A stretch of DNA of 64,000 nt from Spirochaetaceae bacterium (GTDB lineage Bacteria > Spirochaetota > Spirochaetia > DSM-2461). The notes below the pieces were generated by a model. The model was given only the letters and a program-made list of their open reading frames with translations, was not told the DNA's origin and did no database searches. The translations under genes were made by a program, and so were the position numbers. Below are positions 1-64,000 of the stretch, piece by piece; the stretch's first letter is position 1; every line of letters starts with the position of its first letter. The stretch lies in assembly GCA_051531975.1 (NCBI GenBank), contig JAOPTT010000007.1:216985-280984 (forward strand), given 5' to 3'.

Positions 1-16
1 TATCCAGGGGGTATTT

Positions 17-808
17 ATGCCTTTGGCCTCTTCTAATGACATGCCAATATCTGAGGATTATATTGAAATAGAAGAACCAGATATAGCAATTGAAAATATG
101 GAAGGTGGAATTCGGGCCTTAGTTTATCCAGGATCTGTTAGTCTATCTGCTAGTTATTTAACTATCTTAGATCGTTATCCTACAGATGCAATGGAGACAA
201 TGGTCATGCCTCCATCATTTACATACTCTATCCCAACAGTTTTAGGATACAATAGACAACACATCATCGGTTTTGATGCTGTATGGTTAGTTGGTGGTTT
301 TGATCTTAGAACAGAGTGGGCTTATACCATTACTGACGATACCCATGGAACTGATGTTTATTCACAAAATCCATTCCTAAATGGTGTAGTACAAGGTAGT
401 AGAAGCTTTTTTGATGGGACAACTAGTGTATCTCTATCTTGGGCTCCTAAATACATTACTAACTTCGAGGACCCATATATTCCTGAATCAATGCCCTTTT
501 TAAGTAACCTCTACATGGGGCAAGGTTATGAATGGGAAAATATGGTTGGAATACGAATCCAATCTAAGTTCTTAAATGAAACTCTTCAGCCAGAAGCTAT
601 GTTTTTAGCTGCTTTATCTGCTAAGGATCATCTGACAACAGCAGGTGTCTCGTATAACCTCGCAGATGGGTGGAACCTAAAACTTGGAGTAAGTTTATAT
701 GGATCATTTTTAGAAGAGTCAGATACAGATAGACAGCTTGGAGTCTTTGGCAATGATAACATGATTGATAGCGACTCAATTTATTTTCAGATTCGATTAG
801 ATTTATAA
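17..808 (+). CDS. Partial (5'-truncated) putative outer-membrane beta-barrel protein, DUF1302-like
   Basis: Frame is open back to the window edge (atc cag ggg gta ttt atg). Alternating aromatic/hydrophobic beta-strand pattern and C-terminal SIYFQIRLDL resembling a barrel beta-signal. Confidence 0.5.
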   Translation: MPLASSNDMPISEDYIEIEEPDIAIENMEGGIRALVYPGSVSLSASYLTILDRYPTDAMETMVMPPSFTYSIPTVLGYNRQHIIGFDAVWLVGGFDLRTEWAYTITDDTHGTDVYSQNPFLNGVVQGSRSFFDGTTSVSLSWAPKYITNFEDPYIPESMPFLSNLYMGQGYEWENMVGIRIQSKFLNETLQPEAMFLAALSAKDHLTTAGVSYNLADGWNLKLGVSLYGSFLEESDTDRQLGVFGNDNMIDSDSIYFQIRLDL

Positions 809-819
809 CATGATATAAT

Positions 820-847
820 AAACACTAGGGGATAATTCCTAGTGTTT
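820..847 (+). terminator. Intrinsic terminator hairpin
   Basis: AAACACTAGG-8nt-CCTAGTGTTT just after the stop at 808. Confidence 0.7.
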
Positions 848-920
848 ACTTAAAAAAAATCATACTAAAGTAGTATTTTCCTTATTTCTATAAAATGAAT
901 AATAATATTAGAGGTTCCAA

Positions 921-1448
921 ATGAAAGAAGTGATAAAATATAAAATAGCTATAGAGTCGGAAAGACTTTTACTAAGAAATCTAACCCCACTAGATAAGGA
1001 TTTTCTTCTGGATCTTTGGACCAATGACCAAGTTACAAAATATATGGGAGGTCCTAGATTAAGAGATAAATTATCTATTAGTTTAGATGAAGATATAACT
1101 GAACCGTATAAATATGAATTTGACTTGTGGATATTAGTTGATAAATCTACAGGTAAATCTATAGGACACTGTGGTTTATTAGATAAGGAAGTAGAAGGTA
1201 ATAGTGAAATTGAAGTGGTTTATGTTATAGATCCTAATTTTTGGGGAAAGGGATATGCTACAGAGATTTCAAAAGCAGTCATAGACTATGCTTTTAGTAC
1301 AAAAAAATTAAACAGAGTAATTGCTTTAATAAAACCAAATAATATTGCATCAGAAAAGGTAGCCAGTAATTGTGGAATGGTTCATGAAAAAGATGTTGTA
1401 AGAGAAACTGGTATTAATATGAAACTTTATTCAAAAAGTAGTTTATAA
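921..1448 (+). CDS. GNAT family N-acetyltransferase (RimJ/RimL type)
   Basis: IESERLLLR start, FWGKGYATE acetyl-CoA motif, N..S.KV...CGM motif; SD GAGGT. Confidence 0.85.
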   Translation: MKEVIKYKIAIESERLLLRNLTPLDKDFLLDLWTNDQVTKYMGGPRLRDKLSISLDEDITEPYKYEFDLWILVDKSTGKSIGHCGLLDKEVEGNSEIEVVYVIDPNFWGKGYATEISKAVIDYAFSTKKLNRVIALIKPNNIASEKVASNCGMVHEKDVVRETGINMKLYSKSSL

Positions 1449-1868
1449 TAACTCTTCCATTAAAGTATCAATACTATCTAAACAGAGCTTTAATTTCTCA
1501 TCAGTCCATACTTTATCCCTAGAGAAGAAGTTCTTCTTCATATTCGATAAAAAGTATTCAACCTTACTATTTCCTAATTTTGTTAGAGCTAACTCTGTTT
1601 GTCTCTTATCCGATTGTGACGTTTTTTTCTCTATGAACCCTTTAACTGTAAGCTTTTTTACTTCTCGGCTGCAGTTTGGTAGATTTATATTTAAACACTG
1701 ACTTAAGCTACTCACATTTTTAGAACAGCTAAAATATAGAACCTTTAAAAGATTAAGTTGTAAGTCTGTTACATCAATATAGTTCTCTGGGCTATCTAGA
1801 GCAACTTCGAGCTCGTATACTTTTGATATTAAACTAACAGTTTTGTTAAATAGATCGTCCTTCATCAT
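1443..1868 (-). CDS. MarR family transcriptional regulator
   Basis: wHTH with SREVKKL..KGFI...DKR...LT..G signature. Start uncertain: ATG at 1883, 1868 or 1865; the TTG at 1916 lies inside the operator. Confidence 0.8.
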   Translation of the reverse strand: MMKDDLFNKTVSLISKVYELEVALDSPENYIDVTDLQLNLLKVLYFSCSKNVSSLSQCLNINLPNCSREVKKLTVKGFIEKKTSQSDKRQTELALTKLGNSKVEYFLSNMKKNFFSRDKVWTDEKLKLCLDSIDTLMEELL

Positions 1869-1888
1869 ATTATATAATCTCATTAATA

Positions 1889-1949
1889 TTATCAAATAAC
1901 AATTATCAATTGACAACTATTGTTGTTTGGGTATATTATCAAATGATAA
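1889..1949. promoter_or_regulatory. Three MarR-type operator boxes overlapping a sigma70 promoter
   Basis: TTATCAAATAACAA (1889-1902), TTATCAATTGACAA (1903-1916), TTATCAAATGATAA (1936-1949); TTGACA 1910-1915 with TATTAT 1934-1939. Confidence 0.7.
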
Positions 1950-1968
1950 GTAATTATAGGAGAATAAA

Positions 1969-2553
1969 ATGAATGTATTAATAATATATACACACCCTAA
2001 TAGAAAAAGTTTAAATGGTGGATTTTTAGAAAAAACAGTTGAGGGATTAAAACTCAATAGTAGTGTTCAAAACATTGAAGTTTTAGATCTATATCAAGAA
2101 AACTTTAATCCTGCACTGATTTTTAATGAAGATAAAAGAAGAAGAGATATGTTTAAAGATCCACTTTTAAACAGATATAGAGATCAGATAACTAAATCAG
2201 ATAAAATAGTTTTTATTTATCCTATTTGGTGGGGAAGACCACCTGCTATGTTGTTAGGTTTTTTTGATCAATTATTTGCAACCAACTTTGCATATAAATA
2301 TGAGAAAGGGCAGATTATGCCTACAGGTCTATTAAAAGGTAAAAAGGTAATCTGTATTTCTACAATGAAGGGTCCAGCAGGATATTTACGTCTGTTATAT
2401 GGTAATGTTCACCAAGTTTTAATGAAGAAAGTACTGCTTAGTTTTGTAGGGATAAAAAAGGTTCGATTCTTGGAATTTGGTAATATGGAAGCTAATAATG
2501 GCAAACAGGAACTATATTTAGAGAAGACAAAAAACATAATGGCCAAATTATAG
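1969..2553 (+). CDS. NAD(P)H-dependent oxidoreductase (flavodoxin-2 / quinone reductase family)
   Basis: IYTHP..KSLN, YPIWWGRPPAMLLGFFD motifs; SD AGGAG. Confidence 0.85.
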   Translation: MNVLIIYTHPNRKSLNGGFLEKTVEGLKLNSSVQNIEVLDLYQENFNPALIFNEDKRRRDMFKDPLLNRYRDQITKSDKIVFIYPIWWGRPPAMLLGFFDQLFATNFAYKYEKGQIMPTGLLKGKKVICISTMKGPAGYLRLLYGNVHQVLMKKVLLSFVGIKKVRFLEFGNMEANNGKQELYLEKTKNIMAKL

Positions 2554-2623
2554 GTTAAAACAGTACTATAGGAGTATAGAGTCAAATTCCAAGGTCATCT
2601 ATACTTCTTAATAGAAGGTGAAT

Positions 2624-3130
2624 ATGGATATAAAATTAATTAGTAAAAATGATAAAGAAGCTCTTTTTGATTTTGAAGTAAGAAATAGAGATTGGTTTGA
2701 GCAGAGTGTTCCCCCACGACCAACCGGTTATTTTAAGTATGAAAGTTTTTCTAATATAATAGACTCTCTATTAGCTGAACAATTACAAGGTCTCTGCTAT
2801 TTATATGTAATTTATCAAAACAACAAAATTGTAGGGAGGGTAAATATCTCAGCAATTAATTCTGAGGTTGGAGATATTGGTTATAGGGTTTGTAAAGATC
2901 ATATAGGGCAAGGAATTGGAACAAAAGCACTTAGGTTTTTAATCAAAAATGCTAAAGATGTACATGGCCTTAAATCCTTAACAGCTAAAACAACACCGGA
3001 TAACTATGGTTCTCAAAGGGTTATGGAGAAGTGTGGTTTTAATTATGTTAAAACAGAAAAAAATGCTGGGACTCTAAACAATAAAAGTATAGACTTTGTA
3101 TGTTATCAGTTACATATTTGTAGTATCTGA
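2624..3130 (+). CDS. GNAT family N-acetyltransferase (RimJ-like)
   Basis: FEVRNRDWFE, GYRV...GQGIGT, N.GSQRVMEKCGF motifs; SD AAGGTG before ATG 2624 (alternative GTG 2618). Confidence 0.85.
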   Translation: MDIKLISKNDKEALFDFEVRNRDWFEQSVPPRPTGYFKYESFSNIIDSLLAEQLQGLCYLYVIYQNNKIVGRVNISAINSEVGDIGYRVCKDHIGQGIGTKALRFLIKNAKDVHGLKSLTAKTTPDNYGSQRVMEKCGFNYVKTEKNAGTLNNKSIDFVCYQLHICSI

Positions 3131-3138
3131 TGCTTTTA

Positions 3139-3216
3139 GCTACATTTTTGTAGCATCCTTTTCTGTTGAATTATATCATTCATCCTTTTTTATATTGTCT
3201 CGCACAAATATGTAGC
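3139..3216. promoter_or_regulatory. Two candidate enhancer (UAS) sites for a sigma54 activator
   Basis: Perfect palindrome GCTACA-TTTT-TGTAGC at 3139-3154 and related CGCACA-AATA-TGTAGC at 3201-3216, upstream of the -24/-12 element. Confidence 0.55.
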
Positions 3217-3274
3217 TTTTAAATCGTTGTCCTATATGTATTTAACATGAATATCTTTTTTTCTCTCACATTTT

Positions 3275-3290
3275 TGGCACTCTATTTGCA
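3275..3290 (+). promoter_or_regulatory. sigma54 (-24/-12) promoter of amtB-glnK
   Basis: TGGCAC-TCTAT-TTGCA, an exact match to TGGCAC-N5-TTGCW, 32 nt before the ATG. Confidence 0.85.
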
Positions 3291-3322
3291 TGTATATGAG
3301 TAAATTATGTACGGAGTAAATT

Positions 3323-4651
3323 ATGAAATTATTTGGAAATAGAAAATTAGTTCTGTTGCTTATTATTGGGTTAGTAATCTTAACCCCTGCAGCAGCTGAG
3401 GGTAGCTCACTAAGTAGTTTAACTATTGGTTTAGATACAGTATGGGTTCTTTTAGGGGCCTTTTTAGTATTTTTTATGCAAGCTGGTTTTGGAATGGTCG
3501 AAGCTGGATTTATTAGAGCTAAAAACTCAGTTAATATATTAACTAAGAACTTTTTAGACTTTTGTATGGCATCTATAGGGTTCTTTATTTTTGGTTATGC
3601 AATAATGTTTGGTCAAGGTAACGGTTTTATGGGGTGGACAGGTTTTGCTCTAATTGGTGCAGAGAGTGGAGCAGATGTTCCATTGTTTGCATTCTGGTTA
3701 TTCCAAGCGGCATTTTGTGGTGCAGCAGCAACAATTGTAGCTGGTGGTATGGCAGAAAGAATGAAGTTTAAAGCATATTTAATATACTCATTTTTAATTT
3801 CTGCTTTTGTTTATCCAATAATTGGTCATTGGGTTTGGGGTGGAGGTTGGTTATCGACACTTAACTTTGCCGACTTTGCCGGTTCAGCAGTTGTTCATAC
3901 TACCGGTGGTATTGCCGCTTTAGTTGGGACAATAATATTAAAACCTAGAACAGGAAAATATAGACCTGACGGCAGTGTTAAGATGATTGCCGGTCATAAC
4001 ATTCCTTTAGCATCGTTAGGTGTTTTTATATTATGGTTTGGTTGGTTTGGATTTAATGCTGGATCAACATTAGGTGTAGGTGATGGTTCTCTAATTTCAT
4101 TAGTTGCTATAAATACAAACCTTGCAGCAGCAGCTGGTGGTATTATTGCAATGGTAGTTGTGTGGATAAAATCAGGTAAACCTGACCTTTCCATGGCACT
4201 TAATGGTGCATTAGCAGGTTTAGTTGCAGTTACTGCTCCTTGTGCTTTTATTAGCCCTGTGTCAGCAATCATAATAGGTTCCATTGGTGGTTTTTTAGTT
4301 GTATTTGCATCACTGTTATTAGATAAACTTAAAATAGATGATCCCGTTGGTGCCTTCCCTGTACATGGTGTTAATGGTATATGGGGTGCATTGTCAATTG
4401 GTCTATTTGGTCGAGAGTCTTTAGGATTAACATCAGATGGTCTACTATTTGGTGGTGGATTTGATGTTTTAGGAGTTCAAGCTTTAGGAATTGTTTCAAT
4501 TGTTGCATTTGTAGCAGTTGTAATGGGACTTATATTTTTAATAATTGATAAGACAGTAGGTTTACGAGCATCGGTTGATGAAGAGTATATTGGATTAGAT
4601 ATTGGTGAACATGGACTAGAAGCATATTCTGGCTTCCAGATTATAGAGTAG
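3323..4651 (+). CDS. amtB: Ammonium transporter
   Basis: FFMQAGF, DFAGSAVVH, WFGWFGFN, DDPVGAFPVHG motifs (twin His present); N-terminal signal peptide. Confidence 0.97.
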   Translation: MKLFGNRKLVLLLIIGLVILTPAAAEGSSLSSLTIGLDTVWVLLGAFLVFFMQAGFGMVEAGFIRAKNSVNILTKNFLDFCMASIGFFIFGYAIMFGQGNGFMGWTGFALIGAESGADVPLFAFWLFQAAFCGAAATIVAGGMAERMKFKAYLIYSFLISAFVYPIIGHWVWGGGWLSTLNFADFAGSAVVHTTGGIAALVGTIILKPRTGKYRPDGSVKMIAGHNIPLASLGVFILWFGWFGFNAGSTLGVGDGSLISLVAINTNLAAAAGGIIAMVVVWIKSGKPDLSMALNGALAGLVAVTAPCAFISPVSAIIIGSIGGFLVVFASLLLDKLKIDDPVGAFPVHGVNGIWGALSIGLFGRESLGLTSDGLLFGGGFDVLGVQALGIVSIVAFVAVVMGLIFLIIDKTVGLRASVDEEYIGLDIGEHGLEAYSGFQIIE

Positions 4652-4660
4652 GGGGATTAA

Positions 4661-5002
4661 ATGTACTTAATTACAGCAATGATAAAACCACAAAGGTTTG
4701 AAGAAGTAAAAAAAGAGCTTTTCGAGGCAAATATTCATAAAATGACTGTTACATCAGTAAAAGGTTGTGGTCAGCAAAAAGGTTACGAAGAGTCTTTTAG
4801 GGGAGTAGCCACAGAAGTTAATCTACTTAATAAAATGCGTATTGATATAGCCATAAATGAAGAATTTAAAGATGCAGCTATTGAAGCTATTATTAAAGGT
4901 GCTAGAACTGAAACTATTGGTGACGGTAAAATTTTTGTAACAGAACTTAAAGAGTGTATTAGAATCAGAACCGGGGAAGAAGGTACTGAAGCTATAGGAT
5001 AG
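4661..5002 (+). CDS. glnK: P-II family nitrogen regulator
   Basis: 113 aa, G.GQQKG T-loop, IGDGKIFV, IRIRTGE; directly after amtB. Confidence 0.95.
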   Translation: MYLITAMIKPQRFEEVKKELFEANIHKMTVTSVKGCGQQKGYEESFRGVATEVNLLNKMRIDIAINEEFKDAAIEAIIKGARTETIGDGKIFVTELKECIRIRTGEEGTEAIG

Positions 5003-5055
5003 TACCCAATATGTACTTTTATTGAGTACGTCTTTTGAGTATAAAGAACAAATTC

Positions 5056-5086
5056 ACTATAACTACTCAAAAGTAGTAGTTATAGT
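5056..5086. terminator. Inverted repeat after glnK (likely terminator)
   Basis: ACTATAACTACT-7nt-AGTAGTTATAGT; no clear U tract. Confidence 0.5.
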
Positions 5087-5111
5087 AATATCATTCTGTT
5101 AATATGCTTTT

Positions 5112-6200
5112 ATGGAACTAAAGTATAAGCGTGTTATTGAACATTTAATTAATATATTTAATGTAGAATCTTATGTAACTGGTAAACAATTACCAACAGA
5201 ATTTGAAATAATGGATCAGCTTGGTGTTAGTAGAAATACTGTTCGAAAAGCTATTCTTGAGATGGAAAAAGATGGTCTTGTAAAACGTAAACATGGAAGT
5301 GGTACATTTTATGTAGGTAATACTACTCCTGAAATACCATCAGGTGGATTAATTGGTTTAGTTAACTTTTCCGGTATGGGTTATATTTTCCCAGAGATTA
5401 TTAAAGGTGTAGAGGATACACTATATAGTAGTGGGTTTTCTATAGTTTTAGCTGGTAGTTGTAGTGACCCAGAACGAGAGTTGACTTCGTTAAAGCTTTT
5501 AAAAGAGCAAAATGTTAAAGGCTTAATTATGGATCTTTCCCGCTATTTTAATGTCGATACACAGGTTCCAGTCTTAGAGCTTGTTAAATCTTTTAATATC
5601 CCTGTAATAACTACACATTGGAGTGGTACTTTAAAAGAGTTTTCTACGGTTTACATAAACGATGAGTTAGCTGGATATGATGCAACAAATTACCTAATAG
5701 AAAAAGGTCATACTAAGATAGGTATGGTATATAAAAATAATACTCAAGCAGGTTGTTTTAGATATAACGGATATTGTAGAGCGCTAAAAGAGGCTGGTAT
5801 TGCCTATGATGAATCTAAGGTCACAACCTATGCTGATTTTGATGAATCACATGATGTTGCACATGCTTATACATGTACAGAAGAGCTTTTAGATGCAACA
5901 AATAGAGATATAACAGCTATTTTTTATTATACAGATAAGTGTGCAATGGAAGGTTATAAAGCTATTGAGAAAAATGGACTATCAATTCCAAATGATATAT
6001 CTGTTCTAGGATTTGATAATTATCAGTCTTCTATGTTGATTTCTCCTGCTCTTACAACTTTTAACCACCCTAAATATGAATTAGGTCGATGGGCTGCAAA
6101 AATGTTATTAGATGAAATATCTGAAGAAGAAGTTCACCAGGCAAAAAGCCTTAGGTTTGAGCCCCATATTATCGAACGAGATAGTGTAAAAGAGCTGTAG
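5112..6200 (+). CDS. AraR-like repressor (GntR wHTH + LacI-type sugar-binding domain), copy 1
   Basis: LPTE..I...LGVSRNTVRKA..G.GTFY N-terminus; GHTKI, IPNDISVLGFDN, ERDSV C-terminus. Confidence 0.88.
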   Translation: MELKYKRVIEHLINIFNVESYVTGKQLPTEFEIMDQLGVSRNTVRKAILEMEKDGLVKRKHGSGTFYVGNTTPEIPSGGLIGLVNFSGMGYIFPEIIKGVEDTLYSSGFSIVLAGSCSDPERELTSLKLLKEQNVKGLIMDLSRYFNVDTQVPVLELVKSFNIPVITTHWSGTLKEFSTVYINDELAGYDATNYLIEKGHTKIGMVYKNNTQAGCFRYNGYCRALKEAGIAYDESKVTTYADFDESHDVAHAYTCTEELLDATNRDITAIFYYTDKCAMEGYKAIEKNGLSIPNDISVLGFDNYQSSMLISPALTTFNHPKYELGRWAAKMLLDEISEEEVHQAKSLRFEPHIIERDSVKEL

Positions 6201-6218
6201 ATTATTTACAGCCCTTTT
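6188..6218. terminator. Bidirectional terminator between convergent genes
   Basis: AAAAGAGCTGTA...TACAGCCCTTTT. Confidence 0.6.
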
Positions 6219-6230
6219 ATTACATAAAAA

Positions 6231-7064
6231 CTAACCTTTAACAGCACCAATAGTTAAACCACTAATTAACTGCTTAGAAAAAAGTATTACAACTATGATT
6301 ATAGGTGTAACCGAGATTGTAATCCCTAGATAAATTGCACCAAAGTTTGTCTCGTAGAGACCTCTAATGTTTGAAACAACAATAGGCATTGGAAATTTAC
6401 TAGCAGAATTAAGCAGAACCAATGGGTTAATAAGGTCATTCCATTTACCAATAAAAGTGAAAATAGACATTGTAGCAATAGAAGGCATTGCTAGAGGAAC
6501 AATTATTCTCCTGAATATATATCCTTCATTAGCTCCATCAATTAGCCCAGCTTCAATTAGTGAATCTGGAATACTAGATTGAATATAGGATCTAATAAAA
6601 AATACCATTGCAGCATTTGCCATATTGGGAACTATTAAGGGTAGGTAAGAGTCTATTAATCCAAGGTTAACACATAGATCATAAAACCCAATTAGCCCTA
6701 GTTGTTGAGGAATCATCATTGTTCCTAGAACAATAAAAAATAGAACCTCTCTACCTTTAAATTTAAACTTAGCAAAACCGTAGGCAGTTAATGTACTAAA
6801 AAATGCAGAAAGTAGTACTGCAGGAACAGCAATTATAATACTGTTAATAAAACCAGCCCAGATGTTAACCTTACCCTGTATAATTTCATAATTTTCTAAT
6901 AGCTGGTCTCCTGGTGTAATCCATATCCCTTGAGAAATCTCAGTATTACTGTGTGTCGAATTTATAACCATCATGTAAAAAGGAACAATACATATAAAAG
7001 CTATAAATATTAAAATCGTATATAAAAGTATTTTTTGAACAAGTGTATTCTTTTCGATTACCAT
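6231..7064 (-). CDS. Carbohydrate ABC transporter permease (MalG-like), copy 1
   Basis: Multiple TM segments, EAA loop (EAGLIDGA), C-terminal GAVKG. Confidence 0.92.
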   Translation of the reverse strand: MVIEKNTLVQKILLYTILIFIAFICIVPFYMMVINSTHSNTEISQGIWITPGDQLLENYEIIQGKVNIWAGFINSIIIAVPAVLLSAFFSTLTAYGFAKFKFKGREVLFFIVLGTMMIPQQLGLIGFYDLCVNLGLIDSYLPLIVPNMANAAMVFFIRSYIQSSIPDSLIEAGLIDGANEGYIFRRIIVPLAMPSIATMSIFTFIGKWNDLINPLVLLNSASKFPMPIVVSNIRGLYETNFGAIYLGITISVTPIIIVVILFSKQLISGLTIGAVKG

Positions 7065-7073
7065 ATATCCCTC

Positions 7074-7961
7074 CTATTCTTTATCAGTTAAAAATTTAAA
7101 CATAAATGCAGATAATATTAAAATTATTATGAACAGTGCATAAGCTAATGCTGCCGCATATCCTAGGTTAAAGTTTTTAAATGCTTGGTTATATAGATAT
7201 AGTACCATTGTTAAAATGGAGTTATCTGGACCACCACGACCATTTGTTAAAACTTTTGGTATGTCGAATATCTGTAGTCCACCAATTAAAGATGTAACCA
7301 TTACATATAACATTGTAGGTTTTAACAGAGGAAGAGTTATACTAAAAAATGCCTGAGATCTTGAGGCACCATCAATATGTGCAGCTTCGTATAATTCAGT
7401 AGAGATCGCATTTAATCCAGCCATCATGATAATCATTGTATAACCAAACCATTGCCACCACTGAATAAAGGAAACTGATCCTTGAACAACTAAACCCATT
7501 GATAGGTAGTTAATAGGTTCTTTAATAATACCAATTGCTAATAAAGCATGGTTTAACGTTCCAAATCTCCAGTCTAAAAGTACAGCAAAAAGCACACCGA
7601 TAGATGAAGCTGTAACTAAGTTAGGTAAAAAATATACAGTACGTAAAGTTTCACGACCTTTAATGTTTTTATTAGTTAAAATTACACCTAAAAGTAGTGC
7701 AAAAACTATTTGAGGGATATAGTTTCCCAGCCATATAAAAAAAGTATTACCAATAGCTTTGTAAAAATACTCATTAGTAAATAATCTCTGATAATTTGCA
7801 AATCCAACAAACTCACTCTCTATCATACTAATAGGTTTTTGAAAGCTTAAGATGAATGAGTAGATAATAGGGTAAACTTGAAATGTTAACATCGCAATAA
7901 AGTAAGGAAGTATAAATAAATAGCCTTTGTTACCACGTTTCTTAAAAAAGTTCTTGAACAT
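7074..7961 (-). CDS. Carbohydrate ABC transporter permease (MalF-like), copy 1
   Basis: FVGFANY, ELYEAAHIDGA, GYAAA motifs. Confidence 0.92.
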   Translation of the reverse strand: MFKNFFKKRGNKGYLFILPYFIAMLTFQVYPIIYSFILSFQKPISMIESEFVGFANYQRLFTNEYFYKAIGNTFFIWLGNYIPQIVFALLLGVILTNKNIKGRETLRTVYFLPNLVTASSIGVLFAVLLDWRFGTLNHALLAIGIIKEPINYLSMGLVVQGSVSFIQWWQWFGYTMIIMMAGLNAISTELYEAAHIDGASRSQAFFSITLPLLKPTMLYVMVTSLIGGLQIFDIPKVLTNGRGGPDNSILTMVLYLYNQAFKNFNLGYAAALAYALFIIILILSAFMFKFLTDKE

Positions 7962-8002
7962 AATAATCTCCTCATGTCCTCGTATTATTAAAAAAGTAAA
8001 AA

Positions 8003-8026
8003 ATACCGGACATCTCTGCCCGGTAT
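8003..8026 (-). terminator. Stem-loop plus U tract between SBP1 and permease
   Basis: Minus strand ATACCGGGCA...TGTCCGGTAT followed by TTTTTACTTTTTT. Confidence 0.6.
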
Positions 8027-8054
8027 CTATAATTTATTTATGCAAAATAATATT

Positions 8055-9389
8055 CTACTGAACGTCTAAGTCTGGTAAAATCTCATTAACTGCTTTTTTG
8101 AAGTCTGCAATTGCATCTTCGTAAGACTTTTGTCCATCAGCATATAAACCAACTTGGTCTCCAAATGCATTTTCGATTTGGAAATCCCATGCACCACGGT
8201 GACTTACGTCAATTTTCTTAGCTTCCTCATGGAAGTACTCATAGTGGTTTTGTCCACCTAAGAATTCTTGTTTGAAAGTACTTTTGATCTTGTCAGAAAC
8301 CTTAACATTTGCAACATAATCACCAGTTTTTAATGCCCATTTTTCTAAGAAACCTTCGTCAGAACCGATAAACTTAACAAATTGGAAAGCAAGTTCTTTT
8401 TGCTTACTAGCTCTGTTAACACCAATCCATGTACCACCCCAGCTATATGATGCAGGTGGAACAGCCATTCCCCAGTCTCCAGTGAAATCCATTTCACCTT
8501 TTTCTGCTTCTGGCTCAGCATTTGGTCTAAGTACATAATGAAGACCCCATGTTGGTAGGATATAACACATAACTGAACCATCTGCCATTGATGAGAACCA
8601 AGGTGGTTGCCATGTAGTAGTTCCAGATTCAATGTTGTTATCTCTCATTTTTTTAGCTAATGACATATAGTCTAACATTCCTTGAGGAATAACTAATTTA
8701 TTATTAACAATATATGGTTGCTCTCTTAAGTTATAGATAAATTGTGACATATCACTGTAACCAGCTAATAAGAATTTATCTGTACCAAACTTAGCATTAA
8801 CCATTTCACCTAATTCATAAAACTTGTTTAGGTCACTAGTATATTTTGAAACTTCAGCTGGATCATCTGTTCCAAGAACAGCTTTTGCAATACTTCTTCT
8901 ATAAAATAATGCTCCAGGAGTTGCTTGCCATGATAACGCAGTAATTTTACCGTCTTTATCTCTACTTGAGTTAGGAACATAAGGAACTAGGTCAGAAACT
9001 AATTCTTCAGCATTATATGGTGCATCAGAGATAGGCTCCCAGTAACCAGCATCAATAAATTGCTTGTAGAATGCAGCTTCACCAGTAAACGCATCAGGTC
9101 CACCAGCTCCAGATCTTAATGTAGTATTAATTTTGTTTAAATAAACTTCATCAGCATTAGGAATAACAACAAACTCTACTTCAATGTTTGGGTAAACTTC
9201 GTTAAACATTGGGATCATGTCAGTAAGCTCATCAGTAAATGACCATACTACAATTTTACCTGAATAATCAGCAGGTGTCATTGCTTTCATGTCAACTGTT
9301 GGTGCAACAGCTTCCTCTTTGTTATTGCTCGCCATAAGTGTAGTTGCTGAGATAGCAGCTATCATTACTACCAGTAATAATTTTTTCAT
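8055..9389 (-). CDS. Oligosaccharide ABC substrate-binding protein (family 1), copy 1
   Basis: Signal peptide, VWSF, PGALFYRR, WGGTWIGV motifs. Confidence 0.92.
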   Translation of the reverse strand: MKKLLLVVMIAAISATTLMASNNKEEAVAPTVDMKAMTPADYSGKIVVWSFTDELTDMIPMFNEVYPNIEVEFVVIPNADEVYLNKINTTLRSGAGGPDAFTGEAAFYKQFIDAGYWEPISDAPYNAEELVSDLVPYVPNSSRDKDGKITALSWQATPGALFYRRSIAKAVLGTDDPAEVSKYTSDLNKFYELGEMVNAKFGTDKFLLAGYSDMSQFIYNLREQPYIVNNKLVIPQGMLDYMSLAKKMRDNNIESGTTTWQPPWFSSMADGSVMCYILPTWGLHYVLRPNAEPEAEKGEMDFTGDWGMAVPPASYSWGGTWIGVNRASKQKELAFQFVKFIGSDEGFLEKWALKTGDYVANVKVSDKIKSTFKQEFLGGQNHYEYFHEEAKKIDVSHRGAWDFQIENAFGDQVGLYADGQKSYEDAIADFKKAVNEILPDLDVQ

Positions 9390-9463
9390 TTAATTCTCCT
9401 TTTATATAATTGTTCTTTAATTGTTCCCTCAGTGGTGACAATGCTAGAACAAGCTCATTACTA

Positions 9464-9492
9464 ATCATAGTTCTTGAATAGACATCTGTCAA
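9464..9492 (-). promoter_or_regulatory. sigma70 promoter of ABC module copy 1
   Basis: TTGACA(9492-9487)-17-TATGAT(9469-9464). Confidence 0.7.
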
Positions 9493-9763
9493 AGAGTTTT
9501 TCTATTTTTTGATCATATTTTCTTAAATAGTTTGTTTTGGAAACAATTTAGAAGATGTTTTAATCATTGACTTTTAAGGGCTTTATTAGTGGTTTTAACG
9601 TTAAAATGAGCATTTTATTGAATTTTATATTGAATTGTTGAATTTTTGTTTAAATGGTATTTTTTGTGGTGAAAGGGTAGATATTTGTATGTTTCGAGTA
9701 GTATAAACCTATAAAATCACCGGTTTTAATATGGATAAAATGGTACCCAGTTGTTCCTTTTTA

Positions 9764-9811
9764 TTGTCTTTGGTTGCCCCTTTCCTGTTTTAATGGGACA
9801 ACCAAGGACAA
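9764..9811. other. Long imperfect hairpin immediately after the xylanase stop codon
   Basis: TTGTCTTTGGTTGCCCC...GGGACAACCAAGGACAA; no U tract on the coding (minus) strand. Confidence 0.6.
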
Positions 9812-9812
9812 C

Positions 9813-12014
9813 TTATTTCATTAAATGAAGTTCAGCGAGTTCAGTTCCATTGGATATTTTGTTGTCTCCTGGTACTGGATATAAGATATATTCTGCTCCA
9901 GAACCATCATCATCTGTTAAAGAGATATTAAAACCAATAAAGTATTTTTTTAGTTCCTCTGTTGTTGTTTTAATCTGGAATTCAAATACTGAGTTATCAC
10001 TATTCCATGTTCCGGTAACATTATCATTGCCGTTTGAAAAATCAGTGCCAATAGTTGCACTATAAAGCTGAGTTTTTCCATTAAGAATAATAGCTATATC
10101 AACTTTATCATCAGTTGATTCTATATCATCAATTCTGTTTATGTAGCCATAGATGGTATCAGAATTATACATGATACTCCAATCTCCAGATATATCTTTA
10201 TAATCTCTATTAGGTAATTGGTTTTTTGGGTTTAGTTGATTGTATATAAAACTATATCTTGTTCCGTCGTTCCACATTGACTCATCTAAAATACCATCAA
10301 TAGTAGCTTTTTCTGTTGTAATATTTGCAACAAAAGCTTTAACTATTCTTGGCTCTTCTGGTGGTTTAGGGGAGTTTCCAATAAATTGTATATTTCCAAA
10401 ACCTTTTCCTTCCCATCCATTATTTATACCATTAGTAGCATAAAGTTGAGATTGACGTAAACTTCCACCATCGTTATCAGATAGTGCAATATTCCAACCA
10501 GAAAGTTGTCCTGCTAAATCTATTGGCATTTCTACTGAGAATTCTACACTTGAATTATCAGTACTCCAGACAGCTTTTTTTACTCCAGGATATTTATGAG
10601 ATTCAAAGCCACTACCAACTAATGTTCTTAATTGAGCCCACTCTTTATTTAGATGAAAAAAGACTTCAATATTATCGTTTTCCCAGGAGTTCTCTACTGA
10701 TGTTTCTGTAATATCATCAACTATTTTAACTCTACCATACATAGTATTTCCACTGTATAAAATGACCCATTCACCAAATATGTCTCTGTATTCACTACTT
10801 AAACGTAGGTCTAACTCTTCTAATTGGTTATATGCAAATGGATATGTAATACCAGTTTCCCATACAGAATCTGTTGGATCACCATCTATTAATGGTACTG
10901 TTTCTGCTTCTAGTGCTTTAAAGGAAGGGAATATTTTTCTGCTGCCTTTGTTTTTTTTCATAGCATAAGGAAGCTTGACAGGTCCTTTTGCAAGGGTCTC
11001 AGTTAATGATATTACAGATGGTTTACTACCGTATTCTTTATCGAATAAAAGTGCGTTATCATAACCCGTAAAGAATCCAGGTATCCAGGAGTGTGCATCA
11101 CTTATTCCCCATACTGTGAATGCATTTGAGTTTTCAAAAGATAACATAACTTCCATTAGTTTTTTATAAACCCTGGCTTGTTTGTCCTGTTGTTTATCTG
11201 TTACATCACCTTTATAACGTATATCGATCTCTGTGAATGCAACAGAATAACCAGATTTAATAAACCTGTCCATGTTATTATATAAAGATTCAAAGTCATA
11301 ATTATATGTCATATCAATATGTTGCTGAAATCCAACACCAGTAATAGGAACACCACTATCCCTTAGTCTATTAAGCATATCAAAGACTAGGTCAGATTTT
11401 TGTGATACTGTACCAATTCCATAATCGTTATAGATTAGTTCAGCATCTGGATCAGCTTCATGAGCCCATTTAAAAGCTAGTTCGATATATTCTGGTCCTA
11501 TGACCTTGTACCATATAGAATCACGATATCCAGAACCGTCTATAGCTTCGTTTACTACATCCCAGACTTTAATTTTGCCTTTATACCTGGAAACTACTGT
11601 TTTAATATGGTTTTCTAATATCACTAATAATTCATCTTTAGTGTAGTTTTGTGATGTTAACCAGGATGGGTTTTGAAAATGCCAAACTAGTGTATGCCCT
11701 CTAATTTCTAGACTGTTCTTTACTGCAAAGTCCACTAATTTATCGGATTCCTCAAAATTATATTTGTCTGCACTAGGGTGTATTATTTCCCACTTCATAA
11801 CATTTTCTGCTGTAATAAAGTTGAAGTTATCTAATAATGTAGATTTATATGTCTTATCATCAAGCAGTGCTGGGTTTACAGCAGCACCAATTAACATATT
11901 CTGTTTTTTTGCTTCAGTTAATAATCCAGAAGGGTTAGTAACATTCATACTAATACACGATACTATTATTGATATTAAAATAGCCCCGGTTACTATATTT
12001 TTAATTTTAATCAT
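9813..12014 (-). CDS. Endo-1,4-beta-xylanase GH10 lipoprotein with two C-terminal CBM9-like domains
   Basis: Lipobox IVSC; ENVMKW, RGHTLVWH, WDVVNEA (acid/base Glu), FTEIDI (nucleophile Glu); two repeats starting P.IDG..D..W. Confidence 0.92.
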   Translation of the reverse strand: MIKIKNIVTGAILISIIVSCISMNVTNPSGLLTEAKKQNMLIGAAVNPALLDDKTYKSTLLDNFNFITAENVMKWEIIHPSADKYNFEESDKLVDFAVKNSLEIRGHTLVWHFQNPSWLTSQNYTKDELLVILENHIKTVVSRYKGKIKVWDVVNEAIDGSGYRDSIWYKVIGPEYIELAFKWAHEADPDAELIYNDYGIGTVSQKSDLVFDMLNRLRDSGVPITGVGFQQHIDMTYNYDFESLYNNMDRFIKSGYSVAFTEIDIRYKGDVTDKQQDKQARVYKKLMEVMLSFENSNAFTVWGISDAHSWIPGFFTGYDNALLFDKEYGSKPSVISLTETLAKGPVKLPYAMKKNKGSRKIFPSFKALEAETVPLIDGDPTDSVWETGITYPFAYNQLEELDLRLSSEYRDIFGEWVILYSGNTMYGRVKIVDDITETSVENSWENDNIEVFFHLNKEWAQLRTLVGSGFESHKYPGVKKAVWSTDNSSVEFSVEMPIDLAGQLSGWNIALSDNDGGSLRQSQLYATNGINNGWEGKGFGNIQFIGNSPKPPEEPRIVKAFVANITTEKATIDGILDESMWNDGTRYSFIYNQLNPKNQLPNRDYKDISGDWSIMYNSDTIYGYINRIDDIESTDDKVDIAIILNGKTQLYSATIGTDFSNGNDNVTGTWNSDNSVFEFQIKTTTEELKKYFIGFNISLTDDDGSGAEYILYPVPGDNKISNGTELAELHLMK

Positions 12015-12977
12015 TTAAGCTCCTTGAATTGTTACTATTTTTCCATCAGGTGTGTATTCTAGCTTTGCATATTTAACACTTCGTTTACTATTGATACCAC
12101 CAGATAGGGATGTATCATGATAAAAAATATACCACTGTCCATTTTGTTCAACTATACTGTGGTGTGTAGTCCAACCTAATACTGGTTCAAGTATTGTTCC
12201 TTGGTAAATAAATGGTCCATATGGTGAATCTGATATTGCATATGCTATTTTGTGTGTTGTTCCTGTGGAGTATGAGAAGTAGTATTTTCCATTATATTTA
12301 TGCAACCATGGACCTTCAAAATATCTTGCATCTTCATTGCCAGACAGTAATAAGTTTCCGTTGTCATCTAAAATCTTTAATTCAATAGGTTTTTCAGAAA
12401 ACTCTTCCATTGAAGGGTCTAATTTTGCAACTCTTGGTAATAATGCAACTTTATCTTTAGAAGGTTCTAAACCATTTTTATCAAAAGTTTCTGACTGCCA
12501 ATTTTGCAGTTGTCCTCCCCAGAGTCCACCAAAGTAGATGTACTGACTTCCATCTGTATCTTTAAACACAGCTGGATCAATACTAAAACTACCTTTCATT
12601 GGTTCGGGGTTTGCTATAAATGGACCATAAGGTTTATTTGACTTGGCAACACCTATTCGAAATATATCTTCTTTGTCTCGTGCAGGAAAATAGAAATAAT
12701 ATGTCCCATCTTTTTCCGAAACATCAGGTGCCCACATCTGTTTTGAAGCCCAGGTCACATCCTTTACATGCAGAACTTCACCATGGTCAGTAACTTTGTC
12801 TCCAGGAGTATCCATGGAGTAAACATGGTAATCTGTCATTCCATACTGATCACCATTGTCATTATCTGTTACTTCTAAGTCTAAATCGTGGGAGGGGTAA
12901 AGATATACTTTTCCCTCAAAAACGTGGGCAGATGGATCTGCAGTATAGTTATCTGTAATTAGTACAGTTTTTTCCAT
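12015..12977 (-). CDS. GH43 (subfamily 1-like) beta-xylosidase/arabinofuranosidase
   Basis: YTADPSAHVF, WAPD, SIDP, FEGPW, WTTHHS motifs; ATG 12977 has SD AAGGAG. Confidence 0.92.
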   Translation of the reverse strand: MEKTVLITDNYTADPSAHVFEGKVYLYPSHDLDLEVTDNDNGDQYGMTDYHVYSMDTPGDKVTDHGEVLHVKDVTWASKQMWAPDVSEKDGTYYFYFPARDKEDIFRIGVAKSNKPYGPFIANPEPMKGSFSIDPAVFKDTDGSQYIYFGGLWGGQLQNWQSETFDKNGLEPSKDKVALLPRVAKLDPSMEEFSEKPIELKILDDNGNLLLSGNEDARYFEGPWLHKYNGKYYFSYSTGTTHKIAYAISDSPYGPFIYQGTILEPVLGWTTHHSIVEQNGQWYIFYHDTSLSGGINSKRSVKYAKLEYTPDGKIVTIQGA

Positions 12978-13050
12978 TTTAATCTCCTTGGTTACATACC
13001 TGAGCAGGCAATGTGTATACATCTGCCATTCCGACCAGGGTTAATTATAG

Positions 13051-13884
13051 TTAACCTTTAACAGCACCGATAGTTAAACCACTAATTAACTGCTTAGAAA
13101 AAAGTATTACAACTATAATTATAGGTGTAACAGATATTGTAATTCCAAGATAAATTGCACCAAAGTTTGTCTCGTATAGACCTCTAATGTTTGAAATAAC
13201 AATTGGCATTGGGAATTTATTTGCAGAGTTAAGCAGAACCAGTGGGTTAATCAGGTCATTCCATTTACCAATAAAAGTAAAAATAGACATTGTAGCAATC
13301 GAAGGCATTGCTAAAGGAATAATTATTCTTCTGAATATATATCCTTCTCCAGCTCCATCAATTAGCCCAGCTTCAATTAGAGAATCAGGGATACTAGATT
13401 GAATATAGGATCTAATAAAAAATACCATTGCAGCATTTGCCATATTGGGTATGATTAGTGGTAAGTAAGAGTCTACTAAACCAAAGTTTACGCATAGATC
13501 GTAAAACCCAATTAATCCAAGTTGCCCAGGAATCATCATAGTTCCGAGAACTACAAAAAATAGAACCTCTTTACCTTTAAATTTAAACTTTGCAAAACCG
13601 TAAGCTGTTAATGTACTAAAAAATGCAGAAAGTAGTACAGCAGGAACTGCAATAATAATACTGTTAATAAAACCACTCCAGATATTAACTTTTTCCTGAA
13701 TGATTTTATAGTTTTCTATTAGCTGGTCTCCTGGAGTAATCCATATACCCTGAGAAATTTCAGTATTACTGTGTGTTGAATTTATTACCATCATGTAAAA
13801 TGGAACAATACATATAAAAGCTATAAATACTAAAATTGTATATAAAAGTATTTTTTGAACAAGTGTATTCTTTTCGATTACCAT
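13051..13884 (-). CDS. Carbohydrate ABC permease (MalG-like), copy 2
   Basis: Same length as 6231-7064; about 15 aa differences by manual comparison. Confidence 0.92.
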   Translation of the reverse strand: MVIEKNTLVQKILLYTILVFIAFICIVPFYMMVINSTHSNTEISQGIWITPGDQLIENYKIIQEKVNIWSGFINSIIIAVPAVLLSAFFSTLTAYGFAKFKFKGKEVLFFVVLGTMMIPGQLGLIGFYDLCVNFGLVDSYLPLIIPNMANAAMVFFIRSYIQSSIPDSLIEAGLIDGAGEGYIFRRIIIPLAMPSIATMSIFTFIGKWNDLINPLVLLNSANKFPMPIVISNIRGLYETNFGAIYLGITISVTPIIIVVILFSKQLISGLTIGAVKG

Positions 13885-13893
13885 ATATTCCTC

Positions 13894-14781
13894 CTACTCT
13901 TTATCAGTTAAAAATTTGAACATAAATGCAGATAATATCAATATTATTACAAACAACGCATAAGCTAATGCCGCTGCATAACCTAAATTAAAGTTTTTAA
14001 AGGCTTGGTTATATAGATAAAGTACCATTGTTAAAATGGAGTTATCTGGTCCACCACGGCCGTTGGTTAAAACTTTAGGAATATCAAAGATTTGAAGTCC
14101 ACCAATTAAAGATGTAACCATTACGTATAACATCGTAGGTTTTAATAATGGCATTGTTATGCTAAAAAATGCCTGACTTCTAGATGCTCCATCAATGTGG
14201 GCAGCTTCATATAATTCAGATGAAATAGCATTCAAACCAGCCATCATAATAATCATTGTATAACCGAACCACTGCCACCACTGAATAAATGACACTGCAC
14301 CTTGTACAACTAAACCTTTAGATAAATAATTAATTGGTTCTTTGATTAGACCAATGGCCATTAATGCATGGTTTAATGTTCCAAACCTCCAGTCTAAAAG
14401 TACTGCAAAAAGTACTCCGATTGACGAAGCCGTAACTAAGTTAGGTAAAAAATATACAGTTCGTAAAGTTTCCCGGCCTTTAATATTTTTATTTGTTAAA
14501 ATTACACCTAAAAGTAGTGCAAAAATAATTTGTGGGACGTAGTTCCCCAACCATATAAAAAAAGTATTACCAATTACTTGATAAAATAGCTCATTGGTTA
14601 ATAATCTCGAATAATTTGCAAATCCAACAAACTCACTCTCTATCATGTTAATAGGTTTCTGAAAACTTAAGATGAATGAGTAGATAATAGGGTAAACTTG
14701 AAATGTTAACATCGCAATAAAATATGGAAGAATAAATAGATAACCTTTGTTACCTCGTTTCTTGAAAAATGTTTTAAACAT
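13894..14781 (-). CDS. Carbohydrate ABC permease (MalF-like), copy 2
   Basis: Same length as 7074-7961; about 16 aa differences by manual comparison. Confidence 0.92.
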   Translation of the reverse strand: MFKTFFKKRGNKGYLFILPYFIAMLTFQVYPIIYSFILSFQKPINMIESEFVGFANYSRLLTNELFYQVIGNTFFIWLGNYVPQIIFALLLGVILTNKNIKGRETLRTVYFLPNLVTASSIGVLFAVLLDWRFGTLNHALMAIGLIKEPINYLSKGLVVQGAVSFIQWWQWFGYTMIIMMAGLNAISSELYEAAHIDGASRSQAFFSITMPLLKPTMLYVMVTSLIGGLQIFDIPKVLTNGRGGPDNSILTMVLYLYNQAFKNFNLGYAAALAYALFVIILILSAFMFKFLTDKE

Positions 14782-14799
14782 TAGGGACTCCTAAAAGAA

Positions 14800-14818
14800 G
14801 CGGGCATATAATGCCCGC
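14800..14818 (-). terminator. Stem-loop plus U tract between SBP2 and permease
   Basis: GCGGGCAT-ATA-ATGCCCGC, followed on the minus strand by TTCTTTT. Confidence 0.65.
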
Positions 14819-14826
14819 ATAATTAA

Positions 14827-16161
14827 CTACTGAACGTCAACATCTGGTAAAATTTCATTAACAGCTTTTTTAAAGTCTACTACTGCATCATCGAATGATT
14901 TTTGTCCATCAACATATAGTGCAACTTGGTCACCAAATGCATTTTCAATTTGAAAATCCCATGGTCCACGATGACTTACATCTATTTTCTTAGCTTCCTC
15001 ATGGAAGTACTCGTAGTGGTTTTGTCCACCTAAGAACTCTTGTTTGAAAGTACTTTTGATCTTGTCAGAAACGTTAACGTTTGATACGTAGTCTCCAGTT
15101 TTTATTGCCCATTTTTCTAAGAAACCTGGGTCAGAACCGATAAACTTAACAAATTGGAAAGCAAGTTCTTTTTGCTTACTAGCTCTGTTAACACCAATCC
15201 ACGTACCACCCCAGCTATATGATGCAGGTGGAACAGCCATTCCCCAGTCTCCAGTGAAATCCATTTCACCTTTCTCTGCTTCCGGTTCAGCATTTGGTCT
15301 AAGTACATAATGAAGACCCCATGTTGGTAGGATATAGCACATAACTGAACCATCAGCCATTGATGAGAACCAAGGTGGTTGCCATGTAGTAGTTCCAGAT
15401 TCAATGTTGTTATCTCTCATTTTTTTGGATAATAACATGTAGTCTAACATCCCTTCAGGTATAACTAATTTATTATTAACAATATAAGGTTGTTTTCTTA
15501 AATTAAATACAAATTGTGACATATCGCCATAACCAGCTAATAAGAATTTATCTGTACCAAACTTAGCGTTAACCATTTTACCTAATTCGTAAAACTTGTT
15601 TAGGTCGCTTGTATATTTAGAAACTTCTGCTGGGTCATCTGTTCCAAGAACAGCTTTAGCAATACTTCTTCTATAAAATAGTGCTCCAGGAGTTGCTTGC
15701 CATGATAAAGCAGTAATTTTACCATCTTTATCTCTACTTGAGTTAGGAACGTAAGGAACTAGGTCAGAAACTAAATCTTCAGCATTATATGGTGCGTCAG
15801 AAATAGGCTCCCAGTAACCAGCATCAATAAATTGTTTATAGAATGCTGCTTCACCCGTAAACGCATCAGGTCCACCAGCTCCAGATCTTAATGTAGTATT
15901 TATTTTGTTTAAATAAACCTCATCAGCATTTGGAATAACAACAAACTCTACCTCAATATTTGGGTAAACTTCGTTAAACATTGGAATCATGTCTGTAAGT
16001 TCATCAGTAAATGACCACACAACAATTTTACCTGAATAATCAGCAGGTGTCATTGTAGCCATGTCTACTTTTGTTTCAGCAACAGCCTCTTTGTTACTAT
16101 TAGCCATAAGTGTAGTTACAGAAATAGCCGCTACAAACATTACTAGTAATAATTTTTTCAT
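14827..16161 (-). CDS. Oligosaccharide ABC substrate-binding protein, copy 2
   Basis: 444 aa like 8055-9389; about 35 aa differences by manual comparison. Confidence 0.92.
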   Translation of the reverse strand: MKKLLLVMFVAAISVTTLMANSNKEAVAETKVDMATMTPADYSGKIVVWSFTDELTDMIPMFNEVYPNIEVEFVVIPNADEVYLNKINTTLRSGAGGPDAFTGEAAFYKQFIDAGYWEPISDAPYNAEDLVSDLVPYVPNSSRDKDGKITALSWQATPGALFYRRSIAKAVLGTDDPAEVSKYTSDLNKFYELGKMVNAKFGTDKFLLAGYGDMSQFVFNLRKQPYIVNNKLVIPEGMLDYMLLSKKMRDNNIESGTTTWQPPWFSSMADGSVMCYILPTWGLHYVLRPNAEPEAEKGEMDFTGDWGMAVPPASYSWGGTWIGVNRASKQKELAFQFVKFIGSDPGFLEKWAIKTGDYVSNVNVSDKIKSTFKQEFLGGQNHYEYFHEEAKKIDVSHRGPWDFQIENAFGDQVALYVDGQKSFDDAVVDFKKAVNEILPDVDVQ

Positions 16162-16226
16162 TTTGTTCTCCTTATTGTTTCCTAATTTGTTCTATATGAA
16201 AGTAATCTTTAGGGGACAATATAACG

Positions 16227-16255
16227 ATAATAGAGCCGAATTTAGTATTTGTCAA
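16227..16255 (-). promoter_or_regulatory. sigma70 promoter of the ABC2-GH43-GH10 operon
   Basis: TTGACA(16255-16250)-17-TATTAT(16232-16227). Confidence 0.7.
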
Positions 16256-16419
16256 AGGTAAAATGATAAAATTGTTCTTTATCATCATCATTTAAGGTCT
16301 CAATTACTGTTTTTATTGGAATAACATAGGAATGATTTGTGGTTATGTTTTAGTCCAAAAAAGAAATAGATGTAAGAAAGTAGTATGATTTTAGAATGTA
16401 TCGATGCTATAATGACCAC

Positions 16420-17505
16420 ATGGAACTTAAATATAGGAATGTTATTGATCATTTAATACATATTTTTACACTAGAACTGTATCAAGAAGGTCAAAAACTA
16501 CCAACTGAGACTAAATTAATGGAAGATTTAGGGGTGGGTAGAAATACTGTTAGAAAAGCCATTTTAGAAATGGAAAAAGAAGGTATTGTAATAAGACGGC
16601 AGGGTAGTGGAACTTTTTATGTATCACATGTATCTAAAAGAACTAAAGCTGGTGGTTTAATTGGAATAGCTAACTTTGAAGGTCTTGGTTATATATATCC
16701 AGAAATTATAAAAGGTGTAGAAAATGCACTTTATGATGATGGTTATTCATTAGTTCTTGCAAGTAATAATATCGCATCAATTAGAGATCTTTCCTCTTTA
16801 AGGATTTTATTGGATCAAAATATTAAAGGACTAATTTTAGATCTATCGAGGGTTTTTTCAGGTGAAATGGAGTCTCCAGTTTTAAGTTTGATTCAGGATT
16901 CTGGAATTCCAGTTGTAACTACTCATTGGGACGGTCTGTTACCAAACTCTTCTGCAGTTTGTATTAACGATGAAGTTGGTGGATATATTGCTACAAAGCA
17001 TCTTATTCAGAATGGTCATAAAAAAATAGCTTTTATATATAAAAATGTTCAAGCAGGGCATTTAAGATTAGAGGGTTATAAAAGAGCTCATATAGAAGCT
17101 GGACTTCTGGTTGATATGGAGTTAGTTCTAAGTTTTGAGGATAAAATTCATCCTGAAGATGCAGAATATGGGTATATGAAAACAGAAGAATTAATTGATA
17201 AAGGTTTTGATTTTACTGCTATATTTTATTTCAACGATTTAATTGCAATGGAAGGGTATAAAGTTTTTTCGAATAGAGGTATAAAGATTCCAGAAGATGT
17301 CTCTGTTATAGGTTTTGATAACTTTCAACACTCCCAGCATTTGTCCCCAGGTTTAACTACTATGAATCATCCAAAAGATGATTTAGGTTATTGGGCTGCA
17401 AAATTATTATTAAAAGATATTGAACTTAAAGGTACTTCTCAACCTAAAAGACTGTTTTTTGATCCAGTACTTATAGAACGAGATAGTGTTAAAAATATTA
17501 CATAG
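16420..17505 (+). CDS. AraR-like repressor (GntR wHTH + LacI-type domain), copy 2
   Basis: Paralog of 5112-6200, both begin MELKY, which fixes the start at 16420; LPTE, RNTVRKA, GFDN, ERDSV. Confidence 0.88.
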   Translation: MELKYRNVIDHLIHIFTLELYQEGQKLPTETKLMEDLGVGRNTVRKAILEMEKEGIVIRRQGSGTFYVSHVSKRTKAGGLIGIANFEGLGYIYPEIIKGVENALYDDGYSLVLASNNIASIRDLSSLRILLDQNIKGLILDLSRVFSGEMESPVLSLIQDSGIPVVTTHWDGLLPNSSAVCINDEVGGYIATKHLIQNGHKKIAFIYKNVQAGHLRLEGYKRAHIEAGLLVDMELVLSFEDKIHPEDAEYGYMKTEELIDKGFDFTAIFYFNDLIAMEGYKVFSNRGIKIPEDVSVIGFDNFQHSQHLSPGLTTMNHPKDDLGYWAAKLLLKDIELKGTSQPKRLFFDPVLIERDSVKNIT

Positions 17506-17511
17506 TTAAAA

Positions 17512-17546
17512 ATAAATACCTTAAAGCCTGGCTTTAAGGTATTTAT
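17512..17546. terminator. Bidirectional terminator
   Basis: Perfect 17-bp inverted repeat ATAAATACCTTAAAGCC-T-GGCTTTAAGGTATTTAT between convergent genes. Confidence 0.8.
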
Positions 17547-17568
17547 ATTATATTAATTTCTTTACTTA

Positions 17569-18756
17569 TTATTTGTAAGGGCTGAAATCAATATCATCAA
17601 AATCTGCAAGATCTTCTGATTTGTAACCTGATTTAAAAATTGTATCATAAGTTAATTGCTTATCTGAAGCTAATAAAGTATCAATTGGAGAATATGCAGT
17701 TTTTGCACCATCAATTGAAGGTCCACCAGCAACACCAGTTAATCCATCAACAGCATCAACAACATTTTTAGCAATAGCAACTGAATCTTTTACTAATTTA
17801 GAAACGTCTTTAAATACTGTCATAGTCTGAGTACCTTTACCAGTAATAATATCACCCATTAAACTAGCTAAAGTAACATTTGAAGCATCTTGACCAGTAG
17901 TATAGTACTCATCATATGGAGTTTGCATTTTAGCGAATTCCAATCGAATTGCAGCTGATGTATCATCATTTGGAGCTAATACGAATACTTTGTCTGAAGT
18001 TTTTGTAATTTGAGCTACAACACCAGCAGCTTTAATTCCAGCAGTTTCAGGGTTCCAGTCAGTATCGATAGGTTGCATAGCAGCCTGTAGAGCATCTTTT
18101 GCAGTATCATCAAAGTTAGCTTCTGTGAATAAAGGTAACATTTTGAAAGCATAAGAATCTTGATTTACGATGTTAAACATATCTAAGTTTGGTTGTAACT
18201 CTTCAAATGCACCACCAAAGAAGTAAGTTGCATTTGGCCAGTCAGCAACACGACCAGCAAAAATTGCTAAGTCTGCAGGATTAGCTGAAGTAGCTCCTGA
18301 TGCTTTTGCTGCGTCAACTAAATGTTTACCCATTGCTTTACCAACATTCCAACTATTGAAAGTTGTATAATAATCAGCTACATCTGAAGATGATTTAGCC
18401 ATTCGGTCATGAGCAACTACGATAACGTCTTCACCATGGGCAGCTGCAACAGCAGAAGCACCAGAACCTTGAGAAGTAATAATAATTACTTTAGCGCCTT
18501 TAGCTATTAATGCCTCAACGTTTTGTTTCTCTTTTGCTTCATCACCTTCTGAGAATAAGATCTCATATTCGTAACCTGCACCTAATGCATCTAATTCTGC
18601 TTTAAAGAAAGCACCATCTTGATTAGCCCATCTTTCTTCAGATGCATCTGGTAAAACAACACCAATTTTAATTTTAACACTTTCACCAGCACCACTAGCA
18701 AAAAGAATACCTGACATTGCAGATAAAAGAACCAACATAACTAAAAAACGTTTCAT
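17569..18756 (-). CDS. Monosaccharide ABC substrate-binding protein (ChvE/XylF-like)
   Basis: IGVVLP....ERW..DG, AHDR, LAPNDD, TGQDA, QTMTVFKD motifs; signal peptide ending LFA. Confidence 0.85.
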   Translation of the reverse strand: MKRFLVMLVLLSAMSGILFASGAGESVKIKIGVVLPDASEERWANQDGAFFKAELDALGAGYEYEILFSEGDEAKEKQNVEALIAKGAKVIIITSQGSGASAVAAAHGEDVIVVAHDRMAKSSSDVADYYTTFNSWNVGKAMGKHLVDAAKASGATSANPADLAIFAGRVADWPNATYFFGGAFEELQPNLDMFNIVNQDSYAFKMLPLFTEANFDDTAKDALQAAMQPIDTDWNPETAGIKAAGVVAQITKTSDKVFVLAPNDDTSAAIRLEFAKMQTPYDEYYTTGQDASNVTLASLMGDIITGKGTQTMTVFKDVSKLVKDSVAIAKNVVDAVDGLTGVAGGPSIDGAKTAYSPIDTLLASDKQLTYDTIFKSGYKSEDLADFDDIDFSPYK

Positions 18757-18874
18757 AAAAACCTCCTGTGAAACATTACAAATTGCAGATTAAAAAATTT
18801 ATCTGCAAAGTTTATTTTAAAACACATGAATTCTACTAGAAGACCTGTGCCCTAATATTTATTTAAAATATTTA

Positions 18875-20305
18875 TTAAGCAAAATCAGCTTCTACGCTCA
18901 TTCTGATTTTGTCTCTAATTTTGTTAAATGCACCTTGTGCATTTGTATACTTATATTCAAAATCTATTAAATCAGAACGATCTTCTTTTCTTGCTGTTTT
19001 AAGTTCAGCTTTAGCTTTAGCAAAGTTACTCTTGTCGATTGTAAATTCTTCTTTATAATGTTTTTTAGCATAATGTATTCCTACTAAATCAACAGGATTT
19101 ACATTTCTTGTGTAGATATCAAATACGACTGCAAGTAACAATACTCCACCTAAGATGATTGGTTCTATGTTTGCATCAATACCTGCTAAAGCCATACCGT
19201 TTTTAAGTGACATAATTACAATTGCACCAACTACAGCATTTACAACTTTACCAACACCACCACTAGCACTGGTTCCACCAATGAAGGCAGCTGCGATAGC
19301 GTATAATTCCCAGAATGGACCATGTTTTGGGGAAGCATTTTCTAATCTGGAAACATACATAACACCAGAAATCATCGCTAATACACCCATAGAAATAAAT
19401 ACAATAATCAATATAATTTCTACACTAATACCAGATAACTCAGCAGCTTCAGGATTTCCTCCAACTGCATAAATCCTTCTACCTAATGTTGTTTGTGTTG
19501 TCATGAAATGATAAATAGCAACTACAGCAACTGTAATTAATAATAAGTATGAAATACCTTTATTTGCACTAAATACGTAAGTTAAATATCCTATAATAGC
19601 CGTTAATATAAATAATTTTGTAATAAACAATGCTATTTTTTCACTTGGAATATTTAATTTTTTATTTTTTATCCTTTTTCGTGTTCCAGATATTAGAATG
19701 GCAACTATTATTACTATCCCAATTAAAAGTGAAATTAAATCGTATCCACCTACTTCAAATGTAGGTAAATAACCTGTCCCAACTTCAATAAAGAAAGGAT
19801 TTGTTGTTGAAATTGTTCTATTTCCGGTTTTAAACATTAATAAACCTTTAAAAATAAACATTCCTGCAAGTGTAACAACAAATGATGGAACTTTAATTTT
19901 TGCAATAAAGTATCCTTTAATGATACCTACAATTACTGTTATTACTAATGCACCAAGCAGTGCAACTATTACTGATTGACCACCCGTTTCAACAGCAACA
20001 ACAACATAAGCTCCCAGGAATGCACCAATAAATCCAACAGATAGATCGATTTGTCTTGTAACAATTACAAGTGTCATACCTACAGCAAGGACGGCGACAT
20101 ATGCAGTTTGATTTAAAAGGTTTGTGAAGTTGAAAGGTCCTAAGAAAATCCAACCAGTCATAAACCCAAAAACAATAAATATAACAACTAATGCTATAAA
20201 CATTCCATAATCTCTAATGTTAGTTCTAAACATTGATATCAATGTAAGGAAGTATTTGTAAATAGACCAAGCTATTTTCCCGAATATGTTTTTATTTTTA
20301 CTCAT
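18875..20305 (-). CDS. Monosaccharide ABC permease (GguB/XylH-like) with C-terminal extension
   Basis: IDLSVG, GRRIYAVGGNPEAAELSGI, ELYAIAAAFIGGTS motifs. Confidence 0.9.
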   Translation of the reverse strand: MSKNKNIFGKIAWSIYKYFLTLISMFRTNIRDYGMFIALVVIFIVFGFMTGWIFLGPFNFTNLLNQTAYVAVLAVGMTLVIVTRQIDLSVGFIGAFLGAYVVVAVETGGQSVIVALLGALVITVIVGIIKGYFIAKIKVPSFVVTLAGMFIFKGLLMFKTGNRTISTTNPFFIEVGTGYLPTFEVGGYDLISLLIGIVIIVAILISGTRKRIKNKKLNIPSEKIALFITKLFILTAIIGYLTYVFSANKGISYLLLITVAVVAIYHFMTTQTTLGRRIYAVGGNPEAAELSGISVEIILIIVFISMGVLAMISGVMYVSRLENASPKHGPFWELYAIAAAFIGGTSASGGVGKVVNAVVGAIVIMSLKNGMALAGIDANIEPIILGGVLLLAVVFDIYTRNVNPVDLVGIHYAKKHYKEEFTIDKSNFAKAKAELKTARKEDRSDLIDFEYKYTNAQGAFNKIRDKIRMSVEADFA

Positions 20306-20313
20306 AAGTTCTC

Positions 20314-21834
20314 CTAAACTGTTGCACTTGCCATAATTTTTTCAGGTGTTGCATCTTTAATATCAAATTCAGCAGTTTGTATACCTTCAGCGATAACGTA
20401 AACTCTGTCACACATACCTAAAACTTCTGGTAATTCCGACGAAATTATCACTATACTCATACCTTTTGCTACTAAATCATTAATAATTGTATATATTTCA
20501 TATTTTGCACCAACATCAATACCCCGAGTTGGTTCATCTAAAATTAATATTTCAGGTTCTGCAAATAACCATTTACTGATTTGTACTTTTTGTTGATTTC
20601 CACCACTTAAGTTTTTAACTTGTTGTAATATTGATGGAGTTCGAATATCAATATCCTTTACATACTTCTTAGCGTACGTATTTTGCTTAAAGAAATTAAT
20701 AATACCTATTTTGGAAATCTTCTCTAATGCAGAAATAGTTATATTTTGTTCAATTGTTTCTCCTAAGATAAGTCCATCTTTTTTTCTATCTTCAGATACA
20801 TATGCAATACCATGTTTTATTGCTTTTTTAGGAGATGTCAGCTTAACTGCTTTTCCAAATACAATTGTACTTCCGGATATTTTATATTCTTTTGGATTTC
20901 CAAAAATACTATGTGCAAGTTCTGTTCTACCTGCTCCCATTAATCCTGCAATACCAACAACTTCGCCTTTATGAACCTTTATGTTTGAATCATTTACAAT
21001 GTATCTGTTTAAAGAAGTATCGAATGCATTAAAGTGAACCGTTTCTAATACAACTTCTCCACCTTTGTATTTAGGTCTTTTTGGGAAAATATCATCAATT
21101 TCTCTACCAACCATGTTTTTGATTATTTGTTGTTCATTAATTTCTTCTTTTTTCATTCTGGCAACTGTCTTACCATCACGTATTACAGTTATAGAGTCTG
21201 CGATTGCTTCTACTTCTTTTAATTTATGGGAGATCATAATTGAAGTAATTCCTTGCTTTTTTAGGTCTACAAGTAATTTCAATAAATTATCGCTATCATC
21301 TTCATTTAGTGCTGCCGTTGGCTCATCTAATATTAGTAATTTAACATTTTGGCTTAGTGCTTTTGCAATTTCAATTAATTGTTGTTTCCCAACACCAAGA
21401 GAACCAACCAAACTATAAATATCAACATCCAATCCAACCATATCCAGATATTTTTTTGCTTCTTCTTTTGTTTTGTCCCAGTTCATAACAGATAGGTTAT
21501 TGTGTATTTCATGTCCAACAAAAACATTTTCATATACAGTAAGATTTGGAAAAAGTTCCAGTTCCTGGTTTATAATAACGATACCATCAGATACAGAATC
21601 TTTGATTCCGTGAAAATGCTTTATTTTATTATCAAATATTATATCTCCATCATAATCACCGTATGGATAAATTCCACTTAATACTTTCATAAGTGTTGAT
21701 TTTCCGGCTCCATTTTCACCTACTATAAAATGAATATCTCCTTTTTCAACTGATATATCTACTTCATCGAGAGCTTTAACACCTGGGAATGACTTCGTTA
21801 TTGATTTCATTCTTAATAGAGTGCTGTTTTCCAA
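20314..21834 (-). CDS. Monosaccharide ABC ATP-binding protein (GguA/XylG-like)
   Basis: GENGAGKST, LILDEPT, LSGGNQQK, DEPTRGIDVGAK; TTG start with SD AGGAGGT. Confidence 0.93.
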   Translation of the reverse strand: MENSTLLRMKSITKSFPGVKALDEVDISVEKGDIHFIVGENGAGKSTLMKVLSGIYPYGDYDGDIIFDNKIKHFHGIKDSVSDGIVIINQELELFPNLTVYENVFVGHEIHNNLSVMNWDKTKEEAKKYLDMVGLDVDIYSLVGSLGVGKQQLIEIAKALSQNVKLLILDEPTAALNEDDSDNLLKLLVDLKKQGITSIMISHKLKEVEAIADSITVIRDGKTVARMKKEEINEQQIIKNMVGREIDDIFPKRPKYKGGEVVLETVHFNAFDTSLNRYIVNDSNIKVHKGEVVGIAGLMGAGRTELAHSIFGNPKEYKISGSTIVFGKAVKLTSPKKAIKHGIAYVSEDRKKDGLILGETIEQNITISALEKISKIGIINFFKQNTYAKKYVKDIDIRTPSILQQVKNLSGGNQQKVQISKWLFAEPEILILDEPTRGIDVGAKYEIYTIINDLVAKGMSIVIISSELPEVLGMCDRVYVIAEGIQTAEFDIKDATPEKIMASATV

Positions 21835-22072
21835 AAAAATACCTCCTATAATTATTTTGCATTTATTTCTTATGTTAATTCTGAATCTTATTAATTCCTT
21901 GAAAAGGTTTGTAATTAGCTAATTATCAACTAATTACCGTTTAAGAAACTTCTAGATTTTATTTTATGATTTATTATATGACTGGAATTCAGTATCTACA
22001 TATAGGACATTTAGATTTAAAACTGTTCAATTTTGACATTACGATTTTTTTTTAAATTATATTAGCACAATC

Positions 22073-23110
22073 TTATGGTTTGTTTTGTCCTATGACATTA
22101 CGATATACATCTTCTTTGGAATGGAATCCATCGTTTATAACAGTATCATCCAGTTGTTCTCTAAATACAGGTATAGGCTTTTCAACATAAAATGGGATCT
22201 CTATATCACTATTATTATCTATATATCTATCGGGTTTAAACTGGGATTTATTAGCCATTGATACAGCTAATTTAGCTGCTCTAACAGCTAGGCGGTGAAT
22301 CGGCTTATACACAGTCATCAATTGTGTTCCTTCGACAATATTCTGACAGGAGACTAGATCTGCATCCTGGCCGACAACAGCTACTTGCCCTGCTAATTGT
22401 CTTTCAGACAGTAGTCTAATGGCAGCCTGGGCAATTAGATCATTTGCTGCAGATATGGCCTGTATATCTTCTGTTCTCTCCAGAACCTTCCCAATCTCAA
22501 TTATGGCTTCATCATAACTCCAATGTTCTAACCAGATCTCTTCTACAAGATTAATATCTCCCTGTTCTATAAAAGGGTCTAGAACCTCATGAACCCCATT
22601 GTTAACTTGAGTGCTATTGTTATCATGAACAGAGCCGTTAACAATGATATAATTGCCTTTTGGAACATGGTTAGTTAGGGACACTGCTAAAAGCCTTCCC
22701 ACCTCGGTATTATCAAAAGAGACATAACCAGTTATAGGAACATCCATAATTGGTCTGTCATATGCTAATACGGGAATCCCCCGATCAAGGGTTTTCTGAA
22801 TAACTCCCGCCAATAGGGCCTTATCCTGGGGAATGACTACAAGAACATCGATATCTTGTTTTAATAGATATAGTATCTGAGGAATCTGATCATTGGCAGT
22901 ACCAGAAGATTTGGCAAATATTACTTCTGCATTTAATTCTCTTGCCGCGTTCATAAAGATCTTTATATCTCTGTCCCATCTCTCTAGAAGGAAGGTTTCT
23001 GACGCCACAGAAAAACCGATACGGATAACTTCATTATCTTTGGGTTTATTTTTAGAACAGGAAGAAATGAGAATAATGGAAATAATTATGAAAATATACT
23101 TTTTGGACAT
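22073..23110 (-). CDS. XylF-like sugar-binding lipoprotein
   Basis: Lipobox ISSC; ERWDRD, AYDR, SFDN..VG, GQDADL, QLMTVYKPI. Confidence 0.85.
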   Translation of the reverse strand: MSKKYIFIIISIILISSCSKNKPKDNEVIRIGFSVASETFLLERWDRDIKIFMNAARELNAEVIFAKSSGTANDQIPQILYLLKQDIDVLVVIPQDKALLAGVIQKTLDRGIPVLAYDRPIMDVPITGYVSFDNTEVGRLLAVSLTNHVPKGNYIIVNGSVHDNNSTQVNNGVHEVLDPFIEQGDINLVEEIWLEHWSYDEAIIEIGKVLERTEDIQAISAANDLIAQAAIRLLSERQLAGQVAVVGQDADLVSCQNIVEGTQLMTVYKPIHRLAVRAAKLAVSMANKSQFKPDRYIDNNSDIEIPFYVEKPIPVFREQLDDTVINDGFHSKEDVYRNVIGQNKP

Positions 23111-24603
23111 TATAGTGAACCTCTTTTTTCAAAATCAGATGGTGAAATACCCATAACTTTTCGGAAAATACGACTGAAGTAGTTCGGATCTTTGTAACCA
23201 ACCAGATAGGTAACCTCTTTTATGGTGATATTTTTATCTCTAAGCAGTATCACGGCTGCGTTAATACGGTAACGATTTAGATAATCAATGAAATTGATAT
23301 CTAGATGCTCTGAAAACAGTCTACTCAGATAACTTCCTGAGACTAAACACTCATCGGCAACCAATGTAAGTGATAGTTTTTCTCTGTAGTTTTCTGCTAT
23401 AAACGACAAAGCTTTATTTAATGGAAGAGGGTAAGAATAATTCTTTTGCATATCCAAGACAGCAAATAGGGATCTCATGGCACCTTCAGCCCATTTTTCC
23501 CAGGCATCAATGGATTCGAGGGGCATAATCTCCTCGGCAGGCTCTATATTGAATTGATTATCTAATAGTATATGACTCTCTATGTCCTGTAATAACAGTG
23601 TAAATAGAGCCACCATTTTTCCTTTTGCAACTGGAAATGTGTCCATCTTAAATGTGTGAATCCAAAATTCCTTAAAAAGATCTTCCCCGATAGCTCTTTC
23701 ACTTTTAAGTATATTCTTAAATAGGGACAATATTTTTCTTTGTTGTAAGTCACCGCCCCCAGATCCTGATTTTTCATCAGAAAAAGGTAAATAGGCTTCA
23801 GAGAATGATTTTGTGATTTCGGAATAATGGTAGATAGATCCAACTCCAAGAATTAGATTATATTTTTCCATCTGACCTATAATTTTCCGTATATTCGATT
23901 CGAGATTTTTTAAGTCTCTCTCTTCTGGAAACAGAAACAATAATTTATCCCCTAACTCACTAGTAAGACAATTATACTTATATTTGATTTTCTGAGTGAT
24001 GATTTTAAATATATCGGCCCTCATATCCAAGGAAATATGTGAAATACCTCCAATCAAGTAAATAGCTGCCTTTTCACAGTTGATAGAAAAGACTTTTGCA
24101 AATTCATCCCATTCCTTCTCCTGTGGATTATTCCAGATTAAGGTTGTTAAAAATGATTTTTGCATTTCGCTTCGGGTTTTTTCTAGGAGTTGAACATCTT
24201 CCAACTTGTGTGCACTTTCTTTTTTCCTGATATCCAGATAATGCTTAACTTTATCCAGCTCTTCTAGAACCTTATTTCTTGAGACCGGTTTAATTAGGTA
24301 GCTGAAAACACCGAGACGAATAGCTTTCTGAGCAATATCAAATCTCTCGTATGCTGTAGATAGAATAAATACCATATTGGGGAATAGAGGTCTTAGCTGT
24401 TTTATCACCTCAATACCATCTAAACCAGGCATCTGAATGTCCATAAAGACTAGATCTGGTGACTTTTCTGTTATCTCTTTTATGGCCTCAGTTCCAGAAC
24501 GTGCCTGTCCACAGAGAGTAAATTCTGTAACGTATTTTTTAAAAATAAAATTGAAACTATCCAGAACAGGTTCTTCATCATCAACAATCATAACTCTATA
24601 CAT
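23110..24603 (-). CDS. YesN-type response regulator (REC + AraC HTH)
   Basis: VDDE, MDIQMP, YLIKP; C-terminal YLSRLF, GYKDPNYFSRIFRK. Confidence 0.92.
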   Translation of the reverse strand: MYRVMIVDDEEPVLDSFNFIFKKYVTEFTLCGQARSGTEAIKEITEKSPDLVFMDIQMPGLDGIEVIKQLRPLFPNMVFILSTAYERFDIAQKAIRLGVFSYLIKPVSRNKVLEELDKVKHYLDIRKKESAHKLEDVQLLEKTRSEMQKSFLTTLIWNNPQEKEWDEFAKVFSINCEKAAIYLIGGISHISLDMRADIFKIITQKIKYKYNCLTSELGDKLLFLFPEERDLKNLESNIRKIIGQMEKYNLILGVGSIYHYSEITKSFSEAYLPFSDEKSGSGGGDLQQRKILSLFKNILKSERAIGEDLFKEFWIHTFKMDTFPVAKGKMVALFTLLLQDIESHILLDNQFNIEPAEEIMPLESIDAWEKWAEGAMRSLFAVLDMQKNYSYPLPLNKALSFIAENYREKLSLTLVADECLVSGSYLSRLFSEHLDINFIDYLNRYRINAAVILLRDKNITIKEVTYLVGYKDPNYFSRIFRKVMGISPSDFEKRGSL

Positions 24604-26084
24604 GGATCCACCTCTGTATTAATATTAATAATAATTTCAGTTCCATTTTGGCTCTCGCTCTTGATTTCTATTACGTTATCCTCTTCTGGATAAAAAAAGT
24701 AACAACGTTGTATAACATTTTCTAACCCCATAACCTTTGAACTTAACTGATAATCATGAGTATGGGATGTTAATAAGGCCTTAACTGTTTTTTGGGGGAT
24801 ACCAATTCCATTATCCTTAACACTAATTTTCAGGATAGGGTCGAGAAATTCTATTTTGACAATAATACTTCCTAACCCCTCTTTTGTTTTAAAAGCATGT
24901 ACTACAGAGTTTTCGACAATGGGTTGAAGGATCATGGCTGGACAGCTGAACCTGTCCAGGAGATCCTCGGGGATTATTAATTCAAGATTTAGAGAGTGGG
25001 GGAATCTTATTTTCAATATGTTAAAATAGGATTTTAATCCCTCGTATTCATGGCGGAGAGGTACAAAGAATTTCTTCTCCCTTATATTATAACGAAACAG
25101 TGCTGCCAGGTTTTCCATAAAGTCAGCTGTTTTCTCCGCTTCTTCAACGATGGCTAGCTGAACACCTGTATTAATCGTATTAAAAAGAAAATGTGGGTTC
25201 ATCTGAGCCTGCATAGTATATAATTCCATTCTCTTGAGTAGTTGCTCCATCTTCAAATTACGAACCCTCTCGGTCATTATCTGCTTTTCAATCTCTTTCT
25301 GTTTTTGTAATTCCTTTATGTAATGGCTGATGCTGTTCTTCATATTATTAAAAGCGGTCGCTACGTGATTTATCTCATTAACAGAGTCAAATTTAACATC
25401 AGGAAGTTCAAAATCTCCACTTGAAATTTTTTCAGCCATAATAGACAACTGCTGAATAGGATAAGATACTGTATTGATATTTCTCATGAGTATGGAAAAT
25501 GAAAATGCCATAATGAGTATTATCAGAATGAGACTGTAGAGTTGAATGTTTCTAAATAGATCCAGAAAATTACCATATTCTCCTAATTGACTTCTGAATC
25601 CTTGTAGACTGACAATATCAATCCGCTTTGTTATATAATTGTATAGTACAAATAAATCTTCAAATCCTCCGGTGTATTCACTTACATTACGTCCTCTTTT
25701 CCATTCTATTATCTGTTTTACCTGAATAAGGTAAGAATCAAGTAAAAAATATATTTCCCGCTTTAACAACTCCTCATCATCATTATAAATCTGACGAGAA
25801 TCGGGTAAGGATTCTTTTAAGGTCTCTGTTGAATATAAAAGCTTAGCCAATGAGGATGATGAGTAAACACTCAAATAGGTCTCAAGCGAGGTCTGAATCT
25901 CGTTTAACTGGAGCTGGAGTTCATGAAGGATCTGCTCATCTTCAAACCTCTTATCCGCAATATTCTGTAGTGTCAGTGAAATGGCAAATATGAATCCAAA
26001 AGAGATAAGGGTAAAGGAGATGGAAAAAGTAAAATAATAGAGTAATTTTGCTTTTAATGAGTTTTTGATTCTAAATTTACTCAC
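24588..26084 (-). CDS. YesM/LytS-type sensor histidine kinase
   Basis: Two TM segments, HAMP, QAQMNPHFLFNT H-box, QPIVENSVVH, DNGIG. Confidence 0.92.
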   Translation of the reverse strand: MSKFRIKNSLKAKLLYYFTFSISFTLISFGFIFAISLTLQNIADKRFEDEQILHELQLQLNEIQTSLETYLSVYSSSSLAKLLYSTETLKESLPDSRQIYNDDEELLKREIYFLLDSYLIQVKQIIEWKRGRNVSEYTGGFEDLFVLYNYITKRIDIVSLQGFRSQLGEYGNFLDLFRNIQLYSLILIILIMAFSFSILMRNINTVSYPIQQLSIMAEKISSGDFELPDVKFDSVNEINHVATAFNNMKNSISHYIKELQKQKEIEKQIMTERVRNLKMEQLLKRMELYTMQAQMNPHFLFNTINTGVQLAIVEEAEKTADFMENLAALFRYNIREKKFFVPLRHEYEGLKSYFNILKIRFPHSLNLELIIPEDLLDRFSCPAMILQPIVENSVVHAFKTKEGLGSIIVKIEFLDPILKISVKDNGIGIPQKTVKALLTSHTHDYQLSSKVMGLENVIQRCYFFYPEEDNVIEIKSESQNGTEIIININTEVDPCIEL

Positions 26085-27048
26085 CGTTTCCTACCCCGCG
26101 TCCATCCTTTGTAATGACACTAATTCCCGTGTCTACAAATGCCGATGTATAACCATTTGTACTCAGTTCCTGAAGAGCCATAACTGCACTGAATCCAATA
26201 CGGTAGGGGTTTCTAATAATAGAACCTAAGATAAGTTCCTTATCTATATATTCCTTAATTTTTTTATCATCACCAAATCCAATAATTTTCACATTTCCTA
26301 CAAGATTCATATCTATTATGGCCTGAACCGAAACCAGTGTATCATTTGGATCTGTCAAAACTATGACATCTATTTTTTGTTCCTGACGCATTAATTGATA
26401 TGTTAGTCTCTCGGCATCCAGGGGATTCATACTTGTAACTTCTGTCTGAAGATGATTGATTTTATCATTTAGAATAGAGTTTAGTCCAAGTTCCACAAGA
26501 TTCCCATCTGACATCAGTCCCGGATTTTTATCACTGAAAACAAGGGCTATGTTTAGTTTATCGCTTTTCGCTTTTAACGCTAGTTTAGCTATTGCTTTGC
26601 CAGATTCAAAATTATTTGTACCAATAAAGAATGTTGTTTCATCACGAATAATTTCATTTTCTATCTGTATTATAGGGATACCTGCTTTTGAGATTTTTGT
26701 AAGGTTTTTAATGATTTTATCATCTTTTGAATATGGGTATATACCAATTCCATCGACCCCGGATAAGGTAACCATATCAAAACTCATTGGATCTGCATCG
26801 ATCTCATGAAAAGTGATTGCACAATCCATAGTCTCTGAGGCATGGATTGCCCCTTCTTTTAATAGAGTGAAAAATGAATAATTCGATGCTGGGAGGAAGA
26901 AGGCATAATGATTGGATTTCTCTTCGCTATCCTCTCTGTCACCCCTGAAGAAAAATGTACTCTTCAGCATTGTACTAAGCGATAATAAAAGAAATATGAT
27001 AAAAAGTGAGGTGAAAATGTAAGGTGCATATTTAAAGAATCTATTCAC
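26077..27048 (-). CDS. Membrane-anchored sugar-binding sensor protein (XylFII-like)
   Basis: N-terminal TM anchor, periplasmic-binding fold (IGTNNFESG, IIGF, P..IG..AV); overlaps the kinase gene; GTG start. Confidence 0.78.
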   Translation of the reverse strand: MNRFFKYAPYIFTSLFIIFLLLSLSTMLKSTFFFRGDREDSEEKSNHYAFFLPASNYSFFTLLKEGAIHASETMDCAITFHEIDADPMSFDMVTLSGVDGIGIYPYSKDDKIIKNLTKISKAGIPIIQIENEIIRDETTFFIGTNNFESGKAIAKLALKAKSDKLNIALVFSDKNPGLMSDGNLVELGLNSILNDKINHLQTEVTSMNPLDAERLTYQLMRQEQKIDVIVLTDPNDTLVSVQAIIDMNLVGNVKIIGFGDDKKIKEYIDKELILGSIIRNPYRIGFSAVMALQELSTNGYTSAFVDTGISVITKDGRGVGNGE

Positions 27049-27130
27049 AAAATAAGTTTAGATTCAAAAATTGATATTGTAAAGTATCATTTAAAGTTAT
27101 CTGTTTATCCATAAGTTTTCCTAAATGTTG

Positions 27131-28777
27131 TTAGTTTTCTTTATACTCAAAAAACTCAAAGTCTGCATGAGTATTTAATGTTGCTGGATCATTACAGCAC
27201 ATACCTACATAAGCACCTGTAAATCCCCCTGAATTTTCATCAGAAAGCATACTTTGATCTAAAATCGGGCCAATTCCCTTGTATGTTTTTTCATCATACC
27301 CATAGTGAAATTGAAGTTCATTGTCGTTTACTACTGCTTTTAGGTATATTTTTCTCCCTGCATCAACAGGAATAGGGTCGATTACAAATAAATTAACGTC
27401 CCCTTTGTTATTACTTGTAATACTAATAAAGCTACCAATATGTTCATCATATCCAACATATAAATAGTAGTATAAAATATTTGAGTAAAGTACAATCAGA
27501 CCAGCCATCTGGTTCTCTTCATCAGATGAAAACTCCATAGCAGTGGATGCAGTATATTTGAAACTTTGTTGACGCCTTGCAACTAAACTTAATATATAGT
27601 CCGAAACTATCATCTCTTTACCATAAAGTCTTAGATAACCTGGGCGGTCAGTTAGACTAAATATTTCTTTTGATATATCCCCTCTAAGCCACTGGAAATT
27701 TATATTAAGCTTTGAGCTTTCAAAGTTATCTCTAACTGGTAGATCTGGAAACTTAAACTCCAGAAGGTCCGGTGCCTGGACAAATTGTTTTCCAATTGTT
27801 GAACCATCTTCTAATCTCAACCAGTCATCTTCTCCCCATACCATCTTCTGGATTCCTGTCTCTCGACCTAATACGCAACCCTGTCTATTTTCTAGATCTA
27901 GAGGACGCCCACAAAGATGAACCATATATGTATCTCCATTTTGTGTCTCTACAAAATCTGCATGACCAGTTTTTTGTAAATACGCATCTGTGCCTAAAGC
28001 TCGTAGGATTGGGTTCTGGGGATGAACCTCGTAGGGTCCATCTATATTTTTTGATCTAGCCATAGTCACACAGTGTTCATAAGATGTTCCACCCTCTGCA
28101 ACTATCAGATAATAATAACCGTTTCTCTTATATAGATGTGGAGCCTCAGTTACACCAACTTCATTCCCAAATATTTTTTTAGGTTTCCCTATAAGTTTTT
28201 TATCTTTCTCTGAATACTCTTGTAGTAATATTCCTTTAAATAGGGGAGTGTTTTTATCGTATTTTTTATACTGATCCCAAATTCTTTTTATAGTTGTATT
28301 TGCCTCATGTCTAGAATTATCTCTAACCATAGTATTCCATGCTACATGGTCTAAATACATAACTGTATACCATGCTTTTCCATCATCATCATGGAATAAA
28401 GAAGGATCAAAACCCCTACTATCGAGGTAGATAGGGTCTGACCAATCACCTAATATATCCTCTGTGGTAACTAAATAGTTGTGACATGTACCTCTACCTT
28501 TTACATCGGTAAAGATTAAGTAGTAAGTTCCATTTTTATAGGAGAGACATGGAGCCCAAATTCCGCCACTATTTCCTTCACCTAACATATTTAATAGGGA
28601 GTCCCGTCTTAATGGTCTTGTGATTAGTTTCCAATTTATTAAATCTTTAGAGTGGTGGATTTGCACACCTGGATACCATTCAAATGTTGATGTGGCTATA
28701 TAATAGTCATCGGCAACTCTGATGATAGATGGATCCGGGTTAAATCCTGGAAGTATAGGGTTTTGTATCTCTTTCAT
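27131..28777 (-). CDS. GH43 beta-xylosidase (two-domain, XynB-like)
   Basis: NPILPGFNPDPSI, ATSTFEWYPG, WAP, FDPSLF, TEAPH, LGRET, GFTGAYVG. Confidence 0.93.
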   Translation of the reverse strand: MKEIQNPILPGFNPDPSIIRVADDYYIATSTFEWYPGVQIHHSKDLINWKLITRPLRRDSLLNMLGEGNSGGIWAPCLSYKNGTYYLIFTDVKGRGTCHNYLVTTEDILGDWSDPIYLDSRGFDPSLFHDDDGKAWYTVMYLDHVAWNTMVRDNSRHEANTTIKRIWDQYKKYDKNTPLFKGILLQEYSEKDKKLIGKPKKIFGNEVGVTEAPHLYKRNGYYYLIVAEGGTSYEHCVTMARSKNIDGPYEVHPQNPILRALGTDAYLQKTGHADFVETQNGDTYMVHLCGRPLDLENRQGCVLGRETGIQKMVWGEDDWLRLEDGSTIGKQFVQAPDLLEFKFPDLPVRDNFESSKLNINFQWLRGDISKEIFSLTDRPGYLRLYGKEMIVSDYILSLVARRQQSFKYTASTAMEFSSDEENQMAGLIVLYSNILYYYLYVGYDEHIGSFISITSNNKGDVNLFVIDPIPVDAGRKIYLKAVVNDNELQFHYGYDEKTYKGIGPILDQSMLSDENSGGFTGAYVGMCCNDPATLNTHADFEFFEYKEN

Positions 28778-28800
28778 AATCTCTCCTTATAAGTAAAAAT

Positions 28801-29298
28801 CTATAATGAAAATTTAATCTTTTGATCTTCTGTGTGGTCCATAACTATACAATCATTTGCATATGTTCTTTGTGGTAGAACTATTAAGACATTTGCAACT
28901 TTATCGTTAGCAGTCCAAGGCGCATGATGAAAAACACCCGGTTTTAAAGTAACCATTGTTCCCATAGGGACTCTAAAGACTCTCATTTTATTAACCGGTA
29001 ACTCTCCATTAGGAGCGCCTGGGGCAACATGGATAATTATATCGTTATCTAAAGCAAATATTCCCTCACCACAGTGGGAGTGGTACTCACTTATATTTAT
29101 TTCAAACTCTCTTTTAAGAACTCTACAAATGGAGAATGATGTAACTGTCTTAGTTCCCATATCCTGCTGTGTCATGTCTCTATAAAATGTTACTGGATCT
29201 GCACCAAAGTATTCTGTATCTGGGTTTATCATGTTATTGAATGTTCCAAACTCGTTAAATGCCTCTAAGCTGAGTTCTTGAACCTTTAATTCTTTCAT
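28801..29298 (-). CDS. Ureidoglycolate-lyase-like cupin of unknown function
   Basis: LS.EAF..FG start, EYH...E and PGVFHHAP metal-ligand motifs. Confidence 0.7.
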   Translation of the reverse strand: MKELKVQELSLEAFNEFGTFNNMINPDTEYFGADPVTFYRDMTQQDMGTKTVTSFSICRVLKREFEINISEYHSHCGEGIFALDNDIIIHVAPGAPNGELPVNKMRVFRVPMGTMVTLKPGVFHHAPWTANDKVANVLIVLPQRTYANDCIVMDHTEDQKIKFSL

Positions 29299-29319
29299 TT
29301 TTCCTCCTATTTAAAAAAT

Positions 29320-29364
29320 GAAAAGGGGGACATATGGTTGCAATATATGAACTTCCCCCCTTTC
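29320..29364 (-). terminator. Intra-operon stem-loop plus U tract
   Basis: GAAAAGGGGGACATAT...ATATG....TCCCCCCTTTC; on the minus strand followed by ATTTTTT. Confidence 0.6.
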
Positions 29365-29393
29365 GAAATGTTGTTAATTTTTAGTTAAGCTTA

Positions 29394-30875
29394 TTATCCA
29401 AATGGGTTTTCATTTTTATATAACATCCCAGCTGGTTGGTTAAAACTAATATCATCTACACCTAAAAGTTTAGTTGCAGCAAAAAGTGATTTTCCTGTAT
29501 GACCAAAAGCGATACCTGCATGATGTGGGTATTGTTTACCAATAAGAACATGTCTATAAAATCTCCCCATCTCTTTAATTGCAAATACAGCAATTGAACC
29601 AAATGATTCAGGGTTAATATTTAGTATTTCTCCATCGGCAATATATGCTTGTAAGTGTGTATCACCTGTAGATTGGATTCTAAAGATAGAAACTTCACCT
29701 GGTTTAATTGTACCTTCTAAAGTTCCCCTTGTAATATTAGGTGTTACATCTGGCTCCATTAAAGAGTGCATAATTTTTTGGAACTTCATTGAGCAGTCAC
29801 CCATACAAGAAGTAGAAGTATTACCACAGTGGAATCCCATAAATAGGTCTTTATTTGTATAACCGTTGGCAATTTTTTCATTTGCTTTAAACATATCTGA
29901 TGGAACAGTATTATTAATATCTAAAAGTGTTGCTACACTTCCAGTTGCACATGTAATCATGTACTCAGTTAATGCACCATAAATATCAACTTCACATGCT
30001 ACAGGAATTCCTCTCTCTGCTAATCTTGAGTTTACATAACATGGAACGAATCCAAAGTACTTCTCAAATGATGGCCAACATTTATTAGCAAAAACACCAT
30101 ATTTTGATGCACCTAAATTATTGTTATAAAAATCAACTAATGCACACTCATACTGAGCTAGCTTTTCTAACAGATCAGGGTAAGTATTACCAGCACCTAA
30201 CTCTTTTTCCATTTCAGCTTTAACTCTTGGAATATCTGGGTGGTTAGCTGCTTCATTATAGATATCAAAAAGATCTAGTTCTGAACTCTCCATAACTTCA
30301 ACACCTAAGTCATAAAGTGGTTTAATTGGAGCATTACAAGCCACAAAGTCGTGGGGTCTTGGTCCAAAAGCGAATATTTTAACGTTTTTAACACCTAATA
30401 TAACTCTTGATACTGGTACAAAGTCAGCAATCATAGATGCAACTTCAGTTGCATTACCAACTGGATACTCTGGAATATAAACTTTCTTATGTCTTAAATC
30501 TGCACTTATAGATGCATTTAACATTCCACAATAAGCATCACCACGGGCATCTTTTAAACAAGAAGTTGCCTCTTCAGCTGCTGCACAAAACATAGTTGGT
30601 CCATCGAACTTCTGGGCTAACAGAGAAAGTGGTCCCTCTGGCCCAAAGTTACCTAAAAAGATAACTAAGGAGTTACAGCCTTTATCGGTTGCTTCTTTTA
30701 ATGCTTGCATAGCATCTACTTCATTTTCAACAATTGTCTCTAATTCAATTATATCTATATTCTGAACTCCACACTCTTTAGCTACTGCTACTCTTCTTGA
30801 TCTTGATAACTCTATTGGGAAACAATCCCTACTTACTGCTACTAAACCTAATTTTGCTACTGGTATATTTTGCAT
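29394..30875 (-). CDS. L-fucose/L-arabinose isomerase family protein, probable atypical xylose isomerase (XylA-II type)
   Basis: VAVSRDCFP, FLGNFGPE, RGDAYCGMLN, CEVDIYGA, GFHCGN, YPHH; in operon with xylB and tkt. Confidence 0.8.
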   Translation of the reverse strand: MQNIPVAKLGLVAVSRDCFPIELSRSRRVAVAKECGVQNIDIIELETIVENEVDAMQALKEATDKGCNSLVIFLGNFGPEGPLSLLAQKFDGPTMFCAAAEEATSCLKDARGDAYCGMLNASISADLRHKKVYIPEYPVGNATEVASMIADFVPVSRVILGVKNVKIFAFGPRPHDFVACNAPIKPLYDLGVEVMESSELDLFDIYNEAANHPDIPRVKAEMEKELGAGNTYPDLLEKLAQYECALVDFYNNNLGASKYGVFANKCWPSFEKYFGFVPCYVNSRLAERGIPVACEVDIYGALTEYMITCATGSVATLLDINNTVPSDMFKANEKIANGYTNKDLFMGFHCGNTSTSCMGDCSMKFQKIMHSLMEPDVTPNITRGTLEGTIKPGEVSIFRIQSTGDTHLQAYIADGEILNINPESFGSIAVFAIKEMGRFYRHVLIGKQYPHHAGIAFGHTGKSLFAATKLLGVDDISFNQPAGMLYKNENPFG

Positions 30876-30876
30876 A

Positions 30877-32943
30877 TTACTCTCCTAAAAATTTTAGCAC
30901 TTCTGCTGCTGCTTTGTTACATTCAAATCCAAAGTGTTTTGCAACATCTTTGAAATTACCTGATAATCCAAAAGTATCAATATCTCTAACAAATATATTA
31001 TCGCTGTAAAATAGTTTGTTAGCTCTATGGGAAGCTGTTTCCATAAAGTAGATAGGTGAATCTCCTAATACTTTAGTTGTATAACTTTTTTCCTGCTCCT
31101 GGAATTTTTCTAAACAGGGTATAGAAACTAAACGTACTTTTTTTCCCTTAGCTTCTAATATCTCTTTTGTTTCTAATAGTGTACTTACTTCCGATCCAGT
31201 TCCAGCTAATGTTACATCTGCCTTTCCCCCACAATCGAACATTACATATCCACCTTTTTTGAACTTAGCATATGCTTCAGCTCTGTCCCCAGGTAGGTTG
31301 AATAATTTTTCATTTAGAACCTGTCTTGTTCCTAAAATAACTGCAGGCCCCTCTGTTTCCATAAACTCTAAATATGAGAAAGACATCTCCATATCGTTTG
31401 CAGGTCTATATGTATAGAGACCAGGAATAAGTCTAGTGGCTCCTAAGTGCTCTATAGGCTCATGTGTAGGTCCATCTTCACCAACATAAATAGAGTCGTG
31501 GGTAAAAATAAATAGGTGATTTAACTTCATTAAAGATGCTAACCTAACAGCTGGTTTCATATAGTCGATAAATGTAAAAAATGTTGAAGTAAATGGGATA
31601 AAGTCTCTACTAAGAGCTAAACCGTTTCCAATGGCACCCATTGCAGCTTCTCTAACTCCAAAAGCTATGTTTCTACCAGAAAAATCTTTTCTAGTTACAT
31701 ATTTAGCACCCTTTATAGTCGCTTTAGTAGAAGCAACTAAGTCTGCACAACCACCAATTAGTTTTGGAGTATGTTTTGCAACAATGTTTAAAATGTCTGC
31801 ACTGGTATTTCTAGTTGCATCCTGCTTACTAGAGTAGTTTAATAACTCTTTTTTTAGTTCTGTAGTAGCACCAGTAAATTTATACTCTAAAAACTCTTTG
31901 TATTTTTTAGGGTACTTTCCTTTATAATCTTGGAACTTAATTGTCCATTCTTTATATTTTTTTATACCAGAATCTAATACATCACCAAGATCATCTTTAA
32001 AATTCGAAATATTAAACAGATCCCCGGTTAAAAGTTGCTTCTCTATTAATTCCTGAGCTTCAATAACTGTATCTGTCCCAGCAATAGATTGTAATTTGGT
32101 ATTTTGCAGTAGGTAGGCTATCTCTTTTACTCCAACTGGAGCTCCATGGGCTTTATGACTTCCTTTAAGAGTATCTAAACCTTCACCAATTTTTGTTTTA
32201 ACAATTAAAAGTTTAGGTTTACCACTAGTTGAAGTTTTTAGAACCTCTAATTTATTATTAATGTCTAACAAGTCTGTACCAACAGGAGCTTCTAATACTT
32301 TCCACCCTAAAGCTTCGTATCGACCCTGTACATTTTCAGTAAACAGATCCATAGAAGATTCATCTATTGTTACACTGTTATCGTCGTAAATTGCTATTAA
32401 ATTATCAAGGCCTAAAGATCCAGCAATTGATGCTGCTTCGTTAGTCATTCCTTCCATTGTACAACCGTCACCCATTAATACATAAGTAAAGTAGTCAAAA
32501 AGTTTTATATCATCTGTATTAAACCGTGCAGCCATCATTTTTGCTTCTGTTGCAATACCTACAGCGTTGGAGAAACCCTGACCTAATGGTCCTGTTGTAG
32601 TCTCTATTCCTAGTTCAACTTCATACTCAGGGTGTCCTGCAGTTTTAGAGCCTATTTGTCTAAAATTTGCTAAGTCACTTATTGAAAAACCGTAACCAAA
32701 AATATAATTAAGTGCATAAACTAACATAGAACCATGACCCGCAGATAAAATAAATCGATCTCTATTTAGCCAATCCGGTCTGCTTGATGTAGCATTCATT
32801 ATATTTCCATATAAAAGCACACCAATATCTGCACAACCTAAAGGAAGACCAGGATGACCTGAGTTTGCTCTTTGTATTCCCATTGTTGCTAAATAACGAA
32901 GATAATCTCCTAAGTTTTTAGCTCTGTTTATATCTAAATTCAC
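30877..32943 (-). CDS. tkt: Transketolase
   Basis: SGHPG, RDRFILSAGHGS, TTGPLGQG, GDG..(N) TPP motif, THDSIYVGEDGPTH. Confidence 0.95.
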   Translation of the reverse strand: MNLDINRAKNLGDYLRYLATMGIQRANSGHPGLPLGCADIGVLLYGNIMNATSSRPDWLNRDRFILSAGHGSMLVYALNYIFGYGFSISDLANFRQIGSKTAGHPEYEVELGIETTTGPLGQGFSNAVGIATEAKMMAARFNTDDIKLFDYFTYVLMGDGCTMEGMTNEAASIAGSLGLDNLIAIYDDNSVTIDESSMDLFTENVQGRYEALGWKVLEAPVGTDLLDINNKLEVLKTSTSGKPKLLIVKTKIGEGLDTLKGSHKAHGAPVGVKEIAYLLQNTKLQSIAGTDTVIEAQELIEKQLLTGDLFNISNFKDDLGDVLDSGIKKYKEWTIKFQDYKGKYPKKYKEFLEYKFTGATTELKKELLNYSSKQDATRNTSADILNIVAKHTPKLIGGCADLVASTKATIKGAKYVTRKDFSGRNIAFGVREAAMGAIGNGLALSRDFIPFTSTFFTFIDYMKPAVRLASLMKLNHLFIFTHDSIYVGEDGPTHEPIEHLGATRLIPGLYTYRPANDMEMSFSYLEFMETEGPAVILGTRQVLNEKLFNLPGDRAEAYAKFKKGGYVMFDCGGKADVTLAGTGSEVSTLLETKEILEAKGKKVRLVSIPCLEKFQEQEKSYTTKVLGDSPIYFMETASHRANKLFYSDNIFVRDIDTFGLSGNFKDVAKHFGFECNKAAAEVLKFLGE

Positions 32944-32954
32944 AATTTCCTCCC

Positions 32955-34445
32955 TTATTTAAATAAAACACTAAGTGTTTCTAAGTATTTTAAATATTCT
33001 GCATATACAGAGTTATATTTCTCTACATCTTTACCTGGTTGGTATCGTAATACTTCTGTACCACTACAGTGTTCATCCGTAAGTTTTTTAATATCTGTCT
33101 CACCACCATTTTTATGGTTTAAAGCCCAAAGTGATTGTATTGCTCCACCTAATGCTCCAGCTTCAGTATTATCTGTTATTACAATTGTGGTATTCATAAC
33201 ATCTGCGACAATTTGTCTCCAAATTAAACTTTTTGAACCACCACCAGTTAATACAATCTCTGCTGGTTTAAAACCAAGCTTAACAAAACTATCTAAGCCA
33301 TATCTCATACCAAAAATAGCAGCTTCCATAGAGGATCTAATCATGTTTGATGGAGTTACATTATCCATATCCATACCAACAATAGTTCCTTTACCGTTAG
33401 GTAGGTTAGGAGTTCTCTCTCCATTAAAAAATGGTAGAGTAATTAATCCCTGGCTCCCAGCCTCTGACTGGTTTGCAAGTTCATCTATCTCTTTTACTTC
33501 TATATTTAGAAGTTTTCTCATTATCTCGGTTGAAACTGTACAGTTCATAGTACAAAGTAGGGGAAGATACCCACCACTTGATGAACAAAATGCAGCTATA
33601 TTTCCATCTGTATCGATAACTGGCTTGTCTGAATAACCATAAAGTGTTCCAGAAGTTCCTAAACTCATTGTCATAACACCATCTGAAACTACACCTGTTC
33701 CAATTGCTGCAATCATGTTATCACCACCACCAGATGATACTAATATGCCGACCGGGATCCCAAAAAGTTTAGATGCCTCTTTAGTTACATAACCTGAAGG
33801 TTCGTGAGCTTCTATCAACTTTGGAAGTGCAGACATTAAGTCTCTATCAGCATCTAAAGCTTTAATTACTTCTTTGCTCCACTGCTTTTTTTCTATATCT
33901 AGAAGAGCAGTTCCAGAAGCATCTCCATACTCCATAACTCTGTTTCCTGTTAACTTAAAATTTAAGTAGTCATGGGGTAATAAAATAGTTTCCATTCTTT
34001 CATATAAATCTGGGTGGTTCTCTTTTAACCATAAAATCTTAGATGCTGTATAACCTGCATATACAGGGTTTCCAGCTGTCTCTATTATTTTATCGATTCC
34101 ACCAACGTTGTTATTAATTGTATCGCACTGGTCCTGAGTAGAAGTATCACACCAAAGCTTTACAGGGCATAAAACTTCCCCATCTTTATCTATTGGTACA
34201 AAGCCGTGTTGCTGACCAGAAACCCCTAGGGCTACTGCAGTTTTCCGGATTTTACTATCAATCTGTTTAAAAGCTTTTACTGCGGCATCTATCCACCAAC
34301 TAGCTTCCTGTTCTCTAGTTCCATCCTCTCGGCTAATAAGTTTATGTGGAGCGGATGCTGTTGCTACGATTTTTCTATTTTCATAATCATAAAATAGAAC
34401 CTTTGTACTCTGTGTTCCGTTATCTATTCCAATTAATGTCTTCAT
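32955..34445 (-). CDS. xylB: Xylulokinase
   Basis: FGGY kinase motifs GIDNGTQSTK, SGQQHG, GDASGT, GGGDN, GERTP; family alignment puts the start at ATG 34445. Confidence 0.92.
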   Translation of the reverse strand: MKTLIGIDNGTQSTKVLFYDYENRKIVATASAPHKLISREDGTREQEASWWIDAAVKAFKQIDSKIRKTAVALGVSGQQHGFVPIDKDGEVLCPVKLWCDTSTQDQCDTINNNVGGIDKIIETAGNPVYAGYTASKILWLKENHPDLYERMETILLPHDYLNFKLTGNRVMEYGDASGTALLDIEKKQWSKEVIKALDADRDLMSALPKLIEAHEPSGYVTKEASKLFGIPVGILVSSGGGDNMIAAIGTGVVSDGVMTMSLGTSGTLYGYSDKPVIDTDGNIAAFCSSSGGYLPLLCTMNCTVSTEIMRKLLNIEVKEIDELANQSEAGSQGLITLPFFNGERTPNLPNGKGTIVGMDMDNVTPSNMIRSSMEAAIFGMRYGLDSFVKLGFKPAEIVLTGGGSKSLIWRQIVADVMNTTIVITDNTEAGALGGAIQSLWALNHKNGGETDIKKLTDEHCSGTEVLRYQPGKDVEKYNSVYAEYLKYLETLSVLFK

Positions 34446-34481
34446 GGTTTTTATTATTAGGCTGAATTCAGGCTTAAAGAA

Positions 34482-34511
34482 TGGACAAAAATGACAAAAC
34501 ATACATATAAT
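34482..34511 (+). promoter_or_regulatory. Promoter of AraC gene (putatively leaderless)
   Basis: TGGACA-18-TATAAT-7nt-ATG, no SD. Confidence 0.55.
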
Positions 34512-34518
34512 TGACATT

Positions 34519-35325
34519 ATGATTATAAAAGATGCTTTTTTTGTATATCAACTCAGTTCATCTTCAGAAGTTGAGTGGCATAACAGGCTGCATTCCCACA
34601 CTGATAATGAGTATGAGTTACACTATTTTTTACAGGGGGAAGGCCTATTCAAAACAGGAAACTCAGTATTTAATATCTTGGGAGGCGCACTATTTTTAAC
34701 CGCACCAAATGAATCCCACTCTATAAAAAGTACAAATATTTCTAAACCTCTAACTTATTATGCAATTTTAATAAGTGTCGATGAAAATGATGTAGAAATA
34801 AAGGAACTCCTAGATTCAGAACTTAAAAATAGTAACTACTATAAAATTGGAACAAACTATCGATTCTTTTTTGAAGAGTTAAGGGATAATGGGTTATCAG
34901 AAAAACCAAATTTAAATAAGGCTGCAAATTATCAGTTGTTATCGTTTTTATATAAATTAAATGAAAGTCCAGATGATATTAATATTGGAGAGAAGGAAAA
35001 TATACATATTGAGAAAGCATTGATGATAATGCAAAGTAGTGTATTTGATGAGATTACTTTAGGGGAAATATCTGATAAGTTAAATCTAAACGATTCATAT
35101 TTTATACGTCTGTTTAAAAGAAAAATGAAGACGACACCAATGAAGTATTATACAAAATTAAAAATAGAGGCTGCTACTTCCATGTTAATATCATCTACCC
35201 AGTTAATATATGAAATTGCCGCTAAATTACACTTCTATTCCGAGTTCCACTTTAGTAGAGTCTTTAAAACCCATACAGGGTTTTCTCCTAGAGAGTACCG
35301 AAAAGAGTATAGACAACTTACTTAG
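34519..35325 (+). CDS. AraC family regulator, divergent from xylB
   Basis: Cupin HSH...ELHY N-terminus; YFIRLFK, HFSRVFK..TG.SP HTH. Confidence 0.9.
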   Translation: MIIKDAFFVYQLSSSSEVEWHNRLHSHTDNEYELHYFLQGEGLFKTGNSVFNILGGALFLTAPNESHSIKSTNISKPLTYYAILISVDENDVEIKELLDSELKNSNYYKIGTNYRFFFEELRDNGLSEKPNLNKAANYQLLSFLYKLNESPDDINIGEKENIHIEKALMIMQSSVFDEITLGEISDKLNLNDSYFIRLFKRKMKTTPMKYYTKLKIEAATSMLISSTQLIYEIAAKLHFYSEFHFSRVFKTHTGFSPREYRKEYRQLT

Positions 35326-35352
35326 TTTCTTTATATTAACTGGGTGATGGAA

Positions 35353-36714
35353 CTATAAGTTCTCTCCATTAGTATCAATTACATCTTTGTACCAATATCC
35401 AGAATCTTTTATTGTACGCTTCTGTGTTTCAAAATCTACATGAACCATTCCAAAACGTTCTCTATAACCAGCTGCCCACTCAAAGTTATCCATTATTGAC
35501 CAGTGGAAATAACCAGCTAAATCAATACCTTCTGCAGCAGCTCTTTTATACTCTCTTAGATATCTGTGGGTAAAATCAATTCTTTGAGGATCATGGACTT
35601 TTCCATCTAAGCTAACCCAGTCCTTATTGGAAAGACCGTTTTCTGTAATAATAATAGGAGACTTATATCTGGCATATAAAAATTTAGATCCCCAATATAA
35701 CCCTTCAGGTCTTACTGTCCAGTTAAATCCTGTAACAGCTTCACCAATTTTAGGTACATATGTGTTTTTAGACGATTTTCCATCTGTAGAGTAATATGTT
35801 CCTGTGTAGTGGTTGTTTCCTAAAAAATCTATAGGTTCAGATATAATTTTAAGATCTTCTTTATAACCTTCTGGTAAATATTGCTCCGCTGTTTTTAAAC
35901 CATCAGCAGGGTATTTACCAAAAAAGACAGGATCTAACCACCAAGTATTTGACCAAGCAGAGAAGTGCTGACCTTGTTCATTGGAAAACATCTGTTCTTC
36001 AGCATGTTTAATACATTCCGGTGTTTCCTGTGTTGGAATATTTACACCGCAAACTGGAGCCATTCCTACCTGTGGTTTTAATACAGAGTGCTCTCTTATT
36101 GTTTTTACAGCTTTCCCATGGGCTAATAATACGTTATGTATCATTATAATTGTATCTCTTTTTTGTAATTTTATACCTGGAGCGTGTTCTCCACTAACAT
36201 GACCTAGGCCAATAAACACCTGGGGTTCATTAATTGTAAACCAGTGATCAACTCTATCAGATAGTCGGTCCACTACAGCTTTTGTATAGTTTTTAAACCA
36301 CTCTGATGATTCTGGATTTAACCAGCCACCTTTTTTATATAGTTCATATGGGTAGTCCCAGTGGAATAGTGTAGGGAAAGGCATTATATCATTTGCTAAA
36401 AGCTCATCAACTAAGTTGCTGTAAAAGTCTAAACCTTTTTGATTTATCTGCCCATCTCCATTTGGCATAACTCTAGGCCATGAGATTGAGAATCTATAGG
36501 ACTTTAAACCCATCTTTTTCATTATTTGAACATCTTCTTTATATCTATGATAGTGGTCACAAGCTATTTTCCCAGTATTTCCCTGGTACACAGCGCCCTC
36601 TTTTTCTGTGAGATGATCCCAGATAGACATTCCTTTTCCATCTTCATCCCATGCACCTTCAATCTGGTAAGAAGCTGCAGCAGCTCCCCAAATAAAATCT
36701 TTTTTAAAACTCAT
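35353..36714 (-). CDS. GH1 beta-glucosidase/beta-glycosidase
   Basis: FIWGAAAASYQIEG, TINEP, ITENG, DNFEW. Confidence 0.95.
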   Translation of the reverse strand: MSFKKDFIWGAAAASYQIEGAWDEDGKGMSIWDHLTEKEGAVYQGNTGKIACDHYHRYKEDVQIMKKMGLKSYRFSISWPRVMPNGDGQINQKGLDFYSNLVDELLANDIMPFPTLFHWDYPYELYKKGGWLNPESSEWFKNYTKAVVDRLSDRVDHWFTINEPQVFIGLGHVSGEHAPGIKLQKRDTIIMIHNVLLAHGKAVKTIREHSVLKPQVGMAPVCGVNIPTQETPECIKHAEEQMFSNEQGQHFSAWSNTWWLDPVFFGKYPADGLKTAEQYLPEGYKEDLKIISEPIDFLGNNHYTGTYYSTDGKSSKNTYVPKIGEAVTGFNWTVRPEGLYWGSKFLYARYKSPIIITENGLSNKDWVSLDGKVHDPQRIDFTHRYLREYKRAAAEGIDLAGYFHWSIMDNFEWAAGYRERFGMVHVDFETQKRTIKDSGYWYKDVIDTNGENL

Positions 36715-36799
36715 AGTTGCTCCCTCTTATATTATATGAATATAGTAATCCTCAATTTGCTTATGTACAATAGAAAGATATTAATAGTAATATCAATAT

Positions 36800-37633
36800 A
36801 TGAAGAATTTGTTCTTTTTGAATGTAACACCAGATGAACAGAAGCTACCTTATTATATTTATGGTGCATCTAGTAATTATACCCAGAGTAAAGTTTTCCG
36901 TCCTAATGGATGTACATGGTATCAGTTAAACATCTGTAGAAAAGGCCGTGGTATCCTGAAAATGAATGGAAAAGAGAGGTATATCGAAGAAGGGGATAGT
37001 ATTATCATATATCCAAATATTCCCCATGAATATTATCCAATAACCGATAAAATGGTTGTTTCTTGGGTCGCATTTGATGGATTCCAAGTAAACAGTATGT
37101 TTAAATTTATTGGTATAGAGACTTCAGGTATATATAAACTTTTAAATACTGTAACTATACATAGATCAATAACCAAAATGTTAGATTTGCAAAACAAAAG
37201 TTTCACAGAGCAGAGTTTTTTAGGTTCAGGTTATATCTATGACTTTTTATTAACATTAAAAAAGAATTTTAGATTAGATGAGTCTCAAAAAAATGATTTT
37301 TCAATTAACAAAATAAAACCTGCCATAGATTTTATGAATATACATTTATCAGATCCTATAGGAATAGATGATATATCAAAATCAATGAATATCTCAGCAC
37401 AGCACTTCTGTTTGATCTTTAAGTCTATTATGAATCAGAGACCATTTGAATATTTAAACTCATTAAGAATAAACCACTCAAAAAATCTACTATTACATAG
37501 GCCTGAGTGCTCAATAAAAGAGATAGCAATATTGTCTGGGTTTTCTAATCAGAGCTATTATTGTTCTAAGTTTAAACAAAGGGAGAGGGTTAGTCCTGTA
37601 AATTTTAGACAGTTATATAAGCAGGATAATTAA
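36800..37633 (+). CDS. AraC family regulator, divergent from GH1
   Basis: AraC-binding N-terminus (RP.G...YQ, PH.Y); HTH GFSNQSYYCSKFK. Confidence 0.9.
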   Translation: MKNLFFLNVTPDEQKLPYYIYGASSNYTQSKVFRPNGCTWYQLNICRKGRGILKMNGKERYIEEGDSIIIYPNIPHEYYPITDKMVVSWVAFDGFQVNSMFKFIGIETSGIYKLLNTVTIHRSITKMLDLQNKSFTEQSFLGSGYIYDFLLTLKKNFRLDESQKNDFSINKIKPAIDFMNIHLSDPIGIDDISKSMNISAQHFCLIFKSIMNQRPFEYLNSLRINHSKNLLLHRPECSIKEIAILSGFSNQSYYCSKFKQRERVSPVNFRQLYKQDN

Positions 37634-38577
37634 TGTCTACTATATAAGCTACTAATAGGTTTTCCACTATTTGTATGGGTTATAACCTTGGCAAAAAGTT
37701 CTGCAACTGAGACTATCTCTATCTTAGAACATTTTTTCTCATCTGAAACAAAGACTGTATCTGTTATGATTAATTTTTTAATACTAGATTTAGTTAGTCT
37801 CTCTATTGCTTTACCTGATAAAACACCATGGACACAGAAGGCCACTATTTCTTTAGCACCAAACTTCTCAAGGACTTCAGCAGCTTCAACTAATGAGCCT
37901 GCAGAAGCTACTTCATCATCAAATATTAGAGCTTTTTTACCATCAACCTCTCCAATAATATTTTCCATTACTGGGGATTCTGAATCATCGGCTCTTCTTT
38001 TATCTAAAATTGCTAGTGGTAGTCCTAATCTTTTTGCATGACTTCCTGCATGTTTTGCACTTCCAGCATCCGGTGCAACAACAACAGCATTTTCTAGCCC
38101 CTCTAATTTACAACTTTCTGACAAAATGTTCCCAGCCATTAAATGGTCACAAGGGATATCAAAAAAACCTTGAATTTGTGGAGAGTGTAGATTCATTGTC
38201 ATTACTCTATCAGCTCCTGATGTCTTAATAAGGTCTGCCACTAATTTTGCTGTAACAGAAATTCTTGGTTGGTCTTTTTTGTCTGATCTAACATAGGGAA
38301 AGTAGGGAATAACAGCAGTTACTCTATTTGCACTGGCATGTTTTGCTGCATCTATCATGATAAGTAGTTCCATTAAACCTTCGTTTACAGGTATACATGA
38401 TGGCTGAACGATATATACATCTTTACCTCTAAGGCTCTCTTTATATGCAACTTTTATATTATCGTTACTAAATTTTATTATATCACACTTACCAAGTTCT
38501 ACACCTGCATGCCTACAAATTGATTCAGCTAATGGTCTGTTTGCATTGCCACTAAAGATCTTAAGTTCCCCAAACAT
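37630..38577 (-). CDS. prs: Ribose-phosphate pyrophosphokinase
   Basis: IFSGNAN, PYFPYVRSDKK, LHSPQIQGFF, VAPDAG, DKRR; ATG 38577 has SD AGGAG. Confidence 0.95.
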   Translation of the reverse strand: MFGELKIFSGNANRPLAESICRHAGVELGKCDIIKFSNDNIKVAYKESLRGKDVYIVQPSCIPVNEGLMELLIMIDAAKHASANRVTAVIPYFPYVRSDKKDQPRISVTAKLVADLIKTSGADRVMTMNLHSPQIQGFFDIPCDHLMAGNILSESCKLEGLENAVVVAPDAGSAKHAGSHAKRLGLPLAILDKRRADDSESPVMENIIGEVDGKKALIFDDEVASAGSLVEAAEVLEKFGAKEIVAFCVHGVLSGKAIERLTKSSIKKLIITDTVFVSDEKKCSKIEIVSVAELFAKVITHTNSGKPISSLYSRH

Positions 38578-38649
38578 ATACTCTCCTAAATGATACAATT
38601 AAATATCTAGGAGTTTTATACTTTATTCAAGGTGATATTAAATATTTCT

Positions 38650-39876
38650 CTACTTCTTAAGTATCAATTCCCACTCATCTGCAACATTATGTAAAGCTTC
38701 ATCAGCAGGAAGCGTTCCATCCCATGCTAACTGAACATATTTTGAAAGGATCTCGTATAATTTTGATGCACTAGGCATATTAGGTCTAGCTTTCCCGTAC
38801 TGCATCTGTTTTAGAAATGCCCTAATCAGTTTATTGTTTTTGGTTCCGGGAAGTTCATATGCGGATTTTCTAGTTGGTAATAAATTATTGTTAATAGCAA
38901 ATAGTTCCTGGTACTCTGCTCGATTTATAAACTCAATAAAATCATAAGATTGTTTTGCATAGTTTGTTTCAGCAGTTACAACATACTGATGTCCACCTAC
39001 AGGACTGCCCATCTCACCAAATTCTCCCTTGGGGAAAGTAGTTACTCCTAAATTATTTTTATCAGTAAACTCAGCCCCTTCAAGAATACCAGAAGTTGCC
39101 CAAGGACCATTAATAATCATTGCAACCTCTCCAGTTACAAACATATTCATTTGCTCACTATACTCCCCAGAAATATCACTGCTTTTAAAAAACAGACTGT
39201 TTTCTGATACTATATATTCCAAAGAACTTATAGACTTCTCACTATCTACTTCGATTCCATTTTCTGTAATTAAATCACCGCCAAAAGAGTATAAAAATGG
39301 TAGGTACCAATAATAGCTTGATCTAGCATAAAAACCTTCAATATTTAATTTAGTTTTTATACTGGTACATACTTCCTCGAATTCTTTAATAGTTTTAGGA
39401 GGTGTTGTGTAACCTGCTTCTTTAAGTAATCGTTTATTATAAAATAGGGCAAGAACATCAGTAACCTGAGGAATTCCCCATATTTCATCTTTATAATGAC
39501 TAGAACTAAATGCAGCAGGTATAAAATCCTTTTTATCTTCAGCAGTTATATATTTGGTTAATGGTAATAGAGATTCTTTTTGGACAAATTCTGGTAACCA
39601 CGCTATTTCAGCTCTTAGGATATCAGGACTATTACCTGATGAGACCGATAATAAAAATGTATCCCTAGCTTCTTCATATGCAATATATTCAGAGGTTATA
39701 TTTACATTAGGATGTTCAACTTCGAAAATATCAATAATTTCCCCTAGAGTTTTAGACTCTTCTTCATTCATCGTATGCCAAAATGTAAGCTCTATTGTTT
39801 GGTTTTGAGTCGGGGGTTCACTTTTCTTACAGTTTGTAAGAAGTATTATTAATAATAAAACATATATTTTTTTCAT
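38650..39876 (-). CDS. Orphan sugar-binding lipoprotein (maltose/arabinogalactan SBP family 1)
   Basis: Lipobox LTNC; TFWHTM, ALFYNK, AMIINGPW, SPVGG; no adjacent permease. Confidence 0.85.
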   Translation of the reverse strand: MKKIYVLLLIILLTNCKKSEPPTQNQTIELTFWHTMNEEESKTLGEIIDIFEVEHPNVNITSEYIAYEEARDTFLLSVSSGNSPDILRAEIAWLPEFVQKESLLPLTKYITAEDKKDFIPAAFSSSHYKDEIWGIPQVTDVLALFYNKRLLKEAGYTTPPKTIKEFEEVCTSIKTKLNIEGFYARSSYYWYLPFLYSFGGDLITENGIEVDSEKSISSLEYIVSENSLFFKSSDISGEYSEQMNMFVTGEVAMIINGPWATSGILEGAEFTDKNNLGVTTFPKGEFGEMGSPVGGHQYVVTAETNYAKQSYDFIEFINRAEYQELFAINNNLLPTRKSAYELPGTKNNKLIRAFLKQMQYGKARPNMPSASKLYEILSKYVQLAWDGTLPADEALHNVADEWELILKK

Positions 39877-39918
39877 TTTTCAATTCCATCCACAAAAATA
39901 GTATATAATAAGACTATT

Positions 39919-42318
39919 ATGCCATATAAAATTAAATATAAGTTGTTACGGTGGATATTGCTACTTACTTTTGCATTATTACTCCTATTTACGAATGTAG
40001 TATTACTTTCTAGTAAAATAGCATATAAAAATAGCTCAGAAATTTCAGTTTCAAATATACTATCACAGATTAATAGGAATATATCTTTTAAGTTACAAGA
40101 TATTAGCAACAGTACTATTAGTTTATATAGCAATGCAAAGGTAATGGAAGTAATTGGAAAAGATACCGATATTTCCCTATCTGATCACAATAATGATAGG
40201 GAAAATATAAATAATATTTTAAGGGATATAACAAAAATAAAAAGTAATCTTTTCATTCAAATTTATGATTCAGCACGAGATGTTATAGGAACAGATAAAG
40301 ATTTAGGTCGCTTTTCTAGTCATAGGACTACAACCTTAGTTGATTATAATAAACTTATTAAAGATCCTCTGTTTAAAGAGTTAGATAATAATAAAAATAG
40401 AGTCTCTTATGGTTTTTTAAATCAAGAAACTTGGGTCCATAATAATGATTTCATCGTAATGCTTAGAATGATAAATAGAGGTATCTTTAATTCAGGTATA
40501 ACCTATGAAGAGTACTCTAATAATATCGATATTGACGATGATATTGGAATAATTGTATGTAGTATAAGGAAAAATGGTTTATATAATATATACAAGGATT
40601 CTGTATTAGTTGATAAGGGTAATATCTATTTAATAAAAGATAATGGAGATCTTATAAGTACATCAGATGATAATCTCGATTCTAACTCTCCAATAGATAT
40701 TGGCTTTTTCAAAAAGTTTAATAATCAGACTAGTGGCAGTAAATGGATAGAATTAGATAACAAATTAGTCCTAGTTAATTTTGTCAAAGATGATTCATTT
40801 AATTATTATCTGTATTCTATTCAACCAGTTTCTTATATATTAAAAGACTATTATATAATTCGTAATATTATATTTTTGATTTCATTAATAACTGCTATTA
40901 TTATTATTTTATTAACTCTCTTTATCGCAGGATATTTTACAAAACCAATAGAACTTTTAACTTTCCATATGCGTAATTATATTCAGGAGAACTCTGTTAT
41001 AGATATAGAGGATAAAATCTCTAGATCCCTAGAGAGTCAGATAACGTCAAAAAATGAAATTGGTTTATTGGCTGATACTTTTATCTGGATGTTGCAAAGT
41101 CAAAAAAAACTAAGGGAAGAGATTGTTTATAGAGAAAGAATAAAAAGAGAACAACAAGAAAAATCAAGAGATTATATGCTGGCAATTCTTAACTCGTTAC
41201 CGTCAATGTTAATTGCAATAAATAAAATGTTTATAATTACCCAGTGGAATACAACAACTGAGTTAGAAACAGGGATAAGTGCCTCGGTCGCAATTAATAA
41301 AATATTATGGGATGTATTACCATATTTTTCTGGGAGTAAAACTGATATTAAAGATTTAGTGTGTAATGAAAAAGTCTCAATATTAGAATACAAAAATGTT
41401 TTTAGGGATGAGCAATATTACAATATATCAATTGTTCCACTGTCTGACAGTGATTCTAAAGGGGCAATAATTAGAATAGATAATGTAACAGAAAAAGTTA
41501 AAGTAGGTGAAGTTTTAGTACAAAGTGAAAAGATGTTATCAGTTGGTGGGTTAGCCGCAGGTATGGCACATGAAATTAATAATCCCCTTGGTGGGATGAT
41601 GCAGAGTTCAAGTGTTATCTCTAATAGACTAATTAATAACATAAATATGCCTGCAAATATTAGAGCTGCTGAAGAAGCAGGAACTACTACGGTCGCAATT
41701 AAAAAGTTTATGGAGCTAAGAAAAATCCCTAGAATGTTAAGTAGTATCCATGATTCAGGTATGTTAATTAAAGGTATTGTGCAAAATATGTTAAGTTTTT
41801 CAAGAAAAGCTGGAGATATAAGTTCTAGTCATGATTTACAAGATGTAATAGAAAAATCAATAGAATTAGCTGCAACAGAGAGCGAAGATAACAGAGAATA
41901 TTATTTTAGAAGTGTAAAAATCATAAGATCCTTGGATTCAAATATTCCATTTGTCCAATGTGATAAAATAAAATTACAACAAGTAATACTTAATATATTA
42001 AGAAATGCATCACATGCCATGTATGATGCAAAGACAAAGGATCCAGAAATCTTAGTTAAATTATCTTTAACTAACTCTGGGGAGAAAATAGATTTAATAA
42101 TTAAAGATAATGGTCCAGGAATGACAGAGGATATACGTAAAAGGGTTTTTGAGCCATTTTTTACGACAAAGAGTGTTGGGCTTGGAACAGGGTTAGGACT
42201 TAGTGTCTCTTATTTTATTATAAAAGAAAATCACTTTGGAGATTTAAGTGTTGAAAGTAGTCCTGGGAATGGTGCTAAGTTTTTAATCTCATTACCATTA
42301 AAACAGGGGTCAAATTAA
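39919..42318 (+). CDS. Sensor histidine kinase (Cache-like - HAMP - PAS - HisKA - HATPase)
   Basis: Two TM segments, NEIG.LA HAMP, PAS, GMAHEINNPL, DNGPG, PFFTTK, GTGLGL. Confidence 0.9.
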   Translation: MPYKIKYKLLRWILLLTFALLLLFTNVVLLSSKIAYKNSSEISVSNILSQINRNISFKLQDISNSTISLYSNAKVMEVIGKDTDISLSDHNNDRENINNILRDITKIKSNLFIQIYDSARDVIGTDKDLGRFSSHRTTTLVDYNKLIKDPLFKELDNNKNRVSYGFLNQETWVHNNDFIVMLRMINRGIFNSGITYEEYSNNIDIDDDIGIIVCSIRKNGLYNIYKDSVLVDKGNIYLIKDNGDLISTSDDNLDSNSPIDIGFFKKFNNQTSGSKWIELDNKLVLVNFVKDDSFNYYLYSIQPVSYILKDYYIIRNIIFLISLITAIIIILLTLFIAGYFTKPIELLTFHMRNYIQENSVIDIEDKISRSLESQITSKNEIGLLADTFIWMLQSQKKLREEIVYRERIKREQQEKSRDYMLAILNSLPSMLIAINKMFIITQWNTTTELETGISASVAINKILWDVLPYFSGSKTDIKDLVCNEKVSILEYKNVFRDEQYYNISIVPLSDSDSKGAIIRIDNVTEKVKVGEVLVQSEKMLSVGGLAAGMAHEINNPLGGMMQSSSVISNRLINNINMPANIRAAEEAGTTTVAIKKFMELRKIPRMLSSIHDSGMLIKGIVQNMLSFSRKAGDISSSHDLQDVIEKSIELAATESEDNREYYFRSVKIIRSLDSNIPFVQCDKIKLQQVILNILRNASHAMYDAKTKDPEILVKLSLTNSGEKIDLIIKDNGPGMTEDIRKRVFEPFFTTKSVGLGTGLGLSVSYFIIKENHFGDLSVESSPGNGAKFLISLPLKQGSN

Positions 42319-43067
42319 TCTCTCTCAATATTTACATGTTTAACCACTGTAAAAAGACTGTTTTTTTTAAACTCAATTAGACGCCAACCTGGAATATAGC
42401 TAGATACAATAAAATCTTCCTCTTTATCATCAATCTGAAATAGAGTAGATGGTGTTAGATATATATTTTGATTTTTATACTTAATGTGTATATCAGCATG
42501 GTAATGTCCACAAAAAATAGTTAACTCTTTTTCTACACTTTGAAAAGTTCCTTGGACTTCATCGATATTTTGTAATGGAAAGTTTGAATCCATAAAGTTA
42601 TGACCTAAAAATGTAGGTGGATGATGCATAAATACTATTATTGGTTTTTCACTTTTTTTAACTTCATCCTTGAACCAACTTTGTTGTTTTTTAGATAGCA
42701 TATTAGGGCAGGTATCCATAAATATTAGTTTATAATCTTCTGATGGTAACGTAAAAAATATCTGTCCATCTTTATATGTATCACCTAGATCAAATATCTG
42801 ATTAATCATAGACACATTATCATGATTCCCAGGTATTATATCGTAGGAAAAATTATACTTTTCTAGTCTCTCTTTAAGCCACTCATATATGTAAATTTTA
42901 GGAAATTCGAGGCATATATCTCCAGTTATAAATAGATGTTCTATACCTTGTTTTTTAATATCTTCAAATATTCTAATTAAATTATCTTTACCATTAGTGT
43001 TAAATGGCATTAGTTCTTTTTTATCTATATGCAGATCAGTTATCTGAGCAACTTTCTTATAAGTCAT
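42315..43067 (-). CDS. CpdA/Icc-like metallophosphoesterase (candidate cAMP phosphodiesterase)
   Basis: TDLH, TGD, PGNHD, HHPP, GHYH motifs. Confidence 0.8.
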   Translation of the reverse strand: MTYKKVAQITDLHIDKKELMPFNTNGKDNLIRIFEDIKKQGIEHLFITGDICLEFPKIYIYEWLKERLEKYNFSYDIIPGNHDNVSMINQIFDLGDTYKDGQIFFTLPSEDYKLIFMDTCPNMLSKKQQSWFKDEVKKSEKPIIVFMHHPPTFLGHNFMDSNFPLQNIDEVQGTFQSVEKELTIFCGHYHADIHIKYKNQNIYLTPSTLFQIDDKEEDFIVSSYIPGWRLIEFKKNSLFTVVKHVNIERD

Positions 43068-43195
43068 GCTTAATTATAATACCTAATCTTTATAGCTTCA
43101 AGTATAAAAATGTTAGTCTTAATATTATACATAAGAACCATTACTATAATATCACTGCTTAATTTATGAAAAAGCAATAGCTGGAAAGATTAATG

Positions 43196-43245
43196 ATTTA
43201 TTCAATATAAACATGTAGTTTAATTTAACTTTATATTGAATAAAT
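43196..43245. repeat. Perfect 16-bp inverted repeat between divergent genes
   Basis: ATTTATTCAATATAAA-18nt-TTTATATTGAATAAAT. Confidence 0.7.
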
Positions 43246-43342
43246 ACTTCCATCCTATATAATCAAAGTATATTTATATAAATTCTGTTAGTAAAATTGG
43301 CCGGTTTTATATGATAACTTCTTTTAAATTATAGAGTAGAAA

Positions 43343-45325
43343 ATGGTAATTAGTCAGTTAAGTAAAAAAATAGTTATGGTCACAGTTTTATTTGGCTTTA
43401 TGCTCTTTGTAGTTTTATTAAGTATTGAAAACTATATAAGTTATAATAAATCAGTGCAAAGTGTTTATGATAGCCATGATTATATCCAAAAATCTTCTAT
43501 TACAAGCATAAGTGAAAGTTTATGGGTAATGGATTATAATCAGATTGATAATTTGTTAAATGGTTTAATAATACTTGATAACATAAAAAGTATAACTATT
43601 AACTTAGATGGAGAAGTATATGCTCAAAAATCTACAAATCTTAAATCAATAGATGTAATTACAAATATACCTCTTACATATATTAAAAAAAGTGAGAAGG
43701 TCATCCTGGGAGAATTAATAATACATAGTAGTTTTGATGAGATTAAACAAAATATGTATGAAAAATTTTTTGGAAATGTTCCAATATATGGAATTGGGAT
43801 ATTAATGTTTTTAATATTTTTATTAATAGCCATACATAATATTATAACAAGACACCTGATAGATTTTGTAAAATATATTGATGTTCAAAACAAAAGAGAT
43901 AACTTTGAACCATTTCGCATAAACAGAGTGCTAAAGTATAAAAACAGACCAGATGAATTAGAGATAACTTTTGAATCCTATAATCAAGCAGCTAAGAAAT
44001 TATATATAGCAATAACCACACTTAAAAAAAATGAAGTAGAGCTTCAAAATCATAGAGATCATTTAGAAGCTATTGTAAAAAAGAGAACTTCGGAACTAAA
44101 CGAAACAATACTTGAGTTAAAGTCTACAAAGAAGGAGATGGATTCCTTAGTTTCTGATCTAATATATTCTAAAGAGTTAGCCGAAAAATCTACCACTGCT
44201 AAAAGTGAATTTCTTGCAAATATGAGCCATGAGATACGAACCCCTATGAATGGTATAATTGGAATAAGTGCAATCCTACAAGATAGTGAACTATCAGATG
44301 ATCAAAAAACTTATTTAGACATGATAACATCCTCAGCCGATGATCTATTAAATATTATTAACGACATTTTAGATTTTTCTAAAATAGAAGCTGGAAAAAT
44401 GGATGTCGAAGTAGCTGAGTTTAATATAGATGAATTAATGTCCCAGGTATTAGGCCAATTTTTTCTTAAAGCAAAAGAAAAAAAAATTGAGTTATCTACA
44501 GCTATATCAAAGGATATTCCATCAGTTGTTTTAGGTGATTCTTTAAGACTTAAACAGATTTTAATAAATTTAATAAATAACGCAATTAAGTTTACACATA
44601 AAGGGCATGTATTAGTTTCAGGAAAAGTAATTAGTAGAGAAGAGAGAGGAATTGTAGTTGAATTTTTAATCCGGGACTCTGGTATTGGAATAGCTAAGGA
44701 CAAATTAGGGGAGATCTTTAAACCTTTTTCACAAGCTGATAATTCTACTTCCAGAAAATATGGTGGTACCGGGTTAGGTTTAAGTATTTGTAATAAGCTA
44801 GTTACATTGCTTGGAGGCTCAATAAAAGTTGAAAGCCAAGTAGATAAAGGTAGTGAATTCTCTTTTACTATATTTTTAGAATATTCTGATGATATAGAAA
44901 GTCGTGTATCTATTCATGAAGAAACTAAGTCATTTTCAAAGTCTTCTGATACATCTAAACTTAATGGGACCAATATATTAGTTGTAGAAGATATAGATAT
45001 TAATCAAGAAGTGATAAAAGCCACATTAGAGAGATTACAAATAAATGTAGATATAGTCGACAATGGATTTTCTGCAATAACTATGGTTCAGAAAAAAAAT
45101 TATGACTTTGTATTAATGGATATACAAATGCCAGTAATGAATGGCTATGAATCGACTAAAAAAATTAGGAGTATTCCTGAATTTAGAGAACTTCCTATTA
45201 TCGCGATGACTGCAAATGCAATGAAAGGAGATAAAGAGAAGTCTCTTGATGCAGGTTTAACCGACTATATTTCTAAACCAGTAAATAGAGATGAGCTCTA
45301 CTCTATTTTACTAAAATGGATATAA
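43343..45325 (+). CDS. Hybrid sensor kinase (HisKA-HATPase-REC, no Hpt)
   Basis: Two TM segments, [37 protein letters not shown]...KP. Confidence 0.92.
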
Positions 45326-46341
45326 TTTTTTAAATCACTAATAAATTTATCGACATCTTTTTCATCTGTAATCCATGATGTTACTAATCTTATAGAACTT
45401 TTTTTATCGTCTATTTTACTCCAGATATAAAATCCAAAATGTTTTTCAAGTCTGCTAATAATTTTATTTGGTAGTATTGGAAAGATCTGATTTGTATATG
45501 ATTTAAATTGAACTTCTAATCCTAATTTAATGATTTCATCCTGAAGCTTTTTTGCCATAATATTTGCATGTCTAGCTAGATCAAAATATAGGTCATTTTT
45601 GAATAGAGTTAAAAACTGTATTCCCAATATTCTTCCTTTTGCTAACATAGCACCTTTCTGCTTTATCAGATATCTAAAATCCTTTTTTAAATAATTATTA
45701 GATATTACTAGAGCTTCACCTAACATAGCTCCATTTTTAGTACCGCCTATGTAAAAAGCATCTGTTAGTTCTACAAAATCAGTTAAAGTTAAATCATTTT
45801 TTTTTGATGTAAGGGCAGAACCTAATCTGGCCCCATCTACAAAAAGATATAAATCTAATCTATCACATATTTTTCGTAGTTCAATAAGTTCAGCTTTAGA
45901 ATATATTGTTCCGATCTCCGTAGATTGGGAAATATATACAAGTTTTGGTTTTACCATATGTTCAAAATGATGTTCAATTACAACACTCTCTACCTGTTCT
46001 GGGCTAATTTTTCCATTAGTTGTCTCTATTGGAAATACTTTGTGCCCAGTGGCCTCGATAGCCCCAGTTTCATGGACATATATATGTCCTGATTTTGGGC
46101 TAATTACAGCTTCATGGGGTCTAAGGAAAGATGAGATTGTAAGTAAGTTTGTTAAAGTACCACCTGCAATAAAATGAATATCGACATCATCTGAACCAAT
46201 TTTATCTTTTAATAATTTAATAGCTTGGGCTGTATAGATATCCTCACCATAACCATCTTGTTGGTTATTAAATGATTCTCCTAAAGCTTTAATTATATCA
46301 GGGTGCCCCCCATCGGAATAATCATTTTTAAAACTTATCAT
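45298..46341 (-). CDS. ltaE: Low-specificity L-threonine aldolase
   Basis: [27 protein letters not shown] (PLP lysine). Confidence 0.88.
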
Positions 46342-48022
46342 CGTTAATGTTCCTTAGCCAATCACTGGCAACTTTTGCTACTTCAGAGATTGTGTTTGTA
46401 TTAAATGGATTTTGTAGACCAGCATCTTCTACTAATTTTAAAAATGACTTAGTACCACCCTGTTTACATAAAGTTAAATAGCTATTCCAAGCAGCTTCAT
46501 GGTCTTTATTATCCTTATCCCAATATTGTAACGCACAAATTTGTGCCAATGTATAATCTATATAATAAAAAGGTAGCTCATAAATGTGTGCCTGTCTTTG
46601 CCATAATCCACCCTGTTCTAAATATGGAATACCACCAAAATCTATATTAGGATAGTATTTCTTTTGACAATCTTTCCAAAAACCGTGTCTCTGTGCTGGT
46701 GTTGCTTCTGGTTTCTCGTAAACCATGTGCTGAAACTCATCAACCATTACGCCATATGGAATAAATGTTAATGCACTGGATAGATGCCCATATTTATATT
46801 TATCTTCATCTTCCTTAAAGAAATTTTTCATCCATGGCCAAGCAAAAAACTCCATACTCATAGAGTGAATTTCACAACATTCGTATGTTGGCCATAAATA
46901 CTCAATGAATTTATGATTCATACTACTGTAAACCTGAAATGCATGGCCAGCTTCATGGGTTAATACGTCAACATCTGCAGAGGTTCCGTTAAAGTTAGAA
47001 AAAATGAAAGGCATTCCAAATTGTGGTAATAACTCACAATATCCCCCTCCAGATTTACCTTCTCTTGTTTCAAGGTCTAGTAGTTCTTTGTCCACCATAA
47101 AGTTAAAAAACTCTGATGTTTCAGGAGACAATTGGTCATACATATCTTTAGCTTGCTGTATCATCCAATTTTTATCACCTTTAGGTGTAGGGTTTCCACT
47201 TGGAAATATAAATGTTTTATCCCAGAATTTTGGATCTTCTAGTTTTAGTCTTTTCCACTGTCTGGTATATAGTTCCTCAGCTATTGGTACAATATGTTCC
47301 TGTACAGCTTTTCTATAAGTTGCAACCATAGAGGCATCGTAGTCGGATCTAAACATTTTGTAATAACCAAAAGGAATATAATTCTCATAACCCATTTTTT
47401 TAGCCATAGATGTTCTAACTTTAACAAGTTTATCATAGATGTCATCTAACTCATTTTGGTTTTCTGTAAAATATTGATACTGTGCCTTAACTGATTCTTT
47501 TCTAACATTCCTATCCTTATCTTCGTGAAATGTAGCAATTCCAGATAAATTGAAAGTCTCCCCCTTAAAAGGAATCTTGGCACTAGAAAGTAATTTGTTA
47601 TATCTAGATGATAACTCATTTTCCTTCTGCATATCTTCTATTATTTTTGGCGAAAATGATTTTATCTTCATCTCTGCAAGGGTAAACATCTGCTCTCCAA
47701 AGTGGACTTTTAATTCATCTATGAATTTAGATGAAATTAGTTCCTTAAAATATGTCGTTACCAGATCCTCGTATAGTGGTAGGTTTTTATCAAAGAAGCT
47801 ATTTTCAGTATCGTAAAGTACTACTCTAGTATCTTGTGTATGTCTCATATGGGCTAACGATGCCATAGACTCAAAAAGGACTCTCTCATTGTTTATTTTT
47901 TCTATTATTTCTATCTGTATATTAAGTGTTATTGAATTTGTAAATTCTGATATCAGCCCAACCATCTTGTTTTTTAACTGATCCATATCTGGTCTTTTGT
48001 AAGGTAATTCTGAAAATGTCAT
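46328..48022 (-). CDS. M3 family oligoendopeptidase F
   Basis: GK..GGYC, HEAGH zinc motif, EIHSMSME, PFYYIDY. Confidence 0.93.
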   Translation of the reverse strand: MTFSELPYKRPDMDQLKNKMVGLISEFTNSITLNIQIEIIEKINNERVLFESMASLAHMRHTQDTRVVLYDTENSFFDKNLPLYEDLVTTYFKELISSKFIDELKVHFGEQMFTLAEMKIKSFSPKIIEDMQKENELSSRYNKLLSSAKIPFKGETFNLSGIATFHEDKDRNVRKESVKAQYQYFTENQNELDDIYDKLVKVRTSMAKKMGYENYIPFGYYKMFRSDYDASMVATYRKAVQEHIVPIAEELYTRQWKRLKLEDPKFWDKTFIFPSGNPTPKGDKNWMIQQAKDMYDQLSPETSEFFNFMVDKELLDLETREGKSGGGYCELLPQFGMPFIFSNFNGTSADVDVLTHEAGHAFQVYSSMNHKFIEYLWPTYECCEIHSMSMEFFAWPWMKNFFKEDEDKYKYGHLSSALTFIPYGVMVDEFQHMVYEKPEATPAQRHGFWKDCQKKYYPNIDFGGIPYLEQGGLWQRQAHIYELPFYYIDYTLAQICALQYWDKDNKDHEAAWNSYLTLCKQGGTKSFLKLVEDAGLQNPFNTNTISEVAKVASDWLRNINDDKF

Positions 48023-48149
48023 TTTTAACTCCTATAAGCTATAATAAGTTTTGTTTCTATATTTGGCAATAATTTGTTTATATTCAAAAAAAACTTTCTA
48101 CATTGCCTATTAAAGCTTAGAATAAAAGTAGACCTTTAGGAGGTTTATA

Positions 48150-48452
48150 ATGGCAGAGAAGCGTGGTAGCAAAAGATTTATGATTATATCCAAAGTTGAA
48201 TGCTTCAAAACATCCGGGGAGACTATAAACCTTAGTAGAAAAGGTATGCAGATAAAATATGAGACAGAACTTCCAATAAATACCCCTATCTCTTTTTTTG
48301 TTTTTTTACCTAATAGTGGAATGTTAACTGTTAATGGTAGAATCTTGTGGTATAACGAGCACAGTGTTTGTGGTATTAAATTCGAAAACAATCCACTAAA
48401 AGTTAGGCTTTGGTGGAACTTTTATATTCTAAAATTATGGTTTGGGTATTAA
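48150..48452 (+). CDS. Single-domain PilZ protein
   Basis: RGSKR (RxxxR) and NLSRKG (N/DxSxxG) motifs, G.I.W, GIKF; SD AGGAGG. Confidence 0.78.
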   Translation: MAEKRGSKRFMIISKVECFKTSGETINLSRKGMQIKYETELPINTPISFFVFLPNSGMLTVNGRILWYNEHSVCGIKFENNPLKVRLWWNFYILKLWFGY

Positions 48453-49264
48453 CCCAAAGCTACATCTAATACCATCATTGTTGCAAAACCTAACATAGCA
48501 CCAACTGTTGACCAATCGGTCTCTTGTCCAGTTTGAGATTCTGGAATTAGCTCTTCAACAACTACAAAAATCATTGCACCTGCAGCAAAAGAGAGAGCGT
48601 AGGGTAATAGTGGAGTCATTTTAAGAACCAATAATGCTCCAATAACACCTGCTATTGGTTCCACAATTCCAGATAATTGACCATATGTAAAAGCCTTAAA
48701 CCTTGAAAATCCTTCTCTTCTTAATGGTACAGATACAGCGGCACCTTCTGGGAAATTTTGTAAACCAATTCCAAGTGCTAATGCAATAGCCCCTGTTAAT
48801 ACTCCAATGGTTGAATTATGGGCTAATGCTCCAAAAGCAACCCCTACAGCTAGGCCTTCTGGTATGTTATGCAATGTAATAGACAGTACTAAAAGTACAC
48901 TACGTTGCCAGCTGGTTTTGATCCCTTCTGCTTTGTCTATTGTTAAACCCATATGCAAATGTGGAAGTAGTTTGTCCACTAAAAAAAGAAACACTCCCCC
49001 ACTTAAAAAACCTACAAGAGCAGGTACCCATGGTATTCCTCCTAGCTCTTCAGTTAATTCAATCGCTGGCTTTAATAGAGACCAAAAACTAGCAGCAATC
49101 ATAACTCCAGCAGCAAAACCTAACATGGAGTTATTTACTCTTTTGTTTATATTCTTAAAAAAGAAAACCATAGCAGATCCGGCAGCTGTTAAAAACCAAG
49201 TAAACAGAGTAGCAAATAGTGCTAAGATTATGGGGTTTATATCTAATAATGATTCTAAATTCAT
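48449..49264 (-). CDS. ZIP family metal transporter (GufA/ZupT-like)
   Basis: LHNIPEGLAVG, QNFPEG, VVEELIPE. Confidence 0.92.
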   Translation of the reverse strand: MNLESLLDINPIILALFATLFTWFLTAAGSAMVFFFKNINKRVNNSMLGFAAGVMIAASFWSLLKPAIELTEELGGIPWVPALVGFLSGGVFLFLVDKLLPHLHMGLTIDKAEGIKTSWQRSVLLVLSITLHNIPEGLAVGVAFGALAHNSTIGVLTGAIALALGIGLQNFPEGAAVSVPLRREGFSRFKAFTYGQLSGIVEPIAGVIGALLVLKMTPLLPYALSFAAGAMIFVVVEELIPESQTGQETDWSTVGAMLGFATMMVLDVALG

Positions 49265-49330
49265 CTTTTTATATCCTTCTTAATATTAAATTTAATTCAT
49301 TTTAACATAAATTATTGAATTATTATTTCG

Positions 49331-49359
49331 TTGACTTAAGCTATATAGAATAATATTAT
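49331..49359 (+). promoter_or_regulatory. sigma70 promoter of the phosphorelay operon
   Basis: TTGACT-17-TATTAT. Confidence 0.6.
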
Positions 49360-49394
49360 TAAGTATAATCAAAAACAGAGGGAAATAAACGGTA

Positions 49395-49979
49395 ATGGAT
49401 AAAAATGGATTAAACTTTTTAACTATTGATTCTGACGATGGTTTGGATCGAGTTGGAGGTGACATTGAGTTCTATAAAGAACTATTATTAAGCTTTTTTG
49501 AAAGCTTTTCCACTGCTGAAGAAAAGTACCATAAGTTAATTCAAGAATCTGATATTACTAGCGCTAGAATTATAATTCATTCTATTAAAGGTGCTTCAGG
49601 TAATATCGGGGCAAAAGAGTTACAAAAAGTCGCAGGTTTATTAGAGGATTCAATAAAGACTGGGGATATAAACAGAGGGTTAGAACCCGCAGTTTTTGAA
49701 AGTCTTAATAAAACTATTCTAGAAATTGAATCTATTAAAATTGCAAAACCAGAAATAGACCTGACTACCCTAATATCTTCTTTAAAGCAGTTAGTTAAAC
49801 TTGAAGGCAGTAAATCTCCTATGCCTTTTAAACAGATATTCTCATTTCTAAATAGATACTCGTATCCACAAAATATTCAAGACAAAGTTGAGCAGATTGT
49901 ACTTAATGGTAAGAGGTACAAATTTAATGATTCTGTAAATGAAGCTAAGACACTTATTCAAAATATTGGAGAGGCCTAA
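49395..49979 (+). CDS. Stand-alone Hpt phosphotransfer protein
   Basis: GL.RVGG...[16 protein letters not shown]. Confidence 0.85.
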
Positions 49980-49980
49980 T

Positions 49981-52900
49981 TTGTCAAAATTAAAGAATAT
50001 ACTATTTACATTCATATTTCTAATCTTAGCTCAATTTTTAGTTGCCTTAGATTTAACGCCTGAGGAAAAACAGTGGATTAAAGATAACCCTATTATTAGG
50101 GTTAGTAATGAAATGAAATGGGCACCATTTAATTTTAATGTTTATGGTCAACCTAGAGGTTATTCTATAGAATACATGAATAAATTAGCACACATTTCAG
50201 GTTTGGAAATAGAGTATATCTCTGGTCCTGAATGGGGTGATTTTATGAATATGATTCAAAATGATCAACTAGATATCATATTGAATTGTGCATATACAGA
50301 AGAGAGGGATGAATTTCTAAATTTTACAGACCAATATTTGGGATTTGCTACTTCTGTATATATAAAAAACAGTGATGATTATATTAATAGTGTAGAAGAG
50401 TTATATGGAAAGACTATTGCCATCCCTACCGACTTTTATTTTGAATCATTAATAAAAAAATATCCCAAAATAACTATATTAAGTGTTAAAGATACTGCTG
50501 AAGCAATGTTAGCTGTATCTTCTGGTCAAGCTGATGCGATGTTAGACTTATCTCCTGTTGTCAATTATTTGATGAATGAATTATCAATTACAAATTTGAA
50601 ACCAGGTGGTAGTTTAGGATTAAACGAAGATCAAGTTTTATATGCATCCTTAGGTATAAGAGAAGATTATACTCTTTTACATTCCATAATGCAAAAGAGT
50701 ATGAGAGAAATAGGTTATGAAGAAGTTAGTAATTTAAAAAGAAAATGGTTAGGATATACTACTGATGATACAGGTAATGAGCTAACAGTTAAAGAGATAA
50801 ACTTTCTTAAAGAACATCCTGTTCTTAGGGTTCATAATGAGATGAATTGGCCTCCATTTAATTTTAATATCAATGGCATTCCTACTGGTTTGTCTATTGA
50901 GTACATGAACCTTCTAGCAAAAAAGTTAAATATAGATATAGAGTATATCTCTGGACCAAGTTGGGCAGTTTTTATGGATATGATAAAATTTAAAGAACTT
51001 GATGTTATGCTTAACATTATAAAAACACCCGCTAGAGAAAAGTTTATATTATATACAGATCATTATATAAAGAACCCAAATGTAATTGTTTCTAATAAAA
51101 ATAATAGATATAGAAGAATAGATGAATTAAAGGGTAAACAAGTTGCAATTGTTAAGGGATTCTCCGCTCAGGAGATAATTGAAAGAGATTACCCTGATAT
51201 TGAAGTTTATCTTGTAAAAGATACATTGGCAGGTTTAAAGGCTGTCTCTTTTAATCAAGCAGATGCCATGTTAAGTGAAGAAGCTGTATCTAATTATATA
51301 ATTAATGAAAACCTTATATCTAATTTAACTCTATCTGGAGAAGTTGAAATAGGTGGAGCTGAATACCCTCAACTAAATATTGGGATACGGGATGATTGGC
51401 CAGAACTACAAAGTATTTTACAAAAAACAATGTTGGATGTTACCACAGATGAGATGGATGTTTTAAAAAACAAGTGGATATTTAATAATTCAGTATTAAA
51501 CAGTGATATTCAGTCTGATGTTAGTAATAATAAAATAATAAAACAACTTTTAGTTATATTTATGTCTGCAGTAATTATTTTGATTCTATTTTTTATATTA
51601 CAAAAAAACTTAAATCGAAAAAGAATTGATAGTGCAACATTTGATCTTAAAAAGATGAGGTTGATAAGTCTAAGTATATTGGCTGCTAGTATTACAATTA
51701 TTATATTTATATCAATTATTGGTATTAATAATATTTACAAAAAATCTGTTGAGGATGCAAGATCAGAACTGAATAGTATTGTTACGACAACTCAGGAATC
51801 TCTAAAACTATGGACAAGTCGAAATTTAGATCAAGTTAAACTTGATTCAGCAAATCCAAATTTAGTTTCTTTGGTAGAGGAATTACTACGTTTACCCCTA
51901 GATAAAGATCTTCTTATAAATAACCGAGCTCAAGATGAGATTAGGCACTACTTTAAGGAGTTAAATCCATACTCTTTTTCGGAAGGATTTTTTATTATCT
52001 CACCGGATGGATATAATCTTGCTTCAAGTAGAGATAATAATATTGCAGATAAAAACCTTATTTTGTACCACCGCAAAGAGCTGCTTAAAGATACATTTAA
52101 TGGTAATGCGAACTTTATTCCACCAATACCTAGCGATTCATTTAAAGTAGGTGATAAGCCTACAGATAAATTTAGTATATTTTATGCCGTACCAATAAAG
52201 GATTCTAAAGGAAATGTTATTGCTGTAATGACCCAAAGAGAAGATCCAAATAAAGAGTTTAATAGAATCGCAAAACTTGGTATTTTTGGTTCCTCGGGGG
52301 AAACATATATCTATGATCATAATGGGTTTATGTTAAGTTCAAGTCGATATATAAATCAACTAACCTCTATAGGTCTGCTAAAAGATGGTGAATCCTCAAC
52401 CTTAACAATTCGATTAAAGGATCCTGGTGGTGACTTAACAAATGGTTATATTCCAGACATATATACTCCACAAATGGAAGATACCTTCATGTTAAAATAC
52501 TCTAAAAACAGTGGTTCTGGATATAACGTTGAAGGTTATAGAGACTATCGTGGAGTTGAGGTTTTAGGAGCTTGGATCTGGAACGACGGGTTAAATTATG
52601 GTGTTGTTTCCGAGATAGATAAATCTGATGCCCTATCCTCCTATTATATAACTAGGTCTGTATTTATTATTATTTTAATCCTCGTTTTTTTACTTTCTAC
52701 AGGAGCAACTCTATTTAGTATCTCTATAAGTGAAACTGCAAATAGGTCTTTAAAAAACTCTAACGATCAATTAGAGAATAGGGTTTTAGAGAGAACTAAG
52801 GAAGTTGTTTTTGCTAAGAGGAATTTAGAAAATACAATTGAGGCTCTAACACACCCTTTTTATGTTATTGACGCCAAAACTTATGAGATTGTATTAGCTA

Positions 52901-55395
52901 ACTCCTCAGCAAAAAAAGCAGCTAAAGGTAAAGAGATTACAACATGTTACCGGTTAACCCATAGGGTTGAAGAACCTTGCAGTAGTATAGAGCACCCATG
53001 TCCATTATCAATGGTAAAAGCGACTGGTAAAACAGCAAAAGTTGAACATATTCATTACGATGAAAATGATAAACCTATTTTTGTAGAAGTTCATGGGTAT
53101 CCTATTTTTGATGAAGACGGTGAATTAATTCAGATGATTGAGTATTCTCTTGATATCACAGATAGAAAAATTGCAGAAAAAGCTCTGGCTACTGCAAAGG
53201 ATGTAGCAGAAGACGCAACAAGAGCAAAATCTGATTTCTTAGCAAATATGAGTCATGAAATCAGAACTCCTATGAATGCAATTATAGGTCTATCTACTAT
53301 AATTCAGAAAACAGATCTTTCAGATAGGCAACAAGATTACATTCAGAAAATATACGGGTCGGCCCATAATCTTCTTGGTATTATAAACGATATTTTAGAC
53401 TTTTCAAAAATAGAAGCTGGAAAGCTTACAATGGAATCTATACCATTTGATATTAATGAAGTCTTCGAGAATCTTGGTAGTATGATTAGTTCTAAAGCGC
53501 AGGATAAGGGTTTAGAGCTTGTTTTTCATATCTCTACGGAGCTACCCAAAATGTTAGTAGGAGACCCATTAAGAATGGGGCAAATCCTTCTTAATTTAAC
53601 AAATAATGCAATTAAGTTCACAGAAGAAGGTGAAATTGCAGTTCAGGCTGAAGTTCTTAAAAAAGATGATAAACTTGTAGAGATAAAGTTTAGTGTTCGG
53701 GATACTGGTATTGGATTAACAAATGAGCAATCAAGCAAACTATTTAGGGCATTCTCCCAAGCAGATTCATCTACAACTAGGGAATATGGTGGTACAGGAT
53801 TAGGTCTCTCTATTAGTAAAAAACTGTGCGAAATGATGGGTGGACAAATTGGGGTTGTTAGTGCAGCAGGAGAGGGTTCCACATTCTTCTTTACAGGTAT
53901 TTTTGAATATAGTAACGACTATCAAAGAGATATCTTTCCAGAAGAATTACATAATTTAAAAGTCTTAATTGTTGATGATAACTTAACAAGTAGAGAAGTT
54001 CTAATGTCCTATGCAACAGATTTTGGATTTAAACCAACAGCAGTAGATAATGGAGTTGAAGCTATACAGCAAATAAGACATAACATAGAAAAGTCCATAG
54101 AAGATTTTGATCTTGTATTAATGGACTATAGCATGCCTAAAATGAATGGTTTTCAGACTTCTGTTAAAATCAATGAACTTTTAGAAGAGAATAGACGACC
54201 AAAATATATTTTAGTAACAGGTTATGGTCGAGACGAAACGATCCAAGGGGTAGAGAAATATGGATTTGTAGGATTTGTACTTAAACCAGTAAACCAATCC
54301 CTTCTATTTAATACTATTATGCAAGCTTTTGGTAAAGAAAGAAGAGATCAAAATAGATTATCCAGTAATGAATACCCTAAAGATTTTAATAAAGTTCGTG
54401 GTGCAAACATCTTATTAACTGAAGATAATCAGATTAATCAGGAAGTTGCTAGAGAATTACTTGAATCTGAAGGATTCATTATAGATATTGCAAATAACGG
54501 TAAAGAATCTGTTGATATGGCTAATGAAAAGGCATACGACATTATTTTAATGGATCTTCAGATGCCGGTTATGGATGGTTACGATGCAACAATTGCAATA
54601 AGAAAACAGGAGCAAAACAGAGATCTTTCAATAATAGCTATGACTGCTGACGCCATGACTGGAGTTCGGGATAGAGTCTTAGAAGTTGGTATGAACGATT
54701 ATGTTACAAAACCTATAGAAACTAATAAATTATGGTTAGCACTGACAAAGTGGATAGAGCATAAAGATAGAGATTTTTCAATAACTAATACAGACTCTGC
54801 ACCACCTAAAGAAATAGAAATAAATATTCCCGGAATTGATATGGAACAAGGAGTCAAAAGAGTTGGTGGAAACAAAGTATTATATAAAAAATTGTTAAAT
54901 AAGTTCATAGAGTCCAATAGAAACTTTAAAACACAAATATTAAACGCTACAAAAAATAACAATGAAGATGCCATACGATTTAGTCATACACTTAAAGGTG
55001 TTGCTGGTAATTTAGGTATGGAAGATCTTCAGGAAGAGACATTGAAGCTCGAGAGTGCACTTAAAAATGGAGCATCATTTACTGAACTTCTTGATAGTGT
55101 AGATCTAATGGTTTCTTCTATTATTACTTCAATATTAGACAGTAAAATTAATTTAGAACAAGAGACATCAAAAGAGATTGTTGACTGGCGTATTTTAAAA
55201 GAAGAATTAAAAGCTGTAATAGACAGCTTAGAAAAAAGAAAACCAAAACCTGCAATTGAATTAATAGATAAATATAGTGGTTCAGATTTAGAAGTAAGCA
55301 TATCTAAGGGTTTTAAAGAAGCAAAACAACTATTAACAAAATATAAGATGAAAGATGCACTTATAATTTTAAGTGAAATCGTTAAGGAGATATAG
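49981..55395 (+). CDS. Giant hybrid kinase: 2x SBP_bac_3 - TM - TM - Cache-like - TM - Cys-rich PAS - HisKA - HATPase - REC - REC - Hpt
   Basis: Two W.PFNF...G.SIEYM repeats, [22 protein letters not shown], two MD..MP receivers, [14 protein letters not shown] 49981 has SD GGAGAGG (alternative ATG 49939). Confidence 0.92.
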
Positions 55396-55397
55396 AA

Positions 55398-56831
55398 GTG
55401 GATAATGAAAGGAAATCGATTCTTGTTGTAGATGATACTCCCACTAATATAGATATATTACTGGATATATTATCTGAAAAATATGAGGTCTCGGTAGCTA
55501 TCGATGGTGAATCAGCCTTAGAAAGTGTTTCAGAAATGACACCAGATTTAATACTTTTGGATATTATGATGCCAGGAATGGATGGTTACGAGGTATGTTC
55601 TAGATTAAAGCAGAATGAAAGTACATCGGGAATTCCTGTTATATTTATTACTGCAATGACAGATATCAATAATGAAGTAAGAGGTTTTGAAGTTGGAGCA
55701 ATCGATTATATAACTAAACCATTTTCCCCACCTATTGTAGAGAGAAGAATTGAAACAGCACTTAAACTGGAGTCTAAAACCAAAGAATTAGCGCTATTAG
55801 CAAAAAAATTATCCAAATATCTATCCCCACAAGTATATGTATCAATTTTTAGAGGTGATCAGGATGTTAAAATTGAGTCTAATAGGAAAAAACTCACAAT
55901 CTTTTTCTCAGATATAGTTAATTTTACCTCAACAACTGAGGGAATGGAGTCTGAAGATTTAACGGCATTATTAAATAATTATTTAGATGAGATGTCAAAT
56001 ATTGCTCTAAAACATGGAGGTACTATAGATAAGTTTATAGGTGATGCAATTCTTATTTTCTTTGGAGACCCATTAACAAGAGGTGTACAAGAAGATGCAA
56101 TAGCTTGCGCTTCAATGGCAATAGAGATGAGAGATAGATTAGCTGAGTTACAGGATACTTGGCTATCCTATGGAATACAAAACCCATTCCAAGTACGTTT
56201 TGGTATTACAACAGGTTATTGTACCGTTGGAAATTTTGGAAGTAAAAATAGAATGGATTATACCATTATTGGTAGTCAGGTTAATATTGCAAGTCGATTG
56301 GAAACTAGTGCTGCTCCAGGGCAGATAATTGTATCCCATGAAACTTATGCTCAGATAAATGAGTCTATAAACTGTTATGTAAATAAAGAAATACATGTTA
56401 AAGGGATTTCAAGACCATTACAAACCTATTTAGTCTCAGAACTTAATACCGATGGTGTAGATACATCAAACATCAGGTCTTTAATGGAAACTACTGAATT
56501 TATTAGCAGTAAAATGTTGTCATCCGAGGCATTTAAGATTTATAGTAATAAAGACCCTGAGTTTCCAATTGTAGTTGTTGATGATAATATACCTAGAGGA
56601 ATAATAAGAAGGTTTCATATTTTAAATAATGAAATACCGATAGATACATTACCAATATCAAAAGCTTTGGTTGTAGATAAGAGTTGGCCAATAGATGAAG
56701 TTATACGATTGTATAAAAGTAATAATGAAGAGAAGTTAAATAATCCAATAATTGTTATGCACCAGGAAAAACTAGTTGGGATTATTAAAAATATAACAAT
56801 AATAAAATACATACTAAATAAAAAGGACTAA
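55398..56831 (+). CDS. Response-regulator adenylate cyclase (REC - class III cyclase - CBS-like pair)
   Basis: LDIMMP receiver; FSDIVNFT, IDKFIGDA, DYTIIGSQVNIASRLE; C-terminal VVVDD..P.GII and I.V.....LVGII repeats. Confidence 0.9.
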   Translation: MDNERKSILVVDDTPTNIDILLDILSEKYEVSVAIDGESALESVSEMTPDLILLDIMMPGMDGYEVCSRLKQNESTSGIPVIFITAMTDINNEVRGFEVGAIDYITKPFSPPIVERRIETALKLESKTKELALLAKKLSKYLSPQVYVSIFRGDQDVKIESNRKKLTIFFSDIVNFTSTTEGMESEDLTALLNNYLDEMSNIALKHGGTIDKFIGDAILIFFGDPLTRGVQEDAIACASMAIEMRDRLAELQDTWLSYGIQNPFQVRFGITTGYCTVGNFGSKNRMDYTIIGSQVNIASRLETSAAPGQIIVSHETYAQINESINCYVNKEIHVKGISRPLQTYLVSELNTDGVDTSNIRSLMETTEFISSKMLSSEAFKIYSNKDPEFPIVVVDDNIPRGIIRRFHILNNEIPIDTLPISKALVVDKSWPIDEVIRLYKSNNEEKLNNPIIVMHQEKLVGIIKNITIIKYILNKKD

Positions 56832-56834
56832 AAG

Positions 56835-57188
56835 ATGATATTAGTAGTTGATGATACCCCAGAAAACATAGATATCTTGTTAGAAATACTTGGTGAAGTT
56901 GATGATCTATCTGTAGCTTTAAGTGGAGAAGATGCATTAGAAATTGTTGAAGATGAAACACCAGATTTAATTGTACTAGACGTAGTAATGCCAGGAATGG
57001 ATGGTTATACCGTTTGTAAAACATTAAAAGCTAATGATAAATATAAAGATATTCCAATAATTTTTCTATCAGGGAATGATAGTGCAGAAGAGGTTCAAAA
57101 GGGACTGGACTTAGGCGCAGTTGATTTTCAGACGAAACCAATAGATCCTGAAAAACTAATTGCAGCAATAAATAAATATAAGAGGTAA
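56835..57188 (+). CDS. Single-domain response regulator
   Basis: VVDD, LDVVMP, FLS, TKP. Confidence 0.9.
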   Translation: MILVVDDTPENIDILLEILGEVDDLSVALSGEDALEIVEDETPDLIVLDVVMPGMDGYTVCKTLKANDKYKDIPIIFLSGNDSAEEVQKGLDLGAVDFQTKPIDPEKLIAAINKYKR

Positions 57189-57190
57189 TT

Positions 57191-57631
57191 ATGAGTTTAC
57201 AAGATGATAGACTAGGTTCTAAAAAGTCAATTCCATTAATAGGTGTTCGAAGGAATGGGCAACCTATAAAAGTTGTTGTTATCGACGATGTTTTTATAGA
57301 TTGTAGAATTACATCACAGATTTTAAGATCAACAGGTTTTGATGTAGTTGCAGAAGCTGATAATGGTAAAGATGGCCTAATAATGGTACAGCATGAAAAG
57401 CCTAGTATCGTTATTTTAGATTATTTAATGCCAGGTGTTGATGGATTATGGACACTTAAACAAATTAGAAAGATTGATCCTAATGTTAAAGTTATTATGT
57501 CAACTTCTGAAAGTGAAAAAGATCTAGTAATAGAACTTTTCAAAGAGGGAGCTACTGCATATATTGTTAAGCCTATAGATAGAACTGTAGTCTTAGAGAA
57601 ATTAAAGAAAGTAGTTGATGAACTACATTAA
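57191..57631 (+). CDS. CheY-like response regulator with N-terminal extension (spirochaetal CheY3-like)
   Basis: 146 aa, G....G.P..V..IDD, LDYLMP, MST, YIVKPIDR. Confidence 0.8.
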   Translation: MSLQDDRLGSKKSIPLIGVRRNGQPIKVVVIDDVFIDCRITSQILRSTGFDVVAEADNGKDGLIMVQHEKPSIVILDYLMPGVDGLWTLKQIRKIDPNVKVIMSTSESEKDLVIELFKEGATAYIVKPIDRTVVLEKLKKVVDELH

Positions 57632-57640
57632 GGAGTAAAA

Positions 57641-58969
57641 ATGAGTGAAAATATTATTGGGATTAATGATAGGCCTTCTATCGGAAAGTGGATCCCTTTA
57701 AGTCTACAACACGTATTTGCAATGTTTGGAGCAACAGTTTTAGTTCCAGCATTAACAGGTTTAAGTCCTACAACGGCACTTTTTACCTCGGGTATAGGTA
57801 CAATTATCTATATTTTAATTACTAAAGGTAAAGTTCCTGCATATTTAGGATCATCCTTTGCATTTATTGCACCTATAATACTTATTTCTGGTAAATTTGG
57901 TGTGGAATATGCTTTTGGTGCAGCATTCTGTGTTGGTATATTTTATACTCTTATAGCACTTCTTATTAGACAGTTTGGTAAAGGTTGGATAGACCGTTTA
58001 TTACCACCTGTTGTAGTTGGTTCAATTATTATTGTTATTGGTTTAACTTTGGCACCTGTTGCTATGAGTATGGCTATGAACACAGCAGTTGATCCATCTG
58101 GTTATAGTCTAGTTCACCTCTCTATTGCAGGTGTTACATTAGCAATAGCAGTAATTTCATCAATTGTATTAAAGGGATTTTTTAATGTTATACCTATACT
58201 AATTGGTATTATTGGTGGTTATCTATTTACGTTTATTATGGGGTTATTTTTTCCTGCATATCATATTATAAACTTTGATGTAATTGCAGCAGCAGACTCT
58301 TTTTCATTACCAAGTTATGTATTTCCAAAGTTTGCTATAATTCCGATAATAACATTTTTACTAGTGGCTTTAGCAACAATTGCTGAGCATCTTGGTGATA
58401 CCATGGTTTTAGGTAAAGTTTGTAAAAAAGATTTTTATAAAGAACCAGGTATACATAGAACATTAGCTGGAGACGGAGTAGCGACATCAATCGCAGCACT
58501 TTTTGGTGGACCTCCAAATACTACTTATGGTGAGAACGTAGGGGTAATGGCAATTACAGGGGTTCATTCTGTATGGGTAACTGGTGGAGCTGCAGTTGTT
58601 GCAATTGTACTATCATTTATTCCTCCAGTTGGGGCTTTCATACAGACTATTCCTAGCGCTGTAATGGGTGGTGTTTCTGCTATGTTATTTGGAATAATTG
58701 CATCAGCTGGTATCCGGACTATAAGCGAAAGTGGTATCAATTATGGTGAGAAGAGAAATTTAACTATTAGTTCTGTAATTTTAGTTATCGGAATTGGTGG
58801 TGGTAAGATTGTTGCTCCAATATCTGAGGGAGTTAGTTTCGAATTAGGTGGAGTTGCTTTAGCTGCTTTTGTTGGTATTATCTTAAACCTAGTACTTCCA
58901 AAGTCTTTAAACGATATACCTGAAGAGACAGCAGAAGAAATGATTCAACATGAGATAGATAAACAATAG
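57641..58969 (+). CDS. uraA: Uracil permease (NCS2 family)
   Basis: LQHVFAMFGATVLVP, YLGSSFAF, EHLGD, PNTTYGENVG. Confidence 0.92.
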   Translation: MSENIIGINDRPSIGKWIPLSLQHVFAMFGATVLVPALTGLSPTTALFTSGIGTIIYILITKGKVPAYLGSSFAFIAPIILISGKFGVEYAFGAAFCVGIFYTLIALLIRQFGKGWIDRLLPPVVVGSIIIVIGLTLAPVAMSMAMNTAVDPSGYSLVHLSIAGVTLAIAVISSIVLKGFFNVIPILIGIIGGYLFTFIMGLFFPAYHIINFDVIAAADSFSLPSYVFPKFAIIPIITFLLVALATIAEHLGDTMVLGKVCKKDFYKEPGIHRTLAGDGVATSIAALFGGPPNTTYGENVGVMAITGVHSVWVTGGAAVVAIVLSFIPPVGAFIQTIPSAVMGGVSAMLFGIIASAGIRTISESGINYGEKRNLTISSVILVIGIGGGKIVAPISEGVSFELGGVALAAFVGIILNLVLPKSLNDIPEETAEEMIQHEIDKQ

Positions 58970-59044
58970 TTTCTATAAATTGTGAATAATTTCCTAATGA
59001 TTCAACATGAGATAGATAAACAATAGTTTCTATAAATTGTGAAT
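58939..59044 (+). repeat. Exact 49-bp direct repeat (58939-58987 and 58996-59044)
   Basis: AATGATTCAACATGAGATAGATAAACAATAGTTTCTATAAATTGTGAAT twice, separated by AATTTCCT. Confidence 0.95.
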
Positions 59045-59052
59045 CAATATTC

Positions 59053-59088
59053 ATAAAAAGGGGTGATTATATCACTCCTTTTTTTATA
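59053..59088. terminator. Bidirectional terminator between uraA and the HAD gene
   Basis: ATAAAAAGGGGTGAT-TAT-ATCACTCCTTTTTTTAT. Confidence 0.7.
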
Positions 59089-59663
59089 AGTTCAGCTTTT
59101 AACTGATCAGGACTTTTAAAATGTATAGTATTAATACCAAAATCTTGCGCTACGTCTAAATTCACCTTTGTATCATCTATAAAAATTGTTTTATTAGTAT
59201 CAAATTTATATCGATCTATTATGTAGTGATAAATATTCTTTTCTGGTTTTACCATCTTTACATTTGAAGAAAAAACAATACCATCAAATTTATGCCAAAA
59301 AGAGTTATTTTCTAATAAACTTTGTGCTGATTCTAAATGCATATTAGATAAAACATATAATTTATGCCCACTGTTTTTAATTTCATCAAATAGATCTATA
59401 GTTCCTTGAATAGGAGTTAAAGCTTTAGGCACACAATCTAATATTTTTGATATCAGCTCTTTTTCTAGCCCAGACCTTTTTGATGCCCTTAATACAACAC
59501 TCTCTTTTTCTATTGTCCCACGATCTAATTCTATCCAATCATTATGTTCAAAAAGAGAACTGTATAGTGCACTCTTTTCTAAACCATCTTTAACATTCTC
59601 ATTTACTAATTTATCAGGATTCCAATCAAAAACAACCCCACCAAGATCAAAAATTATATTCAT
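59067..59663 (-). CDS. HAD family phosphatase (YihX-like)
   Basis: FDLGGV, LSN, KP, FIDD motifs. Confidence 0.88.
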   Translation of the reverse strand: MNIIFDLGGVVFDWNPDKLVNENVKDGLEKSALYSSLFEHNDWIELDRGTIEKESVVLRASKRSGLEKELISKILDCVPKALTPIQGTIDLFDEIKNSGHKLYVLSNMHLESAQSLLENNSFWHKFDGIVFSSNVKMVKPEKNIYHYIIDRYKFDTNKTIFIDDTKVNLDVAQDFGINTIHFKSPDQLKAELIKKGVI

Positions 59664-59707
59664 AAAAATTATTATATAGTTTATACTTAATTAGAGGTAG
59701 TTTTTTT

Positions 59708-60985
59708 ATGAAAAAATTCTGGCAAGATAGAAGAAGTGGTAGTTTAGTTAACCGACCACATAACGATAGAGATTCATACGAAAGAGATCGAGCACGTATA
59801 ATCCATTCTGCTGCATTTAGACGTTTACAATCTAAAACCCAGGTACTAGGAGTCTCAGATGGAGATTTCCATAGAACTAGACTTACTCATTCAATGGAAG
59901 TTGCTCAGATTGGTAAAGGAATAGTAAATCAACTCTCAGGTCAAAGCGAATATTTGCCTCCTGTAGACTTAATAGAAGCCATAGGTTTAGCCCATGATAT
60001 TGGGCATCCTCCATTTGGACATGGTGGAGAATTAGCACTGAATACCATGATGAGAGAGTGGGGTGGTTTTGAAGGTAACGGTCAGACACTACGTCTATTA
60101 TCAAAGTTGGAAGCACATACTCCAGGTTATGGACTTAATTTAACTAGAAGAACTATGTTAGGAGTAATAAAATATCCAGTAAGTTATTCGTTATTACTCA
60201 AAAAAAGTGTCGAAACAGGAAAAGTTCATCCTCCTAAATGTTATCACGACTCCGAGATAGATGTTGTTGATTGGATATTAGATCCATTTTCAGCTGAAGA
60301 TAGAGAACTTTTTACTTCATATATAGCTCCCACAACAGAAAAGGTGGGTAAAACAAAGTTTCATTCTATAGATACTTCTGTTATGGAATTAGCAGATGAT
60401 ATTTCGTATGCTGTTCATGATTTTGAAGATGGAGTTGCTCTTAAACTTATCACTAGTGATGTATGGGCTGAAGTTGAAGACAAAGTTGATCCATTATGGA
60501 TGAAAAAAATGGGGTTAAACAGTGTAAAAGAGGAGCTCTTTAATACTACTGTAGATTTTCATCATCTAAGAAAAAGAGCAATTGGTGGTTTAGTTCACGC
60601 CTTAATTATTTCGGCAAGTGTTGTAACTGTTCCGGGGTTCCAGTCTGCAATCTTAAGTTCCAATGTTGGATTGACACCAGAAGCTCAGGTTCTGTTAAAC
60701 GTTTTAAAAGGTATTACCACAAGATATATTATTAAATCTCAGTCTGGGCAGACAATAGAATACAAAGGTCGGCATGTTGTATCTAAACTATTTGAAGCAT
60801 TCTCTTCTGATCCTGAAATGTTAATGCCAAAAGACTTTGTTAATGTATACCAAAGTCAAGATACAGAAGCATTAAGAAAAAGAGTTATATGCGATTATAT
60901 CTCAGGTATGTCTGATGCTTATGCAGGTAAAATATATAGCCGGCTTTTTATACCAGGTAGTGGGACGGCTTTTGATCTATTATGA
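59708..60985 (+). CDS. dgt: dGTP triphosphohydrolase-like HD protein
   Basis: RDRARIIHSAAFRRLQSKTQV, RTRLTHSMEV, AHDIGHPPFGH, ADDISY, DYISGMSD. Confidence 0.9.
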   Translation: MKKFWQDRRSGSLVNRPHNDRDSYERDRARIIHSAAFRRLQSKTQVLGVSDGDFHRTRLTHSMEVAQIGKGIVNQLSGQSEYLPPVDLIEAIGLAHDIGHPPFGHGGELALNTMMREWGGFEGNGQTLRLLSKLEAHTPGYGLNLTRRTMLGVIKYPVSYSLLLKKSVETGKVHPPKCYHDSEIDVVDWILDPFSAEDRELFTSYIAPTTEKVGKTKFHSIDTSVMELADDISYAVHDFEDGVALKLITSDVWAEVEDKVDPLWMKKMGLNSVKEELFNTTVDFHHLRKRAIGGLVHALIISASVVTVPGFQSAILSSNVGLTPEAQVLLNVLKGITTRYIIKSQSGQTIEYKGRHVVSKLFEAFSSDPEMLMPKDFVNVYQSQDTEALRKRVICDYISGMSDAYAGKIYSRLFIPGSGTAFDLL

Positions 60986-62415
60986 TGTTATTTGAAATTA
61001 TATTTATTTTTACAATTTTATTATCAGTACTCTACTGCTTCAATTATGAAAACAGAGTAGGTGGTAAAATTTGTGCTATTATAACTGCCTTAGTATCTAT
61101 ATCCTATCTTTTATTTGAAGGATATAGGTGGCAATTGGTTCCAACCTATATTACGTCTGTTTTTATTATACTGTTTTTAATACTTGGAGTTAAATTTAAA
61201 AAGAAAGGCCTAATGTCTATTTCCATCATTTTACTGTTTCTTTCTGCTATACTCGTGGTAGTTCTTCCAAGGTTCTCTCTACCAGAAACTACTGGAGAAT
61301 TTCACGTTGGTACTAAATATTTTATTTTAACTGATAAAGCTAGAGAAGAGCATTTTACGAAAGAAAAAAATGATTATAGGGAAATAGTTGTCAAAGTTTG
61401 GTACCCATCTGAATCTCCTCTTGGTATTAATCCTGAACCATATTGGGAGAAGGGGTTAGAGGGAGTAAATCTGGCAAACAATATGGGACTTCCAGGTTTC
61501 ATCTTCGATTATATATCAGGTATTAAAACCAACTCTTATCCCGAGGCAGAAATATCTGACAAGCAGCATAAATACCCTGTTTTACTATTTTCTCATGGGT
61601 ATAGAAGTTATGCATCCTTTAACAGGGTAGTTATGGAAGAGCTAGCAAGTCATGGATATGTAATTATAAATATTACCCATCCCTACGAAGCTTCTGTAAC
61701 AAAATTATCTAGCGGTGAATTAGTAGGTATTTCAGACGAGATTATTAAGCAGATGAAAAAAGCTGAAAGTCTAAACCGAGATGTTTTACATAATTTATTA
61801 AATTCAGAAACTACAGCTAGTAGAGAAGTTTATGCTAGAGAATTTACAAAAAATATTCCTATCTTTTCAAAAAGTATTTATAACTGGGCAGATGATACTA
61901 AGTTTATATTAGATAAATTACCGGAAATTGATGAAAAATATATGTCTAATAGTTTAGACATGGATAATATCGGTATATTTGGGCACTCCTTAGGTGGCTC
62001 TACTGCAATTGAAGTCGCAATTACTGATAACCGAATAAAAGCTGCTGTTAACTACGATGGTCTATTAAGTGGTTCAATTCTTAATGGTAAAACATTAAAT
62101 AAACCATTTATGATGTTAAACTCTGAACCTAATAAAAATATTAACGATTATTTATATAAACAGTTAACTGGTAAAACCTATATTTATACTATTAGAGGCA
62201 GTTTGCATAACGATTTCACAGATAATCCTCTTCTATCTCCTTTGTTAAGTTATGTTGGTATGTCTGGAAAGATATCCGGTAAACATGTTGTGAATTTAAC
62301 TAGAGATTATACTCTCGCCTTTTTTGATAAACAGTTTAAAGATATTGATTCTCTATTATTAGAAGGAAATTCTGGATTTTATTCAGAAGTTGATGTTGAT
62401 TTATTACAAAGATAA
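60982..62415 (+). CDS. Membrane-anchored alpha/beta hydrolase (PAF-acetylhydrolase-like)
   Basis: N-terminal TM helices, FSHG, ELASHGY, GHSLGG nucleophile, HNDFTD. Confidence 0.85.
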   Translation: MMLFEIIFIFTILLSVLYCFNYENRVGGKICAIITALVSISYLLFEGYRWQLVPTYITSVFIILFLILGVKFKKKGLMSISIILLFLSAILVVVLPRFSLPETTGEFHVGTKYFILTDKAREEHFTKEKNDYREIVVKVWYPSESPLGINPEPYWEKGLEGVNLANNMGLPGFIFDYISGIKTNSYPEAEISDKQHKYPVLLFSHGYRSYASFNRVVMEELASHGYVIINITHPYEASVTKLSSGELVGISDEIIKQMKKAESLNRDVLHNLLNSETTASREVYAREFTKNIPIFSKSIYNWADDTKFILDKLPEIDEKYMSNSLDMDNIGIFGHSLGGSTAIEVAITDNRIKAAVNYDGLLSGSILNGKTLNKPFMMLNSEPNKNINDYLYKQLTGKTYIYTIRGSLHNDFTDNPLLSPLLSYVGMSGKISGKHVVNLTRDYTLAFFDKQFKDIDSLLLEGNSGFYSEVDVDLLQR

Positions 62416-62424
62416 ACAGTTCTT

Positions 62425-62453
62425 TTGACCACAATCTAAAAAAAATATAATAT
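62425..62453 (+). promoter_or_regulatory. sigma70 promoter of metH
   Basis: TTGACC-17-TAATAT. Confidence 0.5.
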
Positions 62454-62483
62454 AAGCTATCCTTAATTTATATGGAGTCATAT

Positions 62484-64000
62484 ATGACTAAAAATAAAAT
62501 ATTAGATTTAATGAAGAAACGAATCCTTATATTAGATGGTGCCATGGGTACCATGATTCAGAAGTTAAAACTAACAGAAGATGACTTTCGTGGAGAGAGG
62601 TTCAAGAACCATTCAAAACCTTTACAGGGTAATAATGATCTGTTAACACTTACAAAACCTAGTGTAATAAAAGAAATACATAAAGACTTTTTAGATGCAG
62701 GCGCTGACTTTATTTCTACTAATACATTTAACTCAACAGCTGTGTCCCAAGAGGATTATGGAACAGAAGACCTTGTATATGAACTAAATTATCAAGCTGC
62801 TAAAATCGCAAGAGAGGTTTGTGACCAGTATACAGATCCTAATAAACCTAGATTTGTTGTTGGTGCAATAGGCCCTACTAGTAGAACATTATCAATGAGT
62901 CCAGACGTTAATAATCCAGGTTTTAGAAATATTGAATTCGACGTTTTAAAAGAGGACTATTTTGTAGGGGTAAAAGCCCTAATAGAAGGTGGAGTAGATA
63001 TTCTTTTAGTAGAAACTGTATTTGATACACTTAATGCTAAAGCTTGTATTGTTGCAATTAAAGAGTATTTTTCCCAGTGTGGTAAAGTGTATCCGGTTAT
63101 GATTTCAGGCACTATCACAGATGCTAGTGGAAGAACACTTTCTGGTCAAACAGCAACATCATTTTATTATTCAGTTTCTCATATAGAGCCTATATCTATC
63201 GGTTTCAACTGTGCCCTAGGGGCAGGTGATTTAAAACCTCATTTAGAAGATATAAGTAAAATAGCTTGGTGTGGTGTATCAACTCACCCTAATGCAGGAC
63301 TTCCAAATGAATTTGGTGAGTACGATCAATCTCCAGAATTTATGGCTAATATTATTGGTGAGTTTGCCACTGATGGTTTACTAAACATTGTAGGAGGGTG
63401 TTGTGGAACAACTCCAGACCATATTAGAGCTATCTCAAATATTGTTTCTGACAAAAAAACAAGAGAACCAAAAGAAAATCCACATAACAGCTTCTATACA
63501 GGACTTGAACCCTTAGTTCTAAACAGTGATTCCTTGTTTAAAAATGTAGGAGAGAGAAATAACGTTACCGGTTCTAAAAAGTTTGCTCGTTTAATTAGAG
63601 AAAAAAAATATGAAGAAGCCTTAGATGTATCAAGAAGTCAGGTAGAAAACGGTGCAGATGTTATTGATGTTAACTTAGATGAAGCCATGTTAGATTCAGC
63701 AGTTGAGATGAAGATATTTTTAAGTCTTATAGCTTCTGAACCTGAAATTTCTAAAGTCCCACTAATGATTGATTCATCTAAATGGGAAGTAATTGAAGCA
63801 GGTCTTAAATGTGTTCAAGGTAAAGCTATTGTTAACTCAATTAGTCTGAAAGAGGGCGAAGAAAAGTTTTTAGAATATGCAACAAAAGTAAGAAACTACG
63901 GTGCCGCAGCAATTGTTATGGCATTTGATGAAAATGGACAAGCTGATACAGCTAAAAGAAAGTTAGAAATATGTACAAGAAGTTATAACTTACTTACAAA
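62484..64000 (+). CDS. metH: Cobalamin-dependent methionine synthase, 5' part (runs off the window; absent from the ORF track)
   Basis: Manual translation [26 protein letters not shown]...GNNDLL...TNTFN...SGRTLSGQT...NCALG...PNAGLPN...GGCCGT...[12 protein letters not shown]. Confidence 0.96.

Follow-up and report, generated by a model that had tools for sequence, protein, structure and literature searches.

In the 64,000-nucleotide stretch of DNA analysed here (the window), six open reading frames on the forward strand, all in the same direction, encode in order a stand-alone Hpt protein (P0001), a hybrid kinase, a protein combining a receiver (REC), a nucleotide cyclase and a CBS pair (REC-cyclase-CBS; P0003), two single-domain receivers, REC4 (P0004) and REC5 (P0005), and a uracil permease, UraA (ORF calls and Pfam; Table 1). 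From the kinase gene to uraA the intergenic gaps are 2, 3, 2 and 9 bp, in that order. A 1-bp gap between the Hpt and kinase genes requires a kinase start at TTG 49981, 6 nt upstream of which GGAGAGG is found, while a start at ATG 49939 gives a 41-bp overlap with the Hpt gene. With the TTG start, the ORF coordinates agree with the earlier note, which had described six co-directional genes separated by 1-9 bp. The note's statement that no DNA-binding response regulator is present also holds, i.e., Pfam and NCBIfam-type models identified no DNA-binding domain in any of the six proteins.

Table 1. Coordinates of the genes, domains and candidate promoter of the cluster (positions in the window)
Feature	Position	Strand	Remarks
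Candidate sigma-70-like promoter, TTGACT-17-TATTAT	49331..49359	+	10/12 consensus positions
Hpt gene (P0001)	49395..49979	+	194 aa
Hybrid kinase gene	49981..55395 (TTG start) or from ATG 49939	+	1804 or 1818 aa
REC-cyclase-CBS gene (P0003)	55398-56831	+	GTG start; REC, Guanylate_cyc, CBS (Pfam)
P0003 receiver domain	55398..55772	+	residues 1-125; Pfam REC 100.2 bits
P0003 catalytic domain, predicted class IIIb cyclase	55875..56444	+	residues 160-349; Guanylate_cyc 100.1 bits (Pfam)
P0003 CBS pair (Bateman module)	56466..56825	+	residues 357-476
REC4 gene (P0004)	56835..57188	+	117 aa
REC5 gene (P0005)	57191..57631	+	146 aa
Uracil permease gene (uraA)	57641..58969	+	442 aa; Xan_ur_permease (Pfam)

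The genes had also been placed behind one promoter, which was not confirmed. A sigma-70-like site does exist in the 130 bp that separate the Hpt gene from a divergently oriented ZIP transporter gene, but promoter-like sites in this AT-rich region occur at chance level (58 found, 58.4 expected from shuffles), and because they are not enriched the site is only a candidate. Eight terminator-like sites were found in the region, none of them on the forward strand. UraA matches TIGR00801 with 385 bits (cut-off 291.8) and the uracil permease model NF007995 with 439 bits, below the cut-off of 477. A uraA homologue was found at none of the 47 related loci examined, and uraA is absent from all six independent loci encoding a full-length orthologue of the cyclase, which define our conservation set. 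Its inclusion as a member of the system is therefore not supported, and the gene is probably a passenger, predicted to be co-transcribed but to lie outside the signalling module.

The Hpt protein and the sensor kinase

The Hpt domain of P0001 (residues 29-93; 35.2 bits against a Pfam cut-off of 24.6) carries the phosphorylatable His, H62, in the motif HSIKG and is followed by a C-terminal extension of ~100 aa. P0001 is 33% identical to the C-terminal Hpt of the kinase, where the His residues align and are kept in both.

The kinase, predicted to be a hybrid ("unorthodox") sensor histidine kinase, has four hydrophobic segments. Its N-terminal part is composed of TM1, two SBP_bac_3 domains (periplasmic Venus-flytraps), TM2, TM3, a Cache-like periplasmic domain and TM4, after which come a PAS domain containing a Cys/His motif and then HisKA, HATPase_c, REC1, REC2, Hpt and a tail (Pfam). 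The tandem flytrap region matches the periplasmic moiety of BvgS (4q0c, E 3e-29) and EvgS (9ilw, E 7e-17). For the Cache-like region, which has no sequence relative in the PDB, the assignment is based on a dCache_1 match of 34.0 bits, i.e., under the Pfam cut-off of 45 bits, together with a language-model look-up in which 18 of 30 matches belong to the dCache_1 family set, with top scores of 0.96-0.97. Both REC1 and REC2 keep the acidic pair, acceptor Asp, Thr and Lys, and all five receivers of the cluster keep DD/ED, acceptor Asp, Thr/Ser and Lys. The kinase was rejected as an orthologue of EvgS or BarA because its scores are below the equivalog cut-offs (272.7 against 1995 and 509 against 890, respectively).

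A gene for another kinase, CHASE5-HisKA-HATPase-REC without an Hpt domain, is located at 43343-45325, 4 kb upstream of the cluster. The genome, identified as that of a spirochaete by FlaA, contains as a whole 29 class III cyclase matches and 36 Hpt matches, which makes cross-talk plausible.

The cyclase and the single-domain receivers

The AF2 model of P0003 (mean pLDDT 84.4) consists of the receiver, a long helix (residues 111-139), the cyclase domain and the CBS pair. The receiver, modelled with a pLDDT of about 90, has D12, D13, the acceptor D55, T85 and K107, of which D12, D13, D55 and K107 are invariant in 36 aligned sequences; its fold matches include DivK (1m5t, Z 21.3). The best solved relative of the catalytic domain is Pseudomonas (P.) aeruginosa CyaB (3r5g), both in sequence (E 4e-71) and, among the values obtained for the fold, with Z 28.7 and rmsd 1.7 over 193 residues at 56% identity; overall, identity to this adenylate cyclase is 56-62%. 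The metal-binding D172 and D216 together with K212, T289, N296 and R300 are invariant in the 36 aligned family members, in agreement with the metal Asp residues, Lys and N..R pair named in the earlier note. That note had assigned ATP selection to the Asp of MDYT, an assignment that has to be revised: the Asp/Thr specificity position is held by the Thr of this motif, T289, two residues past the Asp; in the alignment T289 corresponds to the DFT Thr of the class IIIb enzyme CyaC (1wc1). Because Thr289 occupies this position, the cyclase is assigned to class IIIb, following the definition given in PMC2613629. It is nevertheless still a predicted adenylate cyclase, given its identity to CyaB and a Lys/Thr pair as in class IIIb adenylate cyclases, so that cAMP, proposed earlier as the product, is supported. 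The enzyme may respond to CO2.

In the CBS pair the second motif scores 25.7 bits (Pfam cut-off 24), and a profile of seven orthologous P0003 tails matches CBS-pair proteins across both motifs (E 3.6e-10). A domain-only AF2 model has a pLDDT of 86.9, and all 46 matches listed by Foldseek in the PDB are CBS-domain modules or CBS-containing proteins (probability 1.00, TM 0.55-0.74). P0003 is without 11 residues between the two motifs, all of which are found in 34 of 35 aligned relatives and at least part of which in all 35.

REC4 (Pfam REC 97.9 bits) shares 55% identity with the cyclase receiver, and the alpha-1 stretch, DDTPxNIDILLxIL, is near-identical in the two. Because of these near-identical helices, the simplest explanation is that REC4 competes with the cyclase receiver for the same phosphodonor, as it probably does.

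REC5 (Pfam REC 92.8 bits) is CheY-like, with an N-terminal extension of 25 aa. Its best PDB relatives are CheYs, including Borrelia burgdorferi CheY3 (3hzh, E 7.5e-19), where the match begins within the extension (query 21-141, chain 32-154); its scores with the CheY equivalog models are 74.5 and 72.1 bits (cut-offs 200 and 189). The same genome harbors, elsewhere, a CheA - CheW/CheR - CheX - CheY operon, the CheY of which is 42% identical to REC5 and has in common with it an N-terminal extension and the motif YIVKPxDR. Identity is higher (55-59%) with cassette-linked receivers in metagenome loci, and equally close is a paralogue in this genome found next to a different, Hpt-containing hybrid kinase and a REC-HD-GYP protein rather than che genes. 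These relationships place REC5 in a separate clade, linked to hybrid-kinase cassettes rather than being the che-operon CheY. Of the earlier description "CheY3-like, probably motility", a general likeness to CheY stands, but neither the CheY3 assignment nor an output to motility is supported.

Conservation and related systems

A kinase gene is found directly upstream of the cyclase orthologue in all six independent loci, a REC4 orthologue (55-67% identical) directly downstream in five of six, and a REC5 orthologue next to REC4 in three of five assessable loci. Independent loci in other families of the class, and in metagenomes, likewise have the cyclase-REC4 pair preceded by a kinase. In two genomes, G213 and G296, orthologues of the Hpt protein (203 and 205 aa, respectively) and of the full-length kinase (47-49% identical) adjoin, with the Hpt gene upstream and a REC4-type receiver (56-65% identical) beside the pair. 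This recurrence supports the suggested functional connection of the kinase and Hpt with the REC-cyclase and one or more small receivers. What is observed is a kept core, kinase-cyclase-REC4(-REC5), with its domain content and its intact catalytic and phospho-acceptor residues, but the six-gene layout is not fixed. In G289, a genome from the same family, the genes for this kinase and the cyclase occur apart: the kinase orthologue, with 46% identity in the sensor region, is on another contig, flanked by genes for a GntR-type regulator and a deoxynucleoside kinase, and the cyclase comes after a small REC-HisKA-HATPase protein. In G221 the cyclase-adjacent kinase has a different, PAS-rich sensor, at locus L115 three kinase genes precede the cyclase, two of them matching only the HisKA-HATPase-REC part, and in G296 (85% complete) no cyclase orthologue was found with the query used.

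The full REC-cyclase-CBS architecture (481-504 aa) is present in 55 of the best 119 non-self protein clusters, with named sources including Oceanispirochaeta, Thermodesulfobacteriota and Desulfovibrio ferrophilus. Within the class, the cyclase orthologue is rare (3 of 400 other sampled genomes), and it was found in none of three same-genus genomes (96, 81 and 71% complete); the cyclase may have been gained by transfer in this genome.

A literature search identified no characterised spirochaete system with such a layout, as the earlier note had stated; the components are familiar, but their arrangement is uncharacterised. In cyanobacterial CyaC (Spirulina/Anabaena) the domain order is receiver - histidine kinase - receiver - class IIIb adenylate cyclase. 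Phosphotransfer to the receiver next to the class IIIb domain controls cAMP synthesis there (Kasahara & Ohmori 1999, cited in PMC1183210). P0003 resembles CyaC in the adjoining receiver and in the catalytic domain (E 2.6e-31, same Lys/Thr pair), but CyaC combines kinase and receivers in a single polypeptide and is not known to have an Hpt step, a CBS pair or companion single-domain receivers. The kinase shares with BvgS/EvgS the tandem periplasmic Venus-flytraps ahead of PAS, HisKA, HATPase, REC and Hpt, but has a further periplasmic module, Cache-like and with two additional membrane spans, as well as a second receiver, and its partner is not a DNA-binding regulator. P. aeruginosa CyaB, whose catalytic domain is the closest one solved, carries a membrane N-terminal region in place of the receiver. 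It is not known to have a CBS pair, and its control is indirect, through FimL/FimV; its activity is reported to depend on a chemosensory pathway using CheY-like receivers.

In Caulobacter, the gene of the single-domain receiver DivK is found beside that of PleD, a receiver-nucleotide-cyclase, and both are fed by the same kinases. DivK and PleD are among the best model or fold matches of the cassette receivers, but the output of PleD is c-di-GMP from a GGDEF domain, and no Hpt step or CBS pair is known there. In Dictyostelium, a His-Asp-His-Asp relay from a histidine kinase through RdeA (an Hpt protein) to RegA sets the cAMP level. The adenylate cyclase ACR of the same organism is described in PMC3009899 as having kinase and receiver domains on a cyclase. 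These systems differ from the cassette in being eukaryotic and without a CBS pair, and RegA is a phosphodiesterase, not a cyclase. Finally, REC5 resembles CheY of the spirochaete CheA - CheW - CheX - CheY operon (cheY3 type) in the features given above, but is encoded outside that operon.

Proposed relay and alternative readings

Judging from its sequence, the cluster is a real, uncharacterised phosphorelay-to-cAMP cassette assembled from known parts, in which a large membrane sensor kinase of a marine spirochaete most likely passes phosphate to a cAMP-making enzyme. The reading as a whole, i.e., a multistep His-Asp-His-Asp phosphorelay with cAMP as the main output and the routes proposed here, is in our view likely. 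For the phosphotransfer routes, the direction of activation, the ligand bound by the CBS pair and the parts played by REC4 and REC5, we infer the following. The kinase would integrate inputs from the BvgS/EvgS-like flytrap pair, the separate Cache-like module and the cytoplasmic PAS domain, autophosphorylate and pass phosphate to its own receiver(s) and from there to an Hpt, either its own C-terminal domain and/or the stand-alone protein encoded just upstream. The phosphorylated Hpt would then donate to Asp55 of P0003. Phosphorylation there would be relayed by the long helix to the dimeric class IIIb domain and switch conversion of ATP to cAMP, activation being taken as the likelier direction. 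The CBS pair would provide a second, intracellular input, probably with an adenine nucleotide or similar ligand. REC4, having the recognition helix of the cyclase receiver, would most likely draw on the same phosphorylated Hpt as a competing sink or buffer, and REC5 would constitute a second branch.

If REC5 were a CheY3-type motor regulator, the relay would have a second real output besides cAMP, namely a direct effect on flagellar rotation. The CheYs that are its best solved relatives, the 3hzh match starting inside the extension, and the extension and YIVKPxDR motif in common with the che-operon CheY point in this direction. However, REC5 scores far under the CheY equivalog cut-offs, a complete che operon with a less similar CheY exists elsewhere, the cassette-linked receivers are closer, the equally close paralogue is not beside che genes, and REC5 is missing from two of five assessable loci, so that we consider such a role unlikely. 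It is likewise improbable that REC4 and/or REC5 are allosteric partners acting back on the kinase or cyclase rather than passive sinks. Such feedback is modelled by DivK, which acts on its kinases beside PleD, and by the CheY-like PilG, which is required for CyaB activity. The adjoining genes of a single-domain receiver and a receiver-nucleotide-cyclase resemble divK-pleD, PleD is the best NCBIfam model for both the cyclase receiver and REC4, REC4 also matches a DivK-type family (all below cut-offs), and one of the best fold matches to the cyclase receiver is DivK. The closest solved relative of the catalytic domain is CyaB, the activity of which is reported to be tied to FimL, FimV and the Pil-Chp system in P. 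aeruginosa, and in G296 REC4 stays beside the Hpt-kinase pair though there is no cyclase at that locus. Yet the near-identity of the alpha-1 helices is most simply explained by competition for one phosphodonor.

The preferred relay, with the adjacent giant kinase as the main donor, may also be weighed against a hub, rather than a linear pathway, in which the free Hpt would collect phosphate from other, Hpt-less hybrid kinases. Since the kinase has its own Hpt, a second, free one would otherwise be redundant; the CHASE5-containing kinase is a possible donor, two of the three kinases at L115 match only the HisKA-HATPase-REC part, and the kinase partner varies between orthologous loci. Nevertheless, the Hpt and full-length kinase genes are adjacent in three genomes (that of the window, G213 and G296), which argues that both work together, and we regard the hub as quite unlikely. 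Far less probable still is that the cyclase makes another nucleotide (cGMP, cCMP/cUMP) or is dead and serves only as a receiver/CBS sensor. Class III domains do include guanylate and pyrimidine cyclases, and Cya2 (2w01) and cyclic UMP/CMP synthases are among the fold matches; but the positions of K212 and T289 in P0003 are occupied by Glu and Gly in the guanylate cyclase Cya2, the catalytic domain is 56-62% identical to a bona fide adenylate cyclase, and none of the six catalytic positions is altered or varies in the family.

Gene cluster and domain content of the kinase

The cluster consists of six open reading frames on one strand (see table), which encode a stand-alone Hpt protein (P0001), a hybrid sensor kinase, a receiver-cyclase-CBS protein (P0003), two small receivers (REC4 and REC5) and a uraA-type permease. 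From the kinase gene onward the genes are separated by 2, 3, 2 and 9 bp. The Hpt and kinase genes lie 1 bp apart with a kinase start at the TTG codon, where GGAGAGG is found 6 nt on the 5' side, and overlap by 41 bp with a start at the upstream ATG. This spacing suggests that the six genes are co-transcribed, and none of the eight terminator-like sites found in the region is on the + strand. The signalling proteins gave only sub-threshold matches to NCBIfam equivalogs. The last gene is assigned by NCBIfam as an NCS2/uracil permease, with a score of 439.3 for NF007995 (uracil permease UraA; cut-off 477) and of 385.1 for the NCS2 superfamily TIGR00801 (cut-off 291.8).

Features in the window and at related loci of the same genome (G000)
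Feature	Position	Strand	Length	Domains or remark
Sugar-sensing set	22073-27048	-		Two periplasmic binding proteins, His_kinase/HAMP kinase, REC-AraC regulator
CHASE5 hybrid kinase	43343-45325	+		CHASE5-HisKA-HATPase-REC
ZIP transporter gene	48449-49264	opposite to cluster		Flank
Promoter-like match	49331-49359			TTGACT-17-TATTAT; promoter-like sites at chance level here (region ~30% GC)
Six-gene cluster	49395-58969	+		Six ORFs
Free Hpt protein		+	194 aa	Hpt
Kinase	start 49939 (ATG) or 49981 (TTG)	+	1818 aa	2x SBP_bac_3, dCache_1 (sub-threshold), PAS, HisKA, HATPase_c, 2 receivers, C-terminal Hpt
Cys/His-rich motif of kinase PAS	about 52945-53010			C-x11-C-x5-C
P0003		+	477 aa	Receiver, Guanylate_cyc, CBS
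CBS tail of P0003 (lacks 11 linker residues)	56445-56828
REC4		+	117 aa	Receiver
REC5		+	146 aa	Receiver
uraA-type gene		+	442 aa	Xan_ur_permease
Direct repeat, copies 1 and 2	58939-58987, 58996-59044		49 nt	Perfect; spaced 57 nt apart
HAD hydrolase gene	59067-59663	opposite to cluster		Flank
Kinase paralogue, locus L174 (G000:C9:234000-252000)	3267-9098 of locus		1943 aa
ORFs of locus L159 (G000:C6:512000-531000)	9077-11094 and 11204-15909 of locus	- and +

The hydrophobic segments of the kinase (residues 21-39, 536-554, 578-596 and 908-926, numbered from the ATG) fit a predicted topology in which two modules lie separately in the periplasm. The first of these, a tandem Venus-flytrap pair, matches BvgS (4q0c, E 3e-29 over query residues 26-477) and also EvgS. 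The second is Cache-like, i.e., dCache_1 scores 34.0 bits in Pfam, below the cut-off of 45, and the dCache_1 family set makes up 18 of the 30 matches listed in an Atlas look-up (top scores 0.96-0.97); a sequence search of the PDB with this putative Cache region returned nothing below E 0.29. The term "multi-input", used for this kinase in the earlier note, is fair at the level of domains. The overall layout is that of the BvgS/EvgS type, where tandem periplasmic flytraps are followed by PAS, transmitter, receiver and Hpt domains, and the scores stay below the orthology cut-offs for EvgS (272.7 vs 1995), BarA (509.1 vs 890) and TorS (431.5 vs 676.5). Both kinase receivers, REC1 and REC2, are intact and together score 150.6 bits in Pfam over two stretches. 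The two Hpt domains of the cluster (PF01627) score 35.2 and 33.4 bits (cut-off 24.6); the free Hpt is 33% identical to that of the kinase, with the motifs HSIKG and HTLKG aligned at their His residues.

The kinase PAS domain carries a Cys/His-rich motif with three conserved His, a candidate metal or redox cofactor site. Its three Cys and three His are kept in the kinase orthologue of G213, another genome of the same class (PAS region 64% identical).

The cyclase and its C-terminal tail

P0003 scores 100.1 bits as a class III nucleotidyl cyclase (PF00211), where the curated cut-off is 21.9. The closest solved relative of its catalytic domain is P. aeruginosa CyaB (3r5g), with E 4e-71 by sequence and, by fold, Z 28.7 and an rmsd of 1.7 over 193 residues at 56% identity. 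In an alignment of 36 full-length family members, where the relatives are 43-63% identical to the window protein, D12, D13, D55 and K107 of the receiver and D172, K212, D216, T289, N296 and R300 of the catalytic domain are invariant. These include the residues that class III catalysis requires, i.e., the metal-binding D172 and D216 and the transition-state residues N296 and R300, which are the same in CyaB and CyaC.

Substrate specificity can be read from two further positions. In the alignment to class IIIb CyaC from S. platensis (1wc1), K212 takes the position of the Lys and T289 that of the "DFT" Thr, the "DYT" of the window protein pairing with "DFT". By the chain offset of the fold search they correspond to CyaC residues 1057 and 1139, which we take to be its Lys/Thr pair. 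The guanylate cyclase Cya2, on the other hand, has "KYG" at the DYT position and Glu at the K212 position. Because P0003 has the Lys/Thr of CyaC rather than the Glu/Gly of Cya2, it is predicted to be a class IIIb adenylate cyclase; the same comparison led us to reject a guanylate cyclase reading, and a product other than cAMP is highly improbable. The assignment of cAMP as the product, made earlier from the sequence, stands, though the specificity residue is reassigned: the Asp of MDYT, to which ATP selection had been attributed, lies two positions off and T289 occupies the relevant site. According to PMC2613629, class IIIb adenylate cyclases have a substrate Lys and a Thr that replaces the substrate-binding Asp of class IIIa, and the prokaryotic class IIIb enzymes examined up to that paper all respond to inorganic carbon (CO2/bicarbonate). 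It follows from the class assignment that CO2/bicarbonate may stimulate P0003.

An AF2 model of P0003 (mean pLDDT 84.4) displays a receiver, a long helix (111-139), the cyclase domain (160-349) and a C-terminal module in which a beta-alpha-beta-beta-alpha unit occurs twice. In a fold search with the whole protein all 50 matches listed were cyclases or receivers, and the tail was therefore modelled separately (pLDDT 86.9). All 46 PDB matches listed by Foldseek for this tail model were CBS modules (probability 1.00, TM 0.55-0.74), and a profile of seven orthologous tails matched CBS-pair chains across both motifs (E 3.6e-10). These two results identify the tail as a CBS pair (Bateman module) of two consecutive motifs, the second of which scores 25.7 in Pfam (cut-off 24). 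The tail is the least conserved part of P0003, with a mean column identity of 49% among seven orthologues. The window copy lacks 11 linker residues between the CBS motifs, which are present at least in part in all 35 aligned relatives and complete in 34.

Conservation of the cassette and its companion receivers

The REC-cyclase-CBS architecture defines a protein family that occurs across spirochaetes and Thermodesulfobacteriota and is common in metagenomes. Among the best 119 non-self clusters, 55 have the full architecture (at least 96% query coverage, 481-504 aa), and named members are found in Oceanispirochaeta, Thermodesulfobacteriota, Desulfovibrio ferrophilus and a Deltaproteobacteria MAG. 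When the genome collection was scanned with the full-length cyclase, the receiver motif DIMMPGMD dominated the matches, and L013 was the one locus where the match extended past the receiver at high identity. In the class of the window a match extending across the CBS tail was found in only three of 400 other sampled genomes (G213, G289 and G221), and in none of three genomes of the same genus (96, 81 and 71% complete).

Loci from these three genomes and from metagenomes were compared with the window by ORF calling, BLASTP against its six proteins and Pfam. Six independent loci (L112, L113, L114, L115, L118 and L119) harbor a full-length cyclase orthologue; L116 and L117 repeat the arrangement of L115 and were counted together with it. 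A kinase gene is located directly upstream on the same strand in all six. In four it has the Hpt-bearing C-terminus seen in the window, while L113 has a small REC-HisKA-HATPase protein and L115 three consecutive kinase genes. Directly downstream of the cyclase, a REC4 orthologue (55-67% identical) is found in 5/6 loci, being absent in L114, and a REC5 orthologue comes after the REC4 position in three of the five assessable loci. The REC5 place is taken by BipA in L112 and by a 534-aa gene in L114, and the contig of L118 ends. A free Hpt gene is found upstream in one (L112) of two assessable loci. No uraA gene is present at any of the six loci, and we rejected it as a functional member; BLASTP found no homologue in the 47 loci L112-L158.

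A search with the sensor region revealed, in G296, an Hpt gene together with a full-length kinase orthologue (47% identical) and a divergent REC4-type receiver (56% identical), with no cyclase at that locus; in G289 the kinase orthologue stands alone on another contig than the cyclase. From the gene order in the orthologous loci and these search results, two stable units emerge, i.e., [kinase]-[REC-cyclase-CBS]-[REC4](-[REC5]) and [Hpt]-[this kinase]-[REC4], with a sensor end that can be exchanged.

All five aligned receivers (REC1, REC2, the cyclase receiver, REC4 and REC5) retain the acidic pair, the acceptor Asp, the Thr/Ser and the Lys, and the three separate receiver proteins score 92.8-100.2 bits for PF00072. 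REC4 shares 55% identity with the receiver of the cyclase, and their alpha-1 stretches (DDTPENIDILLEIL vs DDTPTNIDILLDIL) are nearly the same, as they are in the orthologues. Receivers recognise their partners mainly through alpha-1, and Hpt-receiver is a textbook pairing. The simplest reading of the near-identity in alpha-1 is that REC4 and the cyclase receiver share one phosphodonor, for which they would compete.

REC5 has CheYs as its best solved relatives, Borrelia CheY3 among them, and was originally regarded as a CheY3-like output, probably to motility. It scores 72.1 and 74.5 against the CheY equivalogs NF007901 and NF041367, below the respective cut-offs of 189 and 200. The genome has a CheA - CheW/CheR - CheX - CheY operon elsewhere, on contig C6 (L161), with its own 144-aa CheY, and REC5 was rejected as the chemotaxis CheY of this genome. 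It is only 42% identical to that CheY but 55-59% identical to the cassette-linked receivers of L115 and L119, and 55-56% identical (BLASTP) to a paralogue on C6. Taken together, the separate che operon, these identities and the neighbors of the C6 paralogue indicate that REC5 derives from CheY and accompanies cassettes for phosphorelay and second-messenger signalling; they do not support the motility assignment. A role of REC5 as motor regulator, which partly overlaps with the relay model discussed below, is possible but rather unlikely.

At the C6 locus (L159) a DUF5312 protein is encoded after the REC5 paralogue (155 aa), and the genes for a hybrid kinase (PDC sensor, PAS, REC and Hpt) and for a REC-HD-GYP protein run divergently from the paralogue; 4 kb away is the gene for a 7TMR-DISM cyclase.

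Relay model and cyclic-nucleotide signalling

We consider it probable that a kinase-receiver-Hpt-receiver relay gates the class IIIb adenylate cyclase. The phosphoryl group would pass from the kinase to a receiver, on to an Hpt domain and then to the receiver of the cyclase, and the CBS pair would offer the cyclase a second input; REC4 would act as a competing sink, REC5 would form a second branch and uraA would be a passenger. The sequences directly show the order of the genes, their domains, the catalytic residues and the synteny, and from this framework we infer the phosphotransfer routes, the sign of regulation and the ligands.

Two alternatives overlap in part with this relay. REC4 and/or REC5 could exert allosteric feedback, much like DivK or PilG, which we regard as unlikely. 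The free Hpt could be a hub for other hybrid kinases that lack an Hpt domain. One of them, the CHASE5 hybrid kinase, is encoded 4 kb upstream of its gene and might also donate to it; as an account of the free Hpt, the hub reading is improbable. A more far-reaching and decidedly doubtful proposal is a coincidence detector, where the cyclase integrates periplasmic ligands through the phosphorelay, CO2/bicarbonate through the class IIIb site and, by way of the CBS pair, the adenylate or energy status of the cell, while REC4 exerts DivK-like feedback on the kinase and REC5 couples the relay to the periplasmic flagellar motor. If true, spirochaetes and some sulfate reducers would share a module that ties motility to cAMP.

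Receiver-gated cyclases and cAMP-setting relays are already known: cyanobacterial CyaC is reportedly one such cyclase, Dictyostelium ACR is reportedly another example, and RegA/RdeA and DivK/PleD are further systems for comparison. As individual components, BvgS-like kinases, class IIIb cyclases and CBS pairs are likewise familiar. The gated relay overturns no principle of two-component or cAMP signalling. What is new is that a REC - class IIIb cyclase - CBS protein, a second copy of its receiver and, in many cases, a CheY-like receiver form a conserved combination downstream of a hybrid kinase, and that this combination is present in spirochaetes. In the open-access literature searched, we found no study of the REC-cyclase-CBS protein or of the spirochaete cassette layout, in agreement with the initial statement that no characterised spirochaete system of this layout is known.

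The spirochaete origin of the genome (5.46 Mb, 29 contigs) is supported by three matches to FlaA, the periplasmic-flagellum sheath protein, with none in 14 control genomes, and by the nearest named cyclase homologues, which are from Oceanispirochaeta and Spirochaetales MAGs. cAMP signalling is almost unexplored in free-living spirochaetes, despite 29 class III cyclase and 24 cNMP-binding matches in this genome alone. The cassette is a defined, conserved and biochemically tractable entry point: its kinase has domains recognisable as ligand-binding, its class IIIb cyclase is probably gated by a receiver, and the candidate roles of the two companion receivers (sink, feedback, output) are approachable in vitro.

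Cyclic-nucleotide signalling in this genome, which also has 36 Hpt matches, is much expanded. Contig C9 encodes a paralogue of the kinase with 54% identity in the sensor region, which keeps the domain order of the kinase and is followed by ABC-transporter genes, with no cyclase. The 49-nt direct repeat at the end of the cluster comprises the final 31 nt of uraA with its stop codon and 18 nt downstream, and may have arisen by tandem duplication or in the assembly as an artefact. The sugar-sensing set elsewhere in the window adjoins GH43, pentose-pathway and ABC-transporter genes and is an ordinary carbohydrate-utilisation locus.
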